Shown here piece by piece: positions 1-64,000 of a DNA stretch of 64,000 nucleotides. Positions within the stretch are counted from its first letter, which is position 1; the number at the start of each line of letters is the position of its first letter. Under the pieces are notes generated by a model. It worked only from the letters and a program-made list of their open reading frames with translations, did not search any database and had not been told where the DNA came from. This stretch comes from an uncultured Sphingopyxis sp. Lineage in GTDB: Bacteria > Pseudomonadota > Alphaproteobacteria > Sphingomonadales > Sphingomonadaceae. Made by a program: the position numbers and the translations under genes. The stretch is from NCBI RefSeq assembly GCF_900078365.1, contig NZ_LT598653.1, positions 1,837,290-1,901,289 of the forward strand. Direction: 5' to 3'.

Positions 1-963
1 GTCGACATTGGCGAGGGTCAGGCGGGTCCGATTGTCCTCGATCAGCTTGCGCTGGGCGGCATCGTCGCCCTCGATAAAGAGCGGGCGCAAATCATTGAAA
101 TTATTGCCCTTGAGCGCGAAGGCCTCGACCGTGGTGAGTAGCGGGATGTTGCGCGACGGATCGCTGTGCCCGGCGCTTTTCATGCGCGCTTCGATCGCGT
201 CGCGGCCGAGCAGGTGGATCAGCGTATCGGTCGCGCCATTGTCGCTGACCGAGATCATCCAGTTGGCGAGCGTCTGGAGCGTGACCGGCGTATCTTTGGG
301 CCAGTTCGCGGTGGCGGCGGACGAAAAGCTGAAATGCGACAGCGGCACGACGTCGGACCAGCGGCGCTTGCCCGCCGCGATCTGCGCCGCGAGTTCGTCG
401 AGGATATAGAGCTTGAAGGTCGAACCCGTCGCGAATTGCCGGTCGGCATGGGCCGAGGCGAGCGGGCGGACGGCGTCGCCGCCAAGTTCGGCAACAAGGA
501 AGCCGGTCTGTCCGGGAAGCGCCGCGATCCCGGCGGCCACCTTGTCGAAGCTGTCGTCCGCCATGGTGAAGCCGGTGACGAGGAGCCCGGACACCTTTTC
601 CTGTGGACCGGCATCGACCTCGAGCGAGATGGTGCCGATCCCCTTTTCGAACCGCAACAGCACCGTTCCCGTGCGCCCGTCGGACGATGTCGCCCGGTCG
701 ACCGCGACTGGCGCGCCATATTGCGCGATCAGGCTGGCGGTGATCGCATCGAACTGCGCCTTGGGAACGGCGGCCTGGAACGATGCCGCGAAATAATCGG
801 CATAGGCGATGCGGCCCGCCAGCAGCTCGACGAGCTGCGCCGCGCGCCGATCGAACGCGGTATCGGCCGCCGCCGCCGTTTCGGGCGACTGGACCGCGTG
901 GACGGCGGAGGGCGGCAGCGCCATGGCGGCGAGGCAGAGGGCCGCGAGCATGGGCCTGGTCAT
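1..963 (-). CDS. Secreted serine hydrolase, class A beta-lactamase-like (Cpe/LpqF-type); 3' end runs off the window
   Basis: Absent from the ORF track (no stop in window); translated by hand from ATG at 963, which overlaps the upstream stop (ATGA) and has a GGAGA RBS. Signal peptide MTRPMLAALCLAAMALPPSAVHA, SxxK motif GSTFKLY, SDN motif MISVSDNGATD. Confidence 0.8.
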   Translation of the reverse strand, partial: MTRPMLAALCLAAMALPPSAVHAVQSPETAAAADTAFDRRAAQLVELLAGRIAYADYFAASFQAAVPKAQFDAITASLIAQYGAPVAVDRATSSDGRTGTVLLRFEKGIGTISLEVDAGPQEKVSGLLVTGFTMADDSFDKVAAGIAALPGQTGFLVAELGGDAVRPLASAHADRQFATGSTFKLYILDELAAQIAAGKRRWSDVVPLSHFSFSSAATANWPKDTPVTLQTLANWMISVSDNGATDTLIHLLGRDAIEARMKSAGHSDPSRNIPLLTTVEAFALKGNNFNDLRPLFIEGDDAAQRKLIEDNRTRLTLANVD

Positions 964-1550
964 AGCTTCTCTCCTTCAAAGATACGTGTGCGATCGATCC
1001 GGGCGATCCGGTCGCGAAGCATGGCGGCGGCGCGGCGATTGAGCATCCATATGCCGCCGAACACCAGCAGCTGGAACGCGACGACCAGCAGGAAAACGAG
1101 CGAGCCGCCCATCCCGCTCGCCTTGGCCTGTCCCAGCAGGAAGACCAGCAGGCCGGGCACGAAGGGCGCGAGATACCAGCGGCCGACGCGCGCGAGCATA
1201 TGCTCTTCGCGCACCAGACGGGCCCGGTAATAGCCGCTGATGTCCTGCGCCTCCGCGTCGGGATCGGGCCGCGAGGTGCGACGGGCGAGTTGCCACGCGA
1301 CGACCAGCGCCCCCGCGACAACCAGCAAGCTCCCGAGCTTGACCAGCGGTTCGGTGAAGATCACGGCGTAAAAGGCGAAAATGGCGACGACCAGCGCCGT
1401 CGCGGCATATTCGCGCCGATTGCGCCGGCGGATGGCATCGCCGAAGCGTCCCGCCTGGTGCTTGATCTCGTCGAGCGGGAGCGGTTCGAAAGCGAGCTGG
1501 CTGCCGCGCCAGAGGGCGTGAAGCCCATTGTCGTCGGAAAAATCGGTCAT
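960..1550 (-). CDS. Membrane protein, probable anti-sigma factor of the upstream ECF sigma
   Basis: 196 aa with about 4 hydrophobic segments; overlaps the ECF sigma stop by 4 nt. Confidence 0.6.
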   Translation of the reverse strand: MTDFSDDNGLHALWRGSQLAFEPLPLDEIKHQAGRFGDAIRRRNRREYAATALVVAIFAFYAVIFTEPLVKLGSLLVVAGALVVAWQLARRTSRPDPDAEAQDISGYYRARLVREEHMLARVGRWYLAPFVPGLLVFLLGQAKASGMGGSLVFLLVVAFQLLVFGGIWMLNRRAAAMLRDRIARIDRTRIFEGEKL

Positions 1551-2098
1551 CTTGCATCTCCGGCGCCGGCGAAGCGGCGCGTCAGCATGGATTTGAAGCG
1601 ATGAATCTTGGTTGCCACGGCGTCGGGCGATACGCCGGTGACCGCGCCGATTTCGGTACCGGCGACGCCTTCGAGATAGAGGAGCAATATCTGCCGGTCG
1701 GGCGGGTCGAGCCGGTCGATGATCGCGAGGATCAACGCCATGGCACGGTCGCTATCGGCGCATTCAAAGGGCGTGGCGCCGGTATCGGCGATCTCGACAT
1801 CCTCGATCGACGACCAGCCGCGCTGCGCGTGGCGCTTGTTGGCAAGCATGTGCGACGTCGCGCGATTATGCGCGACGCGCCACACCCATGTGCTGAGCGA
1901 ACAGCGGCCGTCGAAGGCGGCGAAGCTTTGCCACAGCGCGACCTGCAATTCCTGTTCGAGATCGCGCCGCAGCTCGGCATCGGCTTCATAGCCGCGCGCG
2001 AGCCGGGCGAGCGCAGCGCCGAAGCGGTCGATCGCTTCCGCGAAAAGCCGATCCTGATCCCCCTCGGCCACGCCGCTCTCCAATCTTTCGTGTCGCAT
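1547..2098 (-). CDS. ECF RNA polymerase sigma-70 factor
   Basis: Region 2 (DLEQELQVALWQSFAAFDGRCSLSTWVWRVAHN) and region 4 HTH (LDPPDRQILLLYLEGVAGTEIGAVTG). Confidence 0.9.
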   Translation of the reverse strand: MRHERLESGVAEGDQDRLFAEAIDRFGAALARLARGYEADAELRRDLEQELQVALWQSFAAFDGRCSLSTWVWRVAHNRATSHMLANKRHAQRGWSSIEDVEIADTGATPFECADSDRAMALILAIIDRLDPPDRQILLLYLEGVAGTEIGAVTGVSPDAVATKIHRFKSMLTRRFAGAGDAR

Positions 2099-2153
2099 GC
2101 CCTTTTAGTCGGCGGGGCGGCGACTTTCTGACGGAGACGCGAAAATTTTCTCG

Positions 2154-4133
2154 TCAGGCGTCGATCGCCGCCTCGTCGAGCGTCGCGGCATTGGCCTGGA
2201 TGAACTGGAAACGGTGCTCGGGATGCTTGCCCATCAGCCGGTCGACCAGATCCTTGACCTGATGCCGCTCCTCATATTCCTGCGGCAGCGTGACGCGCAG
2301 CATCGACCGCGTCGCGGGGTCCATTGTCGTTTCTTTCAATTGGTTGGGGTTCATTTCTCCCAACCCTTTGAAGCGCCCGACCTCGACCTTCTTGCCCTTG
2401 AACAGCGTCGTCTCGAGCTCGGCGCGGTGCGCGTCGTCGCGCGCATAGGCCGAGAGATTGCCCGCGGTCAGGCGATAGAGCGGCGGTTGCGCGAGATAAA
2501 CATGCCCCTCACGCACGATGTCGGGCATTTCCTGGAAGAAGAAGGTCATCAGCAGGGTCGCGATATGCGCGCCATCGACGTCGGCATCGGTCATGATCAC
2601 GATCTTGTCGTAGCGGAGGCGATCGGCGTCGCAATCCTTGCGCATCCCGCAGCCCAGCGCGAGCGCGAGGTCGGCGATTTCCTGATTGGCGCGGATCTTG
2701 TCGGCGCTGGCGCTCGCGACGTTCAATATCTTGCCGCGGATCGGCAGGATCGCCTGCGTCTTGCGGTCGCGCGCCTGCTTGGCGCTGCCGCCCGCGCTGT
2801 CGCCTTCGACGATAAACAATTCCGTGCCTTCGGGGCCGTCGTTCGCACAGTCGGTGAGCTTGCCGGGCAGGCGCAGCTTGCGCCCGCTGGTCGCGGTCTT
2901 GCGCTTGACCTCGCGCTCGGCCTTGCGCTTCAGCCGCTCGTCCATGCGGTCGAGGACGAGGCCCAGAAGCGCGCGGCCGCGGTCCATATTGTCCGACAGG
3001 AAATGGTCGAAATGGTCGCGCACGGCATTTTCGGTGAAGCGCGCGGCCTCGGGGCTCGACAGCCGGTCCTTGGTCTGGCTCTGGAACTGCGGGTCGCGGA
3101 TGAAGACCGACAGCATCATCTCGCCGCCGTTGAACACGTCCTCGGCGGTGATCTGCGTGGCCTTCTTCTGCCCGATCAGCTCGCCGAACGCGCGGAGCCC
3201 CTTGGTCAGCGCCGCGCGCAGCCCCGCTTCGTGCGTGCCGCCCGCGGGGGTCGGGATGGTGTTGCAATACCAGCTGTACGATCCATCGGACCAGAGCGGC
3301 CAGGCGATCGCCCATTCGGCGCGGCCCTGCTCGCCCGGGAACTCCTGGCGCCCGACGAACGGTTCGGCCGTCGCGCATTCGCGGGTGCCGATCTGTTCCT
3401 TGAGGTGGTCCGCAAGCCCGCCGGGGAACTGGAACACCGCTTCGGCGGGCGTGTCGTCGCCGATCAGCTCGGGGGCGCATTTCCAGCGGATTTCGACGCC
3501 GGCGAACAGATAGGCCTTCGACCGCGCCATGCGATAGAGGCGCTGCGGCTTGAAGCGGCCATGCTCGCCGAAGATTTCAGGATCGGGAACGAAAGAGACG
3601 CTGGTGCCGCGGCGATTGGGCGTCGGGCCCAGCTCCTCGATCCCGCCGAGCGGGAGCCCGCGCGAAAAACGCTGGCGATAGAGCAGCTTGCTGCGCGCGA
3701 CTTCGATCACCGTGTCGGTCGACAGGGCGTTGACGACGCTGACCCCGACGCCGTGGAGACCGCCTGAGGTCGCATAGGCCTTGCCTTCGAACTTCCCGCC
3801 CGAATGGAGCATCGTCATGATGACCTCGAGCGCCGACTTGCCCGGGAACTTCGGATGCGGATCGACCGGCATGCCGCGCCCGTTGTCGACGACGGTCAGC
3901 CGGTTGCCGACGTCGAGCGTGATCTCGATGCGCGTCGCATGGCCGGCGACGGCTTCGTCCATGCTGTTGTCGATGACCTCGGCGGCGAGATGATGGAGCG
4001 CGCGCTCGTCGGTGCCGCCGATATACATGCCGGGGCGGCGGCGGACGGGTTCGAGTCCCTCAAGCACCTCGATCTGCGAAGCGTTGTAGCTGTCGGTGGC
4101 GGGGCTCGCGGCGTCGAACAAATCGTGACTCAT
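2154..4133 (-). CDS. parE: DNA topoisomerase IV subunit B
   Basis: GHKL ATPase motifs (VRRRPGMYIG, EVIDNSMDE, SGGLHGVGVSVVNALS), TOPRIM motifs (VEGDSAGGS, MTDADVDG) and RFKGLGEM. Start trimmed to MSHDLF at 4133. Confidence 0.93.
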   Translation of the reverse strand: MSHDLFDAASPATDSYNASQIEVLEGLEPVRRRPGMYIGGTDERALHHLAAEVIDNSMDEAVAGHATRIEITLDVGNRLTVVDNGRGMPVDPHPKFPGKSALEVIMTMLHSGGKFEGKAYATSGGLHGVGVSVVNALSTDTVIEVARSKLLYRQRFSRGLPLGGIEELGPTPNRRGTSVSFVPDPEIFGEHGRFKPQRLYRMARSKAYLFAGVEIRWKCAPELIGDDTPAEAVFQFPGGLADHLKEQIGTRECATAEPFVGRQEFPGEQGRAEWAIAWPLWSDGSYSWYCNTIPTPAGGTHEAGLRAALTKGLRAFGELIGQKKATQITAEDVFNGGEMMLSVFIRDPQFQSQTKDRLSSPEAARFTENAVRDHFDHFLSDNMDRGRALLGLVLDRMDERLKRKAEREVKRKTATSGRKLRLPGKLTDCANDGPEGTELFIVEGDSAGGSAKQARDRKTQAILPIRGKILNVASASADKIRANQEIADLALALGCGMRKDCDADRLRYDKIVIMTDADVDGAHIATLLMTFFFQEMPDIVREGHVYLAQPPLYRLTAGNLSAYARDDAHRAELETTLFKGKKVEVGRFKGLGEMNPNQLKETTMDPATRSMLRVTLPQEYEERHQVKDLVDRLMGKHPEHRFQFIQANAATLDEAAIDA

Positions 4134-4304
4134 AAGATGGCTATAAGGGGCGGGGAAGGGCCCTGGCAAGCGCGGTTTTGCGCCGCGCTCGCGCATCTCG
4201 CCGCTGGCTCGGTTCATCGCATTTCGGCGACGGCAAGGAACTTTGGCGGCTGCCGCCGGGTTGGATCAGCGACTGTAAAGTCACCAAAAAGTGGAGTAAT
4301 AACA

Positions 4305-5141
4305 ATGAAATTCGCAGCTCTCCTCGCCGTTTCGGCGGCTTCCTTGCTCGCCGTTCCGGCCATCGCGCAGGACAATCGCGATGCGTCACAGGACTTCGAC
4401 GGGCCCTATGTCTCGATCGGCGGCGGCGCCTCGCTTCAGGGAAGCGACCGCGGCGAAACCCTGATCTTCGACACCGACCAGGACGGCACCTATGGCGACC
4501 CGGTAAACACCGCAGGCGGCACCAATGCCTTCGCGCCGGGCTTCTGCAACGGCGCCGCGACGGGGACCGCCAATGCCGGCTGCCGCAACGACAAGGACGG
4601 ACCCGAATATTTCGGGCGCCTCGGCTATGACAAGCGCCTGGGCAATTTCGTGCTCGGCGCGGTGATCGAGGGCGGCCGGAGCGAAGCGCGCGACAGCGTC
4701 AGCGGCTTTTCGACGACGCCCGCAAGCTACACAATGAGCCGCGAGGCCGACTATCAGGCGAACGCCCGCCTGCGCGCCGGCTATACGCCGGGCGGCGGCG
4801 CGCTCTTCTATGTCACGGGCGGCGGCGCCTATGCCCGCCTCGACAACAAGTTCGCGACGACCAATGCCGCCAACAGCTTCGACGACAACGGCAAGACCAA
4901 CGCATGGGGCTATGCCGTCGGCGGCGGCGCCGAGGTGATGGTCACGAAGAAGATCGGGCTCGGGCTCGAATATCTCTACACCGACGTCAAGGACAAGGAT
5001 TATGTCGTGAACGTCGGCGCGGGCAGCGCGGACCCGGCGACCAACCCGTTCCTGCTGAACGGCGGCGGGACCGACATCCGCCGCAGCGATCCGCATTTCC
5101 GCACCCACAGCGTGCGCGGGACGTTGAGCTACCGCTTCTGA
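4305..5141 (+). CDS. Outer-membrane beta-barrel protein (Omp25/OmpA-like transmembrane family)
   Basis: Signal peptide MKFAALLAVSAASLLAVPAIA, alternating beta strands, terminal YRF; GGAG RBS. Confidence 0.8.
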   Translation: MKFAALLAVSAASLLAVPAIAQDNRDASQDFDGPYVSIGGGASLQGSDRGETLIFDTDQDGTYGDPVNTAGGTNAFAPGFCNGAATGTANAGCRNDKDGPEYFGRLGYDKRLGNFVLGAVIEGGRSEARDSVSGFSTTPASYTMSREADYQANARLRAGYTPGGGALFYVTGGGAYARLDNKFATTNAANSFDDNGKTNAWGYAVGGGAEVMVTKKIGLGLEYLYTDVKDKDYVVNVGAGSADPATNPFLLNGGGTDIRRSDPHFRTHSVRGTLSYRF

Positions 5142-5161
5142 CCTCTTGGGAGCGGAAAGGG

Positions 5162-5192
5162 AGGCGCCGGGTCGATGGGTCCGGCGCCTTTC
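5162..5192 (+). terminator. Probable intrinsic terminator of the OMP gene
   Basis: 9-bp stem AGGCGCCGG/CCGGCGCCT followed by TTCGCTTGT. Confidence 0.55.
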
Positions 5193-5242
5193 GCTTGTCT
5201 AGCGTGTGATCGGGCTCGACTGAAACACGGCCTTCCTCGTGC

Positions 5243-5320
5243 CGTCATCCCGGCGAAGGCCGGGATCTCATCGCTTCGTCCTGAGGCACCGGCGGGATCC
5301 CGGCCTTCGCCGGGATGACG
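5243..5320. repeat. CGTC-type REP doublet (inverted pair)
   Basis: CGTCATCCCGGCGAAGGCCGGGATC ... GATCCCGGCCTTCGCCGGGATGACG; the same unit recurs at 30342, 41551, 50435 and 54981. Confidence 0.9.
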
Positions 5321-5341
5321 ATTCATATATGATGATCGGCT

Positions 5342-5740
5342 TTAGCGTGCGTGCGGCGCGGCGAAGATCGCGAAATTGCCGTTCGCGCTCGCGACGAGCC
5401 GGTCGTGCTGGAACAGCCGCGCGTCGATGTTCGCGACGCGCTTGCCCTTGTGCAGCACGCTTGCGTCGCAGATCAGCCGGCCCTCGCGCACGCCGACATG
5501 ATAGTTGAACTTGATCTCCAGCGTCGCGCACCAGAAACCCTCGTCCAGCGTGCTGAACAGCGCGCCGCCCATCGCCGTGTCGGCGAGCGAATAGGCGACG
5601 CCGCCGTGCGCGACGCCCTGCGGATTGAAATGGCGCGCGGCCTCTATGTCGATCGCCATCGTGCAGCGCCCGTCGCCGCGCTCGACCATTTGCAGGCCGA
5701 GCGCGCGGGCGAATTCGAAGTCCTGCCCGAAGGGCCTCAC
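5342..5740 (-). CDS. PaaI-family hotdog thioesterase
   Basis: NPQGVAHGGVAYSLADTAMG and TLEIKFNY motifs. Confidence 0.85.
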   Translation of the reverse strand: MRPFGQDFEFARALGLQMVERGDGRCTMAIDIEAARHFNPQGVAHGGVAYSLADTAMGGALFSTLDEGFWCATLEIKFNYHVGVREGRLICDASVLHKGKRVANIDARLFQHDRLVASANGNFAIFAAPHAR

Positions 5741-5749
5741 CGGACGCGC

Positions 5750-6427
5750 TTAACGAACGCGGGGGCCGCCGAAGGGCGGGGGCGGGGGCGGGCGGCGCGT
5801 GCCGCGCGGCAGCTGCGCCTGATAGGCGCGGCCGCAATGCTCGACGCAATAGGGGAAGCCGGGGTTCACCGCTTCGCCGCAGAAATGGAAGTCGGGCTCG
5901 CCCGGATGCCCCATCGGCCAGCGGCAGATGCGGTCGTTGAGGTCGAGCAGGCTCGTCTTGTCGGCGATCTCGGGGCTCGGCTTCGCGGGCACCAGCCGGC
6001 GCGGCGGCGCGGGCGGGATCGGCGCCTGCTGGTCGCCGGGGCCCTGGCGGATGAAGCCGCCGGGGCCGATCGAGACGATGCGCGGCGCATCGGGCTTCGG
6101 CGCGGCCTCGACGCCGCCTTGCTCCGCCTGAACCGGAGGTTTGGGTTCGGGTTTGGGCGCCGCCGCCACGGGGCGCGGCGCAGCCGGGGCGGCGGGGCGC
6201 GGCGCGGCGGCAGGCGTCGCGGGTTTCGGTGCGGCGGCCTTGACCGGCCTTGCCGCCTTTTCGGTCGCCTTGACCGGCGAGGGGCGCGATTTCAGGCCGA
6301 GGCGGTGCGCCTTACCGATCACCGCATTGCGGCTGACCCCGCCGAGCTCGTCGGCGATCTGGCTGGCGGTCAGGCCCTTTTCCCACATGCTGCGCAGCTG
6401 TTCGATGCGCTCGTCAGTCCATGACAT
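5750..6427 (-). CDS. gcrA: Cell-cycle regulator GcrA
   Basis: MSWTDERIEQLRSMWEKGLTASQIA...SRNAVIGKAHRLGL, Pro/Ala linker, C-terminal CRWPMGHP...FCG...YCVEH. Confidence 0.95.
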   Translation of the reverse strand: MSWTDERIEQLRSMWEKGLTASQIADELGGVSRNAVIGKAHRLGLKSRPSPVKATEKAARPVKAAAPKPATPAAAPRPAAPAAPRPVAAAPKPEPKPPVQAEQGGVEAAPKPDAPRIVSIGPGGFIRQGPGDQQAPIPPAPPRRLVPAKPSPEIADKTSLLDLNDRICRWPMGHPGEPDFHFCGEAVNPGFPYCVEHCGRAYQAQLPRGTRRPPPPPPFGGPRVR

Positions 6428-6545
6428 CCAAATATTCCTCATCATTCCAGACCGCGGGCCATATCGTCCGCATCGCGATCCTTTCGGATCGATGTCGCGG
6501 GCGGCAGCTTGCGGTAGGATCGGGGAGGCGATAGGCGAGAACGCC

Positions 6546-7418
6546 ATGAACGACCAGCCCCAAATTTCGAACCCCGACTCAGCGAATATCCGCTCAGGTC
6601 CGGCTTTCGCCGAACCCGGCGTCCCGCACATCCACACGCTGAACGTGCCGGGCATGCAGGCGCTATATGTCAAGGAGGTGCGGCGCTTTTTCAAGGTCCA
6701 GTTGCAAACAATCTGGGCTCCCGCGATCACCACGCTTCTTTTTCTCGTCATTTTCACCGTCGCGCTCGGCGGCGCGGGGCGCACCGTCATCGGCGTGCCC
6801 TTCGCCGATTTCATCGCGCCCGGCCTGATCATGATGGCGATGCTCCAGAACAGCTTCGCCAATTCCAGCTTCTCGCTCCTCGTCGGCAAGATACAGGGGA
6901 CGATCGTCGATTATCTGATGCCGCCGCTCGCGGTCGGCGAGTTGATCATCGCGCTGATCGGCGCCGCGGTCACCCGCGCGATCCTCGTCGGCCTCGCGCT
7001 CTGGCTCGCGATGCTCTTCTGGCCCGGCGTCCATGTCGGCGCCGATCATCCATGGGCCGTCGCTGTCTTCGGCATTCTCGGCGCGATGATGCTCGGCTTT
7101 CTCGGGCTCATCACGTCTGTGTGGGCCGAAAAGTTCGACCATGCCGCGGCGGTGACCAATTTCGTCGTGACGCCGCTCGCGCTGCTGTCGGGCACCTTCT
7201 ATTCGGTCGACAAGCTCGCGCCCTGGTTCCAGACGATCGCGCACGGCAACCCCGTCTATTACGCGATCATGGGCTTTCGCTACGGCTTCATCGACACGGT
7301 CGATTCGACGATCGCCAATCCGGTGCCGACGGCGGCGCTGGTGCTGGTCGCGGTCAACATCCTGCTCGGCGTCATCACCTACCGCTTGCTCGCGTCGGGC
7401 TGGAAGCTGAAGGCCTGA
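6546..7418 (+). CDS. ABC-2 type transporter permease (YadH-like)
   Basis: LYVKEVRRFFKVQLQTIWAP, FIAPGLIMMAM, LSGTFYSV, NPVYYAIMGFRYG; multiple TM helices. Confidence 0.85.
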   Translation: MNDQPQISNPDSANIRSGPAFAEPGVPHIHTLNVPGMQALYVKEVRRFFKVQLQTIWAPAITTLLFLVIFTVALGGAGRTVIGVPFADFIAPGLIMMAMLQNSFANSSFSLLVGKIQGTIVDYLMPPLAVGELIIALIGAAVTRAILVGLALWLAMLFWPGVHVGADHPWAVAVFGILGAMMLGFLGLITSVWAEKFDHAAAVTNFVVTPLALLSGTFYSVDKLAPWFQTIAHGNPVYYAIMGFRYGFIDTVDSTIANPVPTAALVLVAVNILLGVITYRLLASGWKLKA

Positions 7419-7427
7419 TCTTGTAAG

Positions 7428-7553
7428 TCCTCCCTGTTGCGCAGCAATGGGGAGGGGGACCGCTCGCGTAGCGAGTGGTGGAGGGGCCGTGTCACGAGCC
7501 CCTCCGTCAGCGCTTCGCGCTGCCACCTCCCCATGCCTGCGGCACAGGGAGGA
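7428..7553. repeat. ~126-bp intergenic repeat element with terminal inverted repeats (CIR/RIME-like), copy 1
   Basis: TCCTCCCTGT...ACAGGGAGGA termini; internal sequence closely matches 42797-42929. Confidence 0.85.
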
Positions 7554-7564
7554 TCATTTTCCAC

Positions 7565-7939
7565 TTAATGCCGGTGGATCGCGCGGACGCGGTAGCGGCC
7601 GTGATCGAGCCCGTCGAACATCGCCTCGATCTGCGGATGATCGATCGGCCCGCCGTCGCCGTCGGCGACCAGATTTTGCTGGCTGACATAGGCGATATAG
7701 GATGAATCGCCATTTTCGGCGAGCAGGTGGTAATAGGGTTGTTCCTTGGCGGGCCGGATTTCCTCAGGGATCGCCTCATACCATTCGTCGCTGTTCGCAA
7801 AGACGGGATCGATGTCGAACACGACGCCGCGAAAGTCGAACATGCGGTGACGCACGATGTCGCCCGGCGCAAAGCGCGCGCGGCCGATCAGCGGCGCCGT
7901 AACGGTCACGGGAGCTTCGGAAGAGGACTCGGGTGTCAT
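7565..7939 (-). CDS. hspQ: Heat shock protein HspQ
   Basis: ARFAPGDIVRHRMFDFRGVVFDIDP, QPYYHLLAEN, YVSQQNL. Confidence 0.92.
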   Translation of the reverse strand: MTPESSSEAPVTVTAPLIGRARFAPGDIVRHRMFDFRGVVFDIDPVFANSDEWYEAIPEEIRPAKEQPYYHLLAENGDSSYIAYVSQQNLVADGDGGPIDHPQIEAMFDGLDHGRYRVRAIHRH

Positions 7940-7948
7940 ATGGTCAAT

Positions 7949-7974
7949 CTATGGCTGTTTACGCCTGTTTCAAG
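7949..7974 (-). promoter_or_regulatory. Candidate RpoH (sigma32) promoter of hspQ, near-leaderless
   Basis: Minus strand CTTGAA-N14-CCATAG ending 9 nt before the hspQ ATG; matches the sigma32 consensus and the gene's function. Confidence 0.5.
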
Positions 7975-8117
7975 TCCGTTACATTCGCACCGGCCGCGGT
8001 TTGCCGAATCGGCTGTGACCGACGTTACAGATGCACTGGCTATCCGGGCTAAATGGCTCCTCTGGCTTGAGCATTTCCCATTCGGGTTGCGGGCCGCACC
8101 TTCAGGGGAGAAATATT

Positions 8118-8744
8118 ATGGCTGACATACCACCCAATATCTCCGGCCCGGCATCGGGCATCGTCCAGCGCGCGAAGGATATCCTGCTCAAACCGAAGGA
8201 GACCTGGCCCGTAATCGCCGCCGAGCCCGCGACGACGCAATCGATCTATGTGCCCTATGTCGTGGTGCTCGCCGCGATCGGACCGATCGCGCAGTTCATC
8301 GGCGGGCAAGTCTTCGGCTTCACCGCCTTTGGCGTGACCTACCATCCGCCGATCGGCACCGCGCTGGGTTCGGCGCTTCTGACCTATGGCCTGACGCTCG
8401 CGACCATCTTCATCCTCGCGCTCGTTATCGACGGCCTCGCGCCCAATTTCGGCGGGCAGAAGGATCAGGTGCAGGCGCTCAAGGTCGCGGCCTATTCGGC
8501 GACGGCGGGCTGGGTCGGCGGCATTTTCGGGCTTGTCCCGGCGCTCGCCGCCATCGGCATCCTGTTCGCGCTTTACGGCCTCTATCTCCTCTATCTCGGC
8601 CTGCCGGTGCTGATGAAGGCGCCCGAGGACAAGGCGCTCGGTTACACCGTCGTCGTGGTCATCGTCTATATCGTGCTGTTCCTGATCGTCGGGGCGATCG
8701 TCGCCTCGCTGACCGCGCCGTCGCTGCTCAGCATCCGGGGGTGA
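8118..8744 (+). CDS. Yip1-domain membrane protein
   Basis: ILLKPKETWPVIAAEP start, about 5 TM helices, ALKVAAYSATAGWVGG, YGLYLLYLGLPVLMK. Confidence 0.85.
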   Translation: MADIPPNISGPASGIVQRAKDILLKPKETWPVIAAEPATTQSIYVPYVVVLAAIGPIAQFIGGQVFGFTAFGVTYHPPIGTALGSALLTYGLTLATIFILALVIDGLAPNFGGQKDQVQALKVAAYSATAGWVGGIFGLVPALAAIGILFALYGLYLLYLGLPVLMKAPEDKALGYTVVVVIVYIVLFLIVGAIVASLTAPSLLSIRG

Positions 8745-8807
8745 CCATTCCGGCCGTCCCGGCCGAGGCCGGGGCGGCTGTTCGCCTGGGTCGAGATCAG
8801 GGAAAAA

Positions 8808-8822
8808 TGGAGGAGAGTGAGG
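8808..8822. repeat. att direct repeat: displaced 3' end of tRNA-Ser
   Basis: TGGAGGAGAGTGAGG identical to 30179-30193 (tRNA acceptor stem plus CCA); followed by an AT-rich stretch. Confidence 0.85.
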
Positions 8823-9315
8823 ATCCCGTTTGGACTATCTAACTATTTGTTATATTATACTAATTCTCTCACCAAAAAACTCTTGCCACACATCCTATTT
8901 CACGCATTTTCCTCTGTTGCGGAGAATTCTCAACTGCGGGCAGAGTGCATGCCTGTCTCACGACGACCGAATGACTGCTTTTTGTGTAACGCACCCGAGA
9001 GTTGCCGGTCTCTTTCCGTGAAGAGTTTCAGACGCCGGTAGGCGTCAGAAAGTCTGCGATGCCCGAACCGCGGGTTGCATAGGCTGATCTATGGGGAAAG
9101 CGGTTTTGAGCGGGACGATGGGTAACCGAGAGCTGTCCAAAAGCGGACGGATCTGAGAGCAGACCGTCTGGATGTAGGTTGCGAAAGCGGACGTCGAAAA
9201 GCGGACGGACCGATTTTACTGTTCCGGCGTCTGCTTTTGAGCCGGGCCAGCGCAAGCGGGTCCGCTTCCAGACGCGGGTCTGGCCTGGATGGTGTTGGCG
9301 ATAGGCCGTGCCGGA

Positions 9316-10506
9316 TCACGACGCTTGGCTCCCGGATGATGGCGACGGGAACGGCGGCGCGCGGGCGAGATAGCGACGTTCGAAGGTCTCGATGATGATC
9401 ATGTTGCCGCCGCAGCACGGGCACGGGCGCCGAGCGTCGGGCTCGTCGGGCTGTTCGTCGACAGGCGGGGGTGCGACGCTGAGCAGGCGGCGGGCGCGTT
9501 CGAGATGATCCTTGCGGCGTGCGCTGGCGAGGAGGCCATAGTGGCGGATGCGGTGGAACCCGCGCGGCAGGGCGTGGAGGAGGAACCGGCGGATGAACTC
9601 GTCGGCGGCGAGTGTCATGACCTGCTGCCGTCCGGCGCCGGCCTTGCGGTAATCCTTGTAGCGGAAGGTGACCCCGGCCTCGTCGAACCGGAGGAGGCGG
9701 CTGTTCGATATGGCGACCCGGTGGGTGTATCGCGACAGATAGGCGAGCACCGCCTCGGGGCCCGCAAACGGCGGCTTGGCATAGACCACCCAGCGCTTCT
9801 TCCTGACGGGCGAGAGGTGGCGCAGGAATGCGCGTCGTTCGGCAAGCTGTGTCATGCCGCCGAAGAAGGTGAGCTGCCCACGGTCATGGAGGGCGCGTAG
9901 CCGGGTCAGGAACAGGCGGCGGAACAGGGCGCCCAGCACGCGGACCGACAAAAGGAAAGCGGGGCGGGCGGATATCCAGCGTGTTCCATCGCGGGAGATG
10001 CCGCCGCCCGGTACGATCATGTGGATGTGGGGATGATAGGTCAGCGCGGATCCCCATGTATGGAGTACGGCGGTGATGCCGATCCGGGCACCGAGATGCT
10101 TAGGATCAGCGGCGATCGTCAGCATCGTATCGGCCGCGGCCTTGAACAGCAGATCATAGACCAGCGCTTTGTTATGATAGGCGATGGCGGCGACCTCAGC
10201 AGGGAGTGTGAACACGACGTGGAAGTAGCCGACCGGGAGAAGGTCGGCCTCGCGCGCTTCGAGCCAGCTGCGCGCCGCGGCGCCTTGGCACCTTGGGCAG
10301 TGCCGGTTGCGGCAGCTGATATAGGCGATCTGCCAGTGGCCGCAGTCGGTACAGGCCTCCACGTGGCCGCCGAGCGCGGCGGTGCGGCAATGCTCGATCG
10401 CCGACATGATCTTGAGCTGATGCAGGCTGAGATGCCCGGCATGGGCCATGCGATAGGCAGGCCCCGCGGCACGGAAGATGTCGGCGACCTCGAGCGAGGC
10501 GCGCAT
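9316..10506 (-). CDS. IS91-family HUH (Y2) transposase
   Basis: Zn-binding N-terminus (CRTAALGG...CTDC...SCRNRHCPRCQ), HUH motif HPHIH, YLSRYTHR, C-terminal CPCCGG. Confidence 0.93.
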   Translation of the reverse strand: MRASLEVADIFRAAGPAYRMAHAGHLSLHQLKIMSAIEHCRTAALGGHVEACTDCGHWQIAYISCRNRHCPRCQGAAARSWLEAREADLLPVGYFHVVFTLPAEVAAIAYHNKALVYDLLFKAAADTMLTIAADPKHLGARIGITAVLHTWGSALTYHPHIHMIVPGGGISRDGTRWISARPAFLLSVRVLGALFRRLFLTRLRALHDRGQLTFFGGMTQLAERRAFLRHLSPVRKKRWVVYAKPPFAGPEAVLAYLSRYTHRVAISNSRLLRFDEAGVTFRYKDYRKAGAGRQQVMTLAADEFIRRFLLHALPRGFHRIRHYGLLASARRKDHLERARRLLSVAPPPVDEQPDEPDARRPCPCCGGNMIIIETFERRYLARAPPFPSPSSGSQAS

Positions 10507-10511
10507 CGGCC

Positions 10512-11420
10512 TCAGCCGTCGGGCGCCTCCTCGCTCGGTGATGCGAGCGCGAGCCTGTCGAGCGGACTGACGATCGACCGTACCGTCTTGGTCGCGACCT
10601 GCGTGTAGAAGGCGGTGGTGTTTAGCTTGGCATGGCCGAGCAGCGCCTGGATGACGCGGATATCGACACCGTCCTCAAGCAGGTGGGTGGCGAAGCTGTG
10701 GCGCAGGGTATGCGGTCCGACGCGCTTGTCGATGTCCGCCGCCTCCGCGGCTTCGACGACGACGCGGTAGAGCTGCCGCGTGCTGATCGGCGCCGCGGCG
10801 CTCTGTCCGGGGAACAGCCAGCCATCAGGCAGCAAGATGCCCTGCTGCCGTCCGGCGCGCCACCAGTCGCGCAGCAGCAGGAGCAAGCCTTGGGGCAGCA
10901 TCGCGTTGCGGTAGCGTCCGCCTTTGCCGCGCTCGATCCGGAGCAGCATCCGCTTGCTGTCGACGTCGCTGACCTTGAGCGCCGCCACCTCCGCAACGCG
11001 CAAGCCGGCACCATAGGCGACCGACAGGGCTGCCTGGTGCTTGAGCGAGCGCGTGGCATCGAGCAGCCGCTTCACCTCGGCCATGGTCAACACGACCGGG
11101 ATCTTGCGGGCCTGCTTGGTGCGGATCAGCTTACGCGCGAGATCGGGGCGGTCGAGTGTGTGCGTGAAGAAGAACCTGAGCGCGCCAACGATGCTGTTCA
11201 TCGTTGGCGCCGGCACGCCCGCCTGGTGCTGTTCGAACTGGAACTGCCGGATGTCCTCTGTGCTCGCGGTGTGGGGCGAGCGACGCAGCCAGGTCGCGAA
11301 CCGTCCGACGTCGCGAAGATAGTTACGCTGCGTCTCCTTGGAGAACCCGCGCAAGGCCATATCGTCGATCAGGCGCTGGCGCAGCGGGCTGATCGGGCCA
11401 ATCTGGATAAGCTCGTTCAT
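10512..11420 (-). CDS. Tyrosine recombinase/integrase (XerD-like) with N-terminal SAM-like domain
   Basis: Catalytic set GLRVAE (R), GKGG (K), HTLRH (HxxR), LGHA (H), TAFYTQ (Y). Confidence 0.93.
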   Translation of the reverse strand: MNELIQIGPISPLRQRLIDDMALRGFSKETQRNYLRDVGRFATWLRRSPHTASTEDIRQFQFEQHQAGVPAPTMNSIVGALRFFFTHTLDRPDLARKLIRTKQARKIPVVLTMAEVKRLLDATRSLKHQAALSVAYGAGLRVAEVAALKVSDVDSKRMLLRIERGKGGRYRNAMLPQGLLLLLRDWWRAGRQQGILLPDGWLFPGQSAAAPISTRQLYRVVVEAAEAADIDKRVGPHTLRHSFATHLLEDGVDIRVIQALLGHAKLNTTAFYTQVATKTVRSIVSPLDRLALASPSEEAPDG

Positions 11421-11422
11421 CG

Positions 11423-11449
11423 TTCGACTCCTCAGTTGAAGGAGTCGAA
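11423..11449 (-). promoter_or_regulatory. Perfect 10-bp hairpin that includes the recombinase Shine-Dalgarno
   Basis: mRNA UUCGACUCCU-UCAACUG-AGGAGUCGAA-CG-AUG. Confidence 0.6.
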
Positions 11450-11696
11450 AGGGTCTGCCTGCTGCAGTCCGCGTTCAATCAGGCGCCGCGCTCGCTGGGC
11501 CGCTTTATATCGCCGCTAACACCAATCCGCGGAGCGGTTCGTGCAACGGCCATTAGCTGCAATACCGATTGTCGTCGATGAGCTCCTGGATGATGGTACC
11601 GAGAACCACCTCGGGTAGGTGTATTCGGCATAGTTCCACCCCGTTGTGTGCGGCTTGCCCGATCAGCTTCTTCGGGTCCTTCGGATAGGTTAGCGA

Positions 11697-13925
11697 CTAC
11701 GCCGGCGGACCCACGAGCATTGCCATGATTTCGTCGCCATGCTCTCCCAAGGTTGGTGCCGGGCGGGATATAGGCGGGCGGGGGCCATCGATCCGGATGA
11801 CCGGCGCGGAGGTCCAGTGGCTACCGACATAGCGGCGCTCGATCCGGGTCCAGGCGCCTGTTTGGCCGAGATGCCTCTCAACCGGCAGATCTTCCGCCCG
11901 GTTGATCGGTGCTGCCGGAACTCCCGAGGCTTGGAGTGCGTCGGCCGCCTCCGCTGCCGTCATCGATTTCACAGACGCATGGAGGGCGGCCTCGATCGCA
12001 TCGCCGTGCAGATTCCGGTCCGCGATGCTGGTCCAGGCCGTCGCCCATTCCGGTTTGCCCAGCCACCGGGCGAGGGCGGTCCATTGAGCACTGTCCCGAA
12101 CGACGGTCGCCACATAACCGTCGCTCGCAGCGACGACGCATCGCGGCGCATGGAGGGCCGAGCGACTGCCGAGGCGCTGCGGGGCGCCCTCTGTTTGGGT
12201 GCGAATGATGGCGTCGGCGCCGAGCTGGAACAGGCATTCGACCTGTCCGAGGTCAAACCAGGTGCCGCCAAGCTCGGCCCTTCCGTGGAGGCCGGCAAGC
12301 GCGGCGATGGCACCATAGATGCCCGCGACCGGATCTCCGAGCGCAGTGTGCTGCAGCACGGGCGGCCAATGGGCTTCGCCGTTGACATGGGGCATGCCGG
12401 AGGCGTGCTCGACGGTGGAGCCATAGGCGCGGAAGAAGCTCCAGGGACCGGAGGCCCCGAACGCGCCCATCGATACCATGACAAGACCGGAGCGAAGATC
12501 GAGCAGATGGCCGGGGTCAAGCCCGAGCTTTTTCATCACCCCGGGTGCATAATTTTCGATCACGATGTCCGACCGGCGCACCAGCGTCTCGGCAAGCGTG
12601 CGGCCGCGTTTGTCGGTAAGGTCGAGGCAGATGCCCCTCTTGTTACGGTTCATGACGAGAAATGCGGGCATCATTTCATATTTTGGCGGGTCGGATGCCC
12701 CCGGTGGTTCCCAGCCGCGCCACCAGTCATAATGGGTGTCCGACTCCACCTTGATGATGTCGGCGCCGAGATCGGCAAGCAGCCGCGTACACATCGGCCC
12801 CGCCCAGCCCATCGAGAAGTCGGCAACGCACACACCATCGAGCGGCGCAGCGGGAGGGCTTTCCGGTGGCTGTTCGGCTAGGGACTGCCCGTCGGTAAAA
12901 ATGCGGAACGGTAGCAGCGGTGCGATAACGCCTTCGGCGTCGGGCAGGGGAGCGAAGCTTCCGCGCTCGCGCCAATGCGGCGTCGCCAGGAGCTCTCGGT
13001 GGTCCGGCACTGGAGCGAGCGGGACGCGGCGGCGCTGGCCCTCCATCAGCCAGTGATCGGTGGTTTCACGGGGCAGGATTGCGGCGAGCGCGGCATCAAG
13101 GGCTTCGGCGTTTTCGACGCGCGCGAGAGATGTCGCGAAGCGGGGATCGTTCGCCCAGTCGGGATGTCCAACCATATCGGCGAGTGCTGCCCATTGGGCG
13201 GGCGTGAGCGCGGTAACTCCGATCCAGCCGTCGCGCGTGGGATAGACGGTGGTAGGGTGGTTCGTCGCGAAGCGATTGATACCGGTCCGGCCGGGCGAAG
13301 CGGCACCCGCTTCGGCAAGGGGCGGCGAGGGTTCGGTGAAGCACATGGCGGCTTCGAAAATGTTGACGTCGACGCGCCTTGTCTCGCCGCCTCGCTTGCG
13401 CGACCAGAGCCCGGCGAGAGCCCCCACGACGAGGGTCGCGCCGGCGGTGATTTGCGGAGCGAAGCCCTGCGGTAGCATCGGCGGTCCATCGGAGGGGCCG
13501 AAGGAGGCGGCGATGCCGATCAATGCTTGGACCAAGGCGTCGTCGCCCTGCCAATCGCGATAGGGCCCGTCGTGGCCGAACCAGGTGATGCCGAGGCGAA
13601 GCGCGTCGAAGCTATGCTCAGCCAGGAGCCTGTCGACCGTCTCGACGGCCGTCGGCGACTGGCCAACAAGAACCACGCGATGCGAGGGCCGGAACTCCGC
13701 CAGCCGTCCGAGCCCCTCCTCGAACGTCCCGATGAACGACTTGCCTTGGTCAAGCCAGAGGTCCACGGCATCAGCTTGGCGGGGTGCTGCGCTGCCGATG
13801 CGCCATATCTGTGCGCCAAGGACGGACAAGGCCCGGGCGGAGTAACGGGCGGCGACGTCGTCCGACATTTCGAGAACCGCGATTCCGGCAAGCGGCCCGG
13901 CTTCGGCGCGGGTGTACAATTTCAT
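11697..13925 (-). CDS. Family III (CaiB/BaiF) CoA-transferase, two fused domains
   Basis: Two CaiB-like repeats: PLAGIAVLEMS... and PLDGVCVADFSMGWAGP...NRNKRGICLDL...LGDPVAG. Confidence 0.9.
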   Translation of the reverse strand: MKLYTRAEAGPLAGIAVLEMSDDVAARYSARALSVLGAQIWRIGSAAPRQADAVDLWLDQGKSFIGTFEEGLGRLAEFRPSHRVVLVGQSPTAVETVDRLLAEHSFDALRLGITWFGHDGPYRDWQGDDALVQALIGIAASFGPSDGPPMLPQGFAPQITAGATLVVGALAGLWSRKRGGETRRVDVNIFEAAMCFTEPSPPLAEAGAASPGRTGINRFATNHPTTVYPTRDGWIGVTALTPAQWAALADMVGHPDWANDPRFATSLARVENAEALDAALAAILPRETTDHWLMEGQRRRVPLAPVPDHRELLATPHWRERGSFAPLPDAEGVIAPLLPFRIFTDGQSLAEQPPESPPAAPLDGVCVADFSMGWAGPMCTRLLADLGADIIKVESDTHYDWWRGWEPPGASDPPKYEMMPAFLVMNRNKRGICLDLTDKRGRTLAETLVRRSDIVIENYAPGVMKKLGLDPGHLLDLRSGLVMVSMGAFGASGPWSFFRAYGSTVEHASGMPHVNGEAHWPPVLQHTALGDPVAGIYGAIAALAGLHGRAELGGTWFDLGQVECLFQLGADAIIRTQTEGAPQRLGSRSALHAPRCVVAASDGYVATVVRDSAQWTALARWLGKPEWATAWTSIADRNLHGDAIEAALHASVKSMTAAEAADALQASGVPAAPINRAEDLPVERHLGQTGAWTRIERRYVGSHWTSAPVIRIDGPRPPISRPAPTLGEHGDEIMAMLVGPPA

Positions 13926-13983
13926 CGATTGGCCTCTCCATCACCATGTCTCCTCCGCGTCCGAGGGCATGGATTGTATGCGA

Positions 13984-13999
13984 TGATAACGCGTTACCA
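13984..13999. promoter_or_regulatory. Palindromic operator copy 1 (TGATAACGCGTTACCA)
   Basis: 1 mismatch to the perfect palindrome TGGTAACGCGTTACCA; about 60 bp upstream of the CoA-transferase start. Confidence 0.75.
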
Positions 14000-14184
14000 A
14001 TGAGAGGCAAGGTTCATGTGCATTCGCGGGTGCGATGCGCCGAGTGGTTCGTCGAGAATCGAGCAGAGATGGCGACGTCAAAGAAAACTATTCCTATATA
14101 ACAGTATCTTGAATTCTATTTAATGCTTTGAGACGTGCGCTGTCGAAAGCCTGTTGACACTGGCTCCGGTTCGACGATAACCAT

Positions 14185-14200
14185 TGGTATCGCGTTACCA
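14185..14200. promoter_or_regulatory. Palindromic operator copy 2 (TGGTATCGCGTTACCA)
   Basis: 1 mismatch; 25 bp downstream of a TTGACA hexamer (14154-14159) and upstream of the TBDR operon. Confidence 0.75.
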
Positions 14201-14308
14201 AGGTGCGATTTGCGGACTTGCGAGGCCGCTGGGTTCCCTGGGGCGGGTAATAATATAATCAGCAGCGACCTGCCATCGGGGAGGGCTGTGACATGAAGAG
14301 GAGAGGGC

Positions 14309-16750
14309 ATGTTCAAGAGGCTCTTGTTGTCGTCCGCGGTACTGCCGCTGACGTTGTTTCACGTCGCCCCTGCCGCGGCCCAGGAAGCCGCCCCGCCCGA
14401 AAGCGCCGACGAAGGGGTAAGCCATCAGGGCTTCACCGATATCATCGTCACGGCGCGCCGCGTGGAGGAAAATCTGCAGCGTGTCCCGACCTCGGTCACC
14501 GCGGTAAGCGGAGATATGTTGCGCACGGAAAGCGTGATTGCTGTCAAGGACCTGCCGAAGCTTGCGCCGTCGCTCAGCGTCGTTTCCTATTTCAACGACA
14601 TGAACGCCCGCTTCTCGGTGCGCGGCCTGTCGGCAGGGGTCACGACCTATTTTGCCGAGGCTCCCTGCTGCGGCGGCATCGCCAGCGCACCCTTTCTCGA
14701 TATCGCCTCAGTTCAGGTGCTGAACGGTCCGCAAGGCACATTGTTCGGACGGTCGAGCGCGGCTGGCGCTGTCCTGATCACCCCGCAAAAGCCTGAATTC
14801 AATGAATGGGGCGGCTTGGTCGACATGACCGTGGGCACTTACGGCCGGGCTCAGTTCACAGGTGTGGTGAACATTCCGGTGATCGACGATCGTCTTGCCA
14901 TTCGGCTTGCCGCAAACGCCAATCGCGTGGGCGGTTACACCAAGCAGTTCGGGACGAGCAAACGTCTCGATGATGTCAACAACCAGCAGTACCGCCTTGG
15001 CGTGGCGTTCAAGTCGGGGGGACTGGAGAACACGCTTTTCGCTTCCTATGAAAATATCGATCAGTCTGCCACCGGTTCGATCCTGGCCGGTTACAAACCG
15101 ACCCATCCCAATCTGACTCCCGCGTTTCTCGCCGTGCTCGAGGCGGAAACGGCGCGTTTGGAGCAGGGCGGAAAGAAGGCTGCACGCATCACCGCTCCGA
15201 CCTACGACGGGCAGGCGCAGCTGACGCAGATGAAGCATGCCAGCGTCGTTAACAATACCCAGATCGAGGCGATCGATACTGGTTCGACGCGGATCAGCCT
15301 CAAGAACATCTTTTCGTTCGACTCTTTCACATCGAACAGTGCCGGCTCCTATGATGGTGTCGGCGGCATTCTGCAGGAAGGCGGCTTCGCCTCCGCGAAC
15401 TACAGCAACTTCGGTTCGAACAACCAGGTGGGAACGATGCTGAGGGCCAAGCTCGGCCCCGCGCTCCATACCTACACCAACGAGCTTCAACTGCACGCCG
15501 AACTGTGGGACGGTCTGCTGAAAGCCAATGTGGGCGGCTTCTATCAGCATCAGCGGGCGCCCCGGAACATGGAAGGCACCTCGAACGTCTACAAGCTCTA
15601 CAGCAATCCAAACGGCTATGTGAATGCCGTGGGCTTCATCAAACGATCGGTGGCGAAGGAAAAGGCAGTCTTCGGTCAGGCCACGCTCGATCTGTCGCAT
15701 GCCGGCATCGAGGGGCTCAGCCTCACCGGCGGATATCGTTACAGCTGGTCCGATTCCGAACTGACGACGATCGCCCCGGTCCGCAACCCGGTCACCGGCA
15801 ACTTCGAGCCTGGTACGCTGGAGACCAACTCGGCGACGAAGAGCAAGGGCTATAACTATACGCTGTCGATCCAGCAGCAGTTCACGCCCGACATCATGGC
15901 CTATGCCTCGGCGACGCGGGCCTATGTGCCCGGCGGTGTGAATGCGATCAGTCCGCCTCCCGGCTCCAATCTGCCAGGCTACAAGCCCGTTTATGATGCC
16001 GCCACGGTGAACACCCAGGAAATCGGTCTCAAGACCCAATTCTATCTTGGCGACGTGGCGGTCCGGTTGAATACGGCGGCCTATAACACCGATTACAAGA
16101 ATATCGCCCAGACATTGCTCGGCCTCGTCGATGGTGTATCCTATCGTTACCTCGCCAATATCGCCGCAATCCAGCTACGCGGCGTCGAAGTGGCAGGCAC
16201 GGTGGCATTCGATCCGAGCTTCAGCGTCAACTTCGGCTATTCCTACAACCATGCGAAATACAAGACGTGGACGGGCGTCGATCCGTACAATGCCGCACGT
16301 CCCGGCGATGCGGTTTGTGTGCCCGAATCTCCCGCCGGCGTCTGTTTCCTCGATCTCAGCAACAACCCGTTACCCTACATGCCGAAGCATTCGGGCAATG
16401 TGACATTCCAGTACACGGCGCCGCTCGGTTCCGACGTTGGCGAACTCGGGCTGTCGGCGTCGCTCTTCACGCAGAGCCGGGTTTACTATGTCGCGGCCGC
16501 GGCGCGGGATCTCCAGCTCTATCCGGAAGGCCTCGATGCCATTTCGCAGGCCCCCTACAGCACGGTCAATCTGCGGGCGGAATTGCGCGACGTGGCCGGA
16601 TCGGGCTGGAACGGGGCGGTCTTCGTGAACAATGTGACCGACAAGCTCTATGCCACCGGCAAGGTCGCACAACTTCACACGCTCGGTTTCGCGGCTGCAA
16701 ATTATGCTCCGCCGCGCATGTTCGGGCTTCAGGTCTGGAAGAAATTCTAG
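14309..16750 (+). CDS. TonB-dependent receptor
   Basis: Signal peptide, TonB-box-like DIIVTARRVEE, plug motif VLNGPQGTLFGRSSAAGAV, C-terminal NVTDKLY...FGLQVWKKF. Confidence 0.92.
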   Translation: MFKRLLLSSAVLPLTLFHVAPAAAQEAAPPESADEGVSHQGFTDIIVTARRVEENLQRVPTSVTAVSGDMLRTESVIAVKDLPKLAPSLSVVSYFNDMNARFSVRGLSAGVTTYFAEAPCCGGIASAPFLDIASVQVLNGPQGTLFGRSSAAGAVLITPQKPEFNEWGGLVDMTVGTYGRAQFTGVVNIPVIDDRLAIRLAANANRVGGYTKQFGTSKRLDDVNNQQYRLGVAFKSGGLENTLFASYENIDQSATGSILAGYKPTHPNLTPAFLAVLEAETARLEQGGKKAARITAPTYDGQAQLTQMKHASVVNNTQIEAIDTGSTRISLKNIFSFDSFTSNSAGSYDGVGGILQEGGFASANYSNFGSNNQVGTMLRAKLGPALHTYTNELQLHAELWDGLLKANVGGFYQHQRAPRNMEGTSNVYKLYSNPNGYVNAVGFIKRSVAKEKAVFGQATLDLSHAGIEGLSLTGGYRYSWSDSELTTIAPVRNPVTGNFEPGTLETNSATKSKGYNYTLSIQQQFTPDIMAYASATRAYVPGGVNAISPPPGSNLPGYKPVYDAATVNTQEIGLKTQFYLGDVAVRLNTAAYNTDYKNIAQTLLGLVDGVSYRYLANIAAIQLRGVEVAGTVAFDPSFSVNFGYSYNHAKYKTWTGVDPYNAARPGDAVCVPESPAGVCFLDLSNNPLPYMPKHSGNVTFQYTAPLGSDVGELGLSASLFTQSRVYYVAAAARDLQLYPEGLDAISQAPYSTVNLRAELRDVAGSGWNGAVFVNNVTDKLYATGKVAQLHTLGFAAANYAPPRMFGLQVWKKF

Positions 16751-16776
16751 GACGCTAACGCCAGGGAGGCCCAAAC

Positions 16777-17625
16777 ATGGCAACGCAAACGATCCGCCAC
16801 GGAGTGGACAATCTCTCGCCGGAATTGAGCGCGCGGTTCGAAGAACTGGATTTATGGGACAATGCGCGCGACCTGGTGGAGGACGGCTACACGATCATCC
16901 AGGATCCGGCCGCCCACGCGATTACCGACGAGTTGCGTGAAGCGATCCTGCGGCTGTCGCAGACGTCCGAAGGTGAAAACAGGGGTCGGCGTGCGGGGCT
17001 TCTGCTCGGCCGCGATCCGGTATTTGCAAAGGCGGTCACCGTTCCCCGCCTGCTGGCGCTGGCGGAATTTCTTGTCGGGCGCGGCATGCTGCTGAGCCAA
17101 CTGCTGGGGACGATCCGGGGGCCGGGCGGCAGGAACCTCGGGCTACACGCGGACAATAGCTGGTTCCCCGAGCCGTTTCCGGCTTGGGAAATCATGTGCA
17201 CCGCATGCTGGGTCACCGACGAGTTTACCGAAGAGCATGGGGCGACGATGATCATCCCCGGGACGCATAAGCAAAAGCGCCACCCCCCGCGGGACGTCCG
17301 CGAGTCTCTGGAAGGCGCGCGGGCGATTGTCGCACCGAAAGGATCCATCTGCCTGTGGGACGGATCGGTCTGGCACGGAAATTACGCCCGCAAAACGCCG
17401 GGTGAACGGGTTGTTCTTCATACCACTTACACGCGGCTCGGGATGCAGCCGATCGACGATTACAGCCATCTCGGCGACACATGGCTGGAGCAGAATGCCT
17501 CCGAATTTCGCGGCCTTTTAGGCCGCGACCTTTTCTTTCATTCGACTACCGAAACCAGCGGGCAGACGGATCAGGACAGATTGCGCCATACCTACAGGAT
17601 GGTTCACGGTCCTCAGGGATATTGA
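16777..17625 (+). CDS. PhyH-family Fe(II)/2-oxoglutarate dioxygenase, paralogue 1
   Basis: HxD (LHADNSW), DEFTEEHGATMIIPGTHK, distal His (WHGN), GERVVL. Confidence 0.88.
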   Translation: MATQTIRHGVDNLSPELSARFEELDLWDNARDLVEDGYTIIQDPAAHAITDELREAILRLSQTSEGENRGRRAGLLLGRDPVFAKAVTVPRLLALAEFLVGRGMLLSQLLGTIRGPGGRNLGLHADNSWFPEPFPAWEIMCTACWVTDEFTEEHGATMIIPGTHKQKRHPPRDVRESLEGARAIVAPKGSICLWDGSVWHGNYARKTPGERVVLHTTYTRLGMQPIDDYSHLGDTWLEQNASEFRGLLGRDLFFHSTTETSGQTDQDRLRHTYRMVHGPQGY

Positions 17626-17650
17626 CCGGCAACGCCGCAGAGGAGACGAA

Positions 17651-19225
17651 ATGAGCGATATCTGGACGGGAAGCGCAGTTCCATCGGCGGACGCTTGCGT
17701 GACGGGACCGCTGCTGGAACGCTATGCGCGCGAAACGCCCGACAAGGTCTTCGCTCTCTTCGAGGACGGAAGCAGTTGGACCTACGAGCAAACGCTGGCG
17801 ATCGTTCAGAAAATGGCCGGCGGTCTACGCGCGCTTGGCGTCGCGCAGGGCGACTATGTCAATGTGTGGCTACCGAATGGCCGGGAAGCGGTTGCGGTCT
17901 GGCTGGCGATCAACTGGCTCGGGGCGATCTATGTTCCGATCAATCTGGCGTACCGCGGAAATATTCTCGAACATGTGGTAGCGAACGGACAGGCGCGGCT
18001 GATGATCGCCCAGTCGGAACTTGCCGAACGGCTGCGGACAATCGACCGTGCATGTCTGACCGACATCGTCACGCTCGGCGATGCGCCCGAAGCGATGGGC
18101 GATATACGCTTCCACAAGTGGGAAAGCCTCGACGGGCCGAAGGTCGCGGATCCGGCAAAGGTCATGCCATGGGATGTGCAGATGGTAATCTACACGTCCG
18201 GCACGACCGGTCCGTCGAAGGGCGTGCTTGTCACCTATTGTCACAGCTATACGTCGATCAACGCGGCGTTCGGCTATGTCGGTCCTGACGATCGCTATCT
18301 CGTCGCCTTGCCTCTTTTCCATATCTCGGGGACCGGGGGCGTGCTTCTCGCGCTCTACAGCGGCGCGTCGTTCGCGCTTATCACGCAATTTTCGACCTCG
18401 AATTTCTGGCGCGTCGTGCGCGAGACGGGGACCACCTGTCTGGTCCTGTTGGGCGTGATGGCGGCGTTTCTTGCCAAGGAAGCGCCGCGCGACGATGATC
18501 GCGATCACCCGTTGCGATCTGTCATGATGGTCCCTTACACCGAGGACGCCGCTGTCTTCGAAAGCCGCTTCGGCTGTGAGGTGCGGACCTGCTTCAATAT
18601 GACCGAGATATCGACCCCGCTGGTGGCCGAACCGGGCGGAAATCTTCCGGTATCCAGCTGCGGCACGGTACGCGCCGGGGTCGAGGCGCGGCTCGTCGAC
18701 GCCAATGACGTCGATGTCGCCGATGGCGAGATCGGCGAACTCATCCTGCGATGCGACCGTCCGTGGTCGATGACGATTGGCTATCTGAACAACCCTGAAG
18801 CCACCGCGACGGCGTGGCGCAACGGCTGGTTCCATACGGGCGATGCTTTCCGGCGAGACGAAGGAGGCAATTATTTCTTCGTCGACCGGATCAAGGATGC
18901 GATCCGCCGCCGCGGCGAGAATATCTCGTCCTTTGAGGTCGAGAGCGACGTCTGCTCACACACGTCGATCCGTGAGGCAGCCGCGATCGGCGTTCCAAGT
19001 CCGTTTGGCGAGGAGGAAGTGATGGTCGTCGTAGCCCCCGCGCCGGGCGAGAAGATCGATCCGAAAAAGCTCATCGAATTTCTGGAGCCGCGCATGGCCG
19101 GCTTCATGTTGCCGCGCTACATTCGCACGATGGACGATCTGCCCAAGACGCCGACGCAGAAGGTGCAAAAGCATCTGCTACGCGCGGAAGGAATCACGAC
19201 AGACACGTTCGACCGGCTCGGCTGA
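17651..19225 (+). CDS. AMP-forming acyl-CoA ligase (CaiC-like)
   Basis: YTSGTTGPSKG P-loop, FNMTE, GWFHTGD, RRRGENISSFEVE, LPKTPTQK. Confidence 0.9.
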   Translation: MSDIWTGSAVPSADACVTGPLLERYARETPDKVFALFEDGSSWTYEQTLAIVQKMAGGLRALGVAQGDYVNVWLPNGREAVAVWLAINWLGAIYVPINLAYRGNILEHVVANGQARLMIAQSELAERLRTIDRACLTDIVTLGDAPEAMGDIRFHKWESLDGPKVADPAKVMPWDVQMVIYTSGTTGPSKGVLVTYCHSYTSINAAFGYVGPDDRYLVALPLFHISGTGGVLLALYSGASFALITQFSTSNFWRVVRETGTTCLVLLGVMAAFLAKEAPRDDDRDHPLRSVMMVPYTEDAAVFESRFGCEVRTCFNMTEISTPLVAEPGGNLPVSSCGTVRAGVEARLVDANDVDVADGEIGELILRCDRPWSMTIGYLNNPEATATAWRNGWFHTGDAFRRDEGGNYFFVDRIKDAIRRRGENISSFEVESDVCSHTSIREAAAIGVPSPFGEEEVMVVVAPAPGEKIDPKKLIEFLEPRMAGFMLPRYIRTMDDLPKTPTQKVQKHLLRAEGITTDTFDRLG

Positions 19226-19269
19226 TCGTCCGGCGGCGGAGGAGGGGCGACGGCGCTACTCTCTCTGCA

Positions 19270-22200
19270 TCACCAGCTATCGATGAACGGACGCTTTTTC
19301 TTGCCCGTCCGTACAGGCGCGGGAATGCTTTCGAGACCCGCGACGATGTGAGCCCGCGTTTCGGCGGGATCGATCACTTCGTCGAAGTCGAACCCCATCG
19401 CGGTGCTGATCGCTTTGCCATTTTCATAGGATTCGGCGACGCGTTGTTCGTACCAGCGCTGCCGCTCGTCGAGATCGGCGATTGCCTCCATTTCCTTGCG
19501 ATAGCCCAGCTTGACTGCGCCCTCCAGCCCCATGCCGCCGAATTCGCCGGTGGGCCAGGACAAGGTAAAGAAGGGGGCCTGACTATGGCCGCCGACCATC
19601 GCCATCACGCCAAGGCCATAGCCTTTGCGCAGGACGACCGAGAAAAGCGGAACCGTCAGGTTGGGGCCGGTCACGAACATGCGGCAGCAATGCCGGATCA
19701 GCCCCGACTTTTCGGCTTCCGGACCCACCATATTGCCCGGCGTGTCCGCCAGAACGACGATCGGGATGTCGAACGCGTCGCACAATTGCATGAAGCGCGA
19801 ACATTTGTCCGCAGCATCGGCATCGACCGCGCCGCCGAGATAGGCCGAATTGTTCGCGATGATTCCGATCGGACGACCCTCGATCCGGGCCAGTGCGGTA
19901 ATCGCGGCGCGGCCGAATGTCTCGCGAAGCTCCAGCACCGAACCGGTGTCGCATAATGTCTCGATGATCCGGCAGATATCATAGGCACGCAGACGATTTT
20001 CAGGCACCATGCTGCGCAGAAGCCGCTGGTCGGCGGCATCCCACGAGGGCAGTCGTCCCTGAAAATAGGAGAGATATTTCTGTGCGATGCGCACGGCGTC
20101 GGCTTCGTCCTCCGCCAGGATGTCGATGACGCCGCCCGCCGCCTGTACCTCGGCCGGCCCGACTTCCTCCGGCGTGTAGACGCCGAGGCCGCCGCCTTCG
20201 ATCAGAGCCGGGCCGCCGACGCCCATCGTCGTGTCCTTCGTCGCTATCACGACGTCGCAGCATCCGAGCAGTACGGCGGCGCCCGCGAAGCAGCGACCAT
20301 TTGCGATCGCGATCTGGGGCACGAGCGCGCTCAGGCGGCCCTGCAACGCAAAGGCGCGCGTATTGAATATGCCGCCGCCCGCGGGCCGGTCGGTATCACC
20401 GGGGCGGCCGCCGCCGCTTTCGGCAAACAGGATGACCGGCAGGCGCCAACGCTCGGCCAGTTCCAGCATCCGGTCCGTTTTTTCGTGGTTCTTCAGGCCC
20501 TGTGTGCCGGCATAAACGGTATAATCATAGGACATGACGACGCAGCGCGACGCATCGGCGCCAAATATGTCGCCGTTCACGCGCCCGATCCCGGTGACCA
20601 TGCCGTCGGCCGGAGTCGTGCGAATGAGATGGTCGACGGGATGACGCAACCGCTGGCCCGCGATGACGAGCGAGCCATATTCGATGAAGCTGCCTTCATC
20701 GACGATATCGTCGACATTCTCCCGCGCCGTGCGATATCCGCGGGCACGCCGGCGGGCGACGGCATCGGGACGCGCGGTATCGAGCGTGAGCGCACGGCGC
20801 GCGTGCAATTCGGCGAGATCGGGGCGAATATGGTCGGGATCGATGTCGGCGGCGGATTCGATCGCCGAAAGACCAACATCGGCTTCCTCGAAGAACAGGA
20901 TGGGACTGCCCTCCGATACCACGGCGCCGATCTCGTTCGGCAACAGCCGCACATAGCCCGCCGCCGGCGCTGTGATGACATGTTCGAGTTTCATTGCCTC
21001 CATGACCGCGACAGGCTGTCCTGCCGCGACCGCCTCGTTCGCCGCTGCCGGCAATGCTATGAGCGAGCCGGTCATCGGTGCCGCGATCGCGACCGTACCG
21101 GCGGGCACGTCCACTATATGGTCCGGTGATGGCGCGTCGCTTGCGGCGTCGGACGAAGGGTCGGGCTTCAACTGGTCTGCATGATCGAGAAGTGCTCCGA
21201 GATGGCGCTCGATGAAAAACGTATCGAACGCGCCGGCCGCAATTTCGGGATGCTGCAACAATGCGCGGAGAAACGAGAGGTTGGTTTCGATGCCCTCGAT
21301 CGCAAACTCGCCGAGGGTGCGGTCAGCCAGACGAACGGCGTTCGCGAGACCGCCGGTCGGCGCGGTCGTGATCACCTTGGCAAGCAGGCTGTCGAAGCGG
21401 GGATTGGGTTGATATCCCCGCTCTCCGCAGTCGTCGACGCGCACACCCGGACCCGCCGGTATTTCGTAGCGGCCTATGCGACCGCCCGACGGTCGGGGCA
21501 TCCCGTCGGCAGCGATTGCTTCCGCGTTCACGCGCGCCTGAATGGCTACGCCGCGCGGGGCGGGAATTCGGTCCTGTCGCAGTTCGAGGTTGCGGAGCGA
21601 CATTCCATTTGCCAGCTCCAATTGGATGTCGACAAGGTCGAGCCCGGTAACCGCCTCCGTCACCGTATGTTCGACCTGTAGCCGGGCATTCGCTTCGATG
21701 AAGTAAAAGCTGCCGTTATCGAGGTCGACGAGAAACTCTACCGTCCCGACCCCACGATAATTCACGGCCCTGCCGATAGCGACGGCGGCGTCGAACAGTT
21801 TTTCACGCAGCGCCGTATCCAGCCCGGGTGCGGGAGCGATTTCGACGATCTTTTGCCGCTGGCGTTGCAGGCTGCATTCGCGGTCCCACAGATGGACGAC
21901 ATCGCCCGTGCCGTCGCCGATGATCTGTACCTCGACATGGCGCGCCCGGCCGACGAGCTTTTCGCAATAGACAGCGTCGGATCCAAACCCGGCGAGCGCC
22001 TCTGAGCTGCAGCGCTGGTGCGTGTCGGCGACCGCCGCGCGATCGGTGACCGGGCGCATTCCGCGACCGCCGCCGCCCGCGACCGCCTTGATCATCATCG
22101 CCCCGTGACGGTCGAAAAAGGCGAGGGCTTCTTCGACACCGACCGGGCCATCGCTGCCGGGCGGAACGGGAATGTCTGCCGCCAAGGCAATCGCGCGCGC

Positions 22201-22548
22201 GTGGGCTTTGTCGCCGAGCGCTGCAAGTGTCACCGCTGCGGGGCCGACAAAGACCAGACCGGCCTCCTCGCACCGCTGAGCGAACTCTGCGGACTCGCTC
22301 AGAAATCCGTATCCGGGGTGGACCGCGTCGCAGCCTGCGTCGCGTGCGACTTCGACGATCGCATCGATGTCAAGATAGGCGGCGGGGCCACTTCCGGGAA
22401 GCGCGAGCGCTTCGTCGGTCCGCCGGCTGTGCAATGCGTTGCGGTCGTCGGCCGAATAGATGCCGATGGACCTGATACCGCGGCCTGCGGCGGCGCGAGC
22501 GATGCGGACGGCAATCTCGCCGCGATTGGCTATCAACAGCTTTTTCAT
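19270..22548 (-). CDS. Single-chain biotin-dependent acyl-CoA carboxylase (BC-BCCP-CT)
   Basis: LLIANRGEIA, HPGYGFLSE, RLQVEH (biotin carboxylase); EAMKL biotin site; C-terminal carboxyltransferase with GGRPGD and DTPG. Confidence 0.9.
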   Translation of the reverse strand: MKKLLIANRGEIAVRIARAAAGRGIRSIGIYSADDRNALHSRRTDEALALPGSGPAAYLDIDAIVEVARDAGCDAVHPGYGFLSESAEFAQRCEEAGLVFVGPAAVTLAALGDKAHARAIALAADIPVPPGSDGPVGVEEALAFFDRHGAMMIKAVAGGGGRGMRPVTDRAAVADTHQRCSSEALAGFGSDAVYCEKLVGRARHVEVQIIGDGTGDVVHLWDRECSLQRQRQKIVEIAPAPGLDTALREKLFDAAVAIGRAVNYRGVGTVEFLVDLDNGSFYFIEANARLQVEHTVTEAVTGLDLVDIQLELANGMSLRNLELRQDRIPAPRGVAIQARVNAEAIAADGMPRPSGGRIGRYEIPAGPGVRVDDCGERGYQPNPRFDSLLAKVITTAPTGGLANAVRLADRTLGEFAIEGIETNLSFLRALLQHPEIAAGAFDTFFIERHLGALLDHADQLKPDPSSDAASDAPSPDHIVDVPAGTVAIAAPMTGSLIALPAAANEAVAAGQPVAVMEAMKLEHVITAPAAGYVRLLPNEIGAVVSEGSPILFFEEADVGLSAIESAADIDPDHIRPDLAELHARRALTLDTARPDAVARRRARGYRTARENVDDIVDEGSFIEYGSLVIAGQRLRHPVDHLIRTTPADGMVTGIGRVNGDIFGADASRCVVMSYDYTVYAGTQGLKNHEKTDRMLELAERWRLPVILFAESGGGRPGDTDRPAGGGIFNTRAFALQGRLSALVPQIAIANGRCFAGAAVLLGCCDVVIATKDTTMGVGGPALIEGGGLGVYTPEEVGPAEVQAAGGVIDILAEDEADAVRIAQKYLSYFQGRLPSWDAADQRLLRSMVPENRLRAYDICRIIETLCDTGSVLELRETFGRAAITALARIEGRPIGIIANNSAYLGGAVDADAADKCSRFMQLCDAFDIPIVVLADTPGNMVGPEAEKSGLIRHCCRMFVTGPNLTVPLFSVVLRKGYGLGVMAMVGGHSQAPFFTLSWPTGEFGGMGLEGAVKLGYRKEMEAIADLDERQRWYEQRVAESYENGKAISTAMGFDFDEVIDPAETRAHIVAGLESIPAPVRTGKKKRPFIDSW

Positions 22549-22551
22549 GAT

Positions 22552-22986
22552 CTAGACTGCTGTTTCTTTCGCGATGCTGTCGTGTAGCTCGCGTAAAACC
22601 GCCATGATTGGCTCCGGTGCCTTGTGGCTTCCGACGCGGATCGTCATTCGGCCTGCGGCAATCATCGCGCGCCGGTGATCATTGGCCGCTTTCAGCATCT
22701 GCTCCGTCGCGCCGTCATAGATCAACATTGCACCGGGCAAAGCGGCCGTCTGCTCCGCAACCAGCGCGAAATCCGCGTCGGGGTCGGGGGCGTCGCCGAA
22801 ACGAACTTTTCCGCCTTCGATCCTCGCTGCCCAGAAACTGGTCCCGCCATCGGGCGGCACGGAAGTGAAGGTTTCGGACAGAGAAAAATGATGGCCGGCC
22901 AGACGGTCGCTGTTCTCGGTCACCAATCGCGCGAGCAGTTCCTTAATGCGTTCGATCCACTGCGGGCCGGCAAAAATCATCGTCAT
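22552..22986 (-). CDS. Small hypothetical protein, SCP2-like lipid-binding fold suspected
   Basis: Last 144 aa of the 745-aa track ORF; its ATG overlaps the MFS stop (ATGA). N-terminus FAGPQWIE and IEGGKVRFGDAPDPDADFAL resemble bacterial SCP2-like proteins. Confidence 0.6.
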   Translation of the reverse strand: MTMIFAGPQWIERIKELLARLVTENSDRLAGHHFSLSETFTSVPPDGGTSFWAARIEGGKVRFGDAPDPDADFALVAEQTAALPGAMLIYDGATEQMLKAANDHRRAMIAAGRMTIRVGSHKAPEPIMAVLRELHDSIAKETAV

Positions 22987-24503
22987 TCTTTCGATTCCAG
23001 TTCGTGCAGGATACGTGCATGCTTGTCGCGATCGAGGTCGTAGAACCACATGATCGACATCGCGATCACGGTGAAAACGAGCATCATGGGACCATACAGC
23101 AGCGCCAGATGGACGGCGGTCTCGTGCGGTACTTCGTCGACTGCGACGCCTTGCGGGAAGCGGATCAGGTCGAGTGCTACCCCGGCGAGCGCGCCGCCGA
23201 TCCCCAGCGACGCCTTTCGCGTGAACGCGCTGACGCCGAAGAGAAAACCTTCGCTCCGGCTTTTGAAACGCAACTCGTAGGCGTCGGCGATGTCGGCAAG
23301 CATTGCGCCTGCAATCACCATGGCCGGGCCGCCTGCCAGCGACGCAAAAAATGCCGCGGCAGCGAGCAGCGCGGTCAGCATCTCTGCGCTTTCGGGAGGC
23401 GTCAGGACGCCCGCTTCGCGAAGGGCGATCGGGGCGACATTCAACGCGACCGACAATATCACCGACGCAATATAGGCTGTGCGTTTGTCTAACCGGTCGG
23501 CCAACGCGCGAGCAAAGACGGATCCGAGCATGAAGCCGAATGCCGCGCCGAGGAACACCCATTGGATACCCCATGTGGGCAGTTTCCAGTAGAAGGTGTT
23601 GACATGCACCGCCAGGGCTGCCTGCACGCCGCCAAGGACATAGGAAATCAGGATCGCGACGAAAAAGATCGCAAAGGTCCGCAGCCGGAACGCGTTGAAG
23701 AGATTGCTGAGCATCGGTTCGTGGAACTGGCCGCGGCCCTGCGATTGCATCCGGGAATAATATTGCAGCGCGCGCTTTTGGGTCGTCGCGGCGGACGCCA
23801 GGATCGCAACCAGCGCGATCACGCCGCATGTCAGCGCGAGCGGCGGATAGGCGCCTTCGTTCAACTGGCCCTGCGGATATTCGGGGGTTGTGTGAAAGAA
23901 TATGCTGAAAGCAATCGCAATCACGAGCAGGCGCCCTGCAAAAGCAAAGATGTTTCTGTAGCCGGAAACCGAAATCCGCTCTTTGAAGTCGGTCGAGAGT
24001 TCGGCGCCGAGAGCCATATGGGGGATGAAATAGAAAGACTGCATCAGCCGGCAGAAGGCCGTGAAGCCGAGGAGCCAGAAAAATATTCCCCATTGGCCCA
24101 AGCCTGCGGGCGGATCGAAGAGCATGTAAAGGCCGAAGGCGAGCGGGAGGGGAGCGAGATAGAGATAGGGATGCCGACGGCCAAAGCGCGTCGCCGTCCG
24201 GTCGGACAATTGGCCGATTAACGGGTCCGAGATGCCGTCGAACAGCAATGCGATCAGCAGCGCGAGTCCGACCAGCGAGCCTTGCAGTCCGATGACCTGA
24301 ACATAATAGAAAAAGAGAAATGTCTCGAGCGTCGCGGTTTTTACGCCCTCGGCCATTTCGCCGAGGCCATATCCCAATTTGGTTCCGATCGAGAGATGGT
24401 CGGTGCTTCTGCCCTCGCGAGCGGCTTCGCCGATAGGAGGAGAGGGCGTACAGGCTACGACCGGGGGAGCTCCCGGAACTGCTTCCCTCATCCTTCTCTC
24501 CAT
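22983..24503 (-). CDS. MFS transporter, GPH (MelB-like) family
   Basis: KLGYGLG, DGISDPLIGQLSDRTATRFGRRHPY, ALGAELSTDFKER; about 12 TM helices. Start could be 24491. Confidence 0.88.
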   Translation of the reverse strand: MERRMREAVPGAPPVVACTPSPPIGEAAREGRSTDHLSIGTKLGYGLGEMAEGVKTATLETFLFFYYVQVIGLQGSLVGLALLIALLFDGISDPLIGQLSDRTATRFGRRHPYLYLAPLPLAFGLYMLFDPPAGLGQWGIFFWLLGFTAFCRLMQSFYFIPHMALGAELSTDFKERISVSGYRNIFAFAGRLLVIAIAFSIFFHTTPEYPQGQLNEGAYPPLALTCGVIALVAILASAATTQKRALQYYSRMQSQGRGQFHEPMLSNLFNAFRLRTFAIFFVAILISYVLGGVQAALAVHVNTFYWKLPTWGIQWVFLGAAFGFMLGSVFARALADRLDKRTAYIASVILSVALNVAPIALREAGVLTPPESAEMLTALLAAAAFFASLAGGPAMVIAGAMLADIADAYELRFKSRSEGFLFGVSAFTRKASLGIGGALAGVALDLIRFPQGVAVDEVPHETAVHLALLYGPMMLVFTVIAMSIMWFYDLDRDKHARILHELESKE

Positions 24504-24538
24504 TTCTCACAGCGCATCGCTGCGCTCGCGAATCTGTT

Positions 24539-24554
24539 TGGTAATGCGTTACCA
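24539..24554. promoter_or_regulatory. Palindromic operator copy 3 (TGGTAATGCGTTACCA)
   Basis: 1 mismatch; in the divergent MFS/TetR intergenic region. Confidence 0.75.
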
Positions 24555-24631
24555 GCGACATGCCATCGGGGGGCGAGCTAGTCAATGTCATGGGTTGCAG
24601 GCGGCGAGGCACGCGATATAGCGGCGATGTT

Positions 24632-25324
24632 ATGGCGGATGTCGAAGACGTGACGGGCCCGGGCGGCCATATGTCGGACAAGCGAGCGGCGACCTTGCTG
24701 CAGGCCGCGCAGGCTATTGTCCGCGAGACAGGGAATTTCGATCTGCCGATGCGGACATTGGCTGCGCGCGCACAGGTCAGCCTGCGCACGCCCTATGAGG
24801 TTTTCGGATCGAAGAACGGGATCATCCGCGCGCTGCTGAAATCGGAACAGGAAGAGTTCCGGGAGATCGTCAGAAATTACCGGTCCATCGATCGGCTCGA
24901 GATGTTCTTCGACCGAACATTGCTCGGCATGGAGTTCTATGCTCGCGAACAGCCCTTTTATCGCGCGCTTTTCCGAGCGACGCAGGCATTTTCGGGCGGC
25001 GACGAGACCGAACCTGCGCGTGAGATGCTGCCCATCTATACCAATATGGTCCGCCGCGCGATCGAAGAGGGCTTCCTGCGCAACGATCTGGACATCACGA
25101 ATATCGCCGAAATCCTCACAGACCTGTTTGCGGCGAACCTGCGCAACTGGGCGTCCAGCGATTTCGATATCTGGCTTGCCGGGCAGAAAATATGTTTCGG
25201 ATTTTCGCTTGCGCTTGCCGGCGTCGCCACGCCGCAATGGGTCGACCGGCTGCACCTGAACGCCCGGGCTTACGACAAAGCGATTCAGGATTATCCCGGC
25301 GGAGCGGCGCTTCCGGTCAGGTAA
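24632..25324 (+). CDS. TetR/AcrR-family transcriptional regulator
   Basis: N-terminal HTH LLQAAQAIVRETGNFDLPMRTLAARAQVSLRTPYEVFGSKNGII; start at 24632 or 24671. Confidence 0.88.
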   Translation: MADVEDVTGPGGHMSDKRAATLLQAAQAIVRETGNFDLPMRTLAARAQVSLRTPYEVFGSKNGIIRALLKSEQEEFREIVRNYRSIDRLEMFFDRTLLGMEFYAREQPFYRALFRATQAFSGGDETEPAREMLPIYTNMVRRAIEEGFLRNDLDITNIAEILTDLFAANLRNWASSDFDIWLAGQKICFGFSLALAGVATPQWVDRLHLNARAYDKAIQDYPGGAALPVR

Positions 25325-26138
25325 TCCCGCGCTTCTGCCAGAATTCCGATCCGTGAACCTGGTCATATGTCTTGCGCAGCAACTCGCGGTCGTTTTGTTT
25401 GAACGTCGGGCTGCGTCCGAGGAAGATTTCCCGACCCAGCAAGCGGGGTAGTTCGGGGTCCTTGCCGGCGAACCAATCCTCGCCCAGATGATCGTAATTC
25501 TCGATCGGCTGCATGCCGATCCGCGTATATGTCATGTGCAAAACGACGCGCTCGCCGGGGATCTGGCGCGGATAGTTGCCGTGCCATACCGATCCGTCCC
25601 ACAGGCAGATCGCGCCCTTGGATGCGACGATCGGTCGCGCACCTTCCGGTTCCGCGCGTTCTTCGGGCGACGGATGACGCTTCAGCTTGTGCGAACCCGG
25701 AACGACAAGCGTCGCGCCCGATTCCTCAGTGAATTCGTCGGTGACCAGGCAGGCCGTGCACATGATCTCCCATTCGGGGAAGGGGGCGGGAAACCAGCTA
25801 TTGTCCGCGTGGAGACCGAGAGAACCTTTTCCCGCGCGCCGCCGCGAGCCGGACAATTGCGAGAAGAGTGCGCCTTTGCCCAGCAGATACTCGACCAGTG
25901 TCAAAAGCTTTGGTGTCGATATGGCGTCGGCAAAGATCGGATCCTCACCCAATATCGTGAAACGCGTCGGGGCTTTTTCCTCATCGCCTGCCGCCACGGT
26001 GCGAATGATGGCCTCGCGGACCTCATCGACAATCCGGTCAGTGCGCGCGTCGTGGAATATGGTGTATCCCCATTGGTCCAGCTCGGCGACATTCTCTTCA
26101 AGCCCTTGTTCGACAATGCGGTCGTGCAGCTTCTGCAT
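25317..26138 (-). CDS. PhyH-family Fe(II)/2-oxoglutarate dioxygenase, paralogue 2
   Basis: LHADNSWFP, DEFTEESGATLVVPGSHK, WHGN; AGGAG RBS supports the MQKLHD start; convergent overlap with tetR. Confidence 0.88.
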   Translation of the reverse strand: MQKLHDRIVEQGLEENVAELDQWGYTIFHDARTDRIVDEVREAIIRTVAAGDEEKAPTRFTILGEDPIFADAISTPKLLTLVEYLLGKGALFSQLSGSRRRAGKGSLGLHADNSWFPAPFPEWEIMCTACLVTDEFTEESGATLVVPGSHKLKRHPSPEERAEPEGARPIVASKGAICLWDGSVWHGNYPRQIPGERVVLHMTYTRIGMQPIENYDHLGEDWFAGKDPELPRLLGREIFLGRSPTFKQNDRELLRKTYDQVHGSEFWQKRGIT

Positions 26139-26164
26139 GGCATTTGGTCTCCTCTCCTGATGCA

Positions 26165-26180
26165 AGGTAACGTGTTACCG
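26165..26180. promoter_or_regulatory. Palindromic operator copy 4 (AGGTAACGTGTTACCG)
   Basis: 14-bp core GGTAACGTGTTACC with 1 mismatch; 27 bp upstream of the phyH paralogue 2 start. Confidence 0.7.
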
Positions 26181-26465
26181 AAGAGGTGCAAGATATATTC
26201 TTTAATAGCGCAAAGCGCGTCGCTTACTTCCTGTCGATCCATCCATGCCGACCTCCAAACAGCCAGCAGCTTGAATCACAATCTATCCCCAATGGGAATC
26301 CTGAATGTAAACACTTCCCAGGGCCGCCGGCGCGTCCGTCAATCGACGTTGAGACGATTGAACCAATGCGATGAAACACTTGGCCTAACGGCATCGGCCC
26401 AACCCGTGCCATTTCCGCCCCGTTTGGGCCGCGCGTCCACCTGACGCGCGGAGAGGGGAAAACTC

Positions 26466-29400
26466 ATGACGATCCTGTTGTTCGATTTCGCCGAGCCGAC
26501 CGCCGACGCGCAGGCGTCCGCCCGGTGTGCGCGCGCCGGGCTGCTGCTTAACTGCGCCGCGGCGACGCTGGCTATCGGCTTAGCCGGCGCGCCGATAGCG
26601 CCCGCGGCCGCCATGCAGACCGGCACCCCGGGCGCCCAGCTTTGCGAAGGCGGCTATTTCGTCTTCGACGGCGTCTGCCCCACGACGCCGACGCCGACGC
26701 CGCCGCTTTCGCCGGCGGACTTCACCAGCGAGGCCGCCGACTGCCGGAACCTGTTCTTGACGCCGCTGGCACCGGCGCCAACCCCGACCCCGACCCCGAC
26801 CCCCATTCCGCCGCCATCGGGCGGGGGCGGCCCGGGCCATGTGCTCGAATCGGTCGGCCCTCCGATGCCGTTCGACGCGGCCATCTCGTCGGTGGACGAT
26901 TCGTTGGCTTGCGGGACCGGCGCGAGCACTGGCGTCGCGCTGCGCGCCACCGCGATCGGAACCTCCAGCACCGTGACCGGCGACGACGGCACGGCGGTGG
27001 GCGCGAACAGTAGCGCCGGCCAGCTCGCCACCGCCATCGGCGCGCACGCCGCGGCTGCCGATTATGCGACGGCGATCGGCAGCGAGGCCAGCGCGGACAG
27101 CGGCGGCACCGCGGTCGGTAGGCTGGCGCAAACCGGCGTCGGCGGCACCGCGATCGGCAACCAGAGCAAAGCGACGGGCGCCACCAGCACCGCGATCGGC
27201 ACCGTCGCCGTGGCGAGCGCAGACAATAGCGTGGCGATCGGCGCCGGTTCCATTGCGGACCAGGCGGATACCGTGTCGGTAGGGAAAGCGGACGCCAGGC
27301 GGCGGATCACCAACGTCGCCGACGGTACGAGCACCACCGATGCGGTCAATCTCGGCCAACTCGACGCGGCGATCGCCGCGGTGCCGATCGCCAGCAACAA
27401 TACCGGCGGCCTCGCGGCGCCGGTCGCCACCGGCCCCAACAGCCTGGCCGTTGGCAATGGCGCCGAGGCAAGCGGCGACCTGAGCGCCGCGATAGGCAAT
27501 GGCAGCTACGCCTCGGTCGCCAACAGCACTGCGATCGGTACCAGCGCGGTCGCCTCGGGCCAAAGCAGCACAGCGACCGGGATGGCCAGCAACGCCTGGG
27601 GCGACTACAGCACCGCAACCGGCGCCAAGAGCTACGCCACGGGTGCGTATAGCGCGGCAATCGGAGAGAACAGCGTTGCTTCAGGCTACGGCAGCACGGC
27701 AACCGGCGCCAGTGCGGCTGCCGGAGGCACGCTCGCCAACGGCTTCACCAACCAAGGCACTACTGCGGTCGGTGCTGGCGCTCAGGCAGGCATGGTCGCC
27801 GCCGGACAGACCAACGCCACCGCCATCGGCTATGGCGCACATGCCAATGCCGCCAGCGCCTCCGCCTTCGGCCAGGGCGCGCGCGCCTCCGCCACGAACG
27901 CGGTGGCGCTGGGGCGGGGATCGGTCGCTGATCAGGCGGATACCGTGTCGGTGGGGAAAGCGGACGCCAGGCGGCGGATCGTCAATCTTGCCGACGGCGT
28001 CGTCGGGGCAGGATCGAGCGATGCGGTGACCGGAGGTCAGCTGTTCGCCGCCAATAATCGGATCGCGCTGGCGTTCGGCGGAGGCGCCGGGGTGGAAGCA
28101 AGCGGATTGCTGACGCCGCCGAGCTACGTCGTCCAGGGAGGAAACCACGACAACGTCGGCGGCGCGCTCGGCGCGCTCGATAGCCAGGTGACGATCAACA
28201 CCGGCGGCATCGCCACGCTCCAGAATCAGATCGCGGGAGGCTCGATCGGTCTCGTCCAGCAGGATCCGGCGAGCCGCGCCGTCAGCGTCGCCGCGGCGAC
28301 CGACGGCGCTACGGTCGATTTCGGCGGAACCGCTGGCGCGCGGGTGCTGACCGGCGTGGCGGCGGGCAATGTCACTGCGGGCTCGACCGACGCGGTCACC
28401 GGATCGCAGCTCTATGCGACCGATCAGAATGCCGCGGCGGCGCGGACGAGCGCGGACGCCGCCCATCGCACGGCAAACACCGCGCTGGCCAATGCCGCGA
28501 GGGCGCTAAGGACTGCCGAGACGGCGATCGCTAACGCCGTCGACGCTCGCGCCGCTGCCGACCATGCCCAACGGAGCGCCAACGATGCGCAGGCCGCGGC
28601 GAACAAGGCGCTCGCGTCGGGCGTGGCGGCCAGCGAGACCGCCAACAAGGCGCTGGCGAATGCCACCACCGCGCAGCGCGCCGCCGACGTCGCGCGGCAG
28701 AAAGCCGATACCGCGCAGCACACCGCCGATCTGGCCGTCGGCAATGCCGCGACCGCGCACAAGATCGCCGACACGGCGCTCGCCAACGCCGCGACCGCGC
28801 AGCAGACCGCCGATCTCGCGCTCGCCAACGGGAAGTATTTTCGCGCCAATATGACCGGCGACGGGCCGCAAGCGACCGGAACCAACTCGATGGCGATGGG
28901 CGCGGGCAGCACGGCGAGCGGCGACCGGTCGGTGGCGATGGGTTATGGCGCCGTCGCCAAGGACGGCGCGGCGGTCTCGATCGGCGCGGGCAATGTCGCC
29001 TCGGGCGACGGCGCGGTGGCGATCGGCGATCCCAACACCGCAACCGGCCTCGGGGCGGTGGCGATCGGCAACACCAACACCGCGACCGGCGACGGCGCAG
29101 TGGCGATCGGCAACCACAATGTCGCCGCCGGCAACGGCGCACTGGCGTTCGGCGATGGTGCAAATGCGCAAGCAGACGGCAGCGTCGCGATCGGCCGCGG
29201 CGCTATCGCCACCCGCGCCGATGAGGTCGCGCTCGGCTCGGCCGCTTCGACCTACACCCTCGCCGGCATCGCCTCCGACACCAGCCGCGCCGCGCAATCA
29301 GGCGCGACCGGCTTCGTCACCGCCGACGGCGCCGGCCGTCTCGCGGTCACCGATTTTGGTCCCGCCGACATCGCCGCGCTCGACCGGACGATGCGGATCG

Positions 29401-29642
29401 ACCGCCGGGATGCGCGCGAGGGCATCGCCGCCGCGGCCGCGCTCGGCTACGCGCCGATGCCTTCGGAGCCAGGACGGACCAGCTATGTGTTGAACGGCAC
29501 ATTGTTCCGCGACCAGCAGGCGATCGGCGGCTCGATCGCGCACCGTTTCTATACCGAAGCGTCCCTCGCGATCACTGCCGGCTTCGCTTATGGCGGCCAT
29601 TCGAACAACCTGCTCCGGATCGGCGTCGCGGGAGAGTTCTGA
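26466..29642 (+). CDS. Trimeric autotransporter adhesin (YadA/Hia-like)
   Basis: Repeated A(T/V)AIG head motifs, neck motifs (RRITNVADGTSTTDAVNLGQL, DAVTGGQL, DAVTGSQL), Ala-rich coiled coil, C-terminal anchor (GIAAAAALG...GVAGEF). Confidence 0.9.
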   Translation: MTILLFDFAEPTADAQASARCARAGLLLNCAAATLAIGLAGAPIAPAAAMQTGTPGAQLCEGGYFVFDGVCPTTPTPTPPLSPADFTSEAADCRNLFLTPLAPAPTPTPTPTPIPPPSGGGGPGHVLESVGPPMPFDAAISSVDDSLACGTGASTGVALRATAIGTSSTVTGDDGTAVGANSSAGQLATAIGAHAAAADYATAIGSEASADSGGTAVGRLAQTGVGGTAIGNQSKATGATSTAIGTVAVASADNSVAIGAGSIADQADTVSVGKADARRRITNVADGTSTTDAVNLGQLDAAIAAVPIASNNTGGLAAPVATGPNSLAVGNGAEASGDLSAAIGNGSYASVANSTAIGTSAVASGQSSTATGMASNAWGDYSTATGAKSYATGAYSAAIGENSVASGYGSTATGASAAAGGTLANGFTNQGTTAVGAGAQAGMVAAGQTNATAIGYGAHANAASASAFGQGARASATNAVALGRGSVADQADTVSVGKADARRRIVNLADGVVGAGSSDAVTGGQLFAANNRIALAFGGGAGVEASGLLTPPSYVVQGGNHDNVGGALGALDSQVTINTGGIATLQNQIAGGSIGLVQQDPASRAVSVAAATDGATVDFGGTAGARVLTGVAAGNVTAGSTDAVTGSQLYATDQNAAAARTSADAAHRTANTALANAARALRTAETAIANAVDARAAADHAQRSANDAQAAANKALASGVAASETANKALANATTAQRAADVARQKADTAQHTADLAVGNAATAHKIADTALANAATAQQTADLALANGKYFRANMTGDGPQATGTNSMAMGAGSTASGDRSVAMGYGAVAKDGAAVSIGAGNVASGDGAVAIGDPNTATGLGAVAIGNTNTATGDGAVAIGNHNVAAGNGALAFGDGANAQADGSVAIGRGAIATRADEVALGSAASTYTLAGIASDTSRAAQSGATGFVTADGAGRLAVTDFGPADIAALDRTMRIDRRDAREGIAAAAALGYAPMPSEPGRTSYVLNGTLFRDQQAIGGSIAHRFYTEASLAITAGFAYGGHSNNLLRIGVAGEF

Positions 29643-30109
29643 GGAGATGGCGTCGGCGCGCAACCACGATCACGCGATTTGCCTGGGCCAAGCGCAGCCG
29701 GTGCGATAAACAAGAGCAACTTTCTTGCTCCGCAGACCTCCAAGCTGCCAGACAGAAATCGGCCAGATTGGGCTACTGAATATTCGGCCCGCTACGCTGG
29801 CGCCCGAAGCTCCAGCTTATGCCGCCGTCGCGCATGATGCCCGACAGCGGCATCAACCACCTTGCCGCAGATCGCCGCGCCTCAGCGATACAGCTCGACT
29901 CGTCCCCCGTTGATTCCGGTCGACCACAGACCGGCGATGGCGCCTCGGTCACATCGCTGAAGCTGCGGACATATTCCGTGATCCCGCCAAACGCTGGGCG
30001 CGCATACGGGGGATATTCCCGCGAAAGGTGTAGCCGTTGCCCCGACGATATAGGTGGGGTGCAACCCGTTGCATTGTTTGCGGGGCATGTGATTTTGTAG
30101 CAGACATTG

Positions 30110-30132
30110 GGGCGTCGCTATCCGCGACGCCC
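30110..30132. terminator. Hairpin downstream of the tRNA, inside the island
   Basis: 9-bp perfect stem GGGCGTCGC-TATCC-GCGACGCCC; no clear U tract. Confidence 0.4.
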
Positions 30133-30178
30133 GCGCTTGTTCAGCATTTTCTGCGATTTCAAACCCTTGGGGAAGGGG

Positions 30179-30268
30179 TGGAGGAGAGTGAGGGATTCGA
30201 ACCCTCGGTACCGTTGCCGGCACTTCGCATTTCGAGTGCGACGCTTTCGACCACTCAGCCAACTCTCC
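30179..30268 (-). tRNA. tRNA-Ser(CGA)
   Basis: Folds as acceptor GGAGAGT/ACTCTCC, anticodon arm TCGCA-CTCGAAA-TGCGA, long variable arm, T arm GAGGG-TTCGAAT-CCCTC, encoded CCA; 90 nt. Confidence 0.97.
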
Positions 30269-30341
30269 TCGCTGAGAGGAGACGCCCCTAGCGACGGTCC
30301 GTCGCCGTTGCAACCCTCTAGTCGCAAATCATCCCACATTC

Positions 30342-30371
30342 CTGTCATCCCGGCCTTCGCCGGGATGACAG
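30342..30371. repeat. Single perfect REP-derived palindrome
   Basis: CTGTCATCCCGGC-CTTC-GCCGGGATGACAG, 13-bp stem, just after the amidohydrolase stop. Confidence 0.8.
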
Positions 30372-30382
30372 CTTTGTCGGGG

Positions 30383-33300
30383 CTAGTCGGTCTCCCACCA
30401 ATAGGACGCGCGCTGGCGGTCGCCCGTCTCGACCTCGTTCATCGTCAGCGGATCATAGAGCCGACCGCCCAGCATCACGCGGTGGATCTTGTCGGTATTG
30501 CGGATATCCTGCGTCGGATCGGCGTCGAGGATCAGCAGGTCGGCGAGCTTGCCCGCCTCGAGCGATCCGACATCCTTCGCATAGCCGAGCGACGTCGCCG
30601 GCATGATCGTCGCGGCGCGCAGCGCGTCGATATTGCTCCAGCCGCCGCGCACGAAGGACCAGATTTCCCAATGCGCGCCGAGCCCTGCCTGCTGGCCGTG
30701 CGCGCCGATCGAGACCATGCGGCCCGCGGCGGCGATCTTGCCCGCCTCGCGCGCCGAATCATCGTCGACATAATCGCTCTCGGGCGCGATCACGCGGCGC
30801 TTGTTGTTCGCGGCGAGTTCGGCCGGCGGCGCGTGGCGCGACAGGATCGGATGCTCCCAGACGTTCGTATGCGCGCGCCAATAGGGATCGCCGGCGGGGC
30901 CGCCATAGGTCACGACGAGCGTCGGCGTGTAATCGACCTTGGTCTGCCCCCACAGCTGGACGAGGTCCCGATAGAAAATGTCGAGCGGAATATTATGCTC
31001 GACGGTCGAATTGCCGTCCTGGATCAGCGTCACGTCCTGCGTGAAGAGCGAACCGCCCTCGGGCACGACGGTCATGCCTTCCATCTGCGCGGCCTTGACG
31101 ACCATCTGGCGCTGGTCGCGGCGCGGCTGGTTGTAATTCTTGACGCTGTGCGCGCCCTGCGCCTTCAGCCGGCGGACATGCGCCAGCGCGTCGTCATAGC
31201 CGTTGATCTCGGCATAGACGCCCGCCGCCTTCGCGCCATAGATGACCTCGCCGGTCGAAAAGATGCGCGGCGCGAGGATCAGGCCCGCGCGCTGCATTTC
31301 GGACGAGACGAAAATTTCCGACGCGCGCGACGAGGGATTGTGGCTCGTCGTCGTGCCCATCGCGAGATTGACGATCTCTGACCAGTTCTGCTGCGGCACG
31401 AGTTCGTCTTCGCCGTGCGATCCGTGCGCGTGCGCGTCGACGAAGCCGGGGACGATCGTCTTGCCCGCCGCATCGACGGTCACCGCGCCCGCGGGAACGC
31501 TAATCGCCCCCGCCGGGCCGATCGCGGCGATGCGGTCGCCGTCGATGACGATCGCGCCATTTTCGATCACGCCGCCGTCCTTGTCGGCCATCGTCACGAT
31601 CTTCGCGCCGGTGATGACGACGACGCCTTTATGCTTCGCCGCCGCCTGCGTCATCGACAGCGAGACGCCGTCGGTCGGGGGCGTGAATTTCGGCGCCTTT
31701 TCGTCGGCGGGCGCGCTCGCGAAGAGGCTCGCGAGGTCGGCGCTGAACAAGGTCGCGCCGCGGCTCCAGTGGAGGCGGCCGCCGCCATCCGACCAGTGGA
31801 TATATTCGGCGCCGCTGCCCGAAACGCGGGTTACGGGCAGCGCGCCGCTCTTGGTGCCGAGCGCCACATCCTGTCCGCCGGGCATCAGCGGCGTGACATA
31901 GGCGTCATAATTCTGCCGGAAGGCGAGGGTGCGGCCGTCGGGTGAAATCTCGTAATCGCTGACGAGTTCGCCATTGGCGTGAACGCGCTTGTCCTGCCCG
32001 TGCAGATCGGTGCTGACGAGTTGGCTCTTGCCGCCCTCTGCGGTGATCATGAAGACGCGGTCGTTCGCCGCACCGAACTGCGGCTTGGCGCCGTCGCTGG
32101 CGATCCGCTCGGCGGTTCCGCCCGCGGCTGCGATGCGATAGACGCCGGGGTCTTCGCCCCAACGCTCCGAGGTGAGTCCGCCGCCGCCGCGCCGCTCGAA
32201 CGCGATCGTCTTGCCGTCGGGCGAGAAGCGCGGTTCGGCATAATGGCCGGGGTTCGCCGTCACCTTGCGTGACGCGCCGCCGCCCGCGCCGATGACATGG
32301 ATTTCGCCGAGACCGGCATCGGTCCAGCGGACAAAGACGATCGACTTGCCGTCGCGCGACCAGCTCGGCCACAATTCCATCGCGCCGTCCTTGGCGTTCG
32401 TCAGCCGCCGCGCGGTGCCGCCGGTCGCGGGCTTGACCCAGAGCTTGCCGAGCGTTTCGAACACGACGCTGCGGCCGTCGGGCGACACTTCGGCCCAGCG
32501 CGGCATTTTCGTCGCGAAGCTGTCGGGCGCGACCTCGACCGCCGGATGCGTCGCATCGACGATCACGCGGTCGTCGTTGATCGCGAACGGGATGACGCGT
32601 GCTTCGCCGCCGTCGCCACTCACGCGGCGCAGCTTGCCGCCGGCCCAGAAGACGATGTCGCGGCTGTCGGGGGTCCACGCCATGTTCGGATAGACGCCAG
32701 TGACCGCCCAGGTTTCCTGCACATCCTGGTCGAGCGCGTCATAGACTTTCTTCTCGGCTCCCGAGGCGAGGTCTTTCACATAGAGCTTCGACTGGGTGCC
32801 CTCGCGTCGCACGAAAGCGAGGCGCTTGCCGTCGGGCGACGGCGTCGGGCGCACCGCGCCGCCGGGCCCCGACGCGGCGGTGCTGATTTCGCCGTCGTTC
32901 AGGCTGTAGCGTTCGATATGGAACAGGTCGGTGTTGCTGTCCTGCGCATATTCGAAGATCGGACCCGGCGTGACGTTGCGCGTATAATAGACGCTCTTGC
33001 CGTCGGGGGCGAAGATCGGTTCGCCGAGTTCCTTCTGGTGCCGCTCGTTGGGCTTCTTGACCAGCGGGACGCCGGCGCCGCCCGAGACGTGATACATCCA
33101 CACCTCGCCGGTGCCGAGCGAGCGGCCGGTGGTGAAATGCTTCTTGGCGACGAGGAACTGGCCGTCGGGCGACCAGCTCGGCTGGTTGAGCAGGCGGAAA
33201 TCCTCCTTGGAGATCTGGCGCTTGTCGCTGCCGTCGCGGTTCATCAGCCAGATATTGTCGCCGCCCGCGCGGTCGGAGACGAAGGCGATGCGCTTGCCGT

Positions 33301-33613
33301 CGGGCGAGAAGCGCGGCTGATGCTCATAGGCGAGCCCCTCGGCGATTCGCGTCGGCGTCCCGCCGTCGATCGGCATGGTGTAAATGTCGCCCAGCAGGTC
33401 GAAGGCGATCGTGCGGCCGTCGGGCGCGACATCCACGTTCATCCAGCTGCCCTCGTCGACCGACAGCTGGATCTTGCGCGTCGCGAGGCCCGGCGGAGCG
33501 TTGACGTCCCACTTGTCCTCCTCCTTCTTCGTGTCGGCATCGGGCGCGGTCTGCGCCCAGACCGAGGTTGAACAAGCCAGAGCCGCCGCAAGGGCGAGAG
33601 CGAAGCGCGCCAT
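30383..33613 (-). CDS. Secreted TolB-like (PD40) beta-propeller protein fused to an amidohydrolase domain
   Basis: Signal peptide MARFALALAAALACSTSVWA, many (F/W)SPDG repeats, PGFVDAHAH, LEAGKLADLLILDADP. Confidence 0.88.
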   Translation of the reverse strand: MARFALALAAALACSTSVWAQTAPDADTKKEEDKWDVNAPPGLATRKIQLSVDEGSWMNVDVAPDGRTIAFDLLGDIYTMPIDGGTPTRIAEGLAYEHQPRFSPDGKRIAFVSDRAGGDNIWLMNRDGSDKRQISKEDFRLLNQPSWSPDGQFLVAKKHFTTGRSLGTGEVWMYHVSGGAGVPLVKKPNERHQKELGEPIFAPDGKSVYYTRNVTPGPIFEYAQDSNTDLFHIERYSLNDGEISTAASGPGGAVRPTPSPDGKRLAFVRREGTQSKLYVKDLASGAEKKVYDALDQDVQETWAVTGVYPNMAWTPDSRDIVFWAGGKLRRVSGDGGEARVIPFAINDDRVIVDATHPAVEVAPDSFATKMPRWAEVSPDGRSVVFETLGKLWVKPATGGTARRLTNAKDGAMELWPSWSRDGKSIVFVRWTDAGLGEIHVIGAGGGASRKVTANPGHYAEPRFSPDGKTIAFERRGGGGLTSERWGEDPGVYRIAAAGGTAERIASDGAKPQFGAANDRVFMITAEGGKSQLVSTDLHGQDKRVHANGELVSDYEISPDGRTLAFRQNYDAYVTPLMPGGQDVALGTKSGALPVTRVSGSGAEYIHWSDGGGRLHWSRGATLFSADLASLFASAPADEKAPKFTPPTDGVSLSMTQAAAKHKGVVVITGAKIVTMADKDGGVIENGAIVIDGDRIAAIGPAGAISVPAGAVTVDAAGKTIVPGFVDAHAHGSHGEDELVPQQNWSEIVNLAMGTTTSHNPSSRASEIFVSSEMQRAGLILAPRIFSTGEVIYGAKAAGVYAEINGYDDALAHVRRLKAQGAHSVKNYNQPRRDQRQMVVKAAQMEGMTVVPEGGSLFTQDVTLIQDGNSTVEHNIPLDIFYRDLVQLWGQTKVDYTPTLVVTYGGPAGDPYWRAHTNVWEHPILSRHAPPAELAANNKRRVIAPESDYVDDDSAREAGKIAAAGRMVSIGAHGQQAGLGAHWEIWSFVRGGWSNIDALRAATIMPATSLGYAKDVGSLEAGKLADLLILDADPTQDIRNTDKIHRVMLGGRLYDPLTMNEVETGDRQRASYWWETD

Positions 33614-33755
33614 GAAATTATCCCCGTTTGAAATTATGGTGCCGACCATATGGCCCGGGCGCGAACATGCAAGTGACAGGTTTCGATGAAGAACTGGCAG
33701 CTTCGACGAGCGGCTGCTAGCCCGGTCGAAAGACAATGATCGGGGAGGGCGAGGC

Positions 33756-34934
33756 GTGCCGCTAAAAGGGATCAGGGTACTCGATTTCGGCCGTTATATC
33801 GCAGGGCCTTATTGCGCGGCGCTGCTCGCCGATTATGGCGCCGACGTGATCCGCATCGAGGCGCCCGGCGGCAATGACGATCGCTATACGGTGCCCGTCG
33901 CCGACGACGGATCGGGGGCGATGTTCATGCAGATGAACCGCGCCAAGCGTGGCCTGACCTTGAAGCCCGGCAGCCCGGAAGGCCGCGAGATCGTCCGCCG
34001 CCTGGTCGAAACCGCCGATGTCGTGATCGCCAATCTCCCGCACGACGCGCTGGTCAAACTGGGCCTCGATTACGATAGTATTTCCGCGATCAACCCGCGC
34101 ATCATCCTCGCGACCGCATCGGCGTTCGGCAGCGAGGGGCCGCTCGCCAGCCGCGTCGGCTTCGACGCGGTCGGGCAGGCGATGTCGGGAACGGTGCACC
34201 TCACGGGCACGCCCGACCAGCCCTATCGCGCGCAGGTCAATTATGTCGATTTCGGCACCGCGCTCCACTGCGCCTTCGGCATCATGCTCGCGCTGCGCGA
34301 GCGCGAGGCGACGGGGAAGGGGCAATGCGTGTCGGGATCGCTGCTCGGCACCGCGCTGGCGCTGTCGAACGCGCTCACCATCGACCATGCGCTGAACGGC
34401 ATCGACCGCCAGCCGATCGGCAACCGCAGTTTCAGCTCCGCGCCGACCGACCTGTTCCGCACGCGCGACGGCTGGATCGTCACCCAGATCGTCGGCGCGT
34501 CGATCTTCGCGCGCTGGGCGGCGCTCGTCGGGCGCCCCGAGCTGATCGACGACCCGCTTTATGCCAGCGACATATCGCGCGGCGACAATGGCGCGGAGCT
34601 GAGCGCGATCATGCAGCATTGGTGCATCGATCGGACGAGCGCCGAAGCGATCGCCGAACTCGCGGCGGCGCGCGTTCCCGCCGCGCCGGTGCTGCGCGCG
34701 GGCGAGGCGCTGGCGCAGCCGCAGGTCGCAGCGATGGAACTGGTCGAGCCGGTCGATTATCCGGGCGCGAACGGCGCCGTCCCGGTGATCCGCGCGCCGA
34801 TCCGCCTGTCGGCGAGCGACAAGGTCGCGCCCGGCCGCGCGCCGCGGGTCGGCGAGCATAGCGACGCGATCCTCGCCGAACTCGGCTATGACGCCGAAGC
34901 CACCGCGGCTTTGCGTGCGGCAAAGATTATTTGA
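33756..34934 (+). CDS. Family III CoA-transferase (CaiB/BaiF)
   Basis: PLKGIRVLDFGRYIAGPYCAALLADYGADVIRIE, MNRAKRG, APRVGEHSDAILAELGY. Confidence 0.9.
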   Translation: MPLKGIRVLDFGRYIAGPYCAALLADYGADVIRIEAPGGNDDRYTVPVADDGSGAMFMQMNRAKRGLTLKPGSPEGREIVRRLVETADVVIANLPHDALVKLGLDYDSISAINPRIILATASAFGSEGPLASRVGFDAVGQAMSGTVHLTGTPDQPYRAQVNYVDFGTALHCAFGIMLALREREATGKGQCVSGSLLGTALALSNALTIDHALNGIDRQPIGNRSFSSAPTDLFRTRDGWIVTQIVGASIFARWAALVGRPELIDDPLYASDISRGDNGAELSAIMQHWCIDRTSAEAIAELAAARVPAAPVLRAGEALAQPQVAAMELVEPVDYPGANGAVPVIRAPIRLSASDKVAPGRAPRVGEHSDAILAELGYDAEATAALRAAKII

Positions 34935-35008
34935 GCCGGGGAGGGTGGACAAACATCGATCGCCCATTAAGTTACCGGTCAGTATAAAATTCAGCCGAGG
35001 AGCCCCCG

Positions 35009-35884
35009 ATGACCGACAACAGCGAATATGTGCCGCCCAAAATCTGGACGTGGGACAAGGAAAGCGGCGGACGTTTCGCCAACATCAATCGCCCGGTCGC
35101 GGGGCCGACGCACGACAGGGAACTGCCGGTCGGCAAGCACCCGCTCCAGCTCTATTCGCTCGGCACGCCCAACGGCGTGAAGGTCACGGTGATGCTCGAG
35201 GAACTGCTCGCGGCGGGACACCGCGGCGCCGAATATGACGCCTGGCTGATCAACATCGGCGAGGGCGACCAGTTTTCGAGCGGCTTCGTCGGCGCCAATC
35301 CGAACAGCAAGATCCCCGCGCTCGTCGATCGCAGCGGCGCCGAGCCGATCCGCGTGTTCGAATCGGGCGCGATCCTGATCCATCTCGCCGAAAAATTCGG
35401 CGCTTTTCTGCCGACCGGCACCGCCAAGCGCGCCGAGACGCTGTCGTGGCTGATGTGGCAGATGGGCAGCGCGCCTTTCCTCGGCGGCGGTTTCGGCCAT
35501 TTCTATGCCTATGCGCCGACCAAGCAGGAATATCCGATCAATCGCTATGCGATGGAGGTGAAGCGCCAGCTCGACGTGCTCGACCGGCGCCTCGCGGAGA
35601 GCGAATATATCGCCGGCGCGGACTATACGATCGCCGACATGGCGATCTGGCCCTGGTATGGCGCGCTCGCCAAGGGGCTCGTCTATGACGCGGGCGAGTT
35701 CCTGCAGGTTGACGACTATAAGAACGTCCAGCGCTGGACCGACCAGCTCGCGGCGCGCCCGGCAGTCCGGCGCGGGCGGATGGTCAATCGCGTGACCGGC
35801 GACCCGGCGAGCCAGCTCCGCGAGCGCCACGACGCCTCGGACTTCGACCTGCGCACGCAGGACAAATTGCAGGACGCCGAATGA
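35009..35884 (+). CDS. yghU: Glutathione-dependent disulfide-bond oxidoreductase (GST Nu class)
   Basis: YVPPKIWTW, NINRPVAG, LYSLGTPNGVKV, NPNSKIPAL, FESGAIL, LRERHDASDF. Confidence 0.9.
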   Translation: MTDNSEYVPPKIWTWDKESGGRFANINRPVAGPTHDRELPVGKHPLQLYSLGTPNGVKVTVMLEELLAAGHRGAEYDAWLINIGEGDQFSSGFVGANPNSKIPALVDRSGAEPIRVFESGAILIHLAEKFGAFLPTGTAKRAETLSWLMWQMGSAPFLGGGFGHFYAYAPTKQEYPINRYAMEVKRQLDVLDRRLAESEYIAGADYTIADMAIWPWYGALAKGLVYDAGEFLQVDDYKNVQRWTDQLAARPAVRRGRMVNRVTGDPASQLRERHDASDFDLRTQDKLQDAE

Positions 35885-36052
35885 TCGCATTTTGCGCGTA
35901 GCGGCGCGTCGCGGCGATTAACGTCCCGGCAAGTTCCGCTGTTGCAACGCCATTTGCCGTGACAGGAAGCGCGGCGAAAATTCGTAAAATGCACGAAAAG
36001 GGCGTCGGGGCTTCTCGACGCCCTTTTCATTTGCACGCGCCATTCTGGCCGC

Positions 36053-36496
36053 ATGACCGGCTCCAGCAGAATTTCGCGGCGCGTTCGCAAGATGGGCGTC
36101 ACAGCCCTTACCCTGGCGCGCGGGGAGCGCGGCGCCGCCATCGTCGAAATGGCATTGGTGTTGCCGCTGCTCCTCGCGTTGCTGATGGGCATCCTCGTCT
36201 ACGGCCAATATTTCCTGCTCGCGCACAATGTGCAGCAGGCCGCCAACGACGGTGCGCGCGCCGCGATCGTCGGCCTCGACGCCGCCGACCGTAGCGCGGT
36301 CGCGACCCGCGCGGTCGCGCGCAGCCTGCAGGCCGTGGGTGGCGCGCACAGCGTCGCAATATCCGAAACGAGCGAGGCGATCACCGTCGCCGTCACTTAC
36401 ACCGCGCCGCAGGGCAGCCTCCTGCGCTCGAGCCTCGTTCCGTCGCCCGACCATGTCATCCGCGCCCGCGCGACCTTCGAATTGCCGGTCGATTGA
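36053..36496 (+). CDS. TadE/TadG-like pseudopilin
   Basis: GERGAAIVEMALVLPLLLALLMG...QQAANDGARAA; start could be 36092. Confidence 0.85.
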   Translation: MTGSSRISRRVRKMGVTALTLARGERGAAIVEMALVLPLLLALLMGILVYGQYFLLAHNVQQAANDGARAAIVGLDAADRSAVATRAVARSLQAVGGAHSVAISETSEAITVAVTYTAPQGSLLRSSLVPSPDHVIRARATFELPVD

Positions 36497-38127
36497 TCGT
36501 GGCGCGCCCGTCCTTGCTTCGCCGCCTCGTCCGCAGCCGCCGCGCGAGTATCAGCATCACGACCGCCTTCGGCATGGCGATGCTGATCGGCTCGGCCGCC
36601 TTCGCGGTCGATCTCGGCTCGCTCTATCTCGATCGCCGTAAATTGCAGGGGATCGCCGACGCTGCGGCGATGGCGGCGGCGGGACGGCCCGGCGAGGAGC
36701 GCGCGGCGGCTGAGCGGATCATCGCGGCCAATTGCGATTGCGGCATCACCATCGCCGCGCTCACGCCGGGCACCTACACCGCGGATCCTTCGGTTCAGGC
36801 CGAACAGCGCTTCACCGGCGGCGGCGCGTCGCCGAACGCGATACGCGTCACGCTGACGCGCGATCGCCCGCTGTTCTTCGGCCGCTTCCTGACCGGCCGG
36901 AAGGACAGCATCATCCGCGCGACCGCGACCGGCGCACGGCGCGGCTATGCCGCCTTTTCGCTCGGATCGCGCGTCGCGGCGCTGAACGGCGGCCTGCCCA
37001 ACGCGCTGCTGTCGGCGCTGACCGGCAGCGAGGTCAATCTGTCGGTGATGGACTATAATGCGCTCGCCAGCACCGACATCGACCTGCTCGCCTTTTCGGA
37101 CGCGCTTCGCACCGAGCTCGATGCCGATGTGCTGACCTTCGGTCAGACGCTGAACACGCAGGCGACGCTGCCGCAGGTGGTATCGGCGCTGGCGAGCGCG
37201 TCGGACGGGCAGGCGGCAAGCGCGCTTGAGCAGATCGCCGATGCCGCGCTGCCGCATGCGCTGCTGCCGTCGCGCGCGATCGACCTTGGTCCGCGGTCGT
37301 CGAGCATCCGCATCGACGCCGCCAATCCGGTCAAGGTCAATGCGCTCAGCCTGCTGCGCACGATGCTGCTCCTCGGCAATGCGAACCGCCAGGTCGACCT
37401 GTCGCTCGCGGGCAATCTCCCCGGCGGATCGGGCGTCAATGTCGCGCTGCTCGTCGGCGAGCCGCCCGCCGACTCGCCGCTCATCGCGGTGACCGACACC
37501 AATGACGTCATCGTCCGCACCGCACAGGTCCGGCTGAAGGTCGACACGCGGGTTTCTACGCCGCTCGCCAGCGTCCATGTGCCGCTGCTCGCCGAGCTCG
37601 GATCGGCGTCGGCGCGGATCACCGACATCGATTGTGCGCCGGACAGCAGCGCCGCGGTCTCGCTCGGCGTCGTCACCTCGCCGGCGATGGTGGCGATCGG
37701 CACGGTTCCCGACGCCGATTTCCAGGACATGCAGCGCCCGCTCGACCCCCAGCCCGCGCGCGTGGTGAAACTGCCGCTCGTCAGCGTCGATGCGCGCGCC
37801 GAGCTCAATCTGTCCGACCTCGATGAAAAGCCGGTCGCATTTTCGCGCAGCGAGATCGACGAGGGGCGGGTGAAGACGGTGTCGAGCACGGGGCTGGTCG
37901 CGGGCGCGGCGGGGTCGCTCGCCGACGAGATGGAGCTCGACGTCAACGTTCTCGGCCTCGGCCTGAACCTGAAAGCGTTGACGAGCGTGGTCGGCGAGAC
38001 CGTCGCGCTTGCCGCGCCGGTGCTCGATAGCGTGCTGTCGGACCTCACGGGATTGCTCGGCTTGCAGGTCGGGCAGGCCGATACGCGGGTCAACGCGCTG
38101 CGCTGCGGCAAGGCGCGGTTGGTCTGA
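36493..38127 (+). CDS. TadG-like protein with N-terminal Tad pseudopilin domain
   Basis: AFAVDLGSLYLDRRKLQGIADAAAMAAA; long Leu-rich C-terminal region; overlaps the upstream stop by 4 nt. Confidence 0.82.
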   Translation: MIVARPSLLRRLVRSRRASISITTAFGMAMLIGSAAFAVDLGSLYLDRRKLQGIADAAAMAAAGRPGEERAAAERIIAANCDCGITIAALTPGTYTADPSVQAEQRFTGGGASPNAIRVTLTRDRPLFFGRFLTGRKDSIIRATATGARRGYAAFSLGSRVAALNGGLPNALLSALTGSEVNLSVMDYNALASTDIDLLAFSDALRTELDADVLTFGQTLNTQATLPQVVSALASASDGQAASALEQIADAALPHALLPSRAIDLGPRSSSIRIDAANPVKVNALSLLRTMLLLGNANRQVDLSLAGNLPGGSGVNVALLVGEPPADSPLIAVTDTNDVIVRTAQVRLKVDTRVSTPLASVHVPLLAELGSASARITDIDCAPDSSAAVSLGVVTSPAMVAIGTVPDADFQDMQRPLDPQPARVVKLPLVSVDARAELNLSDLDEKPVAFSRSEIDEGRVKTVSSTGLVAGAAGSLADEMELDVNVLGLGLNLKALTSVVGETVALAAPVLDSVLSDLTGLLGLQVGQADTRVNALRCGKARLV

Positions 38128-38218
38128 TCCCGCGCACAGTGGCGCCATTAGGGACATAATGGCGCGCCCGATCATCGCTCGCGGACCCTATAATGGTCGA
38201 AAGAATTTGGGGGCAATC

Positions 38219-39112
38219 GTGGCGACCGCACAAGAACCACAGCGCGTATCGGCGGCGGATTTCATCCGCGGCTTTGCCAATTGGCGATTGCAGTCGGCGC
38301 GCAAGCCCGTCGTCGTGACGCATCATGGCAAGGACGCGCATGTACTGATCTCGCTCGACGATTATCGCCGTCTGGGCGACAGGACGGCGCGCGATGTCGC
38401 CGGGGCTTCGGATCTGCTCCAGAGCTCGCTCGCCGGCCTCGTCGAATCGGTCCGCGACGCGGTGATCCTGATCGACCGGCAGCGGCGCATCGTCGCGGTC
38501 AATCCGGCGGCGTCCGATATGCTCGAAAGGCCGGCGGCGGGCCTGATCGGTCAGGAATTGACGGCCGCGCTGCCGTCGCTCGGCGACAGCCTTATCCTTC
38601 ATCACATCGTCCGCCTGCTCGACCATAGGGAGAGGTTTTCGGGCGATTTGCCCGGGCTGCTGCGACCGCGCCAATGGCTGCACGTCGATCTGGTTCCGGC
38701 GCCCGTCGGCGGCGCGATCATGCTGCGCGACGTCAGCGAAGCGATGGAGGATTTCGCGGCGGGCGGCATGCGCGCCGCGATGCTGGACGCCGTCGAGAGT
38801 GACGGCGGGATCGGCCACGCCCGCATTTCGGTCCGCGAAACGGTCGAGGCAGCGAACGCGATGCTCACCGCGCTGGTCGGCGTCGATCCCGCGGCGATCC
38901 GCCGCGTCCGCTTTTCCGCGCTACTGGCGGTAGGGCGGCGCGCCGCCTTCGTCGAGGCGCTCGAATCGGTCTTCCGCTCGGGCGATTCCGCCCGCGTCGC
39001 GTCGCAGATGGTGACGCGCGACGGATCGGCCATCGATGTCATATTGACGATCGCGGAAGTGCGCGGTCCCTATGCCAGCGAAGGCGCGGTCGTGCTTGTC
39101 AGGCGCTCCTAA
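38219..39112 (+). CDS. Phd/YefM-like domain fused to two PAS-like domains
   Basis: GTG start with a GGGG RBS. N-terminus VSAADFIRGF...KPVVVTHHGKDAHVLISLDDYRRL; PAS LVESVRDAVILIDRQRRIVAVNPAASDMLE; second PAS/PAC ending TRDGSAIDVILTI. Confidence 0.72.
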   Translation: MATAQEPQRVSAADFIRGFANWRLQSARKPVVVTHHGKDAHVLISLDDYRRLGDRTARDVAGASDLLQSSLAGLVESVRDAVILIDRQRRIVAVNPAASDMLERPAAGLIGQELTAALPSLGDSLILHHIVRLLDHRERFSGDLPGLLRPRQWLHVDLVPAPVGGAIMLRDVSEAMEDFAAGGMRAAMLDAVESDGGIGHARISVRETVEAANAMLTALVGVDPAAIRRVRFSALLAVGRRAAFVEALESVFRSGDSARVASQMVTRDGSAIDVILTIAEVRGPYASEGAVVLVRRS

Positions 39113-40185
39113 AACCAGCGCCCGCGCTCGATCGCCGTGCCGTTCGCGGGCAGCGAGAAATATTCGCCATCCTCGCCGACGACGACCGGCCCGTCGAAAT
39201 GATCCTCGGCGCCGTCGAGGAAGGCCGCGTTCAGATAGGGCGAGGGCATCGACGGCACGACATGGCTGAGCACGAGCATCTTCACCCCCGCGGCGCGCGC
39301 GCTGTCCGCCGCTTGCGCCGGGCTGGCATGATAGTCGAGAATGTCGCGCATGATCTGCGCGGTCTGCTTGCGGCCCGCCCGGTCGAGCTGCGCGGCGAGG
39401 GTTTTCACCATCTTCGGCTGGAGCGCCTCGTGGATCAGCAGGTCGGCGCCCTTCGCGGCGGCTTCGAGCGATTTGGACGCCGCCGTGTCGCCGCTGATCA
39501 CGACGCTGCGCCCCTTGTAGTCGAAGCGATAGCCGACCGAGGGCTGCACCGGGCGATGATCGACCGCGAAGGCGGTGACGCGCAAGCCTTCGGCCTCATA
39601 AACGACGCTCGGTGAAGCCGGAACCTCGAAGGGCACCGCAACCGCTCCGGCGGCGGCGGGCGGCGTGATCTTCATGCCATGATGCGCGGTGCGATACCCG
39701 TTGTCGAGCGCATAGGCGGCGTTGAAGCCCGCGATCACGCCCTCGACCCCGGTGGGACCGTGGACGGGCAGGGGAGTCTTGTTCCCGCTGGCGGTCCAGC
39801 GCAGCAGCATCATCGGGCCCATGCCGTCGATATGGTCCGAATGATAATGGGTCAGGAAAAGCGCGCCGATGCGCCCGTTGGGCAGGCCCATCTGCGCGAT
39901 ATTGCGCGCCGAGCCTTCGCCCGCATCGACGACGAACATCGCCTTGCCCGCGATGACGACGGTGCAGGATGCCGCGCGCTCGCGCGCCGGGAGCGGCGAT
40001 CCGGTGCCGCACAGGCCGACGTGCAATCCATCGGGCAGAGCAGCGAGCGGGTCGCGCGCGATGTTGCGCTGGGCCGCGCGCTCGAAGAGCCACATGCCGA
40101 TAGGCCGCTGGAACAGCCATGCCGACAATGCCCCGACGCCGATGATCGCCGCGATCCACAGCGCGGCTCGATGATTTCTGGTCAT
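39109..40185 (-). CDS. MBL-fold metallo-hydrolase (RNase Z/arylsulfatase-like) with N-terminal membrane anchor
   Basis: LCGTGSPLP, VDAGEG, THYHSDHIDG, VISGDT, LIHEA, LSHVVP. Confidence 0.88.
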   Translation of the reverse strand: MTRNHRAALWIAAIIGVGALSAWLFQRPIGMWLFERAAQRNIARDPLAALPDGLHVGLCGTGSPLPARERAASCTVVIAGKAMFVVDAGEGSARNIAQMGLPNGRIGALFLTHYHSDHIDGMGPMMLLRWTASGNKTPLPVHGPTGVEGVIAGFNAAYALDNGYRTAHHGMKITPPAAAGAVAVPFEVPASPSVVYEAEGLRVTAFAVDHRPVQPSVGYRFDYKGRSVVISGDTAASKSLEAAAKGADLLIHEALQPKMVKTLAAQLDRAGRKQTAQIMRDILDYHASPAQAADSARAAGVKMLVLSHVVPSMPSPYLNAAFLDGAEDHFDGPVVVGEDGEYFSLPANGTAIERGRWF

Positions 40186-40282
40186 TCTTACCCCCTCCCG
40201 GTCCGCACGCGGCTTCTGCACATGCTGGACAAGCCGGGAGGTTAGGCGCAATCATCCGGTCAGGGAAGGTTGCAAGTGGCAA

Positions 40283-40300
40283 CTTACCGTTTACGTAAAG
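40283..40300. promoter_or_regulatory. Candidate LiuR-type operator
   Basis: CTTACCGTTTACGTAAAG, 2 mismatches to the LiuR consensus as I recall it (sTTTACGTwwACGTAAAs); between the divergent MBL and acyl-CoA dehydrogenase genes. Confidence 0.5.
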
Positions 40301-40346
40301 GTGAGCGCCCATTATAAGGGCGCCAGTGCCCAATGGGAGATTCGTG

Positions 40347-41540
40347 ATGGACATGGAATTCAGCCCCGAGGATTTGGCCTTCCAGCAGGAAGTGCGCCAA
40401 TTCATCGCCGAAAATTACCCCGCGGAACTCCGCGGCAAGCAGGACGAGGGCGAAGAATTGTCCAAGGAGGATTTCCTCGCCTGGCACAAAATTCTTTACA
40501 AGAAGGGCTGGATCGCGCCCGCCTGGCCGGTCGAATATGGCGGCACCGGCTGGACGCCGACGCAGCGTTTCATCTGGTCGGAGGAGACCGCGCGCGCCGA
40601 TTGCATCCGCCTGATGCCCTTCGGCCTCGCGATGGTCGGCCCCGTCATCTACACCTTCGGTACCCCGGAGCAGAAGGCGCATTTCCTGCCGCGCATCCTG
40701 TCGGGCGAGGATTGGTGGTGCCAGGGCTATTCGGAGCCCGGCTCCGGCTCGGACCTTGCCTCGCTGCGCACGACGGCCGTCCGCGACGGCGACGATTATA
40801 TCGTCAACGGGCAAAAGACCTGGACGACGCTCGCGCAGCACGCCGACTGGGGCTTCTTCCTCGTTCGTACCGACAAGGACGCCAAGCAGCAGGAGGGCAT
40901 CAGCTTCCTCCTCATCGACATGAAGTCGCCCGGCATCACGGTGCGCCCGATCATCACGCTCGGCGGCGAGCATGAAGTCAACGAAGTGTGGCTCGAGGAC
41001 GTCCGCGTGCCGGTGTCGCAGCGCGTCTATGAGGAGAATAAGGGCTGGACCTGCGCCAAATTCCTGCTCGCGCACGAACGCACCGGCATCGCCGGCGTCG
41101 CGGCGTCGAAGCGCGGGATCGAGAAGGTGAAAGACATCGCCCGCACCGAACTCGATGGCGAAAAGCCGCTGCTCCAGAATCCCTTCTTCAAGCGCAAGGT
41201 CGCCGAGCTCGAAGTCGATCTCACCGCGCTCGAATTCACCGAACTCCGCAGCCTCGCCGGCGCCAATGCGGGCAAGGGACCGGGGCCGGAATCGAGCCTG
41301 CTCAAGATCAAGGGCTCGGAAATCCAGCAGCGCCTCACCGAACTGACACTCGAAGCCGTCGGCCATTATGGCGCGCCTTATTTCCGCGGGTTCGGAGAGG
41401 GCGACAACGAGCATCCGATCGGGCCCGATTATGCGCACCGCGCCGCGCCGACCTATTTCAACATGCGCAAGACGACCATCTATGGCGGATCGAACGAGAT
41501 CCAGCGCAACATCATCGCGAAGATGGTGCTCGGCCTTTGA
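40347..41540 (+). CDS. Acyl-CoA dehydrogenase, large subunit (PimC-like)
   Basis: WCQGYSEPGSGSDLASL, NGQKTWTT, EVNEVWLEDVRVP, TIYGGSNEIQRNII. Confidence 0.9.
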   Translation: MDMEFSPEDLAFQQEVRQFIAENYPAELRGKQDEGEELSKEDFLAWHKILYKKGWIAPAWPVEYGGTGWTPTQRFIWSEETARADCIRLMPFGLAMVGPVIYTFGTPEQKAHFLPRILSGEDWWCQGYSEPGSGSDLASLRTTAVRDGDDYIVNGQKTWTTLAQHADWGFFLVRTDKDAKQQEGISFLLIDMKSPGITVRPIITLGGEHEVNEVWLEDVRVPVSQRVYEENKGWTCAKFLLAHERTGIAGVAASKRGIEKVKDIARTELDGEKPLLQNPFFKRKVAELEVDLTALEFTELRSLAGANAGKGPGPESSLLKIKGSEIQQRLTELTLEAVGHYGAPYFRGFGEGDNEHPIGPDYAHRAAPTYFNMRKTTIYGGSNEIQRNIIAKMVLGL

Positions 41541-41550
41541 CCACATAATG

Positions 41551-41632
41551 GACGTCATCCCGGCGAAGGCCGGGATTGCGCCGCCGCGTCATGGCGAGAG
41601 GTCGAGATCCCGGCCTTCGCCGGGATGACGTC
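41551..41632. repeat. CGTC-type REP doublet
   Basis: GACGTCATCCCGGCGAAGGCCGGGAT...ATCCCGGCCTTCGCCGGGATGACGTC between the two dehydrogenase genes. Confidence 0.9.
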
Positions 41633-41652
41633 GAAATCGAGGATAACGATAA

Positions 41653-42792
41653 ATGGATTTCACCTACACCGAAACGCAGGACATGATCCGCGACACGCTC
41701 GCCCGATTTCTGAGCGACACCTATGACTTCGAGACGCGCCAGAAGTTCATCAACTCGGACAGCGGCCGCGATCCCGCGATCTGGACCGCGCTCGCGCAGG
41801 AACTCGGCATGCTCGGCGCGCCCTTTGCGGAGGAGCATGGCGGCCTCGGCGGCGGCGCGCTCGAAAATGCGATCGTGATGGAAGAACTCGGCCAGGTCAT
41901 CGGGATCGAGCCTTATCTTCCGACCGTCGTCATCGCGGGCGGCGCGCTCAAGGCCGTCGGCGGCGCGCAGGCCGATGCGATGATTCCCGAGATCATCGCG
42001 GGCAATGCGATCGTCGCTTTCGCCTATGCCGAGCCGCAGGGCCGCTACGACCTCGCCAACCTCCGCACCAACGCGAAAAAGGACGGCGCGGGCTATGTGC
42101 TGAACGGCCACAAGGGCGTCGTCTACGCCGCGCCCTGGGCGACGCACCTGCTCGTCACCGCGCGCACCGGCGGCGGTCAGCGGGACAAGGACGGCGTCTC
42201 GCTGTTCCTGATCGACGCCGCTTTGCCCGGCATCGTCCGCCGCGACTATCCGACCGTCGACGGCAGCCGCGCGTCGGAAATCTATTTCGAAAATGTCGCG
42301 ATCCCCGGCGACGCGCTGCTGGGCGGCGAGGGCGCGGCGCTGCCGCTGATCGAGCAGATCGTCGACGAAGCCACCGTGGCCGTCTGCGCCGAAGCGACCG
42401 GCGTGATGCAGAAGCTGCACGAAGGCACGCTCGAATATACGCAGCAGCGCAAGCAGTTCGGGGTGCCGATCGCGAAGTTCCAGGTCCTCCAGCACCGCAT
42501 GGTCGACATGTTCATGGAAGTCGAACAGGCCCGCTCGATGACGATCATGGCGACGCTGAAGCTCGGCCTGCCCGCGAACGAGCGCATGGCGGCGGTGTCG
42601 GCGGCGAAGAACAAGGTCGCGCGCGGCGCCAAGTTCGTCGGCCAGAACGCGATCCAGACCCACGGCGGCATCGGCATCACGCAGGAACTGGCGATCGGCC
42701 ATTATTTCAAGCGCGCGACGATGATCGAGGGCCAGTTCGGCAGCGCCGATTTCCATATGGACCGCTATGAGCGGATCGTGCTGGCGGATTGA
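41653..42792 (+). CDS. Acyl-CoA dehydrogenase, small subunit (PimD-like)
   Basis: YTQQRKQFGVPIAKFQVLQHRMVDM, QTHGGIGITQE; lacks the canonical YSEPGSGSD and GGSNE segments of its partner. Confidence 0.85.
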   Translation: MDFTYTETQDMIRDTLARFLSDTYDFETRQKFINSDSGRDPAIWTALAQELGMLGAPFAEEHGGLGGGALENAIVMEELGQVIGIEPYLPTVVIAGGALKAVGGAQADAMIPEIIAGNAIVAFAYAEPQGRYDLANLRTNAKKDGAGYVLNGHKGVVYAAPWATHLLVTARTGGGQRDKDGVSLFLIDAALPGIVRRDYPTVDGSRASEIYFENVAIPGDALLGGEGAALPLIEQIVDEATVAVCAEATGVMQKLHEGTLEYTQQRKQFGVPIAKFQVLQHRMVDMFMEVEQARSMTIMATLKLGLPANERMAAVSAAKNKVARGAKFVGQNAIQTHGGIGITQELAIGHYFKRATMIEGQFGSADFHMDRYERIVLAD

Positions 42793-42796
42793 TTGA

Positions 42797-42929
42797 TCCT
42801 CCCTGTCGCGTAGCGATGGGGAGGGGGACCGCCCGCGAAGCGGGTGGTGGAGGGGCAGCTACGGTGCGTCATGGCCCCTCCGTCAGCCCTTCGGGCTGCC
42901 ACCTCCCCATGCCTGCGGCACAGGGAGGA
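42797..42929. repeat. ~133-bp TIR repeat element, copy 2
   Basis: GATCCTCCCTGT...ACAGGGAGGATC termini; homologous to 7428-7553. Confidence 0.85.
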
Positions 42930-42937
42930 TCTCGCGC

Positions 42938-45424
42938 TCAATAAGCCACATCCACCGCGATCCGTAGCGTGCGCGGGCGCAGCGGTGTGAGAAAACCCTC
43001 ATTGCCTTCGAGGAACGGCGTTCCCAGCGAAAAGCGATTGCCGCGCGAATCGAACAAATTGGTCAGCGTCAGCGACAGCCCGCGCCGATCGTTGCCGACC
43101 CGCATCGCGAGCCCCGTATCGACATAATCGCCCTGGCTTTCGCCCAGCACCGGCCCGATGCCGAGCCGCGACGGCCCGACATAATTTGCCCAGCCGTTCA
43201 CGCGGAAATCCTCGCTGCCGATCATCGTCGCATAGTTGATCGACCCGCGCACCGCGTGGCTCGCGACATTAGGGATCCGGCCGAGCCGCGCCGGCGCCGC
43301 GGCGAACACCGGCAGGATCTGCGGCGACAGGTCGTCGACGCGGCTGTGGTTATAGACCGCGCCGAGCTCGAAGGTCAGCGCGGCGGTCGGCCGCATCGCG
43401 ACCGCGCCCGACAGGCTGGTGATGCGCCCGTTGCCGATATTGGCGGTGGTCGGAAAGCCGCTGCTGTCGATGAAGTCCGCCTGGATGTTGCGCCAGCGGC
43501 TGTGCGAGATCGAAAGGCTGGCGTCGAGCAGGCTTCGGCCGCGGTCACCGAAACGCATCCCGGCCTCCCAGGTGCGGACCTTGTCGTTGAGGAAGCGCCG
43601 CACGAAGCTGCCGTCGACGGCAAGCCCGCCGGGACGGAAACCTTCCTGATAGCGCGCATAGAGCCGGACATTGTCGAGCGGGGTCGCGAGCAGCGAAAGC
43701 GACGGCAGCAGGTCGGTTTCGTTGCGCGACGCGGTCGTCGCGCGGTTCGCTTCCGCCAGCGCGAAGGATACGCCCTCGGCCTGGCCGCCCAGCCGCGCAT
43801 GCGACAGGCGCAGGCCGCCCGAAGCGATCAGGTTGGGCATGATTTCGACCGTCGCTTCGGCATAGCCGGTGACTTCGGTGATCCGGTTGGTGACGCCGGG
43901 CAGGACCGCGCGCAGCGAACCATAGGCATATTCGCGGTCCTGCCGCGCGCGGTTGTGGATGAAGCTCGCGCCGACCACCCAGCCGAGCCCGTCGTGATAG
44001 GGCCGCGACAGCCGGTTCTCGCTGACGAACATGCGCGTGTCGTTATGCTGGTCGAGCACGCGCGGGACATCGGCCATGGGGGTGACCTCGACCGGGGCGA
44101 ACAGGCGTTCGACATCGACCGCGCCCATGGCGGCCCCCGCATCCGCTCCTTCGCCGCGCCGGGCTTCGGGCAGGCTCGCGTCGAACCGCTCGAACAGGCG
44201 ATGGTCGATGAAGGCGTTCGACGACTGGAAATAAAGATCGCCCCAATCCTTCATCACGACGATCGTGCCCATGCCGTAACGCGCGCTCGCATTCTGCTCG
44301 ACCATCGAGGCACGGGTCAGCGGCGGCGCATCCTTGTCGGCATATTGCGCATCGTCGGAGGTGATCGCCTGGTAGATGCCGCCGAAATCGACCGTCCAGC
44401 CATCGCCGGCCTCAAAGCGGAAGGTGCCCCTTCCGCCGCGGACATGTACGCGGTTGACGTCATTCTGTCCGCGCAGCGGATTGTCGATATAGCCGCCGTC
44501 GGTGAGCATATAGCCGACGAGGCGCAGCGCATGGCCGTCCTCGCCGACGGGCAGGTTGGCGATCGCGGCGATGTCGCCGCCGGGGTCGCCATGCTGGGTG
44601 ACCGACAGGCCCGCGATCGCCTGGATGGTCATTGCGCGCGGATCGGGCGCTTTCGGCACGACGTGGATGATGCCGCCGAGCGAGCCCGCGCCATAGAGCG
44701 TGCCCTGCGGCCCTTCGAGGATTTCGACATTGTCGATGTCGTAGAGGCGCAGGTCGGGGTCCGGCGCGTTGTAGCTGAGGCGGATGTCGCCGAAATATTG
44801 GCCGACGGTCGACTGCGTCGGGCCGGTGAAGCTCGAATCGGCGATGCCGCGGATGAACAGCTTGTTGCGGCCCGAACCCAGATGGGTCGAGGAAACATTG
44901 GCGGTGCGCGACAGGATCGAATCCATCCCGCGTTCGCCGCCGAACGCCAGATCGTCGCCATCCAATCGGGTGACGACGCCCGCGAAGTGCGAATGGGGTA
45001 GGTCGGTTTTCGACGCGGTGACGATGATCTCGTCCCGCGGCGCCGCGATCATGTCGTTCGCCGGCTCGCGCGCCCGCGGCTGCGGCACCGGTCGCGGCGC
45101 AGCGGCCGCCTTCGCGACGCGGGCGGGGCGCCGTTCGATGCGCCAGCTCGTCGCGCTGACCCGGACCGCGCGCGCGTCGGAGCCGTCGAGCAGGCGCCGG
45201 ATCGCCTGTTCGACGCTCATCCGCCCGCGCACGGGTTTGACGCGCGCTTTCCACAGTTTCGCATCGGCGACGCTGATGCTGACGCCCGCCTGCCGGCTGA
45301 TCAGCGGGAGAGCGGCCGACAGGCTGCCCTTCGGCACGTCGAACGCGCGTTCCTCCCCCGCCTGAACCTGCGCGGGCAGGCACAGCGCTATCGCTGCTAC
45401 GGCAAGGGAGAGGCGCGGGTGCAT
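42938..45424 (-). CDS. TonB-dependent receptor/transducer with N-terminal STN-like extension
   Basis: AFDVPKGSLSAALPLISRQAG extension, EIIVTA, EILEGPQGTLYGAGSLGG, terminal AY; follows fecR. Confidence 0.88.
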   Translation of the reverse strand: MHPRLSLAVAAIALCLPAQVQAGEERAFDVPKGSLSAALPLISRQAGVSISVADAKLWKARVKPVRGRMSVEQAIRRLLDGSDARAVRVSATSWRIERRPARVAKAAAAPRPVPQPRAREPANDMIAAPRDEIIVTASKTDLPHSHFAGVVTRLDGDDLAFGGERGMDSILSRTANVSSTHLGSGRNKLFIRGIADSSFTGPTQSTVGQYFGDIRLSYNAPDPDLRLYDIDNVEILEGPQGTLYGAGSLGGIIHVVPKAPDPRAMTIQAIAGLSVTQHGDPGGDIAAIANLPVGEDGHALRLVGYMLTDGGYIDNPLRGQNDVNRVHVRGGRGTFRFEAGDGWTVDFGGIYQAITSDDAQYADKDAPPLTRASMVEQNASARYGMGTIVVMKDWGDLYFQSSNAFIDHRLFERFDASLPEARRGEGADAGAAMGAVDVERLFAPVEVTPMADVPRVLDQHNDTRMFVSENRLSRPYHDGLGWVVGASFIHNRARQDREYAYGSLRAVLPGVTNRITEVTGYAEATVEIMPNLIASGGLRLSHARLGGQAEGVSFALAEANRATTASRNETDLLPSLSLLATPLDNVRLYARYQEGFRPGGLAVDGSFVRRFLNDKVRTWEAGMRFGDRGRSLLDASLSISHSRWRNIQADFIDSSGFPTTANIGNGRITSLSGAVAMRPTAALTFELGAVYNHSRVDDLSPQILPVFAAAPARLGRIPNVASHAVRGSINYATMIGSEDFRVNGWANYVGPSRLGIGPVLGESQGDYVDTGLAMRVGNDRRGLSLTLTNLFDSRGNRFSLGTPFLEGNEGFLTPLRPRTLRIAVDVAY

Positions 45425-45426
45425 GG

Positions 45427-46359
45427 TCAGCGGGTCAATATCCATCCATCGCCTTGCCGCGCGGCCTTCGTCCCCGACAATGCGGCGAGGTCGGCGATCG
45501 TGCGGTCGCGATTCTTGTCGATGATCAGCGCGCCGCGGAACGACAGGTCGGTCGCCTCTGGCGCGATGCGCACCTGCATCCCGGCGGTGCGCTTCAGATC
45601 CTCGGCAACCACGGCGAGCGGGGTGCCGTTATAGACGAGCAAACCGCTGCGCCAGCCGCCGACGTTCGCGACGTCAACATCCCGCACCACCGGCGGCGTG
45701 CTGTCGCCGTCGCGCGCTTCGATGCCCTTGCCGGCGACCAGCCGAACATTGTCGCGGTCGGGGTTGTAGAGGACGATGCCTTCGGACACGGCAACGCTGG
45801 TCTGGCGGTCGCGGCGCACGACGTTGAACGCCGTGCCGAGATCGACGATCTTGGCGCCGCCCGTCTCGACCACAAAGGGATCGTTATCGCGGTGGACGAC
45901 ATGGAACATCGCCTCGCCCGCTTCCAGCCGGGCAAAGCGCGGACGATCCGCGTCGATCTCGACCACCGAAGCGCCGTTGATCTCGATCTTCGACCCGTCG
46001 GCGAGGGTGACGGTGCGATGTTCGCCCGCAAGGGTCTCGATCCGGTCGCCGCCACCGAGCAGGCCAAGCCCCGAGATGCTGACCACCCCCACGATCGCAG
46101 CCGCCATGGCACCGCCGAACCAGGCGCGCCGCGAAGGTCGGCGCGGGGCGTCGGGGATCATCACCACCGACGGCGCGGGCGAAGGCGGCAGCGCATCGAG
46201 GTCGCGATCGAGGCTCGCGACCGCGTCGTAAATCGCGGCGTGCGTGTCGTCTTCGGTGAGCCAATCGGCAAAGCCGTCCCAGTCGGAGAAGCCGGGATCG
46301 CGCTGGCGGACCAGCCAGTCGATCGCGCGCGCTTCGGCGTCCGCCCGTTCAACCTGCAT
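45427..46359 (-). CDS. FecR-family anti-sigma/transmembrane sensor
   Basis: AIDWLVR...FADWL, TM helix, TVTLADGSKIEIN, GEAMFHV, DLGTAFNV, WRSGLL. Confidence 0.9.
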   Translation of the reverse strand: MQVERADAEARAIDWLVRQRDPGFSDWDGFADWLTEDDTHAAIYDAVASLDRDLDALPPSPAPSVVMIPDAPRRPSRRAWFGGAMAAAIVGVVSISGLGLLGGGDRIETLAGEHRTVTLADGSKIEINGASVVEIDADRPRFARLEAGEAMFHVVHRDNDPFVVETGGAKIVDLGTAFNVVRRDRQTSVAVSEGIVLYNPDRDNVRLVAGKGIEARDGDSTPPVVRDVDVANVGGWRSGLLVYNGTPLAVVAEDLKRTAGMQVRIAPEATDLSFRGALIIDKNRDRTIADLAALSGTKAARQGDGWILTR

Positions 46360-46870
46360 CGAACTGCCTCCGGATTTCGGCGAGCTTCGCATAAACCTTG
46401 CGCAGATCGGCTTCGACGGTGCTCAGGCTGACCCCCATTTCACTGGCAATATCGCGTTGATGGATGCCGTCGACGCGGAAACGTCTGAAAATCCGGGCCG
46501 GGCGCTCCCCCGTCGCCGCAATCGCGCTTTCGACGAGCGCGAGCTGTTCGCGCGAAATCAGCGCGCTTTCGCTCGACGGACTTTGCGTCGCCGATGCTTC
46601 GCCCCATGCCTTGTCGCGGAGCTCGCGCTGGCGCGCCGAGCGGTAGCGGTCGAGCATGAGATTGTTCGCGGCGCGCATGACATAGGGCAGGGGGTCGGCA
46701 ATCGGCCCCATGGGCCGGTCGGTCAAGCGCATCCACAGGTCCTGAAACAGATCCTCGGCGCCGTCGCCCGCGCCGCGTACCTCGAGGAAGCGCACGATAC
46801 GGTCGCGGTTGGCGAGCAACACGCCTTCAATGCCCTGGGCGGCGTCGGATCGATCACGCGTATGGGTCAT
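46349..46870 (-). CDS. ECF sigma factor (FecI-like)
   Basis: AEDLFQDLWMRL, YVMRAANNLMLDRYR, FRVDGIHQRDIASEMGVSLSTVEADLRK; start 46870 or 46894. Confidence 0.88.
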   Translation of the reverse strand: MTHTRDRSDAAQGIEGVLLANRDRIVRFLEVRGAGDGAEDLFQDLWMRLTDRPMGPIADPLPYVMRAANNLMLDRYRSARQRELRDKAWGEASATQSPSSESALISREQLALVESAIAATGERPARIFRRFRVDGIHQRDIASEMGVSLSTVEADLRKVYAKLAEIRRQFDAG

Positions 46871-47044
46871 GGATTGCTTGCTTTGGAACGCCATCTTCCG
46901 TCGGTCAGCGCCGCTTCGCCCTGCGCCATACGTCCCCCTGATGACGCCGTCATATAGCGTCCAGGCTCCACCGCGCAACCGCGGTGCCGGGAAAGCGGGG
47001 ATGGACAGTGCAAGCATCGTCTTCTTCATTCGTTCATGCCCTAG

Positions 47045-47085
47045 GCAAGGGGGAAGCATGGGTAGGGGTAGTGCTTCCCCCTTGC
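47045..47085. terminator. Strong hairpin after the autotransporter gene
   Basis: 14-bp perfect stem GCAAGGGGGAAGCA/TGCTTCCCCCTTGC with a 13-nt loop; no U tract. Confidence 0.5.
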
Positions 47086-47107
47086 GGGCGGGGTCGGCCC
47101 CGGGGGG

Positions 47108-50100
47108 CTAGAGACCGACCCGCAAGCTCGCACGGAAAGCCCAGCCGACATGGCTTTGCTGTTCTTCCGCGGACACTTCGCCGGCGACCTGAAAGGCCGA
47201 ATTGCCGGCGATGCCGCGGAAACGGCCGACCCAGCCGCTCGTGCGATCATCCGGAACCAGGGTGAATGGCGTGCCGTCCTTGAACGACGCCGTCGTCGCG
47301 CCCAGCGCGCCGCTGACGATCTCGCGGCGGCCGCCTTCGAGTTCGAAGCGCGTCCAGCCGTCATATTCGTCGGCGCCGCCGAACTCGAGGCCGAGCGTCA
47401 TCGTGCCCGACACCGCGAGTTCGTCGCTGTCGCGGCTCAGGACGGTGAGGTCGAGCGCGTCGCCACCGCCGGTTTCCTGATAGCCGTCCTCTTTCAGCTT
47501 GAAATAGTCGACGGCGACCATCGGGCGGAGCGTGAGGCCGCCGACGCGCGTGTCATAGGCGAGCGAGCCCGAAGCCGACCAGAGCGTCGCGTCCCACTTG
47601 CCCTTCATCGTCTTTTCGATGTCCTCGGCGCCGCTTTCGGCGCGGAAGATGCGCGTGCCCTTCAGGCTGATCGGCGCGCCCGAGACGCGGGCGTTCGCCA
47701 TGAAGCCGTCGGAGCGCAGGCGCCAGTGCAGCGCGCCTTCGAACTGGCTCGTGCTCACTTCATTGGCGTTGCTGCCGTTGCCGTCCTTGCCACTGAGATA
47801 GCCGATCGAGCCACCGAAATTGCCGATGTCGCTTTCGATCTCGGCGCCGAGCGAAATGCCCCAGCCGCTGACGTCATAGCTCGCGGTGTTGCCGACGCTC
47901 TTCGACGTGCCCCAGACGGCCTGGTTGACCCAATAGCCCCATTTGCCCTCGTCCTGGAACGGCGCGTTGGGATCCTGGAGATAGCGCGACAGGGCGCGCG
48001 AGCCCGAGGTGACGGTTTCGAACACGCCGCCTTCATGCTCGGGGAGCATCTGGCCGAGCTGACCCCGGAACTGGTCGCCGTCGGTGATGCCGAGGAAGAC
48101 GTCCTCGATCTTCTCGTCGGCGACGACTGCGTCGAGCACCGCGTCGAACGCGCCGCTTTCCGAACGGTTGAGCCCGAGCTCGGTCGTGCTCTTGCGCGAC
48201 ACATCGACGATCAGCTGCGTGGCGTTCGAGGTCAGCGTGCCCTTGTAGAGGAAGGGCAGCAGCGTCTGCGACGCGGTCAGCTTGTCGGCGCCGGTCAGCG
48301 TGCCGGCGGTCAGCACGACATGCTTACCCTCGGCCTGCTCGATGCTCGAAAGCTTGAGCGCGAGTTTCGATTCCTCGGCGAAGCTGGCATTGCCGGTGAC
48401 CTGGAGTGCCGTGCCCGTCGCGCCGTTGTCGAGCATCACCGTGAGCGTGCCCTTTTCGGTGACCGCGAGCGAGGAGATCGTCGCCGCGCCGCCAACGTCA
48501 AAGGTGCCGCCGGCCACCGAAACCGCGAGACCCTGCGAATTGGCGAGCGTGCCCGCGAAGGTCGAAGTGCCGCCGATCGTCAGCGTGTCGGCGCCGCCGC
48601 CGAAATCGGCGAGCCCGGTGAACTTCGAGGTTCCGGCCAGCGTCATCGTGTCGCTGCCGGCGCCGAAGCGCGCGTTGCCCTCATAGGTCGCATCGCCCGA
48701 CAGCGCGAGCTTGTTGTCGCCGGCGCCGAAGAAGCTGTTGCCCTTGACCGAACCGTCGGCGATGTCGAACACGTCGTTGCCGCCGCCGAAGCGGACGTCG
48801 CCGGCGATGCTGGGCGCCGTGATGCCCGAGGCGACCGCGGTCTGCTTCACCGTCGCGCCATTGCCGTTCGCCGACAGGTCGATCGCGATATTGCGGTCGG
48901 ACGAGGCGAGCGCGCCGGACGCGCTGATCGCGCCGCTGTTCTCGACCGTATCGACGTTGCCCGACAGGTCGACGATGGCGCGCGCGGTGCCGCCGTCGCC
49001 GCCGGTCTTGGCGGCGATCGTGCCGCTGTTGCGGATCAGCGGAACATCGCCGCCGGCTTCGATCAGTACCGCCGTCGCGACTGCATCCGCGGCCTTGCCG
49101 CCGCTCGTCGCCTCGATCTTGCCCGCGTTGCGGATTTCGGGGGTCGTCGCGCCGCTGCCGATGCGGATAGCGGTCGCGGCCTTGTCTTTCGATTTCGCGG
49201 CGACGCTGCCGGTGCCGCCGATGCCGATGCCGCCGGCGATGGTCACCGCGCCGCCGAGACCGCCGATCTGGATCCCATTACCGTCCTTGCCGGCATAGAG
49301 GCCGTCGCCGAGTACCGCGCCGTCGATGATGAAACCAAGGCCCGTGCCCGTTCCGGCAACCGCGCCGATCGCGACGTCGCGGTCGGCCGAACCGACGCGG
49401 ATCGCCGCGGCCGAGCCGTAGGAACGCACGACGGCATTGCCTTCCTTGGCGTCTTCGATCCCGTCCTTGTCCTCGTCCTTGTCGTCGGGTTTCGCGTCCT
49501 TGGGCGCGACGGCGAGGACGATGCCGCCGGTCACATCACCCTCGACCGAAAGCGCGTTGCCGCCGATCAACAGGTCGTCGGCGTCGAGCTTCGACGGGTC
49601 CGAGGGCGGCGTGGTGGCGCGATAGCCGGTAGCGGTGAGATCGCCCTGGACGACAAGAGCACCGGTGACGTCGCCGGCGAGGCGCGCGCCGATCGCATCG
49701 ACGCCCACGGCGGTGATCTTGCCCGCGAGGCGGACATCGCCCGTCACATCCTGCAGGCCGACGCCGAGCGCGCGATCGCCGAGAACGCTGATCGTCCCGT
49801 CGTTGGTGAACTTGCCGGTCAGCGGACCGCCGAGGCGGATGCCCGCCGAGTCATTGCCCTCGATCGCGATCGCCCCGGAGTTGACGATATTGCCGGTAAA
49901 GGCGCCCGCCGTCGCGATGCCGACGCGATCGCTGCCGATCGCGAACGCACCGTCGATGTCGCCGTCCTTGTCGATATCGGTCGCGGTATAGGTTTCGCCG
50001 ATCGTGATCTTGCCGGTCGCGCCGTTCGTGATGCCGCCAGAGGTGCCGGCGCCCGCGAGGATGCCCGTCGCGCCGTCGACATTGGCGAATTCGATCGTGC

Positions 50101-50323
50101 CTTCGTTGACGACCTTGTGATTGCTGTCGATCGTGACCGCGGGCCCGGTGACGGTCGGCTTGATCGACCCCGCCGAGGTGATCTTGATATCGTCGGGCGC
50201 GCCCGACTTGATCGTCGAAGTACGCACCGGCGCCGTCGTCGCGGTGGTGATCGTCGTTTCGGCATGGGCGGCGGTCGAAAATAGGGCGGCCAGACAGGTG
50301 GAGGCCAGCAAGGTCTTGCGCAT
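47108..50323 (-). CDS. Large autotransporter (type Va) with Gly/Thr-rich beta-helical passenger
   Basis: Signal peptide MRKTLLASTCLAALFSTAAHA, repetitive I(T/S)NxGxI motifs, C-terminal barrel ending SLRVGL. Confidence 0.85.
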   Translation of the reverse strand: MRKTLLASTCLAALFSTAAHAETTITTATTAPVRTSTIKSGAPDDIKITSAGSIKPTVTGPAVTIDSNHKVVNEGTIEFANVDGATGILAGAGTSGGITNGATGKITIGETYTATDIDKDGDIDGAFAIGSDRVGIATAGAFTGNIVNSGAIAIEGNDSAGIRLGGPLTGKFTNDGTISVLGDRALGVGLQDVTGDVRLAGKITAVGVDAIGARLAGDVTGALVVQGDLTATGYRATTPPSDPSKLDADDLLIGGNALSVEGDVTGGIVLAVAPKDAKPDDKDEDKDGIEDAKEGNAVVRSYGSAAAIRVGSADRDVAIGAVAGTGTGLGFIIDGAVLGDGLYAGKDGNGIQIGGLGGAVTIAGGIGIGGTGSVAAKSKDKAATAIRIGSGATTPEIRNAGKIEATSGGKAADAVATAVLIEAGGDVPLIRNSGTIAAKTGGDGGTARAIVDLSGNVDTVENSGAISASGALASSDRNIAIDLSANGNGATVKQTAVASGITAPSIAGDVRFGGGNDVFDIADGSVKGNSFFGAGDNKLALSGDATYEGNARFGAGSDTMTLAGTSKFTGLADFGGGADTLTIGGTSTFAGTLANSQGLAVSVAGGTFDVGGAATISSLAVTEKGTLTVMLDNGATGTALQVTGNASFAEESKLALKLSSIEQAEGKHVVLTAGTLTGADKLTASQTLLPFLYKGTLTSNATQLIVDVSRKSTTELGLNRSESGAFDAVLDAVVADEKIEDVFLGITDGDQFRGQLGQMLPEHEGGVFETVTSGSRALSRYLQDPNAPFQDEGKWGYWVNQAVWGTSKSVGNTASYDVSGWGISLGAEIESDIGNFGGSIGYLSGKDGNGSNANEVSTSQFEGALHWRLRSDGFMANARVSGAPISLKGTRIFRAESGAEDIEKTMKGKWDATLWSASGSLAYDTRVGGLTLRPMVAVDYFKLKEDGYQETGGGDALDLTVLSRDSDELAVSGTMTLGLEFGGADEYDGWTRFELEGGRREIVSGALGATTASFKDGTPFTLVPDDRTSGWVGRFRGIAGNSAFQVAGEVSAEEQQSHVGWAFRASLRVGL

Positions 50324-50434
50324 CGGGTTCCTCTTGAGATCGGAGCCGGGACGTCTTCCCGGCGACAATCACAAGACGGAGCGGTGTCGGCGCGGCCTTG
50401 GAAAAAAATGTGCTCGGACCGGAAGCTGCTCTGC

Positions 50435-50459
50435 CGTCATCCCGGCGAAGGCCGGGATC
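50435..50459. repeat. Single CGTC-type REP
   Basis: CGTCATCCCGGCGAAGGCCGGGATC. Confidence 0.85.
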
Positions 50460-50463
50460 CCGC

Positions 50464-51315
50464 CTACCCGCGCGCGGTGACGATCCACGCGGCGCCGTCG
50501 ATCCGGATCGAGGTGTCGCCGGGCCGCTTCGCGAAGGCGGCGCGCACGGCGGTGGCGGCGCGGGCGCGGACATCCTCCGGCTGATCGGCCAGCGCACGCG
50601 ACAGCGGCCCGACCTGAAACGCCATGTCGAGCGCATCGTCGATCGCCTCCTCGCGCGTCGCGCCGCGGCCATAGGCGATGGCGGTGTCGAATGGCGCGAT
50701 GTCGATGGCGGTGAATCCCGCCGCCGCGAGGATGCGCGCCAGCCGTTCCCTGTCGCCGAAGGCAAAGGGGCCGGGCGCGTCCGGATCGGCGGCGGGCACC
50801 TCGACGATGTCGCGGATCGCCGACATCGGCAGCCGCACCCAGTCATTCTCCGCCGCGCCGCGCCAGCAGACGAAGGCAAGCCGTCCGCCGGGCCTCAGCG
50901 CCCCGCGCATATGCGCGAACGCCGCCACCGGATCGTCGAAGAACATCACGCCGAAGCGCGAAAAGAGGAGGTCGAAGCGCCCCGCGGTCAGCCGCGCGGT
51001 CGCGGCGTCGGCCAGGCGGAACTCGACCGGCGCCCCGGCGGGCGTCGCCGCGCGCGCGATCGCGATGAGTTGTTCGGATATGTCGACGCCGAGGACATGG
51101 CCGCCGGGTTCGACGCATCGGGCGAGCGCGAAGGTCGATGTGCCCGAGCCGCAGCCGATGTCGAGAATATGCTCGCCCGGCTTCGCATTGGCCGCCGCGA
51201 TGGCGGCGTCGCTGAAATCCTGAAGCATCAGGTCGAGCCGCGTCAGATTGGCGGCCCAGCGATCGCCGCTGTCGCCGTTCCAGTCGTGGGTGGGGGCGGG
51301 CAAGGCGTCGGGCAT
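50464..51315 (-). CDS. Class I SAM-dependent methyltransferase
   Basis: ILDIGCGSG, VDISEQLI, LADAA, SRFGVMFFDDP, LRPGGRLAF. Confidence 0.88.
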   Translation of the reverse strand: MPDALPAPTHDWNGDSGDRWAANLTRLDLMLQDFSDAAIAAANAKPGEHILDIGCGSGTSTFALARCVEPGGHVLGVDISEQLIAIARAATPAGAPVEFRLADAATARLTAGRFDLLFSRFGVMFFDDPVAAFAHMRGALRPGGRLAFVCWRGAAENDWVRLPMSAIRDIVEVPAADPDAPGPFAFGDRERLARILAAAGFTAIDIAPFDTAIAYGRGATREEAIDDALDMAFQVGPLSRALADQPEDVRARAATAVRAAFAKRPGDTSIRIDGAAWIVTARG

Positions 51316-51461
51316 GGCGGAGCCTCCTTATTGAGAATAATTCTCATCTAGGCGATTTGCACGGTGAAGGCAAGCACGCGCATAGCTATGCCCTGTTGCA
51401 TCGCCCCCGGCCATCGGACATGCCGAGGTCGAACGGTCACGCAGGCCGACAAGGGAGAGCC

Positions 51462-52436
51462 ATGAGCGAACAGATCGTCACGGTCGACATCGGCGGCACG
51501 CACGCGCGCTTCGCGATCGCCGAGGTGGAGGGCGGGCGCGTCCTCTCGCTCGGCGAAGCGACGACGCTCCATACCAGGGACCATGCGAGCTTTCAGACCG
51601 CGTGGCAGGATTTCGAGCGGCAGCAGGGCGGCACGCTCCCCCGTGCGGTCGCGATCGCCATCGCCGGGCCGACGCGCGGCGACATCATCCGCTTCACCAA
51701 CAATCCATGGATCATTCGCCCGGCGCTGGTGAACGAGAAGCTGGGCGTCGACCGCAACATATTGGTCAATGACTTCGAGGCGGTGGGCCATGCGGTCGCG
51801 CAGGCCGACGAAAGCTATTTCGAGCGGCTGGCCGGCCCCGATCAGCCGTTGCCCGCGACCGGGACGATCACGATCATCGGCCCCGGCACCGGGCTCGGCG
51901 TCGCGCATGTCTGGCGCGACGGCGGCCAGTATCGCGTGCAGGCGACCGAGGGCGGGCATATCGATTTCGCGCCGCTCGACAGCATCGAGGATGCGATCCT
52001 CGCGCGGCTGCGCAAGCGCCACCGCCGCGTGTCGGTCGAGCGGATCGTGTCGGGCCCGGCGATCGTCGATATTTACGAAACGCTCGCCGCGCTCGAAGGG
52101 CGGGCGGTGACGCCGCTCGACGACAAGGCGATCTGGAGCCGGGCGATGGACCGCGAGGACAGCCTCGCCGCCGCGGCGGTCGACCGCTTCTGCCTCTCGC
52201 TCGGCAGCGTCGCGGGCGACCTCGCGCTGGCGCAGGGAGCGAGCGGCGTCGTCGTCGCGGGCGGGCTCGGCCTGCGCATCCGCGACAGCCTCGTGCGCTC
52301 GGGCTTCCCCGAACGCTTCATCGAAAAAGGCCGCTTCGAAGGCTTCATGGCAGCGCTGCCGGTCAAGCTGATCACCCACCCGCAGCCCGGCCTGTTCGGC
52401 GCGGCGGCGGCGTTTGCGCGCCAATTCGCGAGGTAG
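51462..52436 (+). CDS. glk: Glucokinase
   Basis: DIGGTHARFA, LVNDFEA, GPGTGLG, TEGGHIDF, VSVERIVSG, GGLG. Confidence 0.93.
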   Translation: MSEQIVTVDIGGTHARFAIAEVEGGRVLSLGEATTLHTRDHASFQTAWQDFERQQGGTLPRAVAIAIAGPTRGDIIRFTNNPWIIRPALVNEKLGVDRNILVNDFEAVGHAVAQADESYFERLAGPDQPLPATGTITIIGPGTGLGVAHVWRDGGQYRVQATEGGHIDFAPLDSIEDAILARLRKRHRRVSVERIVSGPAIVDIYETLAALEGRAVTPLDDKAIWSRAMDREDSLAAAAVDRFCLSLGSVAGDLALAQGASGVVVAGGLGLRIRDSLVRSGFPERFIEKGRFEGFMAALPVKLITHPQPGLFGAAAAFARQFAR

Positions 52437-52466
52437 CTTATGCTATCCGGTTTCGACCGGAACCAG

Positions 52467-52559
52467 CCGTCGCCCCCGCGAAGGCGGGGGCCGCTGTCGG
52501 TTTACGTGGGCACCGCTGATTAAGGCCGCTGGCGGCCCCCGCCTTCGCGGGGGCGACGG
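52467..52559. repeat. CGTC-type REP doublet, second sequence variant
   Basis: CCGTCGCCCCCGCGAAGGCGGGGGCCGC...GCGGCCCCCGCCTTCGCGGGGGCGACGG. Confidence 0.8.
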
Positions 52560-52652
52560 TTATAAGCAACGTCCGCTCCCCACCCCAAAACCGACACAGC
52601 CTGGGCATATATTTCGCTGGCGCTCACCCCCGAAACACGGCAGCGTAACGCC

Positions 52653-53393
52653 ATGTCGCAACGTCCCGTCCTCGGCATTATCGCCTGCAACCGCACCATC
52701 GGGACCGAGGTCGCGCAGGCGGTGGTCAACCGCTACGCGACCGCGGCGATGCGCCATGCCGATTGTGCGGCGCTCATCATCCCGTCGCTTCCCGACCATA
52801 TGCGCGCCGCCGAGGTCGTCGGGCGGCTCGACGGGGTGTTGCTCACCGGCACGCCGTCGAATGTCGAACCCGCGCTCTATGGCGATGTCTCCGAAGGCGA
52901 GGGGCCGTTCGACCCCGATCGCGACCGCATGATGACCGAGCTTGTCGAAGCGGTGATCGCGGCGCAGCGGCCGCTGTTCGGCATCTGCCGGGGCTTTCAG
53001 GAAATCAACGTCGCGCTCGGCGGCACATTGCGGCGCGACACGTCGGCGAGCGACGAACTGCTCCACCATCATGCGCCCGATGGCGTCGGCTTCGACGGCA
53101 TGTTCGATCACCATCACAAGGTCGATCTGGTCGAAGGCGGCTTGCTCGCCTCCGCCTATGACGCGCGCTCGCTCGACGTGAATTCGGTCCATTATCAGGG
53201 CATCGGCGCGCTCGCCGATGGTCTGTCTGTCGAGGCGCGCGCCCCCGACGGGCTGGTCGAAGCCTATAGCACGCGGCCGAACGGCGCCCCGCTGCTCGCG
53301 GTGCAATGGCATCCCGAATGGGCGGTCGACGGCAATGAGCAGAGCCAGACCTATTTTCACCTTCTCGGCCGCGCGCTACGGGGGGAGTTATGA
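52653..53393 (+). CDS. puuD: Gamma-glutamyl-gamma-aminobutyrate hydrolase (peptidase C26)
   Basis: GVLLTGTPSNVEP, GICRGFQE (Cys nucleophile), VNSVHYQG, VQWHPE. Confidence 0.88.
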   Translation: MSQRPVLGIIACNRTIGTEVAQAVVNRYATAAMRHADCAALIIPSLPDHMRAAEVVGRLDGVLLTGTPSNVEPALYGDVSEGEGPFDPDRDRMMTELVEAVIAAQRPLFGICRGFQEINVALGGTLRRDTSASDELLHHHAPDGVGFDGMFDHHHKVDLVEGGLLASAYDARSLDVNSVHYQGIGALADGLSVEARAPDGLVEAYSTRPNGAPLLAVQWHPEWAVDGNEQSQTYFHLLGRALRGEL

Positions 53394-53456
53394 ACCGCCG
53401 CGTCACCCGCTACGACCGCTACCTCGCGCGGATCAGCTTTTCGCCCTGACATGGGA

Positions 53457-53580
53457 CTCCCCTCCCGCTTGCGGGAGGGGCCGGGGGTGGGGTGAGCCGC
53501 AGGCGAACATCCATCCTCTCGTCCCTCGGACGCGCTTCGCACGTGCCCACCCCTAGCCCCTCCCGCAAGCGGGAGGGGGA
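53457..53580. repeat. ~124-bp element with long palindromic TIRs (CIR-like subfamily)
   Basis: CTCCCCTCCCGCTTGCGGGAGGGG...CCCCTCCCGCAAGCGGGAGGGGGA; GANTC site (GACTC) at the left edge. Confidence 0.75.
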
Positions 53581-53596
53581 CTTCAGGAAGAGAAAC

Positions 53597-54970
53597 ATGC
53601 CCCGCAATCACGACATCGCCGAACTGCGCCGCCTCGACATCGCGCACCATCTTCCCGCGCAGGCCGATTGGGCCGAAATCGAGGCGCTCGGCGGCAGCCG
53701 CATCATCACCCATGCCGAGGGCTGCCATATCACCGACGGCGACGGCCAGCGCATCCTCGACGCGATGGCGGGCCTCTGGTGCGTCAATGTCGGCTATGGC
53801 CGCGAGGAACTGGTCGAGGCGGCGGCGGCGCAGATGCGCGAGCTGCCGTTCTATAACACATTCTTCAAGACCGCGACGCCGCCCACGGTGACGCTCGCGG
53901 CAAAGATCGCGAGCCTGACCGGAAACCGCCTGCCGCACATCTTCTTCAACGCCTCGGGCAGCGAGGCGAACGACACCGTCTTCCGTATGGTGCGCCATTA
54001 TTGGAAGCTGAAGGGCGAGCCGAAGCGCACCATCTTCATCAGCCGCTGGAACGCCTATCACGGTTCGACCGTCGCGGGCGTTTCGCTCGGCGGGATGAAG
54101 GCGATGCACGCGCAGGGCGACCTGCCGATCCCCGGCGTCGAGCATGTCCGCCAGCCCTATGCCTACGGCGAAGGGCAGGGGATGAGCGAGGAAGCCTTCT
54201 GCGACGCCTGCGTGGCCGCGATCGAGGACAAGATCCTCGAGGTCGGCCCCGAAAATTGCGCCGCCTTCATCGGCGAACCCGTGCAAGGCGCCGGCGGCGT
54301 GATCATCCCGCCCAAGGGCTATTGGCCCAAGGTCGAGGCCGTCGCCCGCAAATATGGCCTGCTCGTCGTCGCCGACGAAGTGATTTGCGGCTTCGGACGC
54401 ACGGGCCGCATGTGGGGCCATGAAACCATGGGCTTTACCCCCGACCTGATGCCTATGGCGAAGGGGCTGTCGTCGGGCTATCTGCCGATCTCGGCGACGG
54501 CGGTCGCGGCACCGATCGTCGAGGTGCTCAAGACCGGCGGCGATTTCGTCCATGGCTTCACTTACTCGGGGCACCCCGTCTGCGCCGCGGTCGCGCTCAG
54601 GAATATCGAGATCATCGAACGCGAGGGGCTAGTCGAGCGCACCGGCGGCGTCACCGGCCCGCATCTCGCCAAGGCGCTCGCGACGCTGAACGATCATCCG
54701 CTCGTCGGCGAGACGCGCTCGGTCGGCCTGCTCGGCGCGGTCGAGATCGTCGCCGACAAGGACAGCCGCGCGCGCTTCGGCGGGGCGGAAGGGACGGCGG
54801 GGCCGATCGCGCGCGACGGGTGCATCGCGAACGGGCTGATGGTGCGCGGCATCCGTGACAGCCTCGTGATGTGCCCGCCCTTGATTATCACGACCGAACA
54901 GATCGACGAGATGGTTGCCATCATCCGCAAATCCTTGGATGAGGTGATGCCCAAGCTCCGCGCGCTCTGA
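53597..54970 (+). CDS. Class III aminotransferase (SpuC-like polyamine transaminase)
   Basis: DAMAGLWCVNVGYGR, SGSEANDT, AYHGST, GEPVQGAGG, DEVICGFGRTG, AKGLSSGY, HGFTYSGHP. Confidence 0.88.
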   Translation: MPRNHDIAELRRLDIAHHLPAQADWAEIEALGGSRIITHAEGCHITDGDGQRILDAMAGLWCVNVGYGREELVEAAAAQMRELPFYNTFFKTATPPTVTLAAKIASLTGNRLPHIFFNASGSEANDTVFRMVRHYWKLKGEPKRTIFISRWNAYHGSTVAGVSLGGMKAMHAQGDLPIPGVEHVRQPYAYGEGQGMSEEAFCDACVAAIEDKILEVGPENCAAFIGEPVQGAGGVIIPPKGYWPKVEAVARKYGLLVVADEVICGFGRTGRMWGHETMGFTPDLMPMAKGLSSGYLPISATAVAAPIVEVLKTGGDFVHGFTYSGHPVCAAVALRNIEIIEREGLVERTGGVTGPHLAKALATLNDHPLVGETRSVGLLGAVEIVADKDSRARFGGAEGTAGPIARDGCIANGLMVRGIRDSLVMCPPLIITTEQIDEMVAIIRKSLDEVMPKLRAL

Positions 54971-54980
54971 ACCTTTCATT

Positions 54981-55098
54981 CGTCATCCCGGCGAAGGCCG
55001 GGATCTCACCCTAGCGGCCTGATGCACCGGCGAGATCCCGGCCTTCGCCGGGATGACGGAAGGGGGCAAACGACCTTCGACAAGCTCAGGGCGAACGG
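54981..55098. repeat. CGTC-type REP doublet (54981-55058) plus an adjacent CCTTCGACAAGCTCAGGGCGAACGG repeat unit (55074-55098)
   Basis: Doublet matches the other REP copies; the second unit resembles another common alphaproteobacterial palindromic repeat, seen once here. Confidence 0.8.
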
Positions 55099-55141
55099 AT
55101 AAGGGCAAGGCACAATATTTTAGAGGAAAGACCAAAGCCCT

Positions 55142-56077
55142 ATGCCCTCCGGCCTTTTTGCCCTGCTCGACGACGTCGCCACCATCACCAAGGTTGCCGC
55201 CGCGAGCATCGACGACATCGGCGCCGCGGCGTCGAAGGCCGGGGTCAAGGCGGCAGGGGTGGTGGTCGACGATACCGCGGTGACGCCGCGCTATGTCACC
55301 GGCTTCACCCCCGACCGCGAGCTGCCGATCATCTGGCGGATCACCAAGGGATCGCTGTTCAACAAGCTGGTGCTCATCCTGCCCGCGCTGCTGTTGCTGT
55401 CGGCGGTCGCGCAGTGGGCGATCACGCCGCTGCTGATGGTCGGCGGCACTTATCTCTGCTTCGAGGGCGCCGAAAAGGTGCTGCACTCGCTACAGAAGGA
55501 CAGAACGAGCCTCGCCGAAGATGCCGCGATCGTTGCCGATCAGGATCATGAAGAGGCGATGGTGAAGGGCGCTGTGCGCACCGACTTCATCCTGTCGGCC
55601 GAGATCATGGTGATCGCGCTCAACGAAGTGCTCGACGAGCATTTCGCGATGCGCGCCGCGACGCTCGCGGTCGTCGCCGTCGCGATCACCATCGCGGTCT
55701 ATGGCGTCGTCGGGCTGATCGTGAAGATGGACGACATCGGGCTTCACATGGCGAAGGAAGGGAACCGCGCGCGCCGTGCGATCGGGCGCGGGCTCGTGGC
55801 TTTCATGCCCAAATTGCTTGCCGCGCTCGCCACGATCGGCACCGCGGCGATGCTGTGGGTCGGCGGCCAGATTTTCCTCCACGGGCTCGACGAATATCAT
55901 ATCGGCAATATCGGGCACGGCCTGCACGATTTCGCCCATGCGGTCGCGGGCAATCTGCCGGGCGCGGGCGTGTGGGAATGGCTGATCAACGCGGGCGGCG
56001 CGGGAATTTTCGGGCTGCTGCTCGGCGGTCTGATCGCCGGCGCGCTGCACATCCTGCCGGGCAGGAAAGCCCACTGA
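55142..56077 (+). CDS. DUF808 (YedI-like) inner-membrane protein
   Basis: MPSGLFALLDD, GVVVDDTAVTPRYV, RELPIIWRI, AVRTDFILSAEIM. Confidence 0.9.
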   Translation: MPSGLFALLDDVATITKVAAASIDDIGAAASKAGVKAAGVVVDDTAVTPRYVTGFTPDRELPIIWRITKGSLFNKLVLILPALLLLSAVAQWAITPLLMVGGTYLCFEGAEKVLHSLQKDRTSLAEDAAIVADQDHEEAMVKGAVRTDFILSAEIMVIALNEVLDEHFAMRAATLAVVAVAITIAVYGVVGLIVKMDDIGLHMAKEGNRARRAIGRGLVAFMPKLLAALATIGTAAMLWVGGQIFLHGLDEYHIGNIGHGLHDFAHAVAGNLPGAGVWEWLINAGGAGIFGLLLGGLIAGALHILPGRKAH

Positions 56078-56078
56078 G

Positions 56079-57209
56079 CTACCCGAGCAGCACCACCGGG
56101 CTGTCGGCGCGCCAGTGCATGCTCACCTTGTCGCCCCAGGTGAAATCCTCCTGGTCGCGGCGCGACAGGTTCGGGCGCGACACCCGGATGCGCGCGCCGG
56201 TCTCGAGCTCGATCTCGAACAGCGTGATGTCGCCAAGATAGCGCATCCCCTTGATCGTCCCGCGCGCGAAATTGTGCCCCTCGGGCGCATCCTCGGCCGC
56301 CGACCTGACGGCCTTGCCTGCGCCGGGGACATGAAGATAGATTTTTTCGGGCCGCAGCGCGACCCAGACGCCGGCGCCGTGCGATCCTGTAACACCATGA
56401 TTCAGATACACTTTTCCAAGGCCCGGACAATCGACCGCAGCCCTGCCGGGCTCATCGACCGTCAGCCTGCCCTCGAACATATTCACTGACCCCACAAAGT
56501 CGGCGACGAAACGGTTGGCGGGAAATTCGTATAGATCCGACGGCGTCGCAAGCTGCGCCACCTCGCCCTTGTTGATCACCGCGATCCGGCACGCCATCGA
56601 CAGCGCCTCGTCCTGATCGTGGGTGACGGTGACGAAGGTGATGCCGACCTTTTCCTGCAATTCCGAAAGCTCGAACTGCATTTGTGCGCGCAGCTTCGCG
56701 TCGAGTGCCGACAATGGCTCGTCGAGCAGCAGCACCTTCGGGCGCATGACGAGGCTGCGCGCGAGCGCGACGCGCTGGCGCTGCCCGCCCGACAACTGGT
56801 CGGGCATCCGGCGCTCGAATCCGCCGAGCTTGACCAGTTCGAGTGCTTCGGCGACGCGATCCTTGATTTCGCCCCCCTTTACGCCGGCGATCTTGAGACC
56901 ATAGGCGACATTGTCCGCAACGCTCATGTGCGGAAAAACGGCGTAGCTCTGGAACACCATATTCACCGGACGCCGGTTTGGCGGGATGCCGGCCATGTCC
57001 TGTCCGTCGATCAGGATCTGCCCCTCGGTCGGCAGCTCGAACCCGGCGATCATGCGGAGCAAGGTCGTCTTGCCGCAACCCGAGGGGCCGAGGAGCACGA
57101 AGAATTCGCCGGCGTTGATGTCGAGGCTGACATTGTCGACCGCGGTCATCTTGCCGAAACGTTTCGAGACGTTGCGGATCCGGATGATCGGCGGGGCGGG
57201 TTCGGTCAT
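56079..57209 (-). CDS. potA: Polyamine ABC transporter ATP-binding subunit (PotA/PotG)
   Basis: GPSGCGKTT, VFQSYAVFPH, LSGGQRQRVALAR, LLDEP, VTHDQ, TOBE C-terminus; true start MTEPAPP at 57209. Confidence 0.88.
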   Translation of the reverse strand: MTEPAPPIIRIRNVSKRFGKMTAVDNVSLDINAGEFFVLLGPSGCGKTTLLRMIAGFELPTEGQILIDGQDMAGIPPNRRPVNMVFQSYAVFPHMSVADNVAYGLKIAGVKGGEIKDRVAEALELVKLGGFERRMPDQLSGGQRQRVALARSLVMRPKVLLLDEPLSALDAKLRAQMQFELSELQEKVGITFVTVTHDQDEALSMACRIAVINKGEVAQLATPSDLYEFPANRFVADFVGSVNMFEGRLTVDEPGRAAVDCPGLGKVYLNHGVTGSHGAGVWVALRPEKIYLHVPGAGKAVRSAAEDAPEGHNFARGTIKGMRYLGDITLFEIELETGARIRVSRPNLSRRDQEDFTWGDKVSMHWRADSPVVLLG

Positions 57210-57211
57210 GG

Positions 57212-58054
57212 TCAGTGGGTTTCCGCAATGGTTTTGACGCCCTGAAGCTTCAGCGCGAGGAAGGTCAGGATGACTGTCAGGACGATGAGCAGCGTCGATG
57301 CCGCATTGACCTCCGGCGTCACCGAGAAGCGGACCATCGAATAGACTTTCACCGGGAAGGTGATCGTGTCGGGGCCGCTGGTGAAATAGGTGATGACGAA
57401 ATCGTCGAGGCTGAGCGTGAAGGACAGCAAGGCTCCCGCGACGAGCGCGGGCTTGAGGTGCGGAATCAGCACGTCGCGGAACATCTGCCACTCGCTCGCG
57501 CCCAAATCCTTCGCCGCCTCCTCCTGCTCGCGGTTGAAGCTCGCGAGGCGCGAACGCACCACCATCGTCACGAAGGGAAAGCAGAAGGTGATGTGCGCGA
57601 TCGTGATCGCGCCCAGGTTGAACGGCCAGACGAGGCCGATCGGCCAGCCTATGCCCGCGAAGAACATCAGAAAGGCGACGCCGAGGCATATTTCGGGGAC
57701 GATGATCGGCAACGAGATCGTGCCGTCGACCGCGCCCTTCAGCGGAAAGCGGAAGCGCCACAGCATCACCGCCGAGACGGTGCCGAGCGCGAGGCTGACG
57801 ATCGTCGCGAGCGCCGCGATGGTCAGCGAGTTGAGCAAGGCCTCGACGAGCTGGTCGTTGCCGAGCGCCTTCTCGTAATATTTCGTCGTGAAGCCGCGCC
57901 AGACGACGTTGCGCCTGCTGTCGTTGAAGCTGAAGATCACGAGCACGGCCAGCGGCGCATAAAGGAACAGCATCACCGCACCGACCCAAAGGCGCATCCA
58001 TAGCCTGCGGCCATATTCGAGCGGCGTGCGCGGGCGGCGGGCGAAGAGCGCCAT
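57212..58054 (-). CDS. potC: Polyamine ABC transporter permease (PotC/PotI)
   Basis: LYAPLAVLVIFSFN, EEAAKDLGAS, FTLSLDDFVIT, PEVNAAST. Confidence 0.85.
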   Translation of the reverse strand: MALFARRPRTPLEYGRRLWMRLWVGAVMLFLYAPLAVLVIFSFNDSRRNVVWRGFTTKYYEKALGNDQLVEALLNSLTIAALATIVSLALGTVSAVMLWRFRFPLKGAVDGTISLPIIVPEICLGVAFLMFFAGIGWPIGLVWPFNLGAITIAHITFCFPFVTMVVRSRLASFNREQEEAAKDLGASEWQMFRDVLIPHLKPALVAGALLSFTLSLDDFVITYFTSGPDTITFPVKVYSMVRFSVTPEVNAASTLLIVLTVILTFLALKLQGVKTIAETH

Positions 58055-58959
58055 CAACCCGCCTCCGGCACCTTCCGGCGCATCGACTGGATCGCGATCA
58101 GCGCGAACATCGCATAGATCAGCAGGAAGGAGAGGGCGGCGCCGAAGGGCCAGTCGTTCGCTTTCTTGAACTGGCGCTCGATGACGTTGGCGATCATCTG
58201 GCTGTCGGTCCCGCCCATCAGGTCGGGGGTCAGATAGGCGCCGAGCGCGGGGATCAGCGTGATCATCACCCCCGCGACGATACCCGGCGCCGTGAGCGGG
58301 ACGACGATACGGATGATCGTGCGAAAATGGCCCGCGCCAAGGTCGAGGCTCGCCTCGATCAGGCTGCGGTCGAGCCGGTCGAGCGCGGCGTAGAGCGGCA
58401 GCACCATGAAGGGCAGGTGGACGTAGACGAGCCCGAAGACGAGCGCGAAATTGTTGAAGAGCAGCGGCACCGGTTCCCATGTCGGCAGCGGCTGGAGGCC
58501 GGCGAGCGTCTTGAGCCAGCTCGCGCCTTCCCACAGCGCGCCGAGCCCCTTGTTGGCATAGCCCTGCGTCCCGAGCAGCATCATCAGCGCATAGGTGCGG
58601 ATGAGCAAATTGGTCCAGAAGGGCAGCATGATGGCGAGGAGCAGCCACGGCCGCCACTTCTCGCTCGCGAAGGTGATCGCCATCGCGACCGGGAAACCGA
58701 CGATCAGGCAAATCAGCGTGACGAGCGCCGCGATCGCGAAACTCTTGCCAAAGATGGTGAGATAGAGCCATTCGGTCGCGCGCTTGTAATTGTCGAGCGT
58801 GCCCGAGATTGCGATGTCGGCAAGGCCCCTGTTCTCGCCGAAGCTGTAGAGCCAGAGGATCGCCATGGGCAGGAGGAAGAAGAGGAGGACCCACAAGAAG
58901 GTGGGCAGCGAGACGGCCGCGAAGACGCGCCTGTTCGTTCTCCAGTCCTGCCCGGCCAT
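58054..58959 (-). CDS. potB: Polyamine ABC transporter permease (PotB/PotH)
   Basis: LPFWTNLLIRTYA, LPFMVLPLY, LIEASLDLGA, WPFGAALS. Confidence 0.85.
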   Translation of the reverse strand: MAGQDWRTNRRVFAAVSLPTFLWVLLFFLLPMAILWLYSFGENRGLADIAISGTLDNYKRATEWLYLTIFGKSFAIAALVTLICLIVGFPVAMAITFASEKWRPWLLLAIMLPFWTNLLIRTYALMMLLGTQGYANKGLGALWEGASWLKTLAGLQPLPTWEPVPLLFNNFALVFGLVYVHLPFMVLPLYAALDRLDRSLIEASLDLGAGHFRTIIRIVVPLTAPGIVAGVMITLIPALGAYLTPDLMGGTDSQMIANVIERQFKKANDWPFGAALSFLLIYAMFALIAIQSMRRKVPEAG

Positions 58960-58981
58960 CCCCCGATGCCCCTTTCAGGTT

Positions 58982-60088
58982 TCAGGCCGCTCGCACCCTC
59001 GTGAAGGCTTCCTCGAACAGCGGCTGAAGCTCGGGGTCGAAGCGCGCATATTCGCATTTCGCCAAGGCTTCGGCGGGCGGGAAGATCACCGGATTGTTGC
59101 TGTAGCTGGCGGGCATCAGCTTGCGCGCCGCGGTGTTGGGCGTCGGATAGAGGATCGTCTCGGTGATATGCTTGTCGACATTGGCGTCGAGGATATAGTT
59201 GATGAAGGCATGCGCATTCTTCGGGTGCGGCGCGCCTTTCGGGATGCACAGATTGTCCGAGTTGAGCTGGCTGCCTTCCTTGGGGATGACGAAGTCGATG
59301 TCCTTGTCCTCGAGCATCGCCTGCGCGATGTCGCCATTATATTCGAGCACGACGTCGCAATCGCCCTTCAGCAGCAGGTCCTGCCCGTCGTCCTCGTGGA
59401 ATTTCTTCACATTGGGCTTTTGCTTGATCATCATCCTTTCGATCGTCGCGATGTCCGCGGGGGTCAGCGCGTTGACCGATTTGCCGAGATATTTGCCGTA
59501 GAGCCGGAACATGTCGCCGGCCTCCGACAGCCAGGCGATGCGGCCGGCATATTCGGGGCTGTCGAACAGGACTTTCCAGCTGTCGGGCGGCGACGACACC
59601 TTCGACTTGCGATAGCCGATGCCGGTCACGAGCCAGGTGTAGGGCATCGAATATTTGCGCTGCAGATCATATTCGACGTTGATGTAGGCCGGATCGATAT
59701 TCCGCTTGTTCGGAATGAGGCTATGGTCGAGCGGCAGCAGCATGTCGGCCTTCGTCATCCGCTCGACGAAGTCGTTCGACGGCACGATCACGTCGTAGCC
59801 GGGGTTGCCCGCCTTGAATTTGGCGAACAGCACGTCGTTGCTGTCGAACAGGTCCATCGTCACATCGACGCCCGTTGCTTCCTTGAAACCGTCGAGCGTA
59901 TTCTCGCCGATATAGGTGTCCCAATTATAGAAGTTGAGCTTGGCCTCCTCGCCGTTCGCGAGCGTCTTGCCGCCCTGCTTGCCGCACGCGGCGAGCCCGC
60001 CGAAACTGATCCCGACCGCCGCGGCGCCGAGCGCCTGGAGCAGCGAGCGACGCCCGCGGGTTTGCTTGATCAGTTCGTTGAAATCCAT
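58982..60088 (-). CDS. Polyamine-binding protein (PotD/PotF), predicted Tat lipoprotein
   Basis: RGRRSLLQ twin-arginine motif and LAAC lipobox; LNFYNWDTYI, GYDVIVPS, PYTWLVTGIGY, PKEGSQL. Confidence 0.85.
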   Translation of the reverse strand: MDFNELIKQTRGRRSLLQALGAAAVGISFGGLAACGKQGGKTLANGEEAKLNFYNWDTYIGENTLDGFKEATGVDVTMDLFDSNDVLFAKFKAGNPGYDVIVPSNDFVERMTKADMLLPLDHSLIPNKRNIDPAYINVEYDLQRKYSMPYTWLVTGIGYRKSKVSSPPDSWKVLFDSPEYAGRIAWLSEAGDMFRLYGKYLGKSVNALTPADIATIERMMIKQKPNVKKFHEDDGQDLLLKGDCDVVLEYNGDIAQAMLEDKDIDFVIPKEGSQLNSDNLCIPKGAPHPKNAHAFINYILDANVDKHITETILYPTPNTAARKLMPASYSNNPVIFPPAEALAKCEYARFDPELQPLFEEAFTRVRAA

Positions 60089-60179
60089 GGCCGGCCTCCC
60101 TGTATGGACCTCAAGCTGACTCAATAGGGGCGGCTTGGAAAGAGGCATTTTTGCGCTGTGCCGAGAATCGTTGAAACTT

Positions 60180-61571
60180 TCATGCGTTGCGCAGATACCA
60201 GTCGTAATCGAGCGTCGGCACGGCGCTGAAATAAACATCCTGTTCGACGCGCTTCACGATGCTGAACATGTCGACGAACCGCTCGCCGAGATAGTCGCGC
60301 ATCAGCCCCGACGCGTGGAAGCGGTCGACCGCGGCGAACCAGTTCGACGGGGGCTTGTCCTCGCTGCTGTTGTCGCGGTCGTATCCGTTGCCGACGACCG
60401 CGGGACCTGGATCGGCCCTGGTCGCCATGCCATGGTGCATCCCCGCGAGCACCGCCGCTGCGGCGAGATAGGGGTTGGCGTCGGCGCCGCACGCGCGATG
60501 CTCGACATGGCGGCTCGGCGGCGGGCCGACGGGTATGCGGAACGACACCGTGCGGTTGTTGACCCCCCAGGTCGGCGCGACGGGGGCGTAGCTGTTCGCC
60601 TTGAAACGGCGATAGCTGTTCGCGTGCGGGGCGAAGAGGGCGAAGCCGTCGCCGACGCTGCCGATCATGCCGCCGATCGCGTGGCGCAGCGCGGGCGCGC
60701 CTTCGGGATCGTCGCTCGCGAAGATATTGCGGCCCGCCTCGTCATCGACCGAAACGTGGATGTGCATGCCGCTGCCCGCCTGATCGGCGAAGGGCTTAGC
60801 CATGAAGGTCGCCTCGAGGCCGTGCGCCTGCGCGATCGCCTTGACGAGGCGCTTGTACATGATCGCATCGTCGCAGGCGCGCAGCGCGTCGGGCTTGTGG
60901 CGGAGGGTCAGTTCGAACTGGCCGGGCGCGAATTCGGAGATGGCGCTTTCGAGCGGCAAGCCCTGCACGTCGGTCGCGGCGTAGAGCGCGTCGAAGAAGG
61001 GACGGAAGTCATCGAGTTCGCGCAGGCCATAGACCTCGACATTACGCGGGGCGCTGCGGCTGTAGCCGGGTCGGGCGGGGCGGATGCTCCCGTCGCGCGC
61101 GCGGCGCGGGTCGACGAGGTAGAATTCGAGCTCGACCGCGAGCACCGGAATGAGGCCATCGGCGGCGAAACGGTCGACGACGCGGCCCAGCACATGGCGC
61201 GGGTCGAGGTCGTGAGGGGTGCCGTCGAGCTCGTAGAAATCGACGAGAAATTGCGCGGCACGATCGCCGCCCCATGGCGTGCGGACGAGGGTGCCGGGAA
61301 CCGGCTTCATCGATCGGTCGGCGTCGCCATCCTCCCAGACGAGGCCGGTTTCGACCGTATCCTGCCCGGTGATGTCGACGACGGTGATCGATCCCGGCAT
61401 CATGCGGCCGCTGTCATAGACCGCGAGCACTTCGTGCTGCCGCAACCGCTTGCCGCGCGGGACGCCGCCCATGTCGGTGTAGATCATCTCGATCGAATCG
61501 ACGCCGGGGTTCGCCTTGAAGAAGGCCTCCGCCTCGGAGCGCGGCGCGATCACGCCCGATGACTTCGACAT
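60180..61571 (-). CDS. Glutamine synthetase-like gamma-glutamyl-polyamine ligase (PuuA/PauA-like)
   Basis: ELEFYL, SEFAPGQFE, FMAKP, GSGMHIH, NSYRRF, WGVNNRT, EHRACGADANPYL. Confidence 0.88.
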   Translation of the reverse strand: MSKSSGVIAPRSEAEAFFKANPGVDSIEMIYTDMGGVPRGKRLRQHEVLAVYDSGRMMPGSITVVDITGQDTVETGLVWEDGDADRSMKPVPGTLVRTPWGGDRAAQFLVDFYELDGTPHDLDPRHVLGRVVDRFAADGLIPVLAVELEFYLVDPRRARDGSIRPARPGYSRSAPRNVEVYGLRELDDFRPFFDALYAATDVQGLPLESAISEFAPGQFELTLRHKPDALRACDDAIMYKRLVKAIAQAHGLEATFMAKPFADQAGSGMHIHVSVDDEAGRNIFASDDPEGAPALRHAIGGMIGSVGDGFALFAPHANSYRRFKANSYAPVAPTWGVNNRTVSFRIPVGPPPSRHVEHRACGADANPYLAAAAVLAGMHHGMATRADPGPAVVGNGYDRDNSSEDKPPSNWFAAVDRFHASGLMRDYLGERFVDMFSIVKRVEQDVYFSAVPTLDYDWYLRNA

Positions 61572-61581
61572 ATAGGCTCCT

Positions 61582-62844
61582 TCACCCCAACCGGTCGCGC
61601 AGCGCATACCAGAGCAGCCCGAGCGTGGCGAGCGGGCGGCGCAGCCATTCTCCGCCCGGGAAGGGCCGCGACGGCAGGCTCGCCAGAACGTCGAAGCGTT
61701 CGGCGGTTCCCGCCATCGCTTCGGCGATCAGCTCGCCCGCGAGCGTCGTCACCAGCGCGCCGTGGCCCGAAAATCCGTGCGCGTAGAAGATGTTCCCGCG
61801 CCGTCCGATATGCGGCAAACGGTTCATCGTTACCGCCACCGCGCCGCCCCAGCCATAGTCGATCCTTGCACCGGCAATCTGCGGGAAAACCTGTGCCATG
61901 AACGGCCGCACAAATGCAGCTATGTCGCGCGGCGGCGTCTGCGAGTGACGCTCGCCGCCGCCGAAGATCAGCCTTTTGTCGGCCGACAGGCGGAAATAGT
62001 TGAGCACGAAGCGGCTGTCGGCGACCGCGGCGTCGGTGGGCAGCAGTTCGTCGGCATTGGCGAGCGGCGCGGTCGCGATATTATAGTTCATGATCGGCAC
62101 GGTATAGCGGCCGAAATCGGGTTCGAGATCGCCGATCCAGCTGTCGGTTGCATTGATGAAATAGCGGGCTTCGACCGAAGCGTCGCGGGTGAGCAATTCG
62201 CCCGGATCGAAATCGAGGAGGCCTTCCACCCGCCATCCCTCGACGATGCGAACCCCGGCGGTCTCCGCCGCCTTCGCCAGCCCGATCGCATAATTCAGCG
62301 GGTGGAAATGCCCGCCACGCGGATCGTAGATGCCGCCATGATAGAGTGGGCTCGCGATGTGAGCGCCCATGGCGGCCTTGGCGACAATATCGCTTGGATA
62401 GCCGAAGCGCGTGGCGAGGTAATCGGCCTCGCGCCGCATCGCGTCGAAATCCTTGTGCGTCCACGCCGCCTCCAGATGGCCGGCTTTGAGGTCGCAGGCG
62501 ATGGCGTGCTGCGCGATCCGAGCTTTCACGCGATTGTCGCGCCAGCAAAGGTCGAACAGGGCATCGGCGCGTTCGCGGCCAAATTCCGCTTCGAGTTCCG
62601 ACGCCGTCCAGCGGAGGCCCGGAACCAGTTGTCCGCCGTTGCGTCCCGAGGCGCCGAAGCCGATATGCTCGGCTTCGAACAGGATCACCGAAAAACCGCG
62701 CTCGGCGCACGCGAGCGCCGCGCTGAGCCCCGTGAAGCCGCCGCCGATCACGGCAACGTCGCATGCGAGATCGCCTTCGAATGCGCGCGGTCGCCAGTCG
62801 TGCGCGGTCGCGGCATAATAGCTGTGGCTGAGCGGATCGGTCAT
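61582..62844 (-). CDS. puuB: FAD-dependent gamma-glutamylputrescine oxidase
   Basis: SYYAATA, VIGGGFTGLSAAL, GFGASGRNGGQ, GFSGHG; lies within the polyamine cluster. Confidence 0.82.
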   Translation of the reverse strand: MTDPLSHSYYAATAHDWRPRAFEGDLACDVAVIGGGFTGLSAALACAERGFSVILFEAEHIGFGASGRNGGQLVPGLRWTASELEAEFGRERADALFDLCWRDNRVKARIAQHAIACDLKAGHLEAAWTHKDFDAMRREADYLATRFGYPSDIVAKAAMGAHIASPLYHGGIYDPRGGHFHPLNYAIGLAKAAETAGVRIVEGWRVEGLLDFDPGELLTRDASVEARYFINATDSWIGDLEPDFGRYTVPIMNYNIATAPLANADELLPTDAAVADSRFVLNYFRLSADKRLIFGGGERHSQTPPRDIAAFVRPFMAQVFPQIAGARIDYGWGGAVAVTMNRLPHIGRRGNIFYAHGFSGHGALVTTLAGELIAEAMAGTAERFDVLASLPSRPFPGGEWLRRPLATLGLLWYALRDRLG

Positions 62845-62858
62845 CGCCGGCGCGCGGA

Positions 62859-64000
62859 TCAGACCCGCATCAGCAGATGTTCGCGTTCCCAGCTCGACAC
62901 CACCGATTGATAGTTGAACAGCTCATAATCCTTCACCGCGAAGAAGATTTCGAAGAAATCGTCGCCGAGCAGGTTGCGGACCTTCTTGCACGAGGCGAAG
63001 CGGTCGAGCGCGGCTTCCAGGGTGCGCGGCAGAGTGCGTGCGCGATTATAGGCGCTGCCGCTGATCGGCTTGGGCGGGACCATGCGGTCGACCATGCCGA
63101 TATAGCCGCAGACGAGCGACGCCGCGATGGCGAGATAGGGATTGCTGTCGGCGCCGGGCAGGCGGTTTTCGACGCGGCGGTTGTGCTTGTCGGCGATCGG
63201 CACGCGAAAGCCGCAGCTCCGGTTATCCTCGCCCCACTGGACGTTGATCGGCGCGGCGCTGTCGGGGCGCATGCGACGGAAACTGTTCACATTGGGCGCC
63301 CACATCGGCGAGATTTGCGGCATGAAGCGGATCAGCCCGGCGATATAGCTGCGGAACGCCGCGCTGTCGCGGCCGTTGGCGGTCGCGAACAGGTTGCGCC
63401 CGGTTTCGGCGTCGACGACCGACTGATGGAGGTGCATCGCGCTGCCCGGCTGGCCCGCCATCGGGTTCGCCATGAAAGTCGCGTAGACATCATGCTGCTT
63501 CGCGACGTTACGCACGACGCGCTTGAACAGGAAGACCTCGTCGGCGAGGCGCAGCGGGTCGCCGTGGATGAAGTTCACCTCGAGTTGCGCGGCGCCCATT
63601 TCGTGGATCATCGTGTCGATGTCGAGCCCCATCAGCTCGCAATCGTCATAGATATGATCGATGATGTCCTCATATTCGTTCATCGCCTCGAGCCCGTAGG
63701 GCTGGCTGGCGCTTTCGCTGCGCCCCGACTGGCCGGTCGGCGGGGTCAATGGGAAGTCGGGGTCGGTGTTCTGCGAGACGAGGTAGAATTCGACCTCGGG
63801 CGCGATGATCGGCTTCCAGCCCTTGTCCGCGTAGAGGCCGAGCACTTTCTTGAGGATCGTGCGCGGCGCGATGTCGACCTCGGTTCCGTCGCCGTTATAG
63901 GCGTCGGCGATGACGAAGGCGGTCGGCGAGGTGAAGCCCGGCGCGACGCAGATCGTATCGGGGTCGGCAAGCAGTATCTTGTCGGGATCCTTGTCCCAAA
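62859..64000 (-). CDS. Second glutamine synthetase-like gamma-glutamyl ligase; 5' part lies outside the window
   Basis: Frame open to the window edge; APEVEFYL, HEMGAAQLE, GSAMHLHQS, WGEDNRS, ENRLPGADSNPYL. Confidence 0.88.
   Translation of the reverse strand, partial: WDKDPDKILLADPDTICVAPGFTSPTAFVIADAYNGDGTEVDIAPRTILKKVLGLYADKGWKPIIAPEVEFYLVSQNTDPDFPLTPPTGQSGRSESASQPYGLEAMNEYEDIIDHIYDDCELMGLDIDTMIHEMGAAQLEVNFIHGDPLRLADEVFLFKRVVRNVAKQHDVYATFMANPMAGQPGSAMHLHQSVVDAETGRNLFATANGRDSAAFRSYIAGLIRFMPQISPMWAPNVNSFRRMRPDSAAPINVQWGEDNRSCGFRVPIADKHNRRVENRLPGADSNPYLAIAASLVCGYIGMVDRMVPPKPISGSAYNRARTLPRTLEAALDRFASCKKVRNLLGDDFFEIFFAVKDYELFNYQSVVSSWEREHLLMRV

Follow-up and report, generated by a model that had tools for sequence, protein, structure and literature searches.

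A repeated palindrome as the putative operator of a TetR-family regulator in a horizontally acquired catabolic cassette of Sphingopyxis

Control by a local TetR-type repressor through a repeated palindromic operator is an already known, textbook mechanism, and the value of a further case therefore lies in annotation and de-orphaning and not in a new principle. Two of the closest described systems concern catabolic genes. KstR (Rv3574) of Mycobacterium is a TetR-family repressor of lipid catabolism that binds as a dimer to TAGAAC-N2-GTTCTA over the -10 region of many promoters (PMC1995591). EdcR of Caenibius tardaugens is a TetR repressor from a sphingomonad oestrogen-degradation cluster that also holds a gene for a TonB-dependent receptor; its palindrome lies at each of four promoters, overlaps the -10 region and is conserved in related clusters. 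The effector of EdcR is estradiol, and its function was established by deletion and reporters (PMC8700777).

The window analysed here, a 64-kb stretch of the genome of an uncultured Sphingopyxis sp., resembles the EdcR cluster in having an in-cluster tetR gene, a gene for a TonB-dependent receptor and one palindrome repeated at four promoters, in this case recognised from sequence alone. The EdcR operator (TnnCnnTACnAnTnGTAnnGnnA) is a different and longer palindrome than that of the cassette, which reads TGGTAAC-NN-GTTACCA and starts at 13984, 14185, 24539 and 26165. All four near-perfect copies given in the original prediction were found again when the window was searched with TGGTAACGCGTTACCA. 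With up to three mismatches allowed this returned exactly four matches, in agreement with the prediction that the window holds no further copy; the number expected by chance from dinucleotide-preserving shuffles is 0.06, and none of 100 shuffles reached four. As had been predicted, every site departs from the 14-bp core at exactly one position; counted over the full 16-mer, the fourth (26165) has three mismatches. None of the four falls within a gene, and all of them are found on the 5' side of genes. Across the 4.14-Mb genome the same four are the only sites with at most one core mismatch, and again the only ones with at most two mismatches to TGGTAAC-NN-GTTACCA, so that the genome scan that had been proposed shows a motif restricted to the cluster and not abundant. 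Three of the sites contain an MluI-type ACGCGT. A literature search with the motif string returned unrelated eukaryotic papers only, and no published description of this gene set turned up.

The sites belong to a nine-gene catabolic cassette which is horizontally acquired. An IS91-type transposase and an integrase adjoin it. The first transcription unit (11697–13925, minus strand) encodes a tandem-fused family III CoA-transferase of 742 aa with two stretches of Pfam CoA_transf_3, whose NCBIfam matches are all below the equivalog cut-offs. The second unit, on the plus strand, starts with the gene for the TonB-dependent receptor (TBDR; 14309–16750; Pfam Plug, NCBIfam TonB-dependent families), followed 26 nt later by PhyH1, a PhyH-family 2OG/Fe(II) dioxygenase (16777–17625; Pfam PhyH), and by an AMP-forming acyl-CoA ligase (17651–19225; Pfam AMP-binding and AMP-binding_C). 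The third unit, on the minus strand, opens with an MFS_2 (GPH-type) transporter gene (22983–24503; Pfam MFS_2, TIGR00792) and closes with that of a 1092-aa single-chain biotin carboxylase-BCCP-carboxyltransferase, assigned by Pfam (19270–22548). The fifth unit is PhyH2, a second PhyH-family dioxygenase (25317–26138, minus strand; Pfam PhyH), whose 3' end overlaps that of tetR by 8 bp and whose ATG at 26138 is preceded by the ribosome-binding site GGAGAGGAGA. Searches of PDB and NCBIfam with PhyH2 and the other enzymes gave remote or sub-threshold matches only. Pfam confirmed the identities of the genes upstream of which the palindromes had been placed. The cassette has nine genes and not the eight originally counted, because an ORF of 142 aa (22552–22980, minus strand) sits between the MFS and carboxylase genes, the latter starting 3 nt after its stop. 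This ORF has no Pfam or NCBIfam match and is kept in 11 loci; the best Foldseek matches of its AF2 model (pLDDT 94.4) are SCP2 and UbiJ-SCP2, and we refer to its product as SCP2-like. The idea that it could be a hidden DNA-binding protein was rejected in view of its SCP2 fold and its absence from several loci that keep the motif.

The regulator gene (24632–25324, plus strand) encodes 230 aa and was assigned by profile, fold and homologues. As a single sequence the protein covers the whole 47-position model of TetR_N (PF00440) at 17.6 bits, against a gathering cut-off of 24 bits, and orthologues at 44–60% identity carry PF00440. Furthermore, the family profile matches 79 TetR chains in the PDB (best E = 1e-11). 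The AF2 model (pLDDT 88.5, pTM 0.83) has ten helices, folded into an N-terminal three-helix HTH and a C-terminal helical ligand/dimerisation domain, and its top 50 Foldseek matches in the PDB all belong to the TetR family, with TM up to 0.77 (KstR-DNA, 5fmp). The product is a divergent but genuine TetR-family protein. The cassette encodes no second DNA-binding protein, and neither there nor in its flanks was another regulator found. The predicted combination of an HTH, a helical ligand domain and a palindromic operator for a single dimer is also that of TetR/tetO and of the acyl-CoA-sensing TetR repressors Thermus FadR and KstR2.

The cassette TetR has KstR among its best matches by sequence, profile and fold, at about 20% identity. 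The score against the KstR equivalog NF033703 is 29 bits, far from the cut-off of 280 bits, and by analogy the protein appears to work like KstR without being a KstR orthologue. The two palindromes share the 2-bp spacing and an AAC-N2-GTT core. They differ in the outer arm bases, GGT here and TAG in KstR; compared with the KstR-type operator TnnAACnnGTTnnA, the outermost T/A of the 14-mer is replaced by G/C (GGTAAC-NN-GTTACC). Regulon size differs as well, with four to six sites on a mobile cassette here and dozens genome-wide for KstR.

We consider it probable that the four palindromes are operators of the cassette TetR, acting as a dimeric local repressor that occludes four promoters. The putative operator O1 (TGATAACGCGTTACCA, 13984–13999) lies 59 bp upstream of the CoA-transferase ATG and overlaps a promoter-like TTGCCT-16-TATCAT on the minus strand (14010 to 13983), the only promoter of the four that was called by the consensus scan itself; all promoter hexamers given here are consensus-level guesses. 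O2 (TGGTATCGCGTTACCA, 14185–14200) is found 108 bp upstream of the TBDR ATG, where a predicted promoter of the TBDR-PhyH1-ligase operon consists of TTGACA (14154–14159), 17 nt and ATAACC (14177–14182), followed after 2 nt by the operator. O3 (TGGTAATGCGTTACCA, 24539–24554) is placed where the MFS and tetR genes diverge, upstream of both, at 35 bp from the MFS ATG and 77 bp from the tetR ATG. The predicted promoter and start site of the MFS gene overlap with it on the minus strand (TTGACT, 24585 to 24580; 17 nt; CATGTC, 24562 to 24557; 2 nt; operator). O4 (AGGTAACGTGTTACCG, 26165–26180) precedes the PhyH2 ATG by 26 bp, and a predicted minus-strand TTGCAC (26191 to 26186) is separated from it by 5 nt. 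A search for RNA runs of the organism found none, only metagenome DNA runs and metatranscriptomes with 5% of the sampled words.

A different picture emerged for tetR itself. A candidate promoter, TTGCAG-16-TATAGC (24595–24622, plus strand), was read by eye and was not called by the consensus scan; it falls on the blocks GGGTTGCAGG and GCGATATAGC that are conserved in an alignment of relatives. Its position would imply a near-leaderless tetR mRNA. Some 40 bp separate the end of O3 from the candidate -35 downstream of it, and O3 overlaps the divergent promoter instead, in all loci examined; autoregulation is therefore not evident. This refines the original prediction that every transcription unit is covered. 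In L027 and L029 the tetR gene closes an operon with a putative operator. The cassette recalls the TetR/tetO paradigm in having a divergent transporter gene beside the regulator; however, TetR/tetO operators control both divergent genes whereas O3 overlaps the predicted MFS promoter only, and, unlike in KstR, the operator is off the regulator's own predicted promoter.

A few TetR-family proteins activate transcription, those of the LuxR/HapR type being examples. LuxR/HapR-type proteins are among the fold matches of the cassette TetR, and O3, whose centre lies some 80 bp upstream of the predicted start of tetR, is placed as would fit activation or no effect. That the protein binds the sites but activates at some of them, or has a dual role there, is nevertheless unlikely, since the structural-gene sites coincide with the predicted spacer/-10 or the predicted +1, in two sharp phasings that recur across genera and represent the classical occlusion geometry, as in KstR. 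Across loci, the gap between the -35-like hexamer and the operator clusters at 5–6 nt and 23–28 nt.

The scan of orthologous clusters that had been proposed recovered the same motif in 19 loci (322 kb) with TetR orthologues of 42–94% identity, from Sphingomonas, Phenylobacterium, Caulobacteraceae and Steroidobacter; for the metagenome loci L035–L040, the encoding contigs were traced with the PhyH1 proteins. These loci hold 50 matches at up to three mismatches, many of them phylogenetically non-independent. The matches at up to two mismatches are intergenic and lie 5' of CoA-transferase, TBDR, PhyH, MFS/SCP2, carboxylase or tetR genes, and it is still the 5' ends of the same gene families that carry the motif, despite shuffled gene order and orientation. 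In close relatives the footprints show arms without variation around a free centre, with flanks that have diverged. At O1, GATAACGCGTTACCA is invariant in L048, L049 and L050 with diverged flanks; O2 is kept in L048 and L050, and also in L023 with the same 25-nt gap; at O3, seven aligned relatives have invariant arms around a centre of GC, AC, AT, TC, TT or CT; and at O4, GGTAAC-NN-GTTACC is invariant in six relatives while homology stops about 35–60 bp past the site. Information content across the orthologous sites, whose selection constrained the arms but neither centre nor flanks, is confined to 16 bp. Specificity would reside in the two 7-bp arms, the 2 bp between them being free. All loci with canonical arms share the recognition helix VSLRTPYE-FGSK; in L034 the outer arms are altered (GAGTAAC..GTTACTT) and the helix reads VSMTAPYA, this one locus being the whole of the helix/operator covariation.

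The repeats could in principle be non-regulatory, as remnants of mobile-element ends or island recombination sites, restriction or methylation targets, or RNA hairpins, and both the location of the mobile cassette beside a transposase and an integrase and the MluI-type hexamer would suit such an origin. We regard this as very improbable. The sites lie inside the cassette and always close to promoters, the arms are conserved but the centre including ACGCGT is not, a 7-bp stem with a 2-nt loop is unable to fold as an RNA hairpin, and the rest of the genome has no sites, unlike for REP or MITE elements.

In a genus sample of 121 genomes, all four with a TetR orthologue have two to six sites; among the 117 others, 115 have none and two have one. 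The association of at least two sites with the orthologue (4/4 versus 0/117) gives a Fisher p of 1.2e-7. Within the window's own family (201 genomes), more than one site occurs only in the window's genome. No TetR in the other 200 exceeds 34% identity, and those loci, which served as negative controls, lack the motif. One orthologue holder, G201, carries unlinked sites ahead of an MFS_2-carboxylase operon at a distance of 12 kb and ahead of a PhyH gene on a separate contig, as is expected of a trans-acting factor. Taken together, the motif is restricted to the cluster, placed at 5' ends and conserved with the regulator across taxa.

Through the co-occurrence the motif is linked to the entire cassette and not to TetR alone. 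This, and the lack of overlap between O3 and the predicted tetR promoter, would also suit a palindrome read by a regulator encoded outside the cassette, either a global or a pathway regulator of the host, the neighbouring TetR recognising some other sequence. Even palindromes of such length also serve LacI- and GntR-type proteins. A LacI- or GntR-type operator was rejected because the island and its flanks encode no regulator of either type, the central CG is not conserved and the spacing is at odds with TGGT-N(0-4)-ACCA; the dyad centre here falls between G and C with a free dinucleotide, as opposed to the central CG of LacI-type operators. Moreover, apart from the TetR no regulator of any kind lies in or beside the island, the cassette keeps its motif across differing genomic contexts and families, and cassette-free genomes have no site clusters. 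An outside factor would have to be conserved in all hosts and yet have no other genomic site, and we hold it to be quite improbable.

Repression by the cassette TetR, as originally proposed, is supported by the uniqueness of the sites, their co-occurrence with the orthologue, the overlap with predicted promoters and the status of TetR as sole DNA-binding protein of the cassette. From these we infer binding and repression. One TetR dimer would occupy each 16-bp site and read the arms TGGTAAC and GTTACCA, the 2-bp centre being non-specific. Two of the sites, O1 and O4, would cover the spacer and -10 of the CoA-transferase and PhyH2 promoters. The other two, O2 and O3, would begin immediately after the -10 of the TBDR and MFS promoters and lie over the transcription start. 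In these positions, binding would bar RNA polymerase from the four promoters and silence eight structural genes, while tetR would be read from its own promoter outside the operator cover. Release would be brought about by a small-molecule effector, more probably a CoA-thioester intermediate than the substrate itself, and would switch on uptake, CoA activation, hydroxylation and carboxylation together. The closest solved TetR relatives bind CoA thioesters or small lipophilic ligands, and the solved KstR complexes, by their entry titles, hold CoA thioesters. By analogy with these relatives, and from the CoA enzymes of the regulon, the inducer is possibly an acyl-CoA.

The result sets the boundaries and the putative co-regulation of a nine-gene cassette that moves between Sphingomonas, Phenylobacterium and their relatives. 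A reporter on any of the four operator promoters, combined with tetR, would offer a practical route to the substrate via the inducer. We tentatively suggest that the regulon might be a self-contained, mobile, acyl-CoA-sensed module for the catabolism of methyl-branched (isoprenoid-type) lipids. If true, it would represent a bacterial counterpart of the peroxisomal alpha-oxidation tool-kit, with PhyH dioxygenases, an AMACR-fold family III CoA-transferase, SCP2 and an acyl-CoA ligase, to which a single-chain acyl-CoA carboxylase and dedicated uptake across the outer and inner membranes have been added, and the TetR protein with its operator would be a ready-made substrate biosensor.

A search of the 64-kb window with the palindrome TGGTAACGCGTTACCA, allowing up to three mismatches, gave exactly four matches, compared with 0.06 expected from shuffles. 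They occupy the same four positions as in the original prediction. The sites at 13984 (CoA-transferase), 14185 (TonB-dependent receptor, TBDR, operon) and 24539 (MFS/tetR) each have one mismatch to TGGTAACGCGTTACCA, and the site at 26165 (PhyH2) has three mismatches to the 16-mer, one of them in the 14-bp core. The host genome is a single contig of 4.14 Mb with 66% G+C. Whole-genome scans, allowing one mismatch in the 14-bp core or two mismatches to TGGTAAC-NN-GTTACCA, found no other site in these 4.14 Mb, and the genome-wide abundance that had been named as speaking against a dedicated regulon was not seen. Because of the shuffle expectation and the genome-wide scans, we conclude that the palindrome is real, non-random and restricted to the cluster.

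Based on Pfam, the cluster encodes a tandem-fused family III CoA-transferase (11697–13925, minus strand), an operon of TBDR, PhyH dioxygenase and AMP-forming ligase (14309–19225, plus), a single-chain biotin carboxylase/BCCP/carboxyltransferase (19270–22548, minus), an MFS_2 transporter (22983–24503, minus) and a second PhyH, PhyH2 (25317–26138, minus). Eight genes were originally counted, but a 142-aa ORF between the MFS and carboxylase genes (22552–22980, minus) had been missed, so the gene total is nine, arranged in five transcription units. This ORF had no match in Pfam and NCBIfam searches and is kept in 11 related loci. Structure prediction (pLDDT 94) and a fold search assign it an SCP2-type lipid-carrier fold, which hints at a hydrophobic substrate for the cassette. 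The tetR and PhyH2 genes are convergent and their 3' ends share 8 bp (25317–25324), an overlap retained in close relatives, e.g. locus L035 (10686–10693). The acyl-CoA ligase gene is called as two pieces (392 and 87 aa) in loci L035 and L036 (3022–4596 in both) and is whole (524 aa) in locus L037 and the window; the split calls stem from a frameshift or from faulty assembly.

The regulator gene starts with an ATG at 24632 and encodes 230 aa. As a single sequence the protein scores only 17.6 bits against TetR_N in Pfam. PF00440 is present in its homologues, and a 35-sequence family profile matched 79 TetR chains in the PDB, with UidR and KstR as the best. The top 50 structure matches of its AF2 model (pLDDT 88.5, ten helices) were to TetR-family proteins only. 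Judged by profile, homologues and predicted structure, the regulator is a divergent TetR. Neither the cassette nor the roughly 10 kb flanking it on each side contains a further regulator gene. The HTH is near-invariant in the alignment of TetR orthologues, and all loci with canonical arms share the recognition-helix segment VSLRTPYE-FGSK. In the Steroidobacter locus the outer operator arms are altered (GAGTAACGCGTTACTT) and the helix is VSMTAPYA; this one case of covariation is suggestive of a link between protein and site. One Sphingomonas contig (L024) encodes two TetR paralogues (1077–1730 and 8621–9250), 53% and 58% identical to the window protein, with motif sites near each.

Scanning species-representative genomes with the TetR alignment revealed 14 loci (42–93% identity) in Sphingomonas, Phenylobacterium, Caulobacteraceae, an unclassified alphaproteobacterium and Steroidobacter, and closer relatives were added by metagenome look-ups. 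TGGTAAC-NN-GTTACCA with up to three mismatches had 50 matches in 19 non-redundant loci (322 kb), or 155 per Mb, against 0 per Mb at up to two mismatches in the window genome outside the cluster. When placed against tblastn matches of the nine window proteins, the sites with up to two mismatches were intergenic, at the 5' ends of CoA-transferase, TBDR, PhyH, MFS/SCP2-like, carboxylase or tetR genes. This placement is retained despite varying gene order and orientation; in locus L029, where all genes run in one direction with tetR last, a single site lies 5' of the first gene. Intergenic alignments of close relatives show footprints with invariant 7-bp arms, diverged flanks and two central bases that vary freely (GC, AC, AT, TC, TT, CT). 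In a count matrix built from 40 distinct sites, the centre holds 0.3 bit and positions beyond the 16 bp hold no information. In a 90%-identity relative (L049, 3241–3390) the CoA-transferase and TBDR genes are separated by a much shorter intergenic region with one operator left, apparently common to both divergent units; a cNMP-binding-domain gene adjoins the CoA-transferase there.

In the window's family (201 genomes, up to one mismatch allowed), multiple matches are confined to the window's genome, which has three, and the TetR orthologue is absent from the 200 others. Twelve of these have one match each, a number that a reversed-pattern control equals or exceeds. In the genus of locus L030 (121 genomes), the four holders of a TetR orthologue have 6, 2, 2 and 4 matches, whereas 115 of the 117 genomes lacking it have zero and two have one (Fisher p = 1.2e-7, at least two matches vs orthologue presence). 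Four other holder genomes were scanned whole, and 14 of 15 matches are on the cluster-bearing contig. In G201, a Phenylobacterium MAG with a split regulon, two more sites (L045 5947 and 6126) are found about 12–14 kb from tetR, 5' of an MFS_2-carboxylase operon, and the sole match on another contig (L046 4075) has an SDR gene on one side and a further PhyH gene on the other. As far as sequence goes, this is how a trans-acting factor controlling a functionally coherent set of genes would behave. The comparative evidence for the island TetR as the putative repressor acting at the palindromes, as first proposed, is strong, and TetR very probably binds the four sites and represses the four promoters.

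Promoter positions were inferred from sequence, the CoA-transferase promoter alone being called by a consensus scan. Two operator phasings recur. In one, the operator begins 25 nt past a TTGAC-type -35, i.e. 2 nt past the -10, as in the predicted TBDR (TTGACA-17-ATAACC-at-operator) and MFS (TTGACT-17-CATGTC-gc-operator) promoters. In the other it begins 5 nt past the -35 and spans the spacer and -10, as in those predicted for the CoA-transferase (TTGCCT-16-TATCAT) and PhyH2 (TTGCAC-5 nt-operator). Distant loci show both classes, and their tetR-adjacent operator always overlaps the divergent gene's TTGAC box, at 5–6 or 23–30 nt. Both phasings would be repressor positions. A conserved candidate tetR promoter (24595–24622, TTGCAG-16-TATAGC), which would give a near-leaderless mRNA, sits about 40 bp downstream of the 24539 operator, so the window arrangement gives no sign that tetR represses itself by occlusion.

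The GC3 of the nine cassette genes is 0.71–0.76, compared with 0.82–0.91 in neighbouring genes. In close relatives (L035, L038, L040, L042, L048–L050; TetR identity 80–94%) the nine-gene block has unrelated neighbours on both sides, and in L042 a phage-type integrase lies directly beside PhyH2. The left flank in the window carries an IS91-type transposase and a tyrosine recombinase, and the right flank a YadA-like adhesin, tRNA-Ser and an amidohydrolase. In the alignment of close relatives, similarity 5' of PhyH2 stops a few tens of bp past the operator. The block, a discrete unit from CoA-transferase to PhyH2 (11697–26215), is a mobile cassette bringing its own regulation. The adhesin gene (26466–29642, plus), encoding a trimeric autotransporter of 1058 aa, has a native-like GC3 of 0.84. 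The tRNA-Ser(CGA) gene (30179–30268, minus), to the right of the cassette with the adhesin gene, may point to the region where the cassette first integrated.

The KstR dimer of mycobacteria binds TAGAAC-N2-GTTCTA, with the core TnnAACnnGTTnnA, overlapping -10 regions (PMC1995591). The AAC-N2-GTT core and spacing are identical in the present operator, whereas the outer bases differ. The nearest relatives of the window TetR with solved structures include KstR, KstR2, Thermus FadR and other lipid- or CoA-ester-responsive members of the family. With the KstR equivalog model, however, the window TetR scores 29 bits, below the cut-off of 280 bits; it would work like KstR without being one. For EdcR of the sphingomonad Caenibius, a single palindrome recurs at four promoters of a catabolic cluster in which a TonB receptor is also encoded (PMC8700777). 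EdcR is a second close analogue in architecture, although its palindrome is different. A literature search found neither the present motif nor this gene set described. The circuit type is very familiar; the present TetR regulon itself is undescribed.

No cassette enzyme reached an NCBIfam equivalog cut-off, and a PDB search with PhyH2 found remote solved relatives only. The family III CoA-transferase belongs to the AMACR fold family. Its combination with PhyH, acyl-CoA ligase, SCP2-like protein and acyl-CoA carboxylase is reminiscent of methyl-branched lipid catabolism. Because of this enzyme set and the KstR-like relatives, an acyl-CoA intermediate is a reasonable candidate effector of TetR, albeit a speculative one that we consider rather less likely than not. 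The main use of the finding is to delimit and de-orphan an uncharacterised mobile catabolic cassette.

What the first reader, a model, noticed from the sequence alone, without database searches (positions are those of the whole stretch)
38219..39112. Phd/YefM antitoxin-like DNA-binding domain fused to tandem PAS domains, with no toxin
The first ~52 residues follow the Phd/YefM pattern: a short beta strand and helix, PVVVTHHGK, then VLISLDDYRRL. Two PAS-like domains follow, with no kinase, GGDEF or other output. No toxin gene is adjacent, since the next gene is a convergent MBL hydrolase. The inference is an antitoxin DNA-binding module repurposed as a one-component, ligand-sensing transcription factor. 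It sits just downstream of the tadE-tadG pair and might regulate surface attachment.
Basis: partly seen in the sequence, partly recalled or inferred. Interest (0 to 1): 0.65.

Follow-up and report, generated by a model that had tools for sequence, protein, structure and literature searches.

The report
Antitoxin-type DNA binder fused to PAS sensors
A toxin-less protein that joins the DNA-binding half of a Phd/YefM antitoxin to two PAS sensor domains is real, is confined to one bacterial family, and almost always sits beside surface-adhesion genes, so it is probably a new kind of signal-sensing switch for attachment.

Summary
Window 38219-39112 (+) encodes a 297-aa protein. Residues 8-52 adopt the Phd/YefM antitoxin fold: Pfam PF02604 E=1.2e-6, and about 45 of the top 50 Foldseek PDB hits are Phd/YefM-type antitoxins. 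Two PAS domains follow, with no other output domain and no toxin gene.

Comparative genomics adds three findings.
- The architecture forms a family of more than 100 clusters at 50% identity. In my samples it is confined to Sphingomonadaceae.
- It is tightly linked to adhesion genes. All 24 sampled genomes with this orphan tadE-tadG minor-pilin pair also have the protein, and 22 carry it within about 1 kb, in four gene arrangements. Other members lie divergent to trimeric autotransporter adhesins, a linkage gained at least five times.
- The Phd domain is 98% identical across Sphingopyxis, against 74-78% for the PAS domains.

A degenerate dyad, TTGCG-N7-CGCAA, is moderately enriched in the shared upstream regions.

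Best reading (about 0.6): a dimeric one-component transcription regulator in which PAS sensing replaces the toxin as modulator of a Phd/YefM operator-binding domain, controlling tadE-tadG here. DNA binding, ligand and regulon are untested. I class it as a new variant of a known kind.

The parts
38219..39112 (+). Phd-PAS-PAS gene (297 aa plus stop). The start is GTG 38219.
   Evidence: The start is supported by 21 homologous loci. Homologues were found.
38219..38374 (+). Residues 1-52: Phd/YefM-type domain (b-a-a-b-b-a), probably for dimerisation and DNA binding. A13, R17, F19, P30, H36 and G37 are near-invariant.
   Evidence: Pfam E=1.2e-6. AF2 models. Foldseek hits are nearly all Phd/YefM antitoxins. 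Family alignment. 97.7% identity across Sphingopyxis.
38375..38449 (+). Residues 53-77: variable linker, modelled as a continuation of helix a3 into the N-cap of PAS1. pLDDT is lower here (59-68).
   Evidence: 50% identity within the genus. Length varies across the family alignment.
38450..38734 (+). Residues 78-172: PAS domain 1.
   Evidence: PAS_4, PAS_9, PAS and PAS_8 hits. AF2 PAS fold at 81-171. The closest solved sequence is the 3fg8 PAS domain, E=1.6e-16.
38735..38806 (+). Residues 173-196: inter-PAS helix.
   Evidence: AF2 helix at 173-195. The full model resembles the PpsR and bHLH-PAS tandem-PAS arrangement.
38807..39109 (+). Residues 197-297: PAS domain 2. The protein ends here with no output domain.
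   Evidence: Second PAS_4 stretch. AF2 fold at 198-296.
38189..38213 (+). Possible own expression signals: TATAAT at 38189-38194 and ribosome-binding GGGGG at 38209-38213.
   Evidence: Sequence. A TATAAG-like element and a GGAGG lie at similar distances in other Sphingopyxis. The consensus promoter scan did not call it.
36053..36496 (+). tadE-like minor pilin gene. The true start is possibly ATG 36092.
   Evidence: PF07811 E=5e-14. Homologue alignments begin at residues 19-27.
36493..38127 (+). tadG-like large minor pilin gene (544 aa). It is the conserved partner of the Phd-PAS gene.
   Evidence: PF13400 and PF09977. Co-occurrence 24/24 and adjacency 22/24. Synteny holds in all 17 Sphingopyxis carriers examined.
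35981..35997 (.). Inverted repeat TTCGT-N7-ACGAA in the conserved block upstream of tadE. It is the window's weak counterpart of the candidate dyad TTGCG-N7-CGCAA.
   Evidence: Assignment as an operator is an inference.
36000..36027 (+). Conserved terminator-like hairpin GGGCGTCG-N8-CGACGCCC followed by TTTT. It lies between the GST gene and tadE, about 25 nt before the tadE ATG.
   Evidence: Its role is unresolved: GST terminator or tadE leader.

Best explanation
The gene encodes a cytoplasmic, homodimeric one-component regulator. Its N-terminal Phd/YefM-type domain provides dimerisation and operator binding. In a true antitoxin a disordered C-terminal tail binds the toxin. Here that tail is replaced by a linker helix and two PAS domains.

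Proposed mechanism: a signal sensed by the PAS domains (ligand unknown) changes the geometry or oligomeric state of the Phd dimer. That changes occupancy of a site in the promoter region of the neighbouring adhesion genes. In this genome and throughout Sphingopyxis the target would be the orphan tadE-tadG minor-pilin ('pilus tip') pair, and probably the regulator's own gene. In other genera of the family the target would be a divergently transcribed tadE-tadG pair or a trimeric autotransporter adhesin.

Shown here: fold, architecture, absence of a toxin, family distribution, gene linkage, and the differing conservation of the domains.

Inferred: DNA binding, the direction of regulation, the signal, and the dimer.
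For: (1) Phd/YefM fold of residues 8-52.
- Pfam E=1.2e-6.
- AF2 models with pLDDT 93 and 87.
- About 45 of the top 50 Foldseek PDB hits are Phd/YefM-type antitoxins, including DNA-bound Phd and YefM.
- 54% identity over the b2-b3-a3 core to a canonical Phd antitoxin of the same genome that pairs with a PIN toxin.

(2) The conserved positions fall where YefM needs Arg10 and Arg31 for operator binding (PMC4803016).
- hhalign places Arg31 on His35, next to invariant His36-Gly37.
- Near-invariant Arg17 lies in helix a1, within one residue of the Arg10 position. This comes from my hand alignment.

(3) Within Sphingopyxis the Phd domain is 97.7% identical, against 74-78% for the PAS domains and 50% for the linker. 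This is expected if it contacts an invariant macromolecule such as DNA.

(4) Gene linkage.
- In 301 genomes of the family, the tadG-like gene (E<1e-50) is present in 24, and all 24 carry the Phd-PAS gene.
- 22 of the 24 have it within about 1 kb.
- Four arrangements occur: divergent (the commonest), co-directional downstream, co-directional upstream, and convergent.
- Of 39 non-Sphingopyxis loci, 19 adjoin tadE-tadG and 7 adjoin a divergent trimeric autotransporter adhesin.
- On the protein tree the adhesin linkage needs at least 5 independent changes.
- Divergent regulator-target pairs with 150-450 bp spacers are the classic layout of local transcription factors.

(5) A 17-bp dyad, TTGCG-N7-CGCAA, was derived from 9 divergent spacers. 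It scores at least 10 bits in:
- 6/116 control intergenic regions;
- 7/27 held-out Phd-PAS upstream regions;
- 11/17 Sphingopyxis spacers upstream of tadE;
- 1/17 tadG-phd spacers.

(6) The N-terminal DNA-binding domain followed by PAS-A and PAS-B parallels bHLH-PAS factors, and the tandem PAS parallels PpsR. Both are among the top structural matches.
Against: - No DNA binding has been demonstrated.
- A first, unbiased search for shared palindromes or k-mers found nothing above the null.
- The dyad was found by eye before it was tested. Its enrichment is modest. It may belong to another regulator.
- In this window the dyad scores only about 7 bits.
- The positions matching YefM Arg31 carry His rather than Arg.
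- The Pfam and NCBIfam scores sit at or just under the curated thresholds.
- About a third of family members lie in housekeeping contexts with no adhesin nearby, next to rpoD, a GyrB-family topoisomerase subunit gene, a helicase or NifU.
- No cofactor signature is conserved in the PAS domains.
Confidence: 0.6

Rival explanations
1. The Phd/YefM-type domain serves only as a dimerisation module. The protein acts through protein-protein contacts, for example by sequestering or activating another regulator, a kinase or a component of the Tad machinery. It would be a PAS signalling adaptor and not a DNA-binding factor.
For: - Single- and tandem-PAS proteins without output domains are known to act as adaptors (established knowledge).
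- No statistically strong operator was found.
- His replaces Arg at the YefM Arg31 position.
- A third of members are not next to adhesin genes.
Against: - The Phd domain, not the PAS part, is the most conserved region. Its invariant residues sit on the face used for DNA binding in YefM and Phd.
- The predominant divergent orientation to the linked genes suggests cis-acting control through a shared promoter region.
- A dyad motif is moderately enriched there.
Confidence: 0.22
2. It is still a working antitoxin. It neutralises a toxin encoded elsewhere in the genome, and the PAS domains make neutralisation depend on a signal.
For: - NCBI names at least one orthologue a 'prevent-host-death family antitoxin' (P0065).
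- One canonical Phd locus in this genome is followed by only a 53-aa PIN-like remnant. This shows that TA pairs decay here.
Against: - In Phd/YefM antitoxins the toxin is bound by the C-terminal tail (PMC4803016). That tail is absent here and replaced by PAS domains.
- No toxin gene lies next to any of the 56 loci examined.
- The gene is vertically conserved with chromosomal synteny and is not mobile.
Confidence: 0.03
3. It is a DNA-binding regulator, but its targets are elsewhere, for example the cpa/tad machinery about 36 kb away or a global regulon. Its position beside tadE-tadG would then reflect co-inheritance and not control of those genes.
For: - CpaB lies about 36 kb downstream of the gene.
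- In this window the tadE upstream region matches the candidate motif only weakly.
- Members in housekeeping contexts exist.
Against: - Adjacency is kept through at least four different gene arrangements.
- Linkage to a different class of adhesin genes arose at least five times. Co-inheritance alone does not explain this.
Confidence: 0.12

Closest known systems
Phd (phage P1) and YefM (E. coli, S. aureus, M. tuberculosis) type II antitoxins, Pfam PF02604
   Same: The N-terminal b-a-a-b-b-a fold is the same: TM 0.8 and rmsd 1.4-2 A over about 50 residues. Sequence similarity is detectable. In Phd and YefM this domain dimerises and binds the operator.
   Different: - There is no C-terminal toxin-binding tail.
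- There is no toxin gene.
- The protein is 297 aa, against about 75-90 aa.
- The family signature is xHG(R/K) where YefM has Arg31.
- It is chromosomal, vertically inherited and linked to adhesion genes, not to a toxin.
SpoVT (Bacillus subtilis): an AbrB/MazE-type swapped-hairpin DNA-binding domain fused to a GAF domain. NikR: a ribbon-helix-helix domain plus a Ni-binding regulatory domain. (From my own knowledge.)
   Same: The design principle is the same. A small dimeric DNA-binding fold otherwise typical of type II antitoxins is joined to a small-molecule sensor domain, giving a toxin-independent transcription factor.
   Different: The DNA-binding fold differs: Phd/YefM here, against AbrB/MazE or RHH. 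The sensor differs too: tandem PAS, against GAF or an ACT-like domain. I know of no characterised regulator that uses the Phd/YefM fold this way, and four full-text searches found none.
bHLH-PAS transcription factors (HIF, ARNT, AHR, NPAS) and PpsR/CrtJ
   Same: The domain order is the same: a dimeric DNA-binding domain followed by PAS-A and PAS-B. Alternatively, multi-PAS plus a DNA-binding domain, as in PpsR. These are the top structural matches of the full model, and there is a weak TIGR02040 hit.
   Different: The DNA-binding domains are unrelated (bHLH or HTH). The resemblance is analogous, not homologous, beyond the PAS fold. PpsR carries its HTH at the C-terminus.
Earlier scan note e1-4688807: a Phd/YefM-like domain at the start of a PAS/histidine-kinase/receiver protein in another genome
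   Same: A Phd-like N-terminal domain is followed by PAS, with no toxin (AI note).
   Different: That protein has kinase and receiver outputs and this one has none. I did not see that architecture in my 401-genome class sample, and I did not examine that locus.

Membership tests
Phd/YefM antitoxin family (PF02604 / TIGR01552) | N-terminal b-a-a-b-b-a dimerisation and DNA-binding fold | tested here: met
   AF2 secondary structure. About 45 of the top 50 Foldseek PDB hits are Phd/YefM-type antitoxins.
Phd/YefM antitoxin family (PF02604 / TIGR01552) | Score at or above the curated family threshold | tested here: inconclusive
   PF02604 scores 28.6 bits against 29.8, and 29.8, flagged 'over cut-off', in the genome scan. 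TIGR01552 scores 20.7 against 20.8. Only profile positions 24-52 of 74 align.
Phd/YefM antitoxin family (PF02604 / TIGR01552) | C-terminal, intrinsically disordered toxin-binding segment | tested here: not met
   After residue 52 come a linker helix and two PAS domains.
Phd/YefM antitoxin family (PF02604 / TIGR01552) | Adjacent cognate toxin gene (Doc, YoeB, RelE/ParE or PIN), usually overlapping downstream | tested here: not met
   The neighbours are TadG-like and an MBL hydrolase. None of the 56 homologous loci has a toxin gene. By contrast, the genome's own canonical Phd genes each have an overlapping PIN-like gene, one of them a 53-aa remnant.
Phd/YefM antitoxin family (PF02604 / TIGR01552) | Binds a palindromic operator and autoregulates | not testable with these tools
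   Only a moderately enriched candidate dyad, TTGCG-N7-CGCAA, was found. The YefM-type TGTACA core is not present upstream.
PAS domain superfamily | PAS fold: a five-stranded antiparallel sheet with flanking helices, above the Pfam threshold | tested here: met
   PAS_4 scores 46.8 bits against 23.1, in two stretches. There are two PAS folds in the model, and the structural matches are tandem-PAS proteins.
PAS domain superfamily | Known cofactor signature (LOV Cys motif, FixL-type haem His, flavin-binding residues) | tested here: not met
   No conserved Cys or His occurs in either PAS domain of the 62-sequence alignment. The nearest solved sequence is an uncharacterised PAS domain, 3fg8.
One-component signal transduction regulators (sensor plus DNA-binding domain in one protein, no phosphotransfer) | Input domain and DNA-binding output domain in one polypeptide, with no kinase or receiver | tested here: met
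   The architecture is Phd-like plus 2 PAS, with no HisKA, HATPase, REC, GGDEF or EAL domain.
One-component signal transduction regulators (sensor plus DNA-binding domain in one protein, no phosphotransfer) | Demonstrated sequence-specific DNA binding modulated by a signal | not testable with these tools
   This needs EMSA, DAP-seq or ChIP-seq, and identification of the ligand.

The most novel reading that the evidence does not exclude
This is the founding member of a lineage-specific family of adhesion switches. In it the allosteric logic of Phd/YefM antitoxins, where the toxin tunes operator binding through the C-terminal tail, has been rewired so that a tandem-PAS sensor takes the toxin's place. 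The same regulator type has been recruited repeatedly to different classes of surface adhesins: Tad pilus tip modules and trimeric autotransporters. This implies a common environmental cue that decides which adhesin a sphingomonad displays.
Probability: 0.4. Interest if true: 0.72.

Novelty: new variant of a known kind. Interest (0 to 1): 0.6.

Why it matters
Four reasons, if the reading is right.

1. It would be the first regulator I am aware of in which the Phd/YefM antitoxin fold serves as the DNA-binding output of a ligand-sensing one-component system. That would extend the SpoVT and NikR precedent to a third antitoxin fold. It would also give a natural experiment on how antitoxin allostery can be re-coupled to a sensor.

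2. It would give a handle on how orphan TadE-TadG 'tip' modules of Tad pili are controlled. Recent work proposes these as interchangeable functional tips (PMC12075869), but their regulation is unknown. The same would apply to trimeric autotransporter adhesins in sphingomonads.

3. There is an annotation point. These proteins are named only 'PAS domain-containing protein', or wrongly 'prevent-host-death family antitoxin'. TA-prediction pipelines will count them as orphan antitoxins.

4. The tight three-gene module makes the hypothesis directly testable in tractable strains.

Tried and rejected
1. A second word-indexed protein search with the family alignment returned only Sphingopyxis orthologues again. 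It added no distant members.

2. A profile search of the N-terminal alignment against PDB sequences was dominated by spurious hits to designed 'Pizza' repeat proteins. These match through the 'V(Y)VTDHG' word. True YefM and RelB hits reached only E of about 0.03. The fold comparison settled the question instead.

3. An unbiased search for shared inverted repeats (arms 4-6, spacers 0-12) and shared 7- or 8-mers in 21 upstream regions found nothing above shuffled controls.

4. Exact patterns such as GCGGA-N5-CGC or TGCG-N7-CGCA were enriched less than 2-3-fold, on tiny counts. Only a position weight matrix with proper intergenic controls gave a moderate signal.

5. I looked for the YefM-type TGTACA operator core upstream of the gene. 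It is absent.

6. I checked a class-level hit that began at profile position 32 in a 796-aa open frame, as a possible Phd-PAS-kinase. It is an internal PAS domain of a multi-PAS kinase with no Phd domain.

8. Literature searches for Phd/YefM-PAS fusions, orphan Phd transcription factors, or PAS regulators of tadG in sphingomonads found nothing relevant. The tadGE1E2 cluster reported as repressed by anoxia in Sphingopyxis granuli TFA has a different gene order and is probably the genome's other tadG locus.

9. I considered and rejected a mobile-element or TA-island origin. Synteny GST-tadE-tadG-PhdPAS is conserved in all 17 Sphingopyxis carriers.
Full report
**1. What is there**

Window 38009-39112 (+) is one open frame. 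GGGGG lies at 38209-38213 and TATAAT at 38189-38194. In 21 homologous loci from the same genus and from other genera, the conserved protein begins 3-10 codons before the motif 'QEPQRVSAADF', behind a GGAGG-like site. Upstream of that the frames diverge or are closed by stop codons. The Phd-like segment is therefore translated. The 317-aa database model starting at ATG 38159 (P0002) is probably too long.

**2. Domains**

Pfam finds PAS_4 (E=4e-12, two stretches) and PhdYeFM_antitox.
- PhdYeFM_antitox scores E=1.2e-6, 28.6 bits against a gathering score of 29.8, with residues 28-57 aligned to profile positions 24-52.
- NCBIfam TIGR01552 scores 20.7 against 20.8.
- The six-frame genome scan scores the same site at exactly the Pfam cut-off.

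An AlphaFold2 model built on a 62-sequence family alignment is confident (pLDDT 93.3). Its elements are:
- b1 8-11, a1 12-17, a2 19-26, b2 31-35, b3 38-43;
- a long helix from 46 to 77;
- PAS1 81-171, a helix 173-195, and PAS2 198-296.

A separate model of residues 1-72 (pLDDT 86.6) was compared with the PDB. About 45 of the top 50 hits are Phd/YefM-type antitoxins. They include:
- YefM 2a6q (E=7.5e-4);
- 2odk;
- M. tuberculosis YefM and RelB1;
- S. aureus YefM bound to DNA;
- phage P1 Phd bound to its operator (4zm0, TM 0.80, rmsd 1.7 A).

The whole model matches tandem-PAS proteins such as PpsR, bHLH-PAS factors and LOV-PAS. No kinase, receiver, GGDEF, EAL or HTH domain is detected.

**3. 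No toxin**

The gene is flanked upstream by a TadE-like gene (36053-36496) and a TadG-like gene (36493-38127). Downstream lies a convergent MBL-fold hydrolase (39109-40251, minus strand) whose 3' end overlaps the stop codon. There is no room for a toxin gene.

The same genome has two canonical small Phd/YefM antitoxins, of 83 and 80 aa. Each is followed by an overlapping PIN-like gene, and one of those is only a 53-aa remnant. The 80-aa antitoxin is 54% identical to the window protein over the b2-b3-a3 core. This points to the kind of antitoxin from which the domain was derived.

**4. The family**

- Full-length homologues of about 290-320 aa, covering query residues about 5-296, occur in 17 of 25 Sphingopyxis genomes (61-91% identity).
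- They occur in 25 of 112 sampled genera of the same GTDB family at 25-35% identity.
- A search of 1.84 billion cluster representatives gives 273 clusters at E<=1e-10. More than 100 of them are full length.
- None was found in 16 genomes from other families of the order.
- In a 401-genome sample of the class, the family profile gives full-length matches only in the window's genome and one other genome of the same family.
- Elsewhere in that sample the profile splits. It hits PAS domains inside large sensor proteins, and Phd-only segments in 75-140-aa open frames at E 1e-10 to 1e-17.

In these samples the fusion is therefore a Sphingomonadaceae invention. Its N-terminal profile finds stand-alone open frames of antitoxin size.

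Sources name the proteins 'PAS domain-containing protein', and once 'prevent-host-death family antitoxin'.

Near-invariant residues are A13, R17, F19, P30, H36 and G37 in the Phd part, D86, N95 and A98 in PAS1, and R206, R241 and G289 in PAS2.

**5. Gene neighbourhood, the main new result**

All 17 Sphingopyxis carriers examined have GST-tadE-tadG-PhdPAS in the same order.

In other genera the same TadE-TadG pair is again next to the gene, but usually divergently transcribed about 150-450 bp away.

I searched the same 301 family genomes with the TadG-like protein.
- 24 genomes have a strong match (E<1e-50).
- All 24 also carry the Phd-PAS gene.
- In 22 the two lie within about 1 kb.
- Four arrangements occur: divergent, co-directional downstream as in Sphingopyxis, co-directional upstream, and convergent.

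The contexts of the 39 non-Sphingopyxis loci are as follows:

| Context | Loci |
|---|---|
| Adjoining tadE-tadG | 19 |
| Adjoining a divergently transcribed trimeric autotransporter adhesin (YadA stalk, head and anchor domains) | 7 |
| Adjoining an RTX-repeat protein | 1 |
| Adjoining an outer-membrane barrel protein | 1 |
| Beside regulators or housekeeping genes (rpoD, a GyrB-family topoisomerase subunit, DEAD helicase, NifU, RecQ) | 11 |

On a maximum-likelihood tree of 43 members, TadEG linkage is spread through the main clade. Linkage to autotransporter adhesins requires at least five independent changes. Adjacency that survives rearrangement and is regained with a second class of adhesin gene argues for a functional, cis-acting connection.

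The pair is an orphan. The genome's CpaB gene lies about 36 kb further on, outside the window, and a second TadG-like gene lies elsewhere. Recent work proposes that TadE/F/G minor pilins form interchangeable tip complexes that give Tad pili their specific function (PMC12075869; CpaL in Caulobacter, PMC12607857).

**6. Evidence bearing on DNA binding**

- In YefM, Arg10 and Arg31 are essential for operator binding (Bailey and Hayes 2009, as summarised in PMC4803016).
- hhalign places Arg31 on His35 of the window protein, next to invariant His36-Gly37.
- Near-invariant Arg17 lies in helix a1, within one residue of the Arg10 position by my hand alignment. hhalign did not resolve this part.
- Among 117 Sphingopyxis cluster representatives, the Phd domain is 97.7% identical to the window protein. 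PAS1 is 74%, PAS2 78% and the linker 50%.

An unbiased search for shared palindromes or k-mers upstream found nothing above chance.

By inspection I then noticed a 17-bp dyad, TTGCG-N7-CGCAA with an A/T-rich centre, in 9 divergent spacers. One example is TTGCGGAGAATCCGCAA beside an autotransporter adhesin. Another is ATGCGGATATTACGCAT beside tadE. A weight matrix built from those 9 sites gave these results:

| Region set | Regions scoring at least 10 bits |
|---|---|
| Composition-matched control intergenic regions | 6 of 116 |
| Held-out Phd-PAS upstream regions | 7 of 27 |
| Sphingopyxis spacers upstream of tadE, at two conserved blocks | 11 of 17 |
| Sphingopyxis tadG-phd spacers | 1 of 17 |

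This is a moderate signal and partly post hoc. In this window the best matches reach only about 7 bits. The corresponding conserved block carries a different inverted repeat, TTCGT-N7-ACGAA, at 35981-35997. I treat the motif as a candidate operator, not as a finding.

**7. Mechanism proposed**

The most likely reading (about 0.6) is a dimeric one-component transcription regulator.
- The Phd/YefM-type domain forms the dimeric DNA-binding unit.
- The toxin-binding tail of an antitoxin has been replaced by a linker helix and two PAS domains.
- A signal sensed by the PAS domains alters operator occupancy in the promoter region of the adjacent adhesion genes.
- In Sphingopyxis the motif-like elements lie upstream of tadE and not directly upstream of the regulator. 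This fits tadE-tadG-PhdPAS acting as an autoregulated unit, although the gene may also have its own promoter (the TATAAT at 38189).

The signal is unknown. No LOV cysteine, haem histidine or flavin signature is conserved. The closest solved PAS sequence is an uncharacterised domain (3fg8).

The rivals are scored in their own section:
- a PAS adaptor that uses the Phd domain only to dimerise;
- a DNA-binding regulator with targets elsewhere;
- a trans-acting antitoxin.

**8. Comparison with known systems and novelty**

The protein shares the fold of Phd/YefM antitoxins but fails two defining features, the toxin-binding tail and the cognate toxin. It should not be filed as an antitoxin.

In design it resembles SpoVT (AbrB/MazE-type domain plus GAF) and NikR (RHH plus a metal-sensing domain). 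In domain order it resembles bHLH-PAS factors. These comparisons rest on my own knowledge.

I found no paper that describes a Phd/YefM-PAS regulator or any regulator of orphan tadE-tadG pairs in sphingomonads.

An earlier AI note from this scan reports a Phd-like domain at the head of a PAS/kinase/receiver protein in another genome. I did not test it.

I rate the finding a new variant of a known kind, with interest about 0.6. The architecture alone is a modest curiosity. The tight and repeatedly re-established linkage to two classes of adhesin genes makes it a concrete, testable regulatory hypothesis.

**9. Limits**

- All functional statements are inferences from sequence, predicted structure and gene context.
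- My gene calls in fetched loci are crude, based on GC3.

Noticed in passing
window 36000-36027 (hairpin) with A-tract 35996-35999: A terminator-like hairpin, GGGCGTCG-N8-CGACGCC C plus TTTT, lies between the GST gene and tadE, only about 25 nt before the annotated tadE ATG. It is conserved in most Sphingopyxis species and shows a compensatory G/C change in the stem. It could be the GST terminator or a leader or attenuator of tadE. If it is a terminator, tadE has almost no room for its own promoter.
   Followed up: partly
window 35886-35898: A near-palindrome, CGCATTTTGCG, lies directly after the GST stop codon. In other Sphingopyxis the same position reads TGCG-N7-CGCA, for example TGCGTAATTTGCGCA. 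It is one of two conserved blocks that match the candidate dyad.
   Followed up: partly
window 38159 vs 38219: The public gene model for this protein (317 aa, ATG 38159) is probably 20 codons too long. Comparative data favour GTG 38219.
   Followed up: yes
window 36053 vs 36092: The tadE-like ORF probably starts at the internal ATG 36092 (MGVTALTLARGERGAAIVE...). Alignments to homologues from other genera begin at residues 19-27, and the first 13 codons overlap conserved non-coding-like sequence.
   Followed up: partly
window 39109-40251 (-): The MBL-fold hydrolase convergent to the Phd-PAS gene is missing at this position in S. macrogoltabida (L027), where the acyl-CoA dehydrogenase genes follow directly. 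It is present in G020 (L047). It is therefore a variable insertion within an otherwise syntenic region.
   Followed up: partly
L001 1501-1903 (G000:C1 about 11217-11620): One of the genome's canonical Phd antitoxin genes is followed by only a 53-aa PIN-like ORF. This toxin is probably truncated or decaying, which would leave an orphan antitoxin.
   Followed up: no
L038, L039, L040 (genome G234): One genome carries three paralogues of the Phd-PAS protein. One is convergent to tadG-tadE, one lies next to a Crp/FNR-family regulator, and one lies next to a MarR-family regulator.
   Followed up: partly
L033 7308-12176: Downstream of one adhesin-linked Phd-PAS gene lie a stand-alone GAF-domain protein and a 1437-aa multi-PAS hybrid histidine kinase. 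This may be part of the same signalling neighbourhood.
   Followed up: no
G000:C1:1911684-1912475 (about 10 kb beyond the window end): A CpaB/RcpC gene (TIGR03177, E=6e-62), which probably marks the Tad/Cpa pilus machinery locus, lies about 36 kb downstream of the orphan tadE-tadG-PhdPAS trio. A second TadG-like gene lies at G000:C1:3417110.
   Followed up: no
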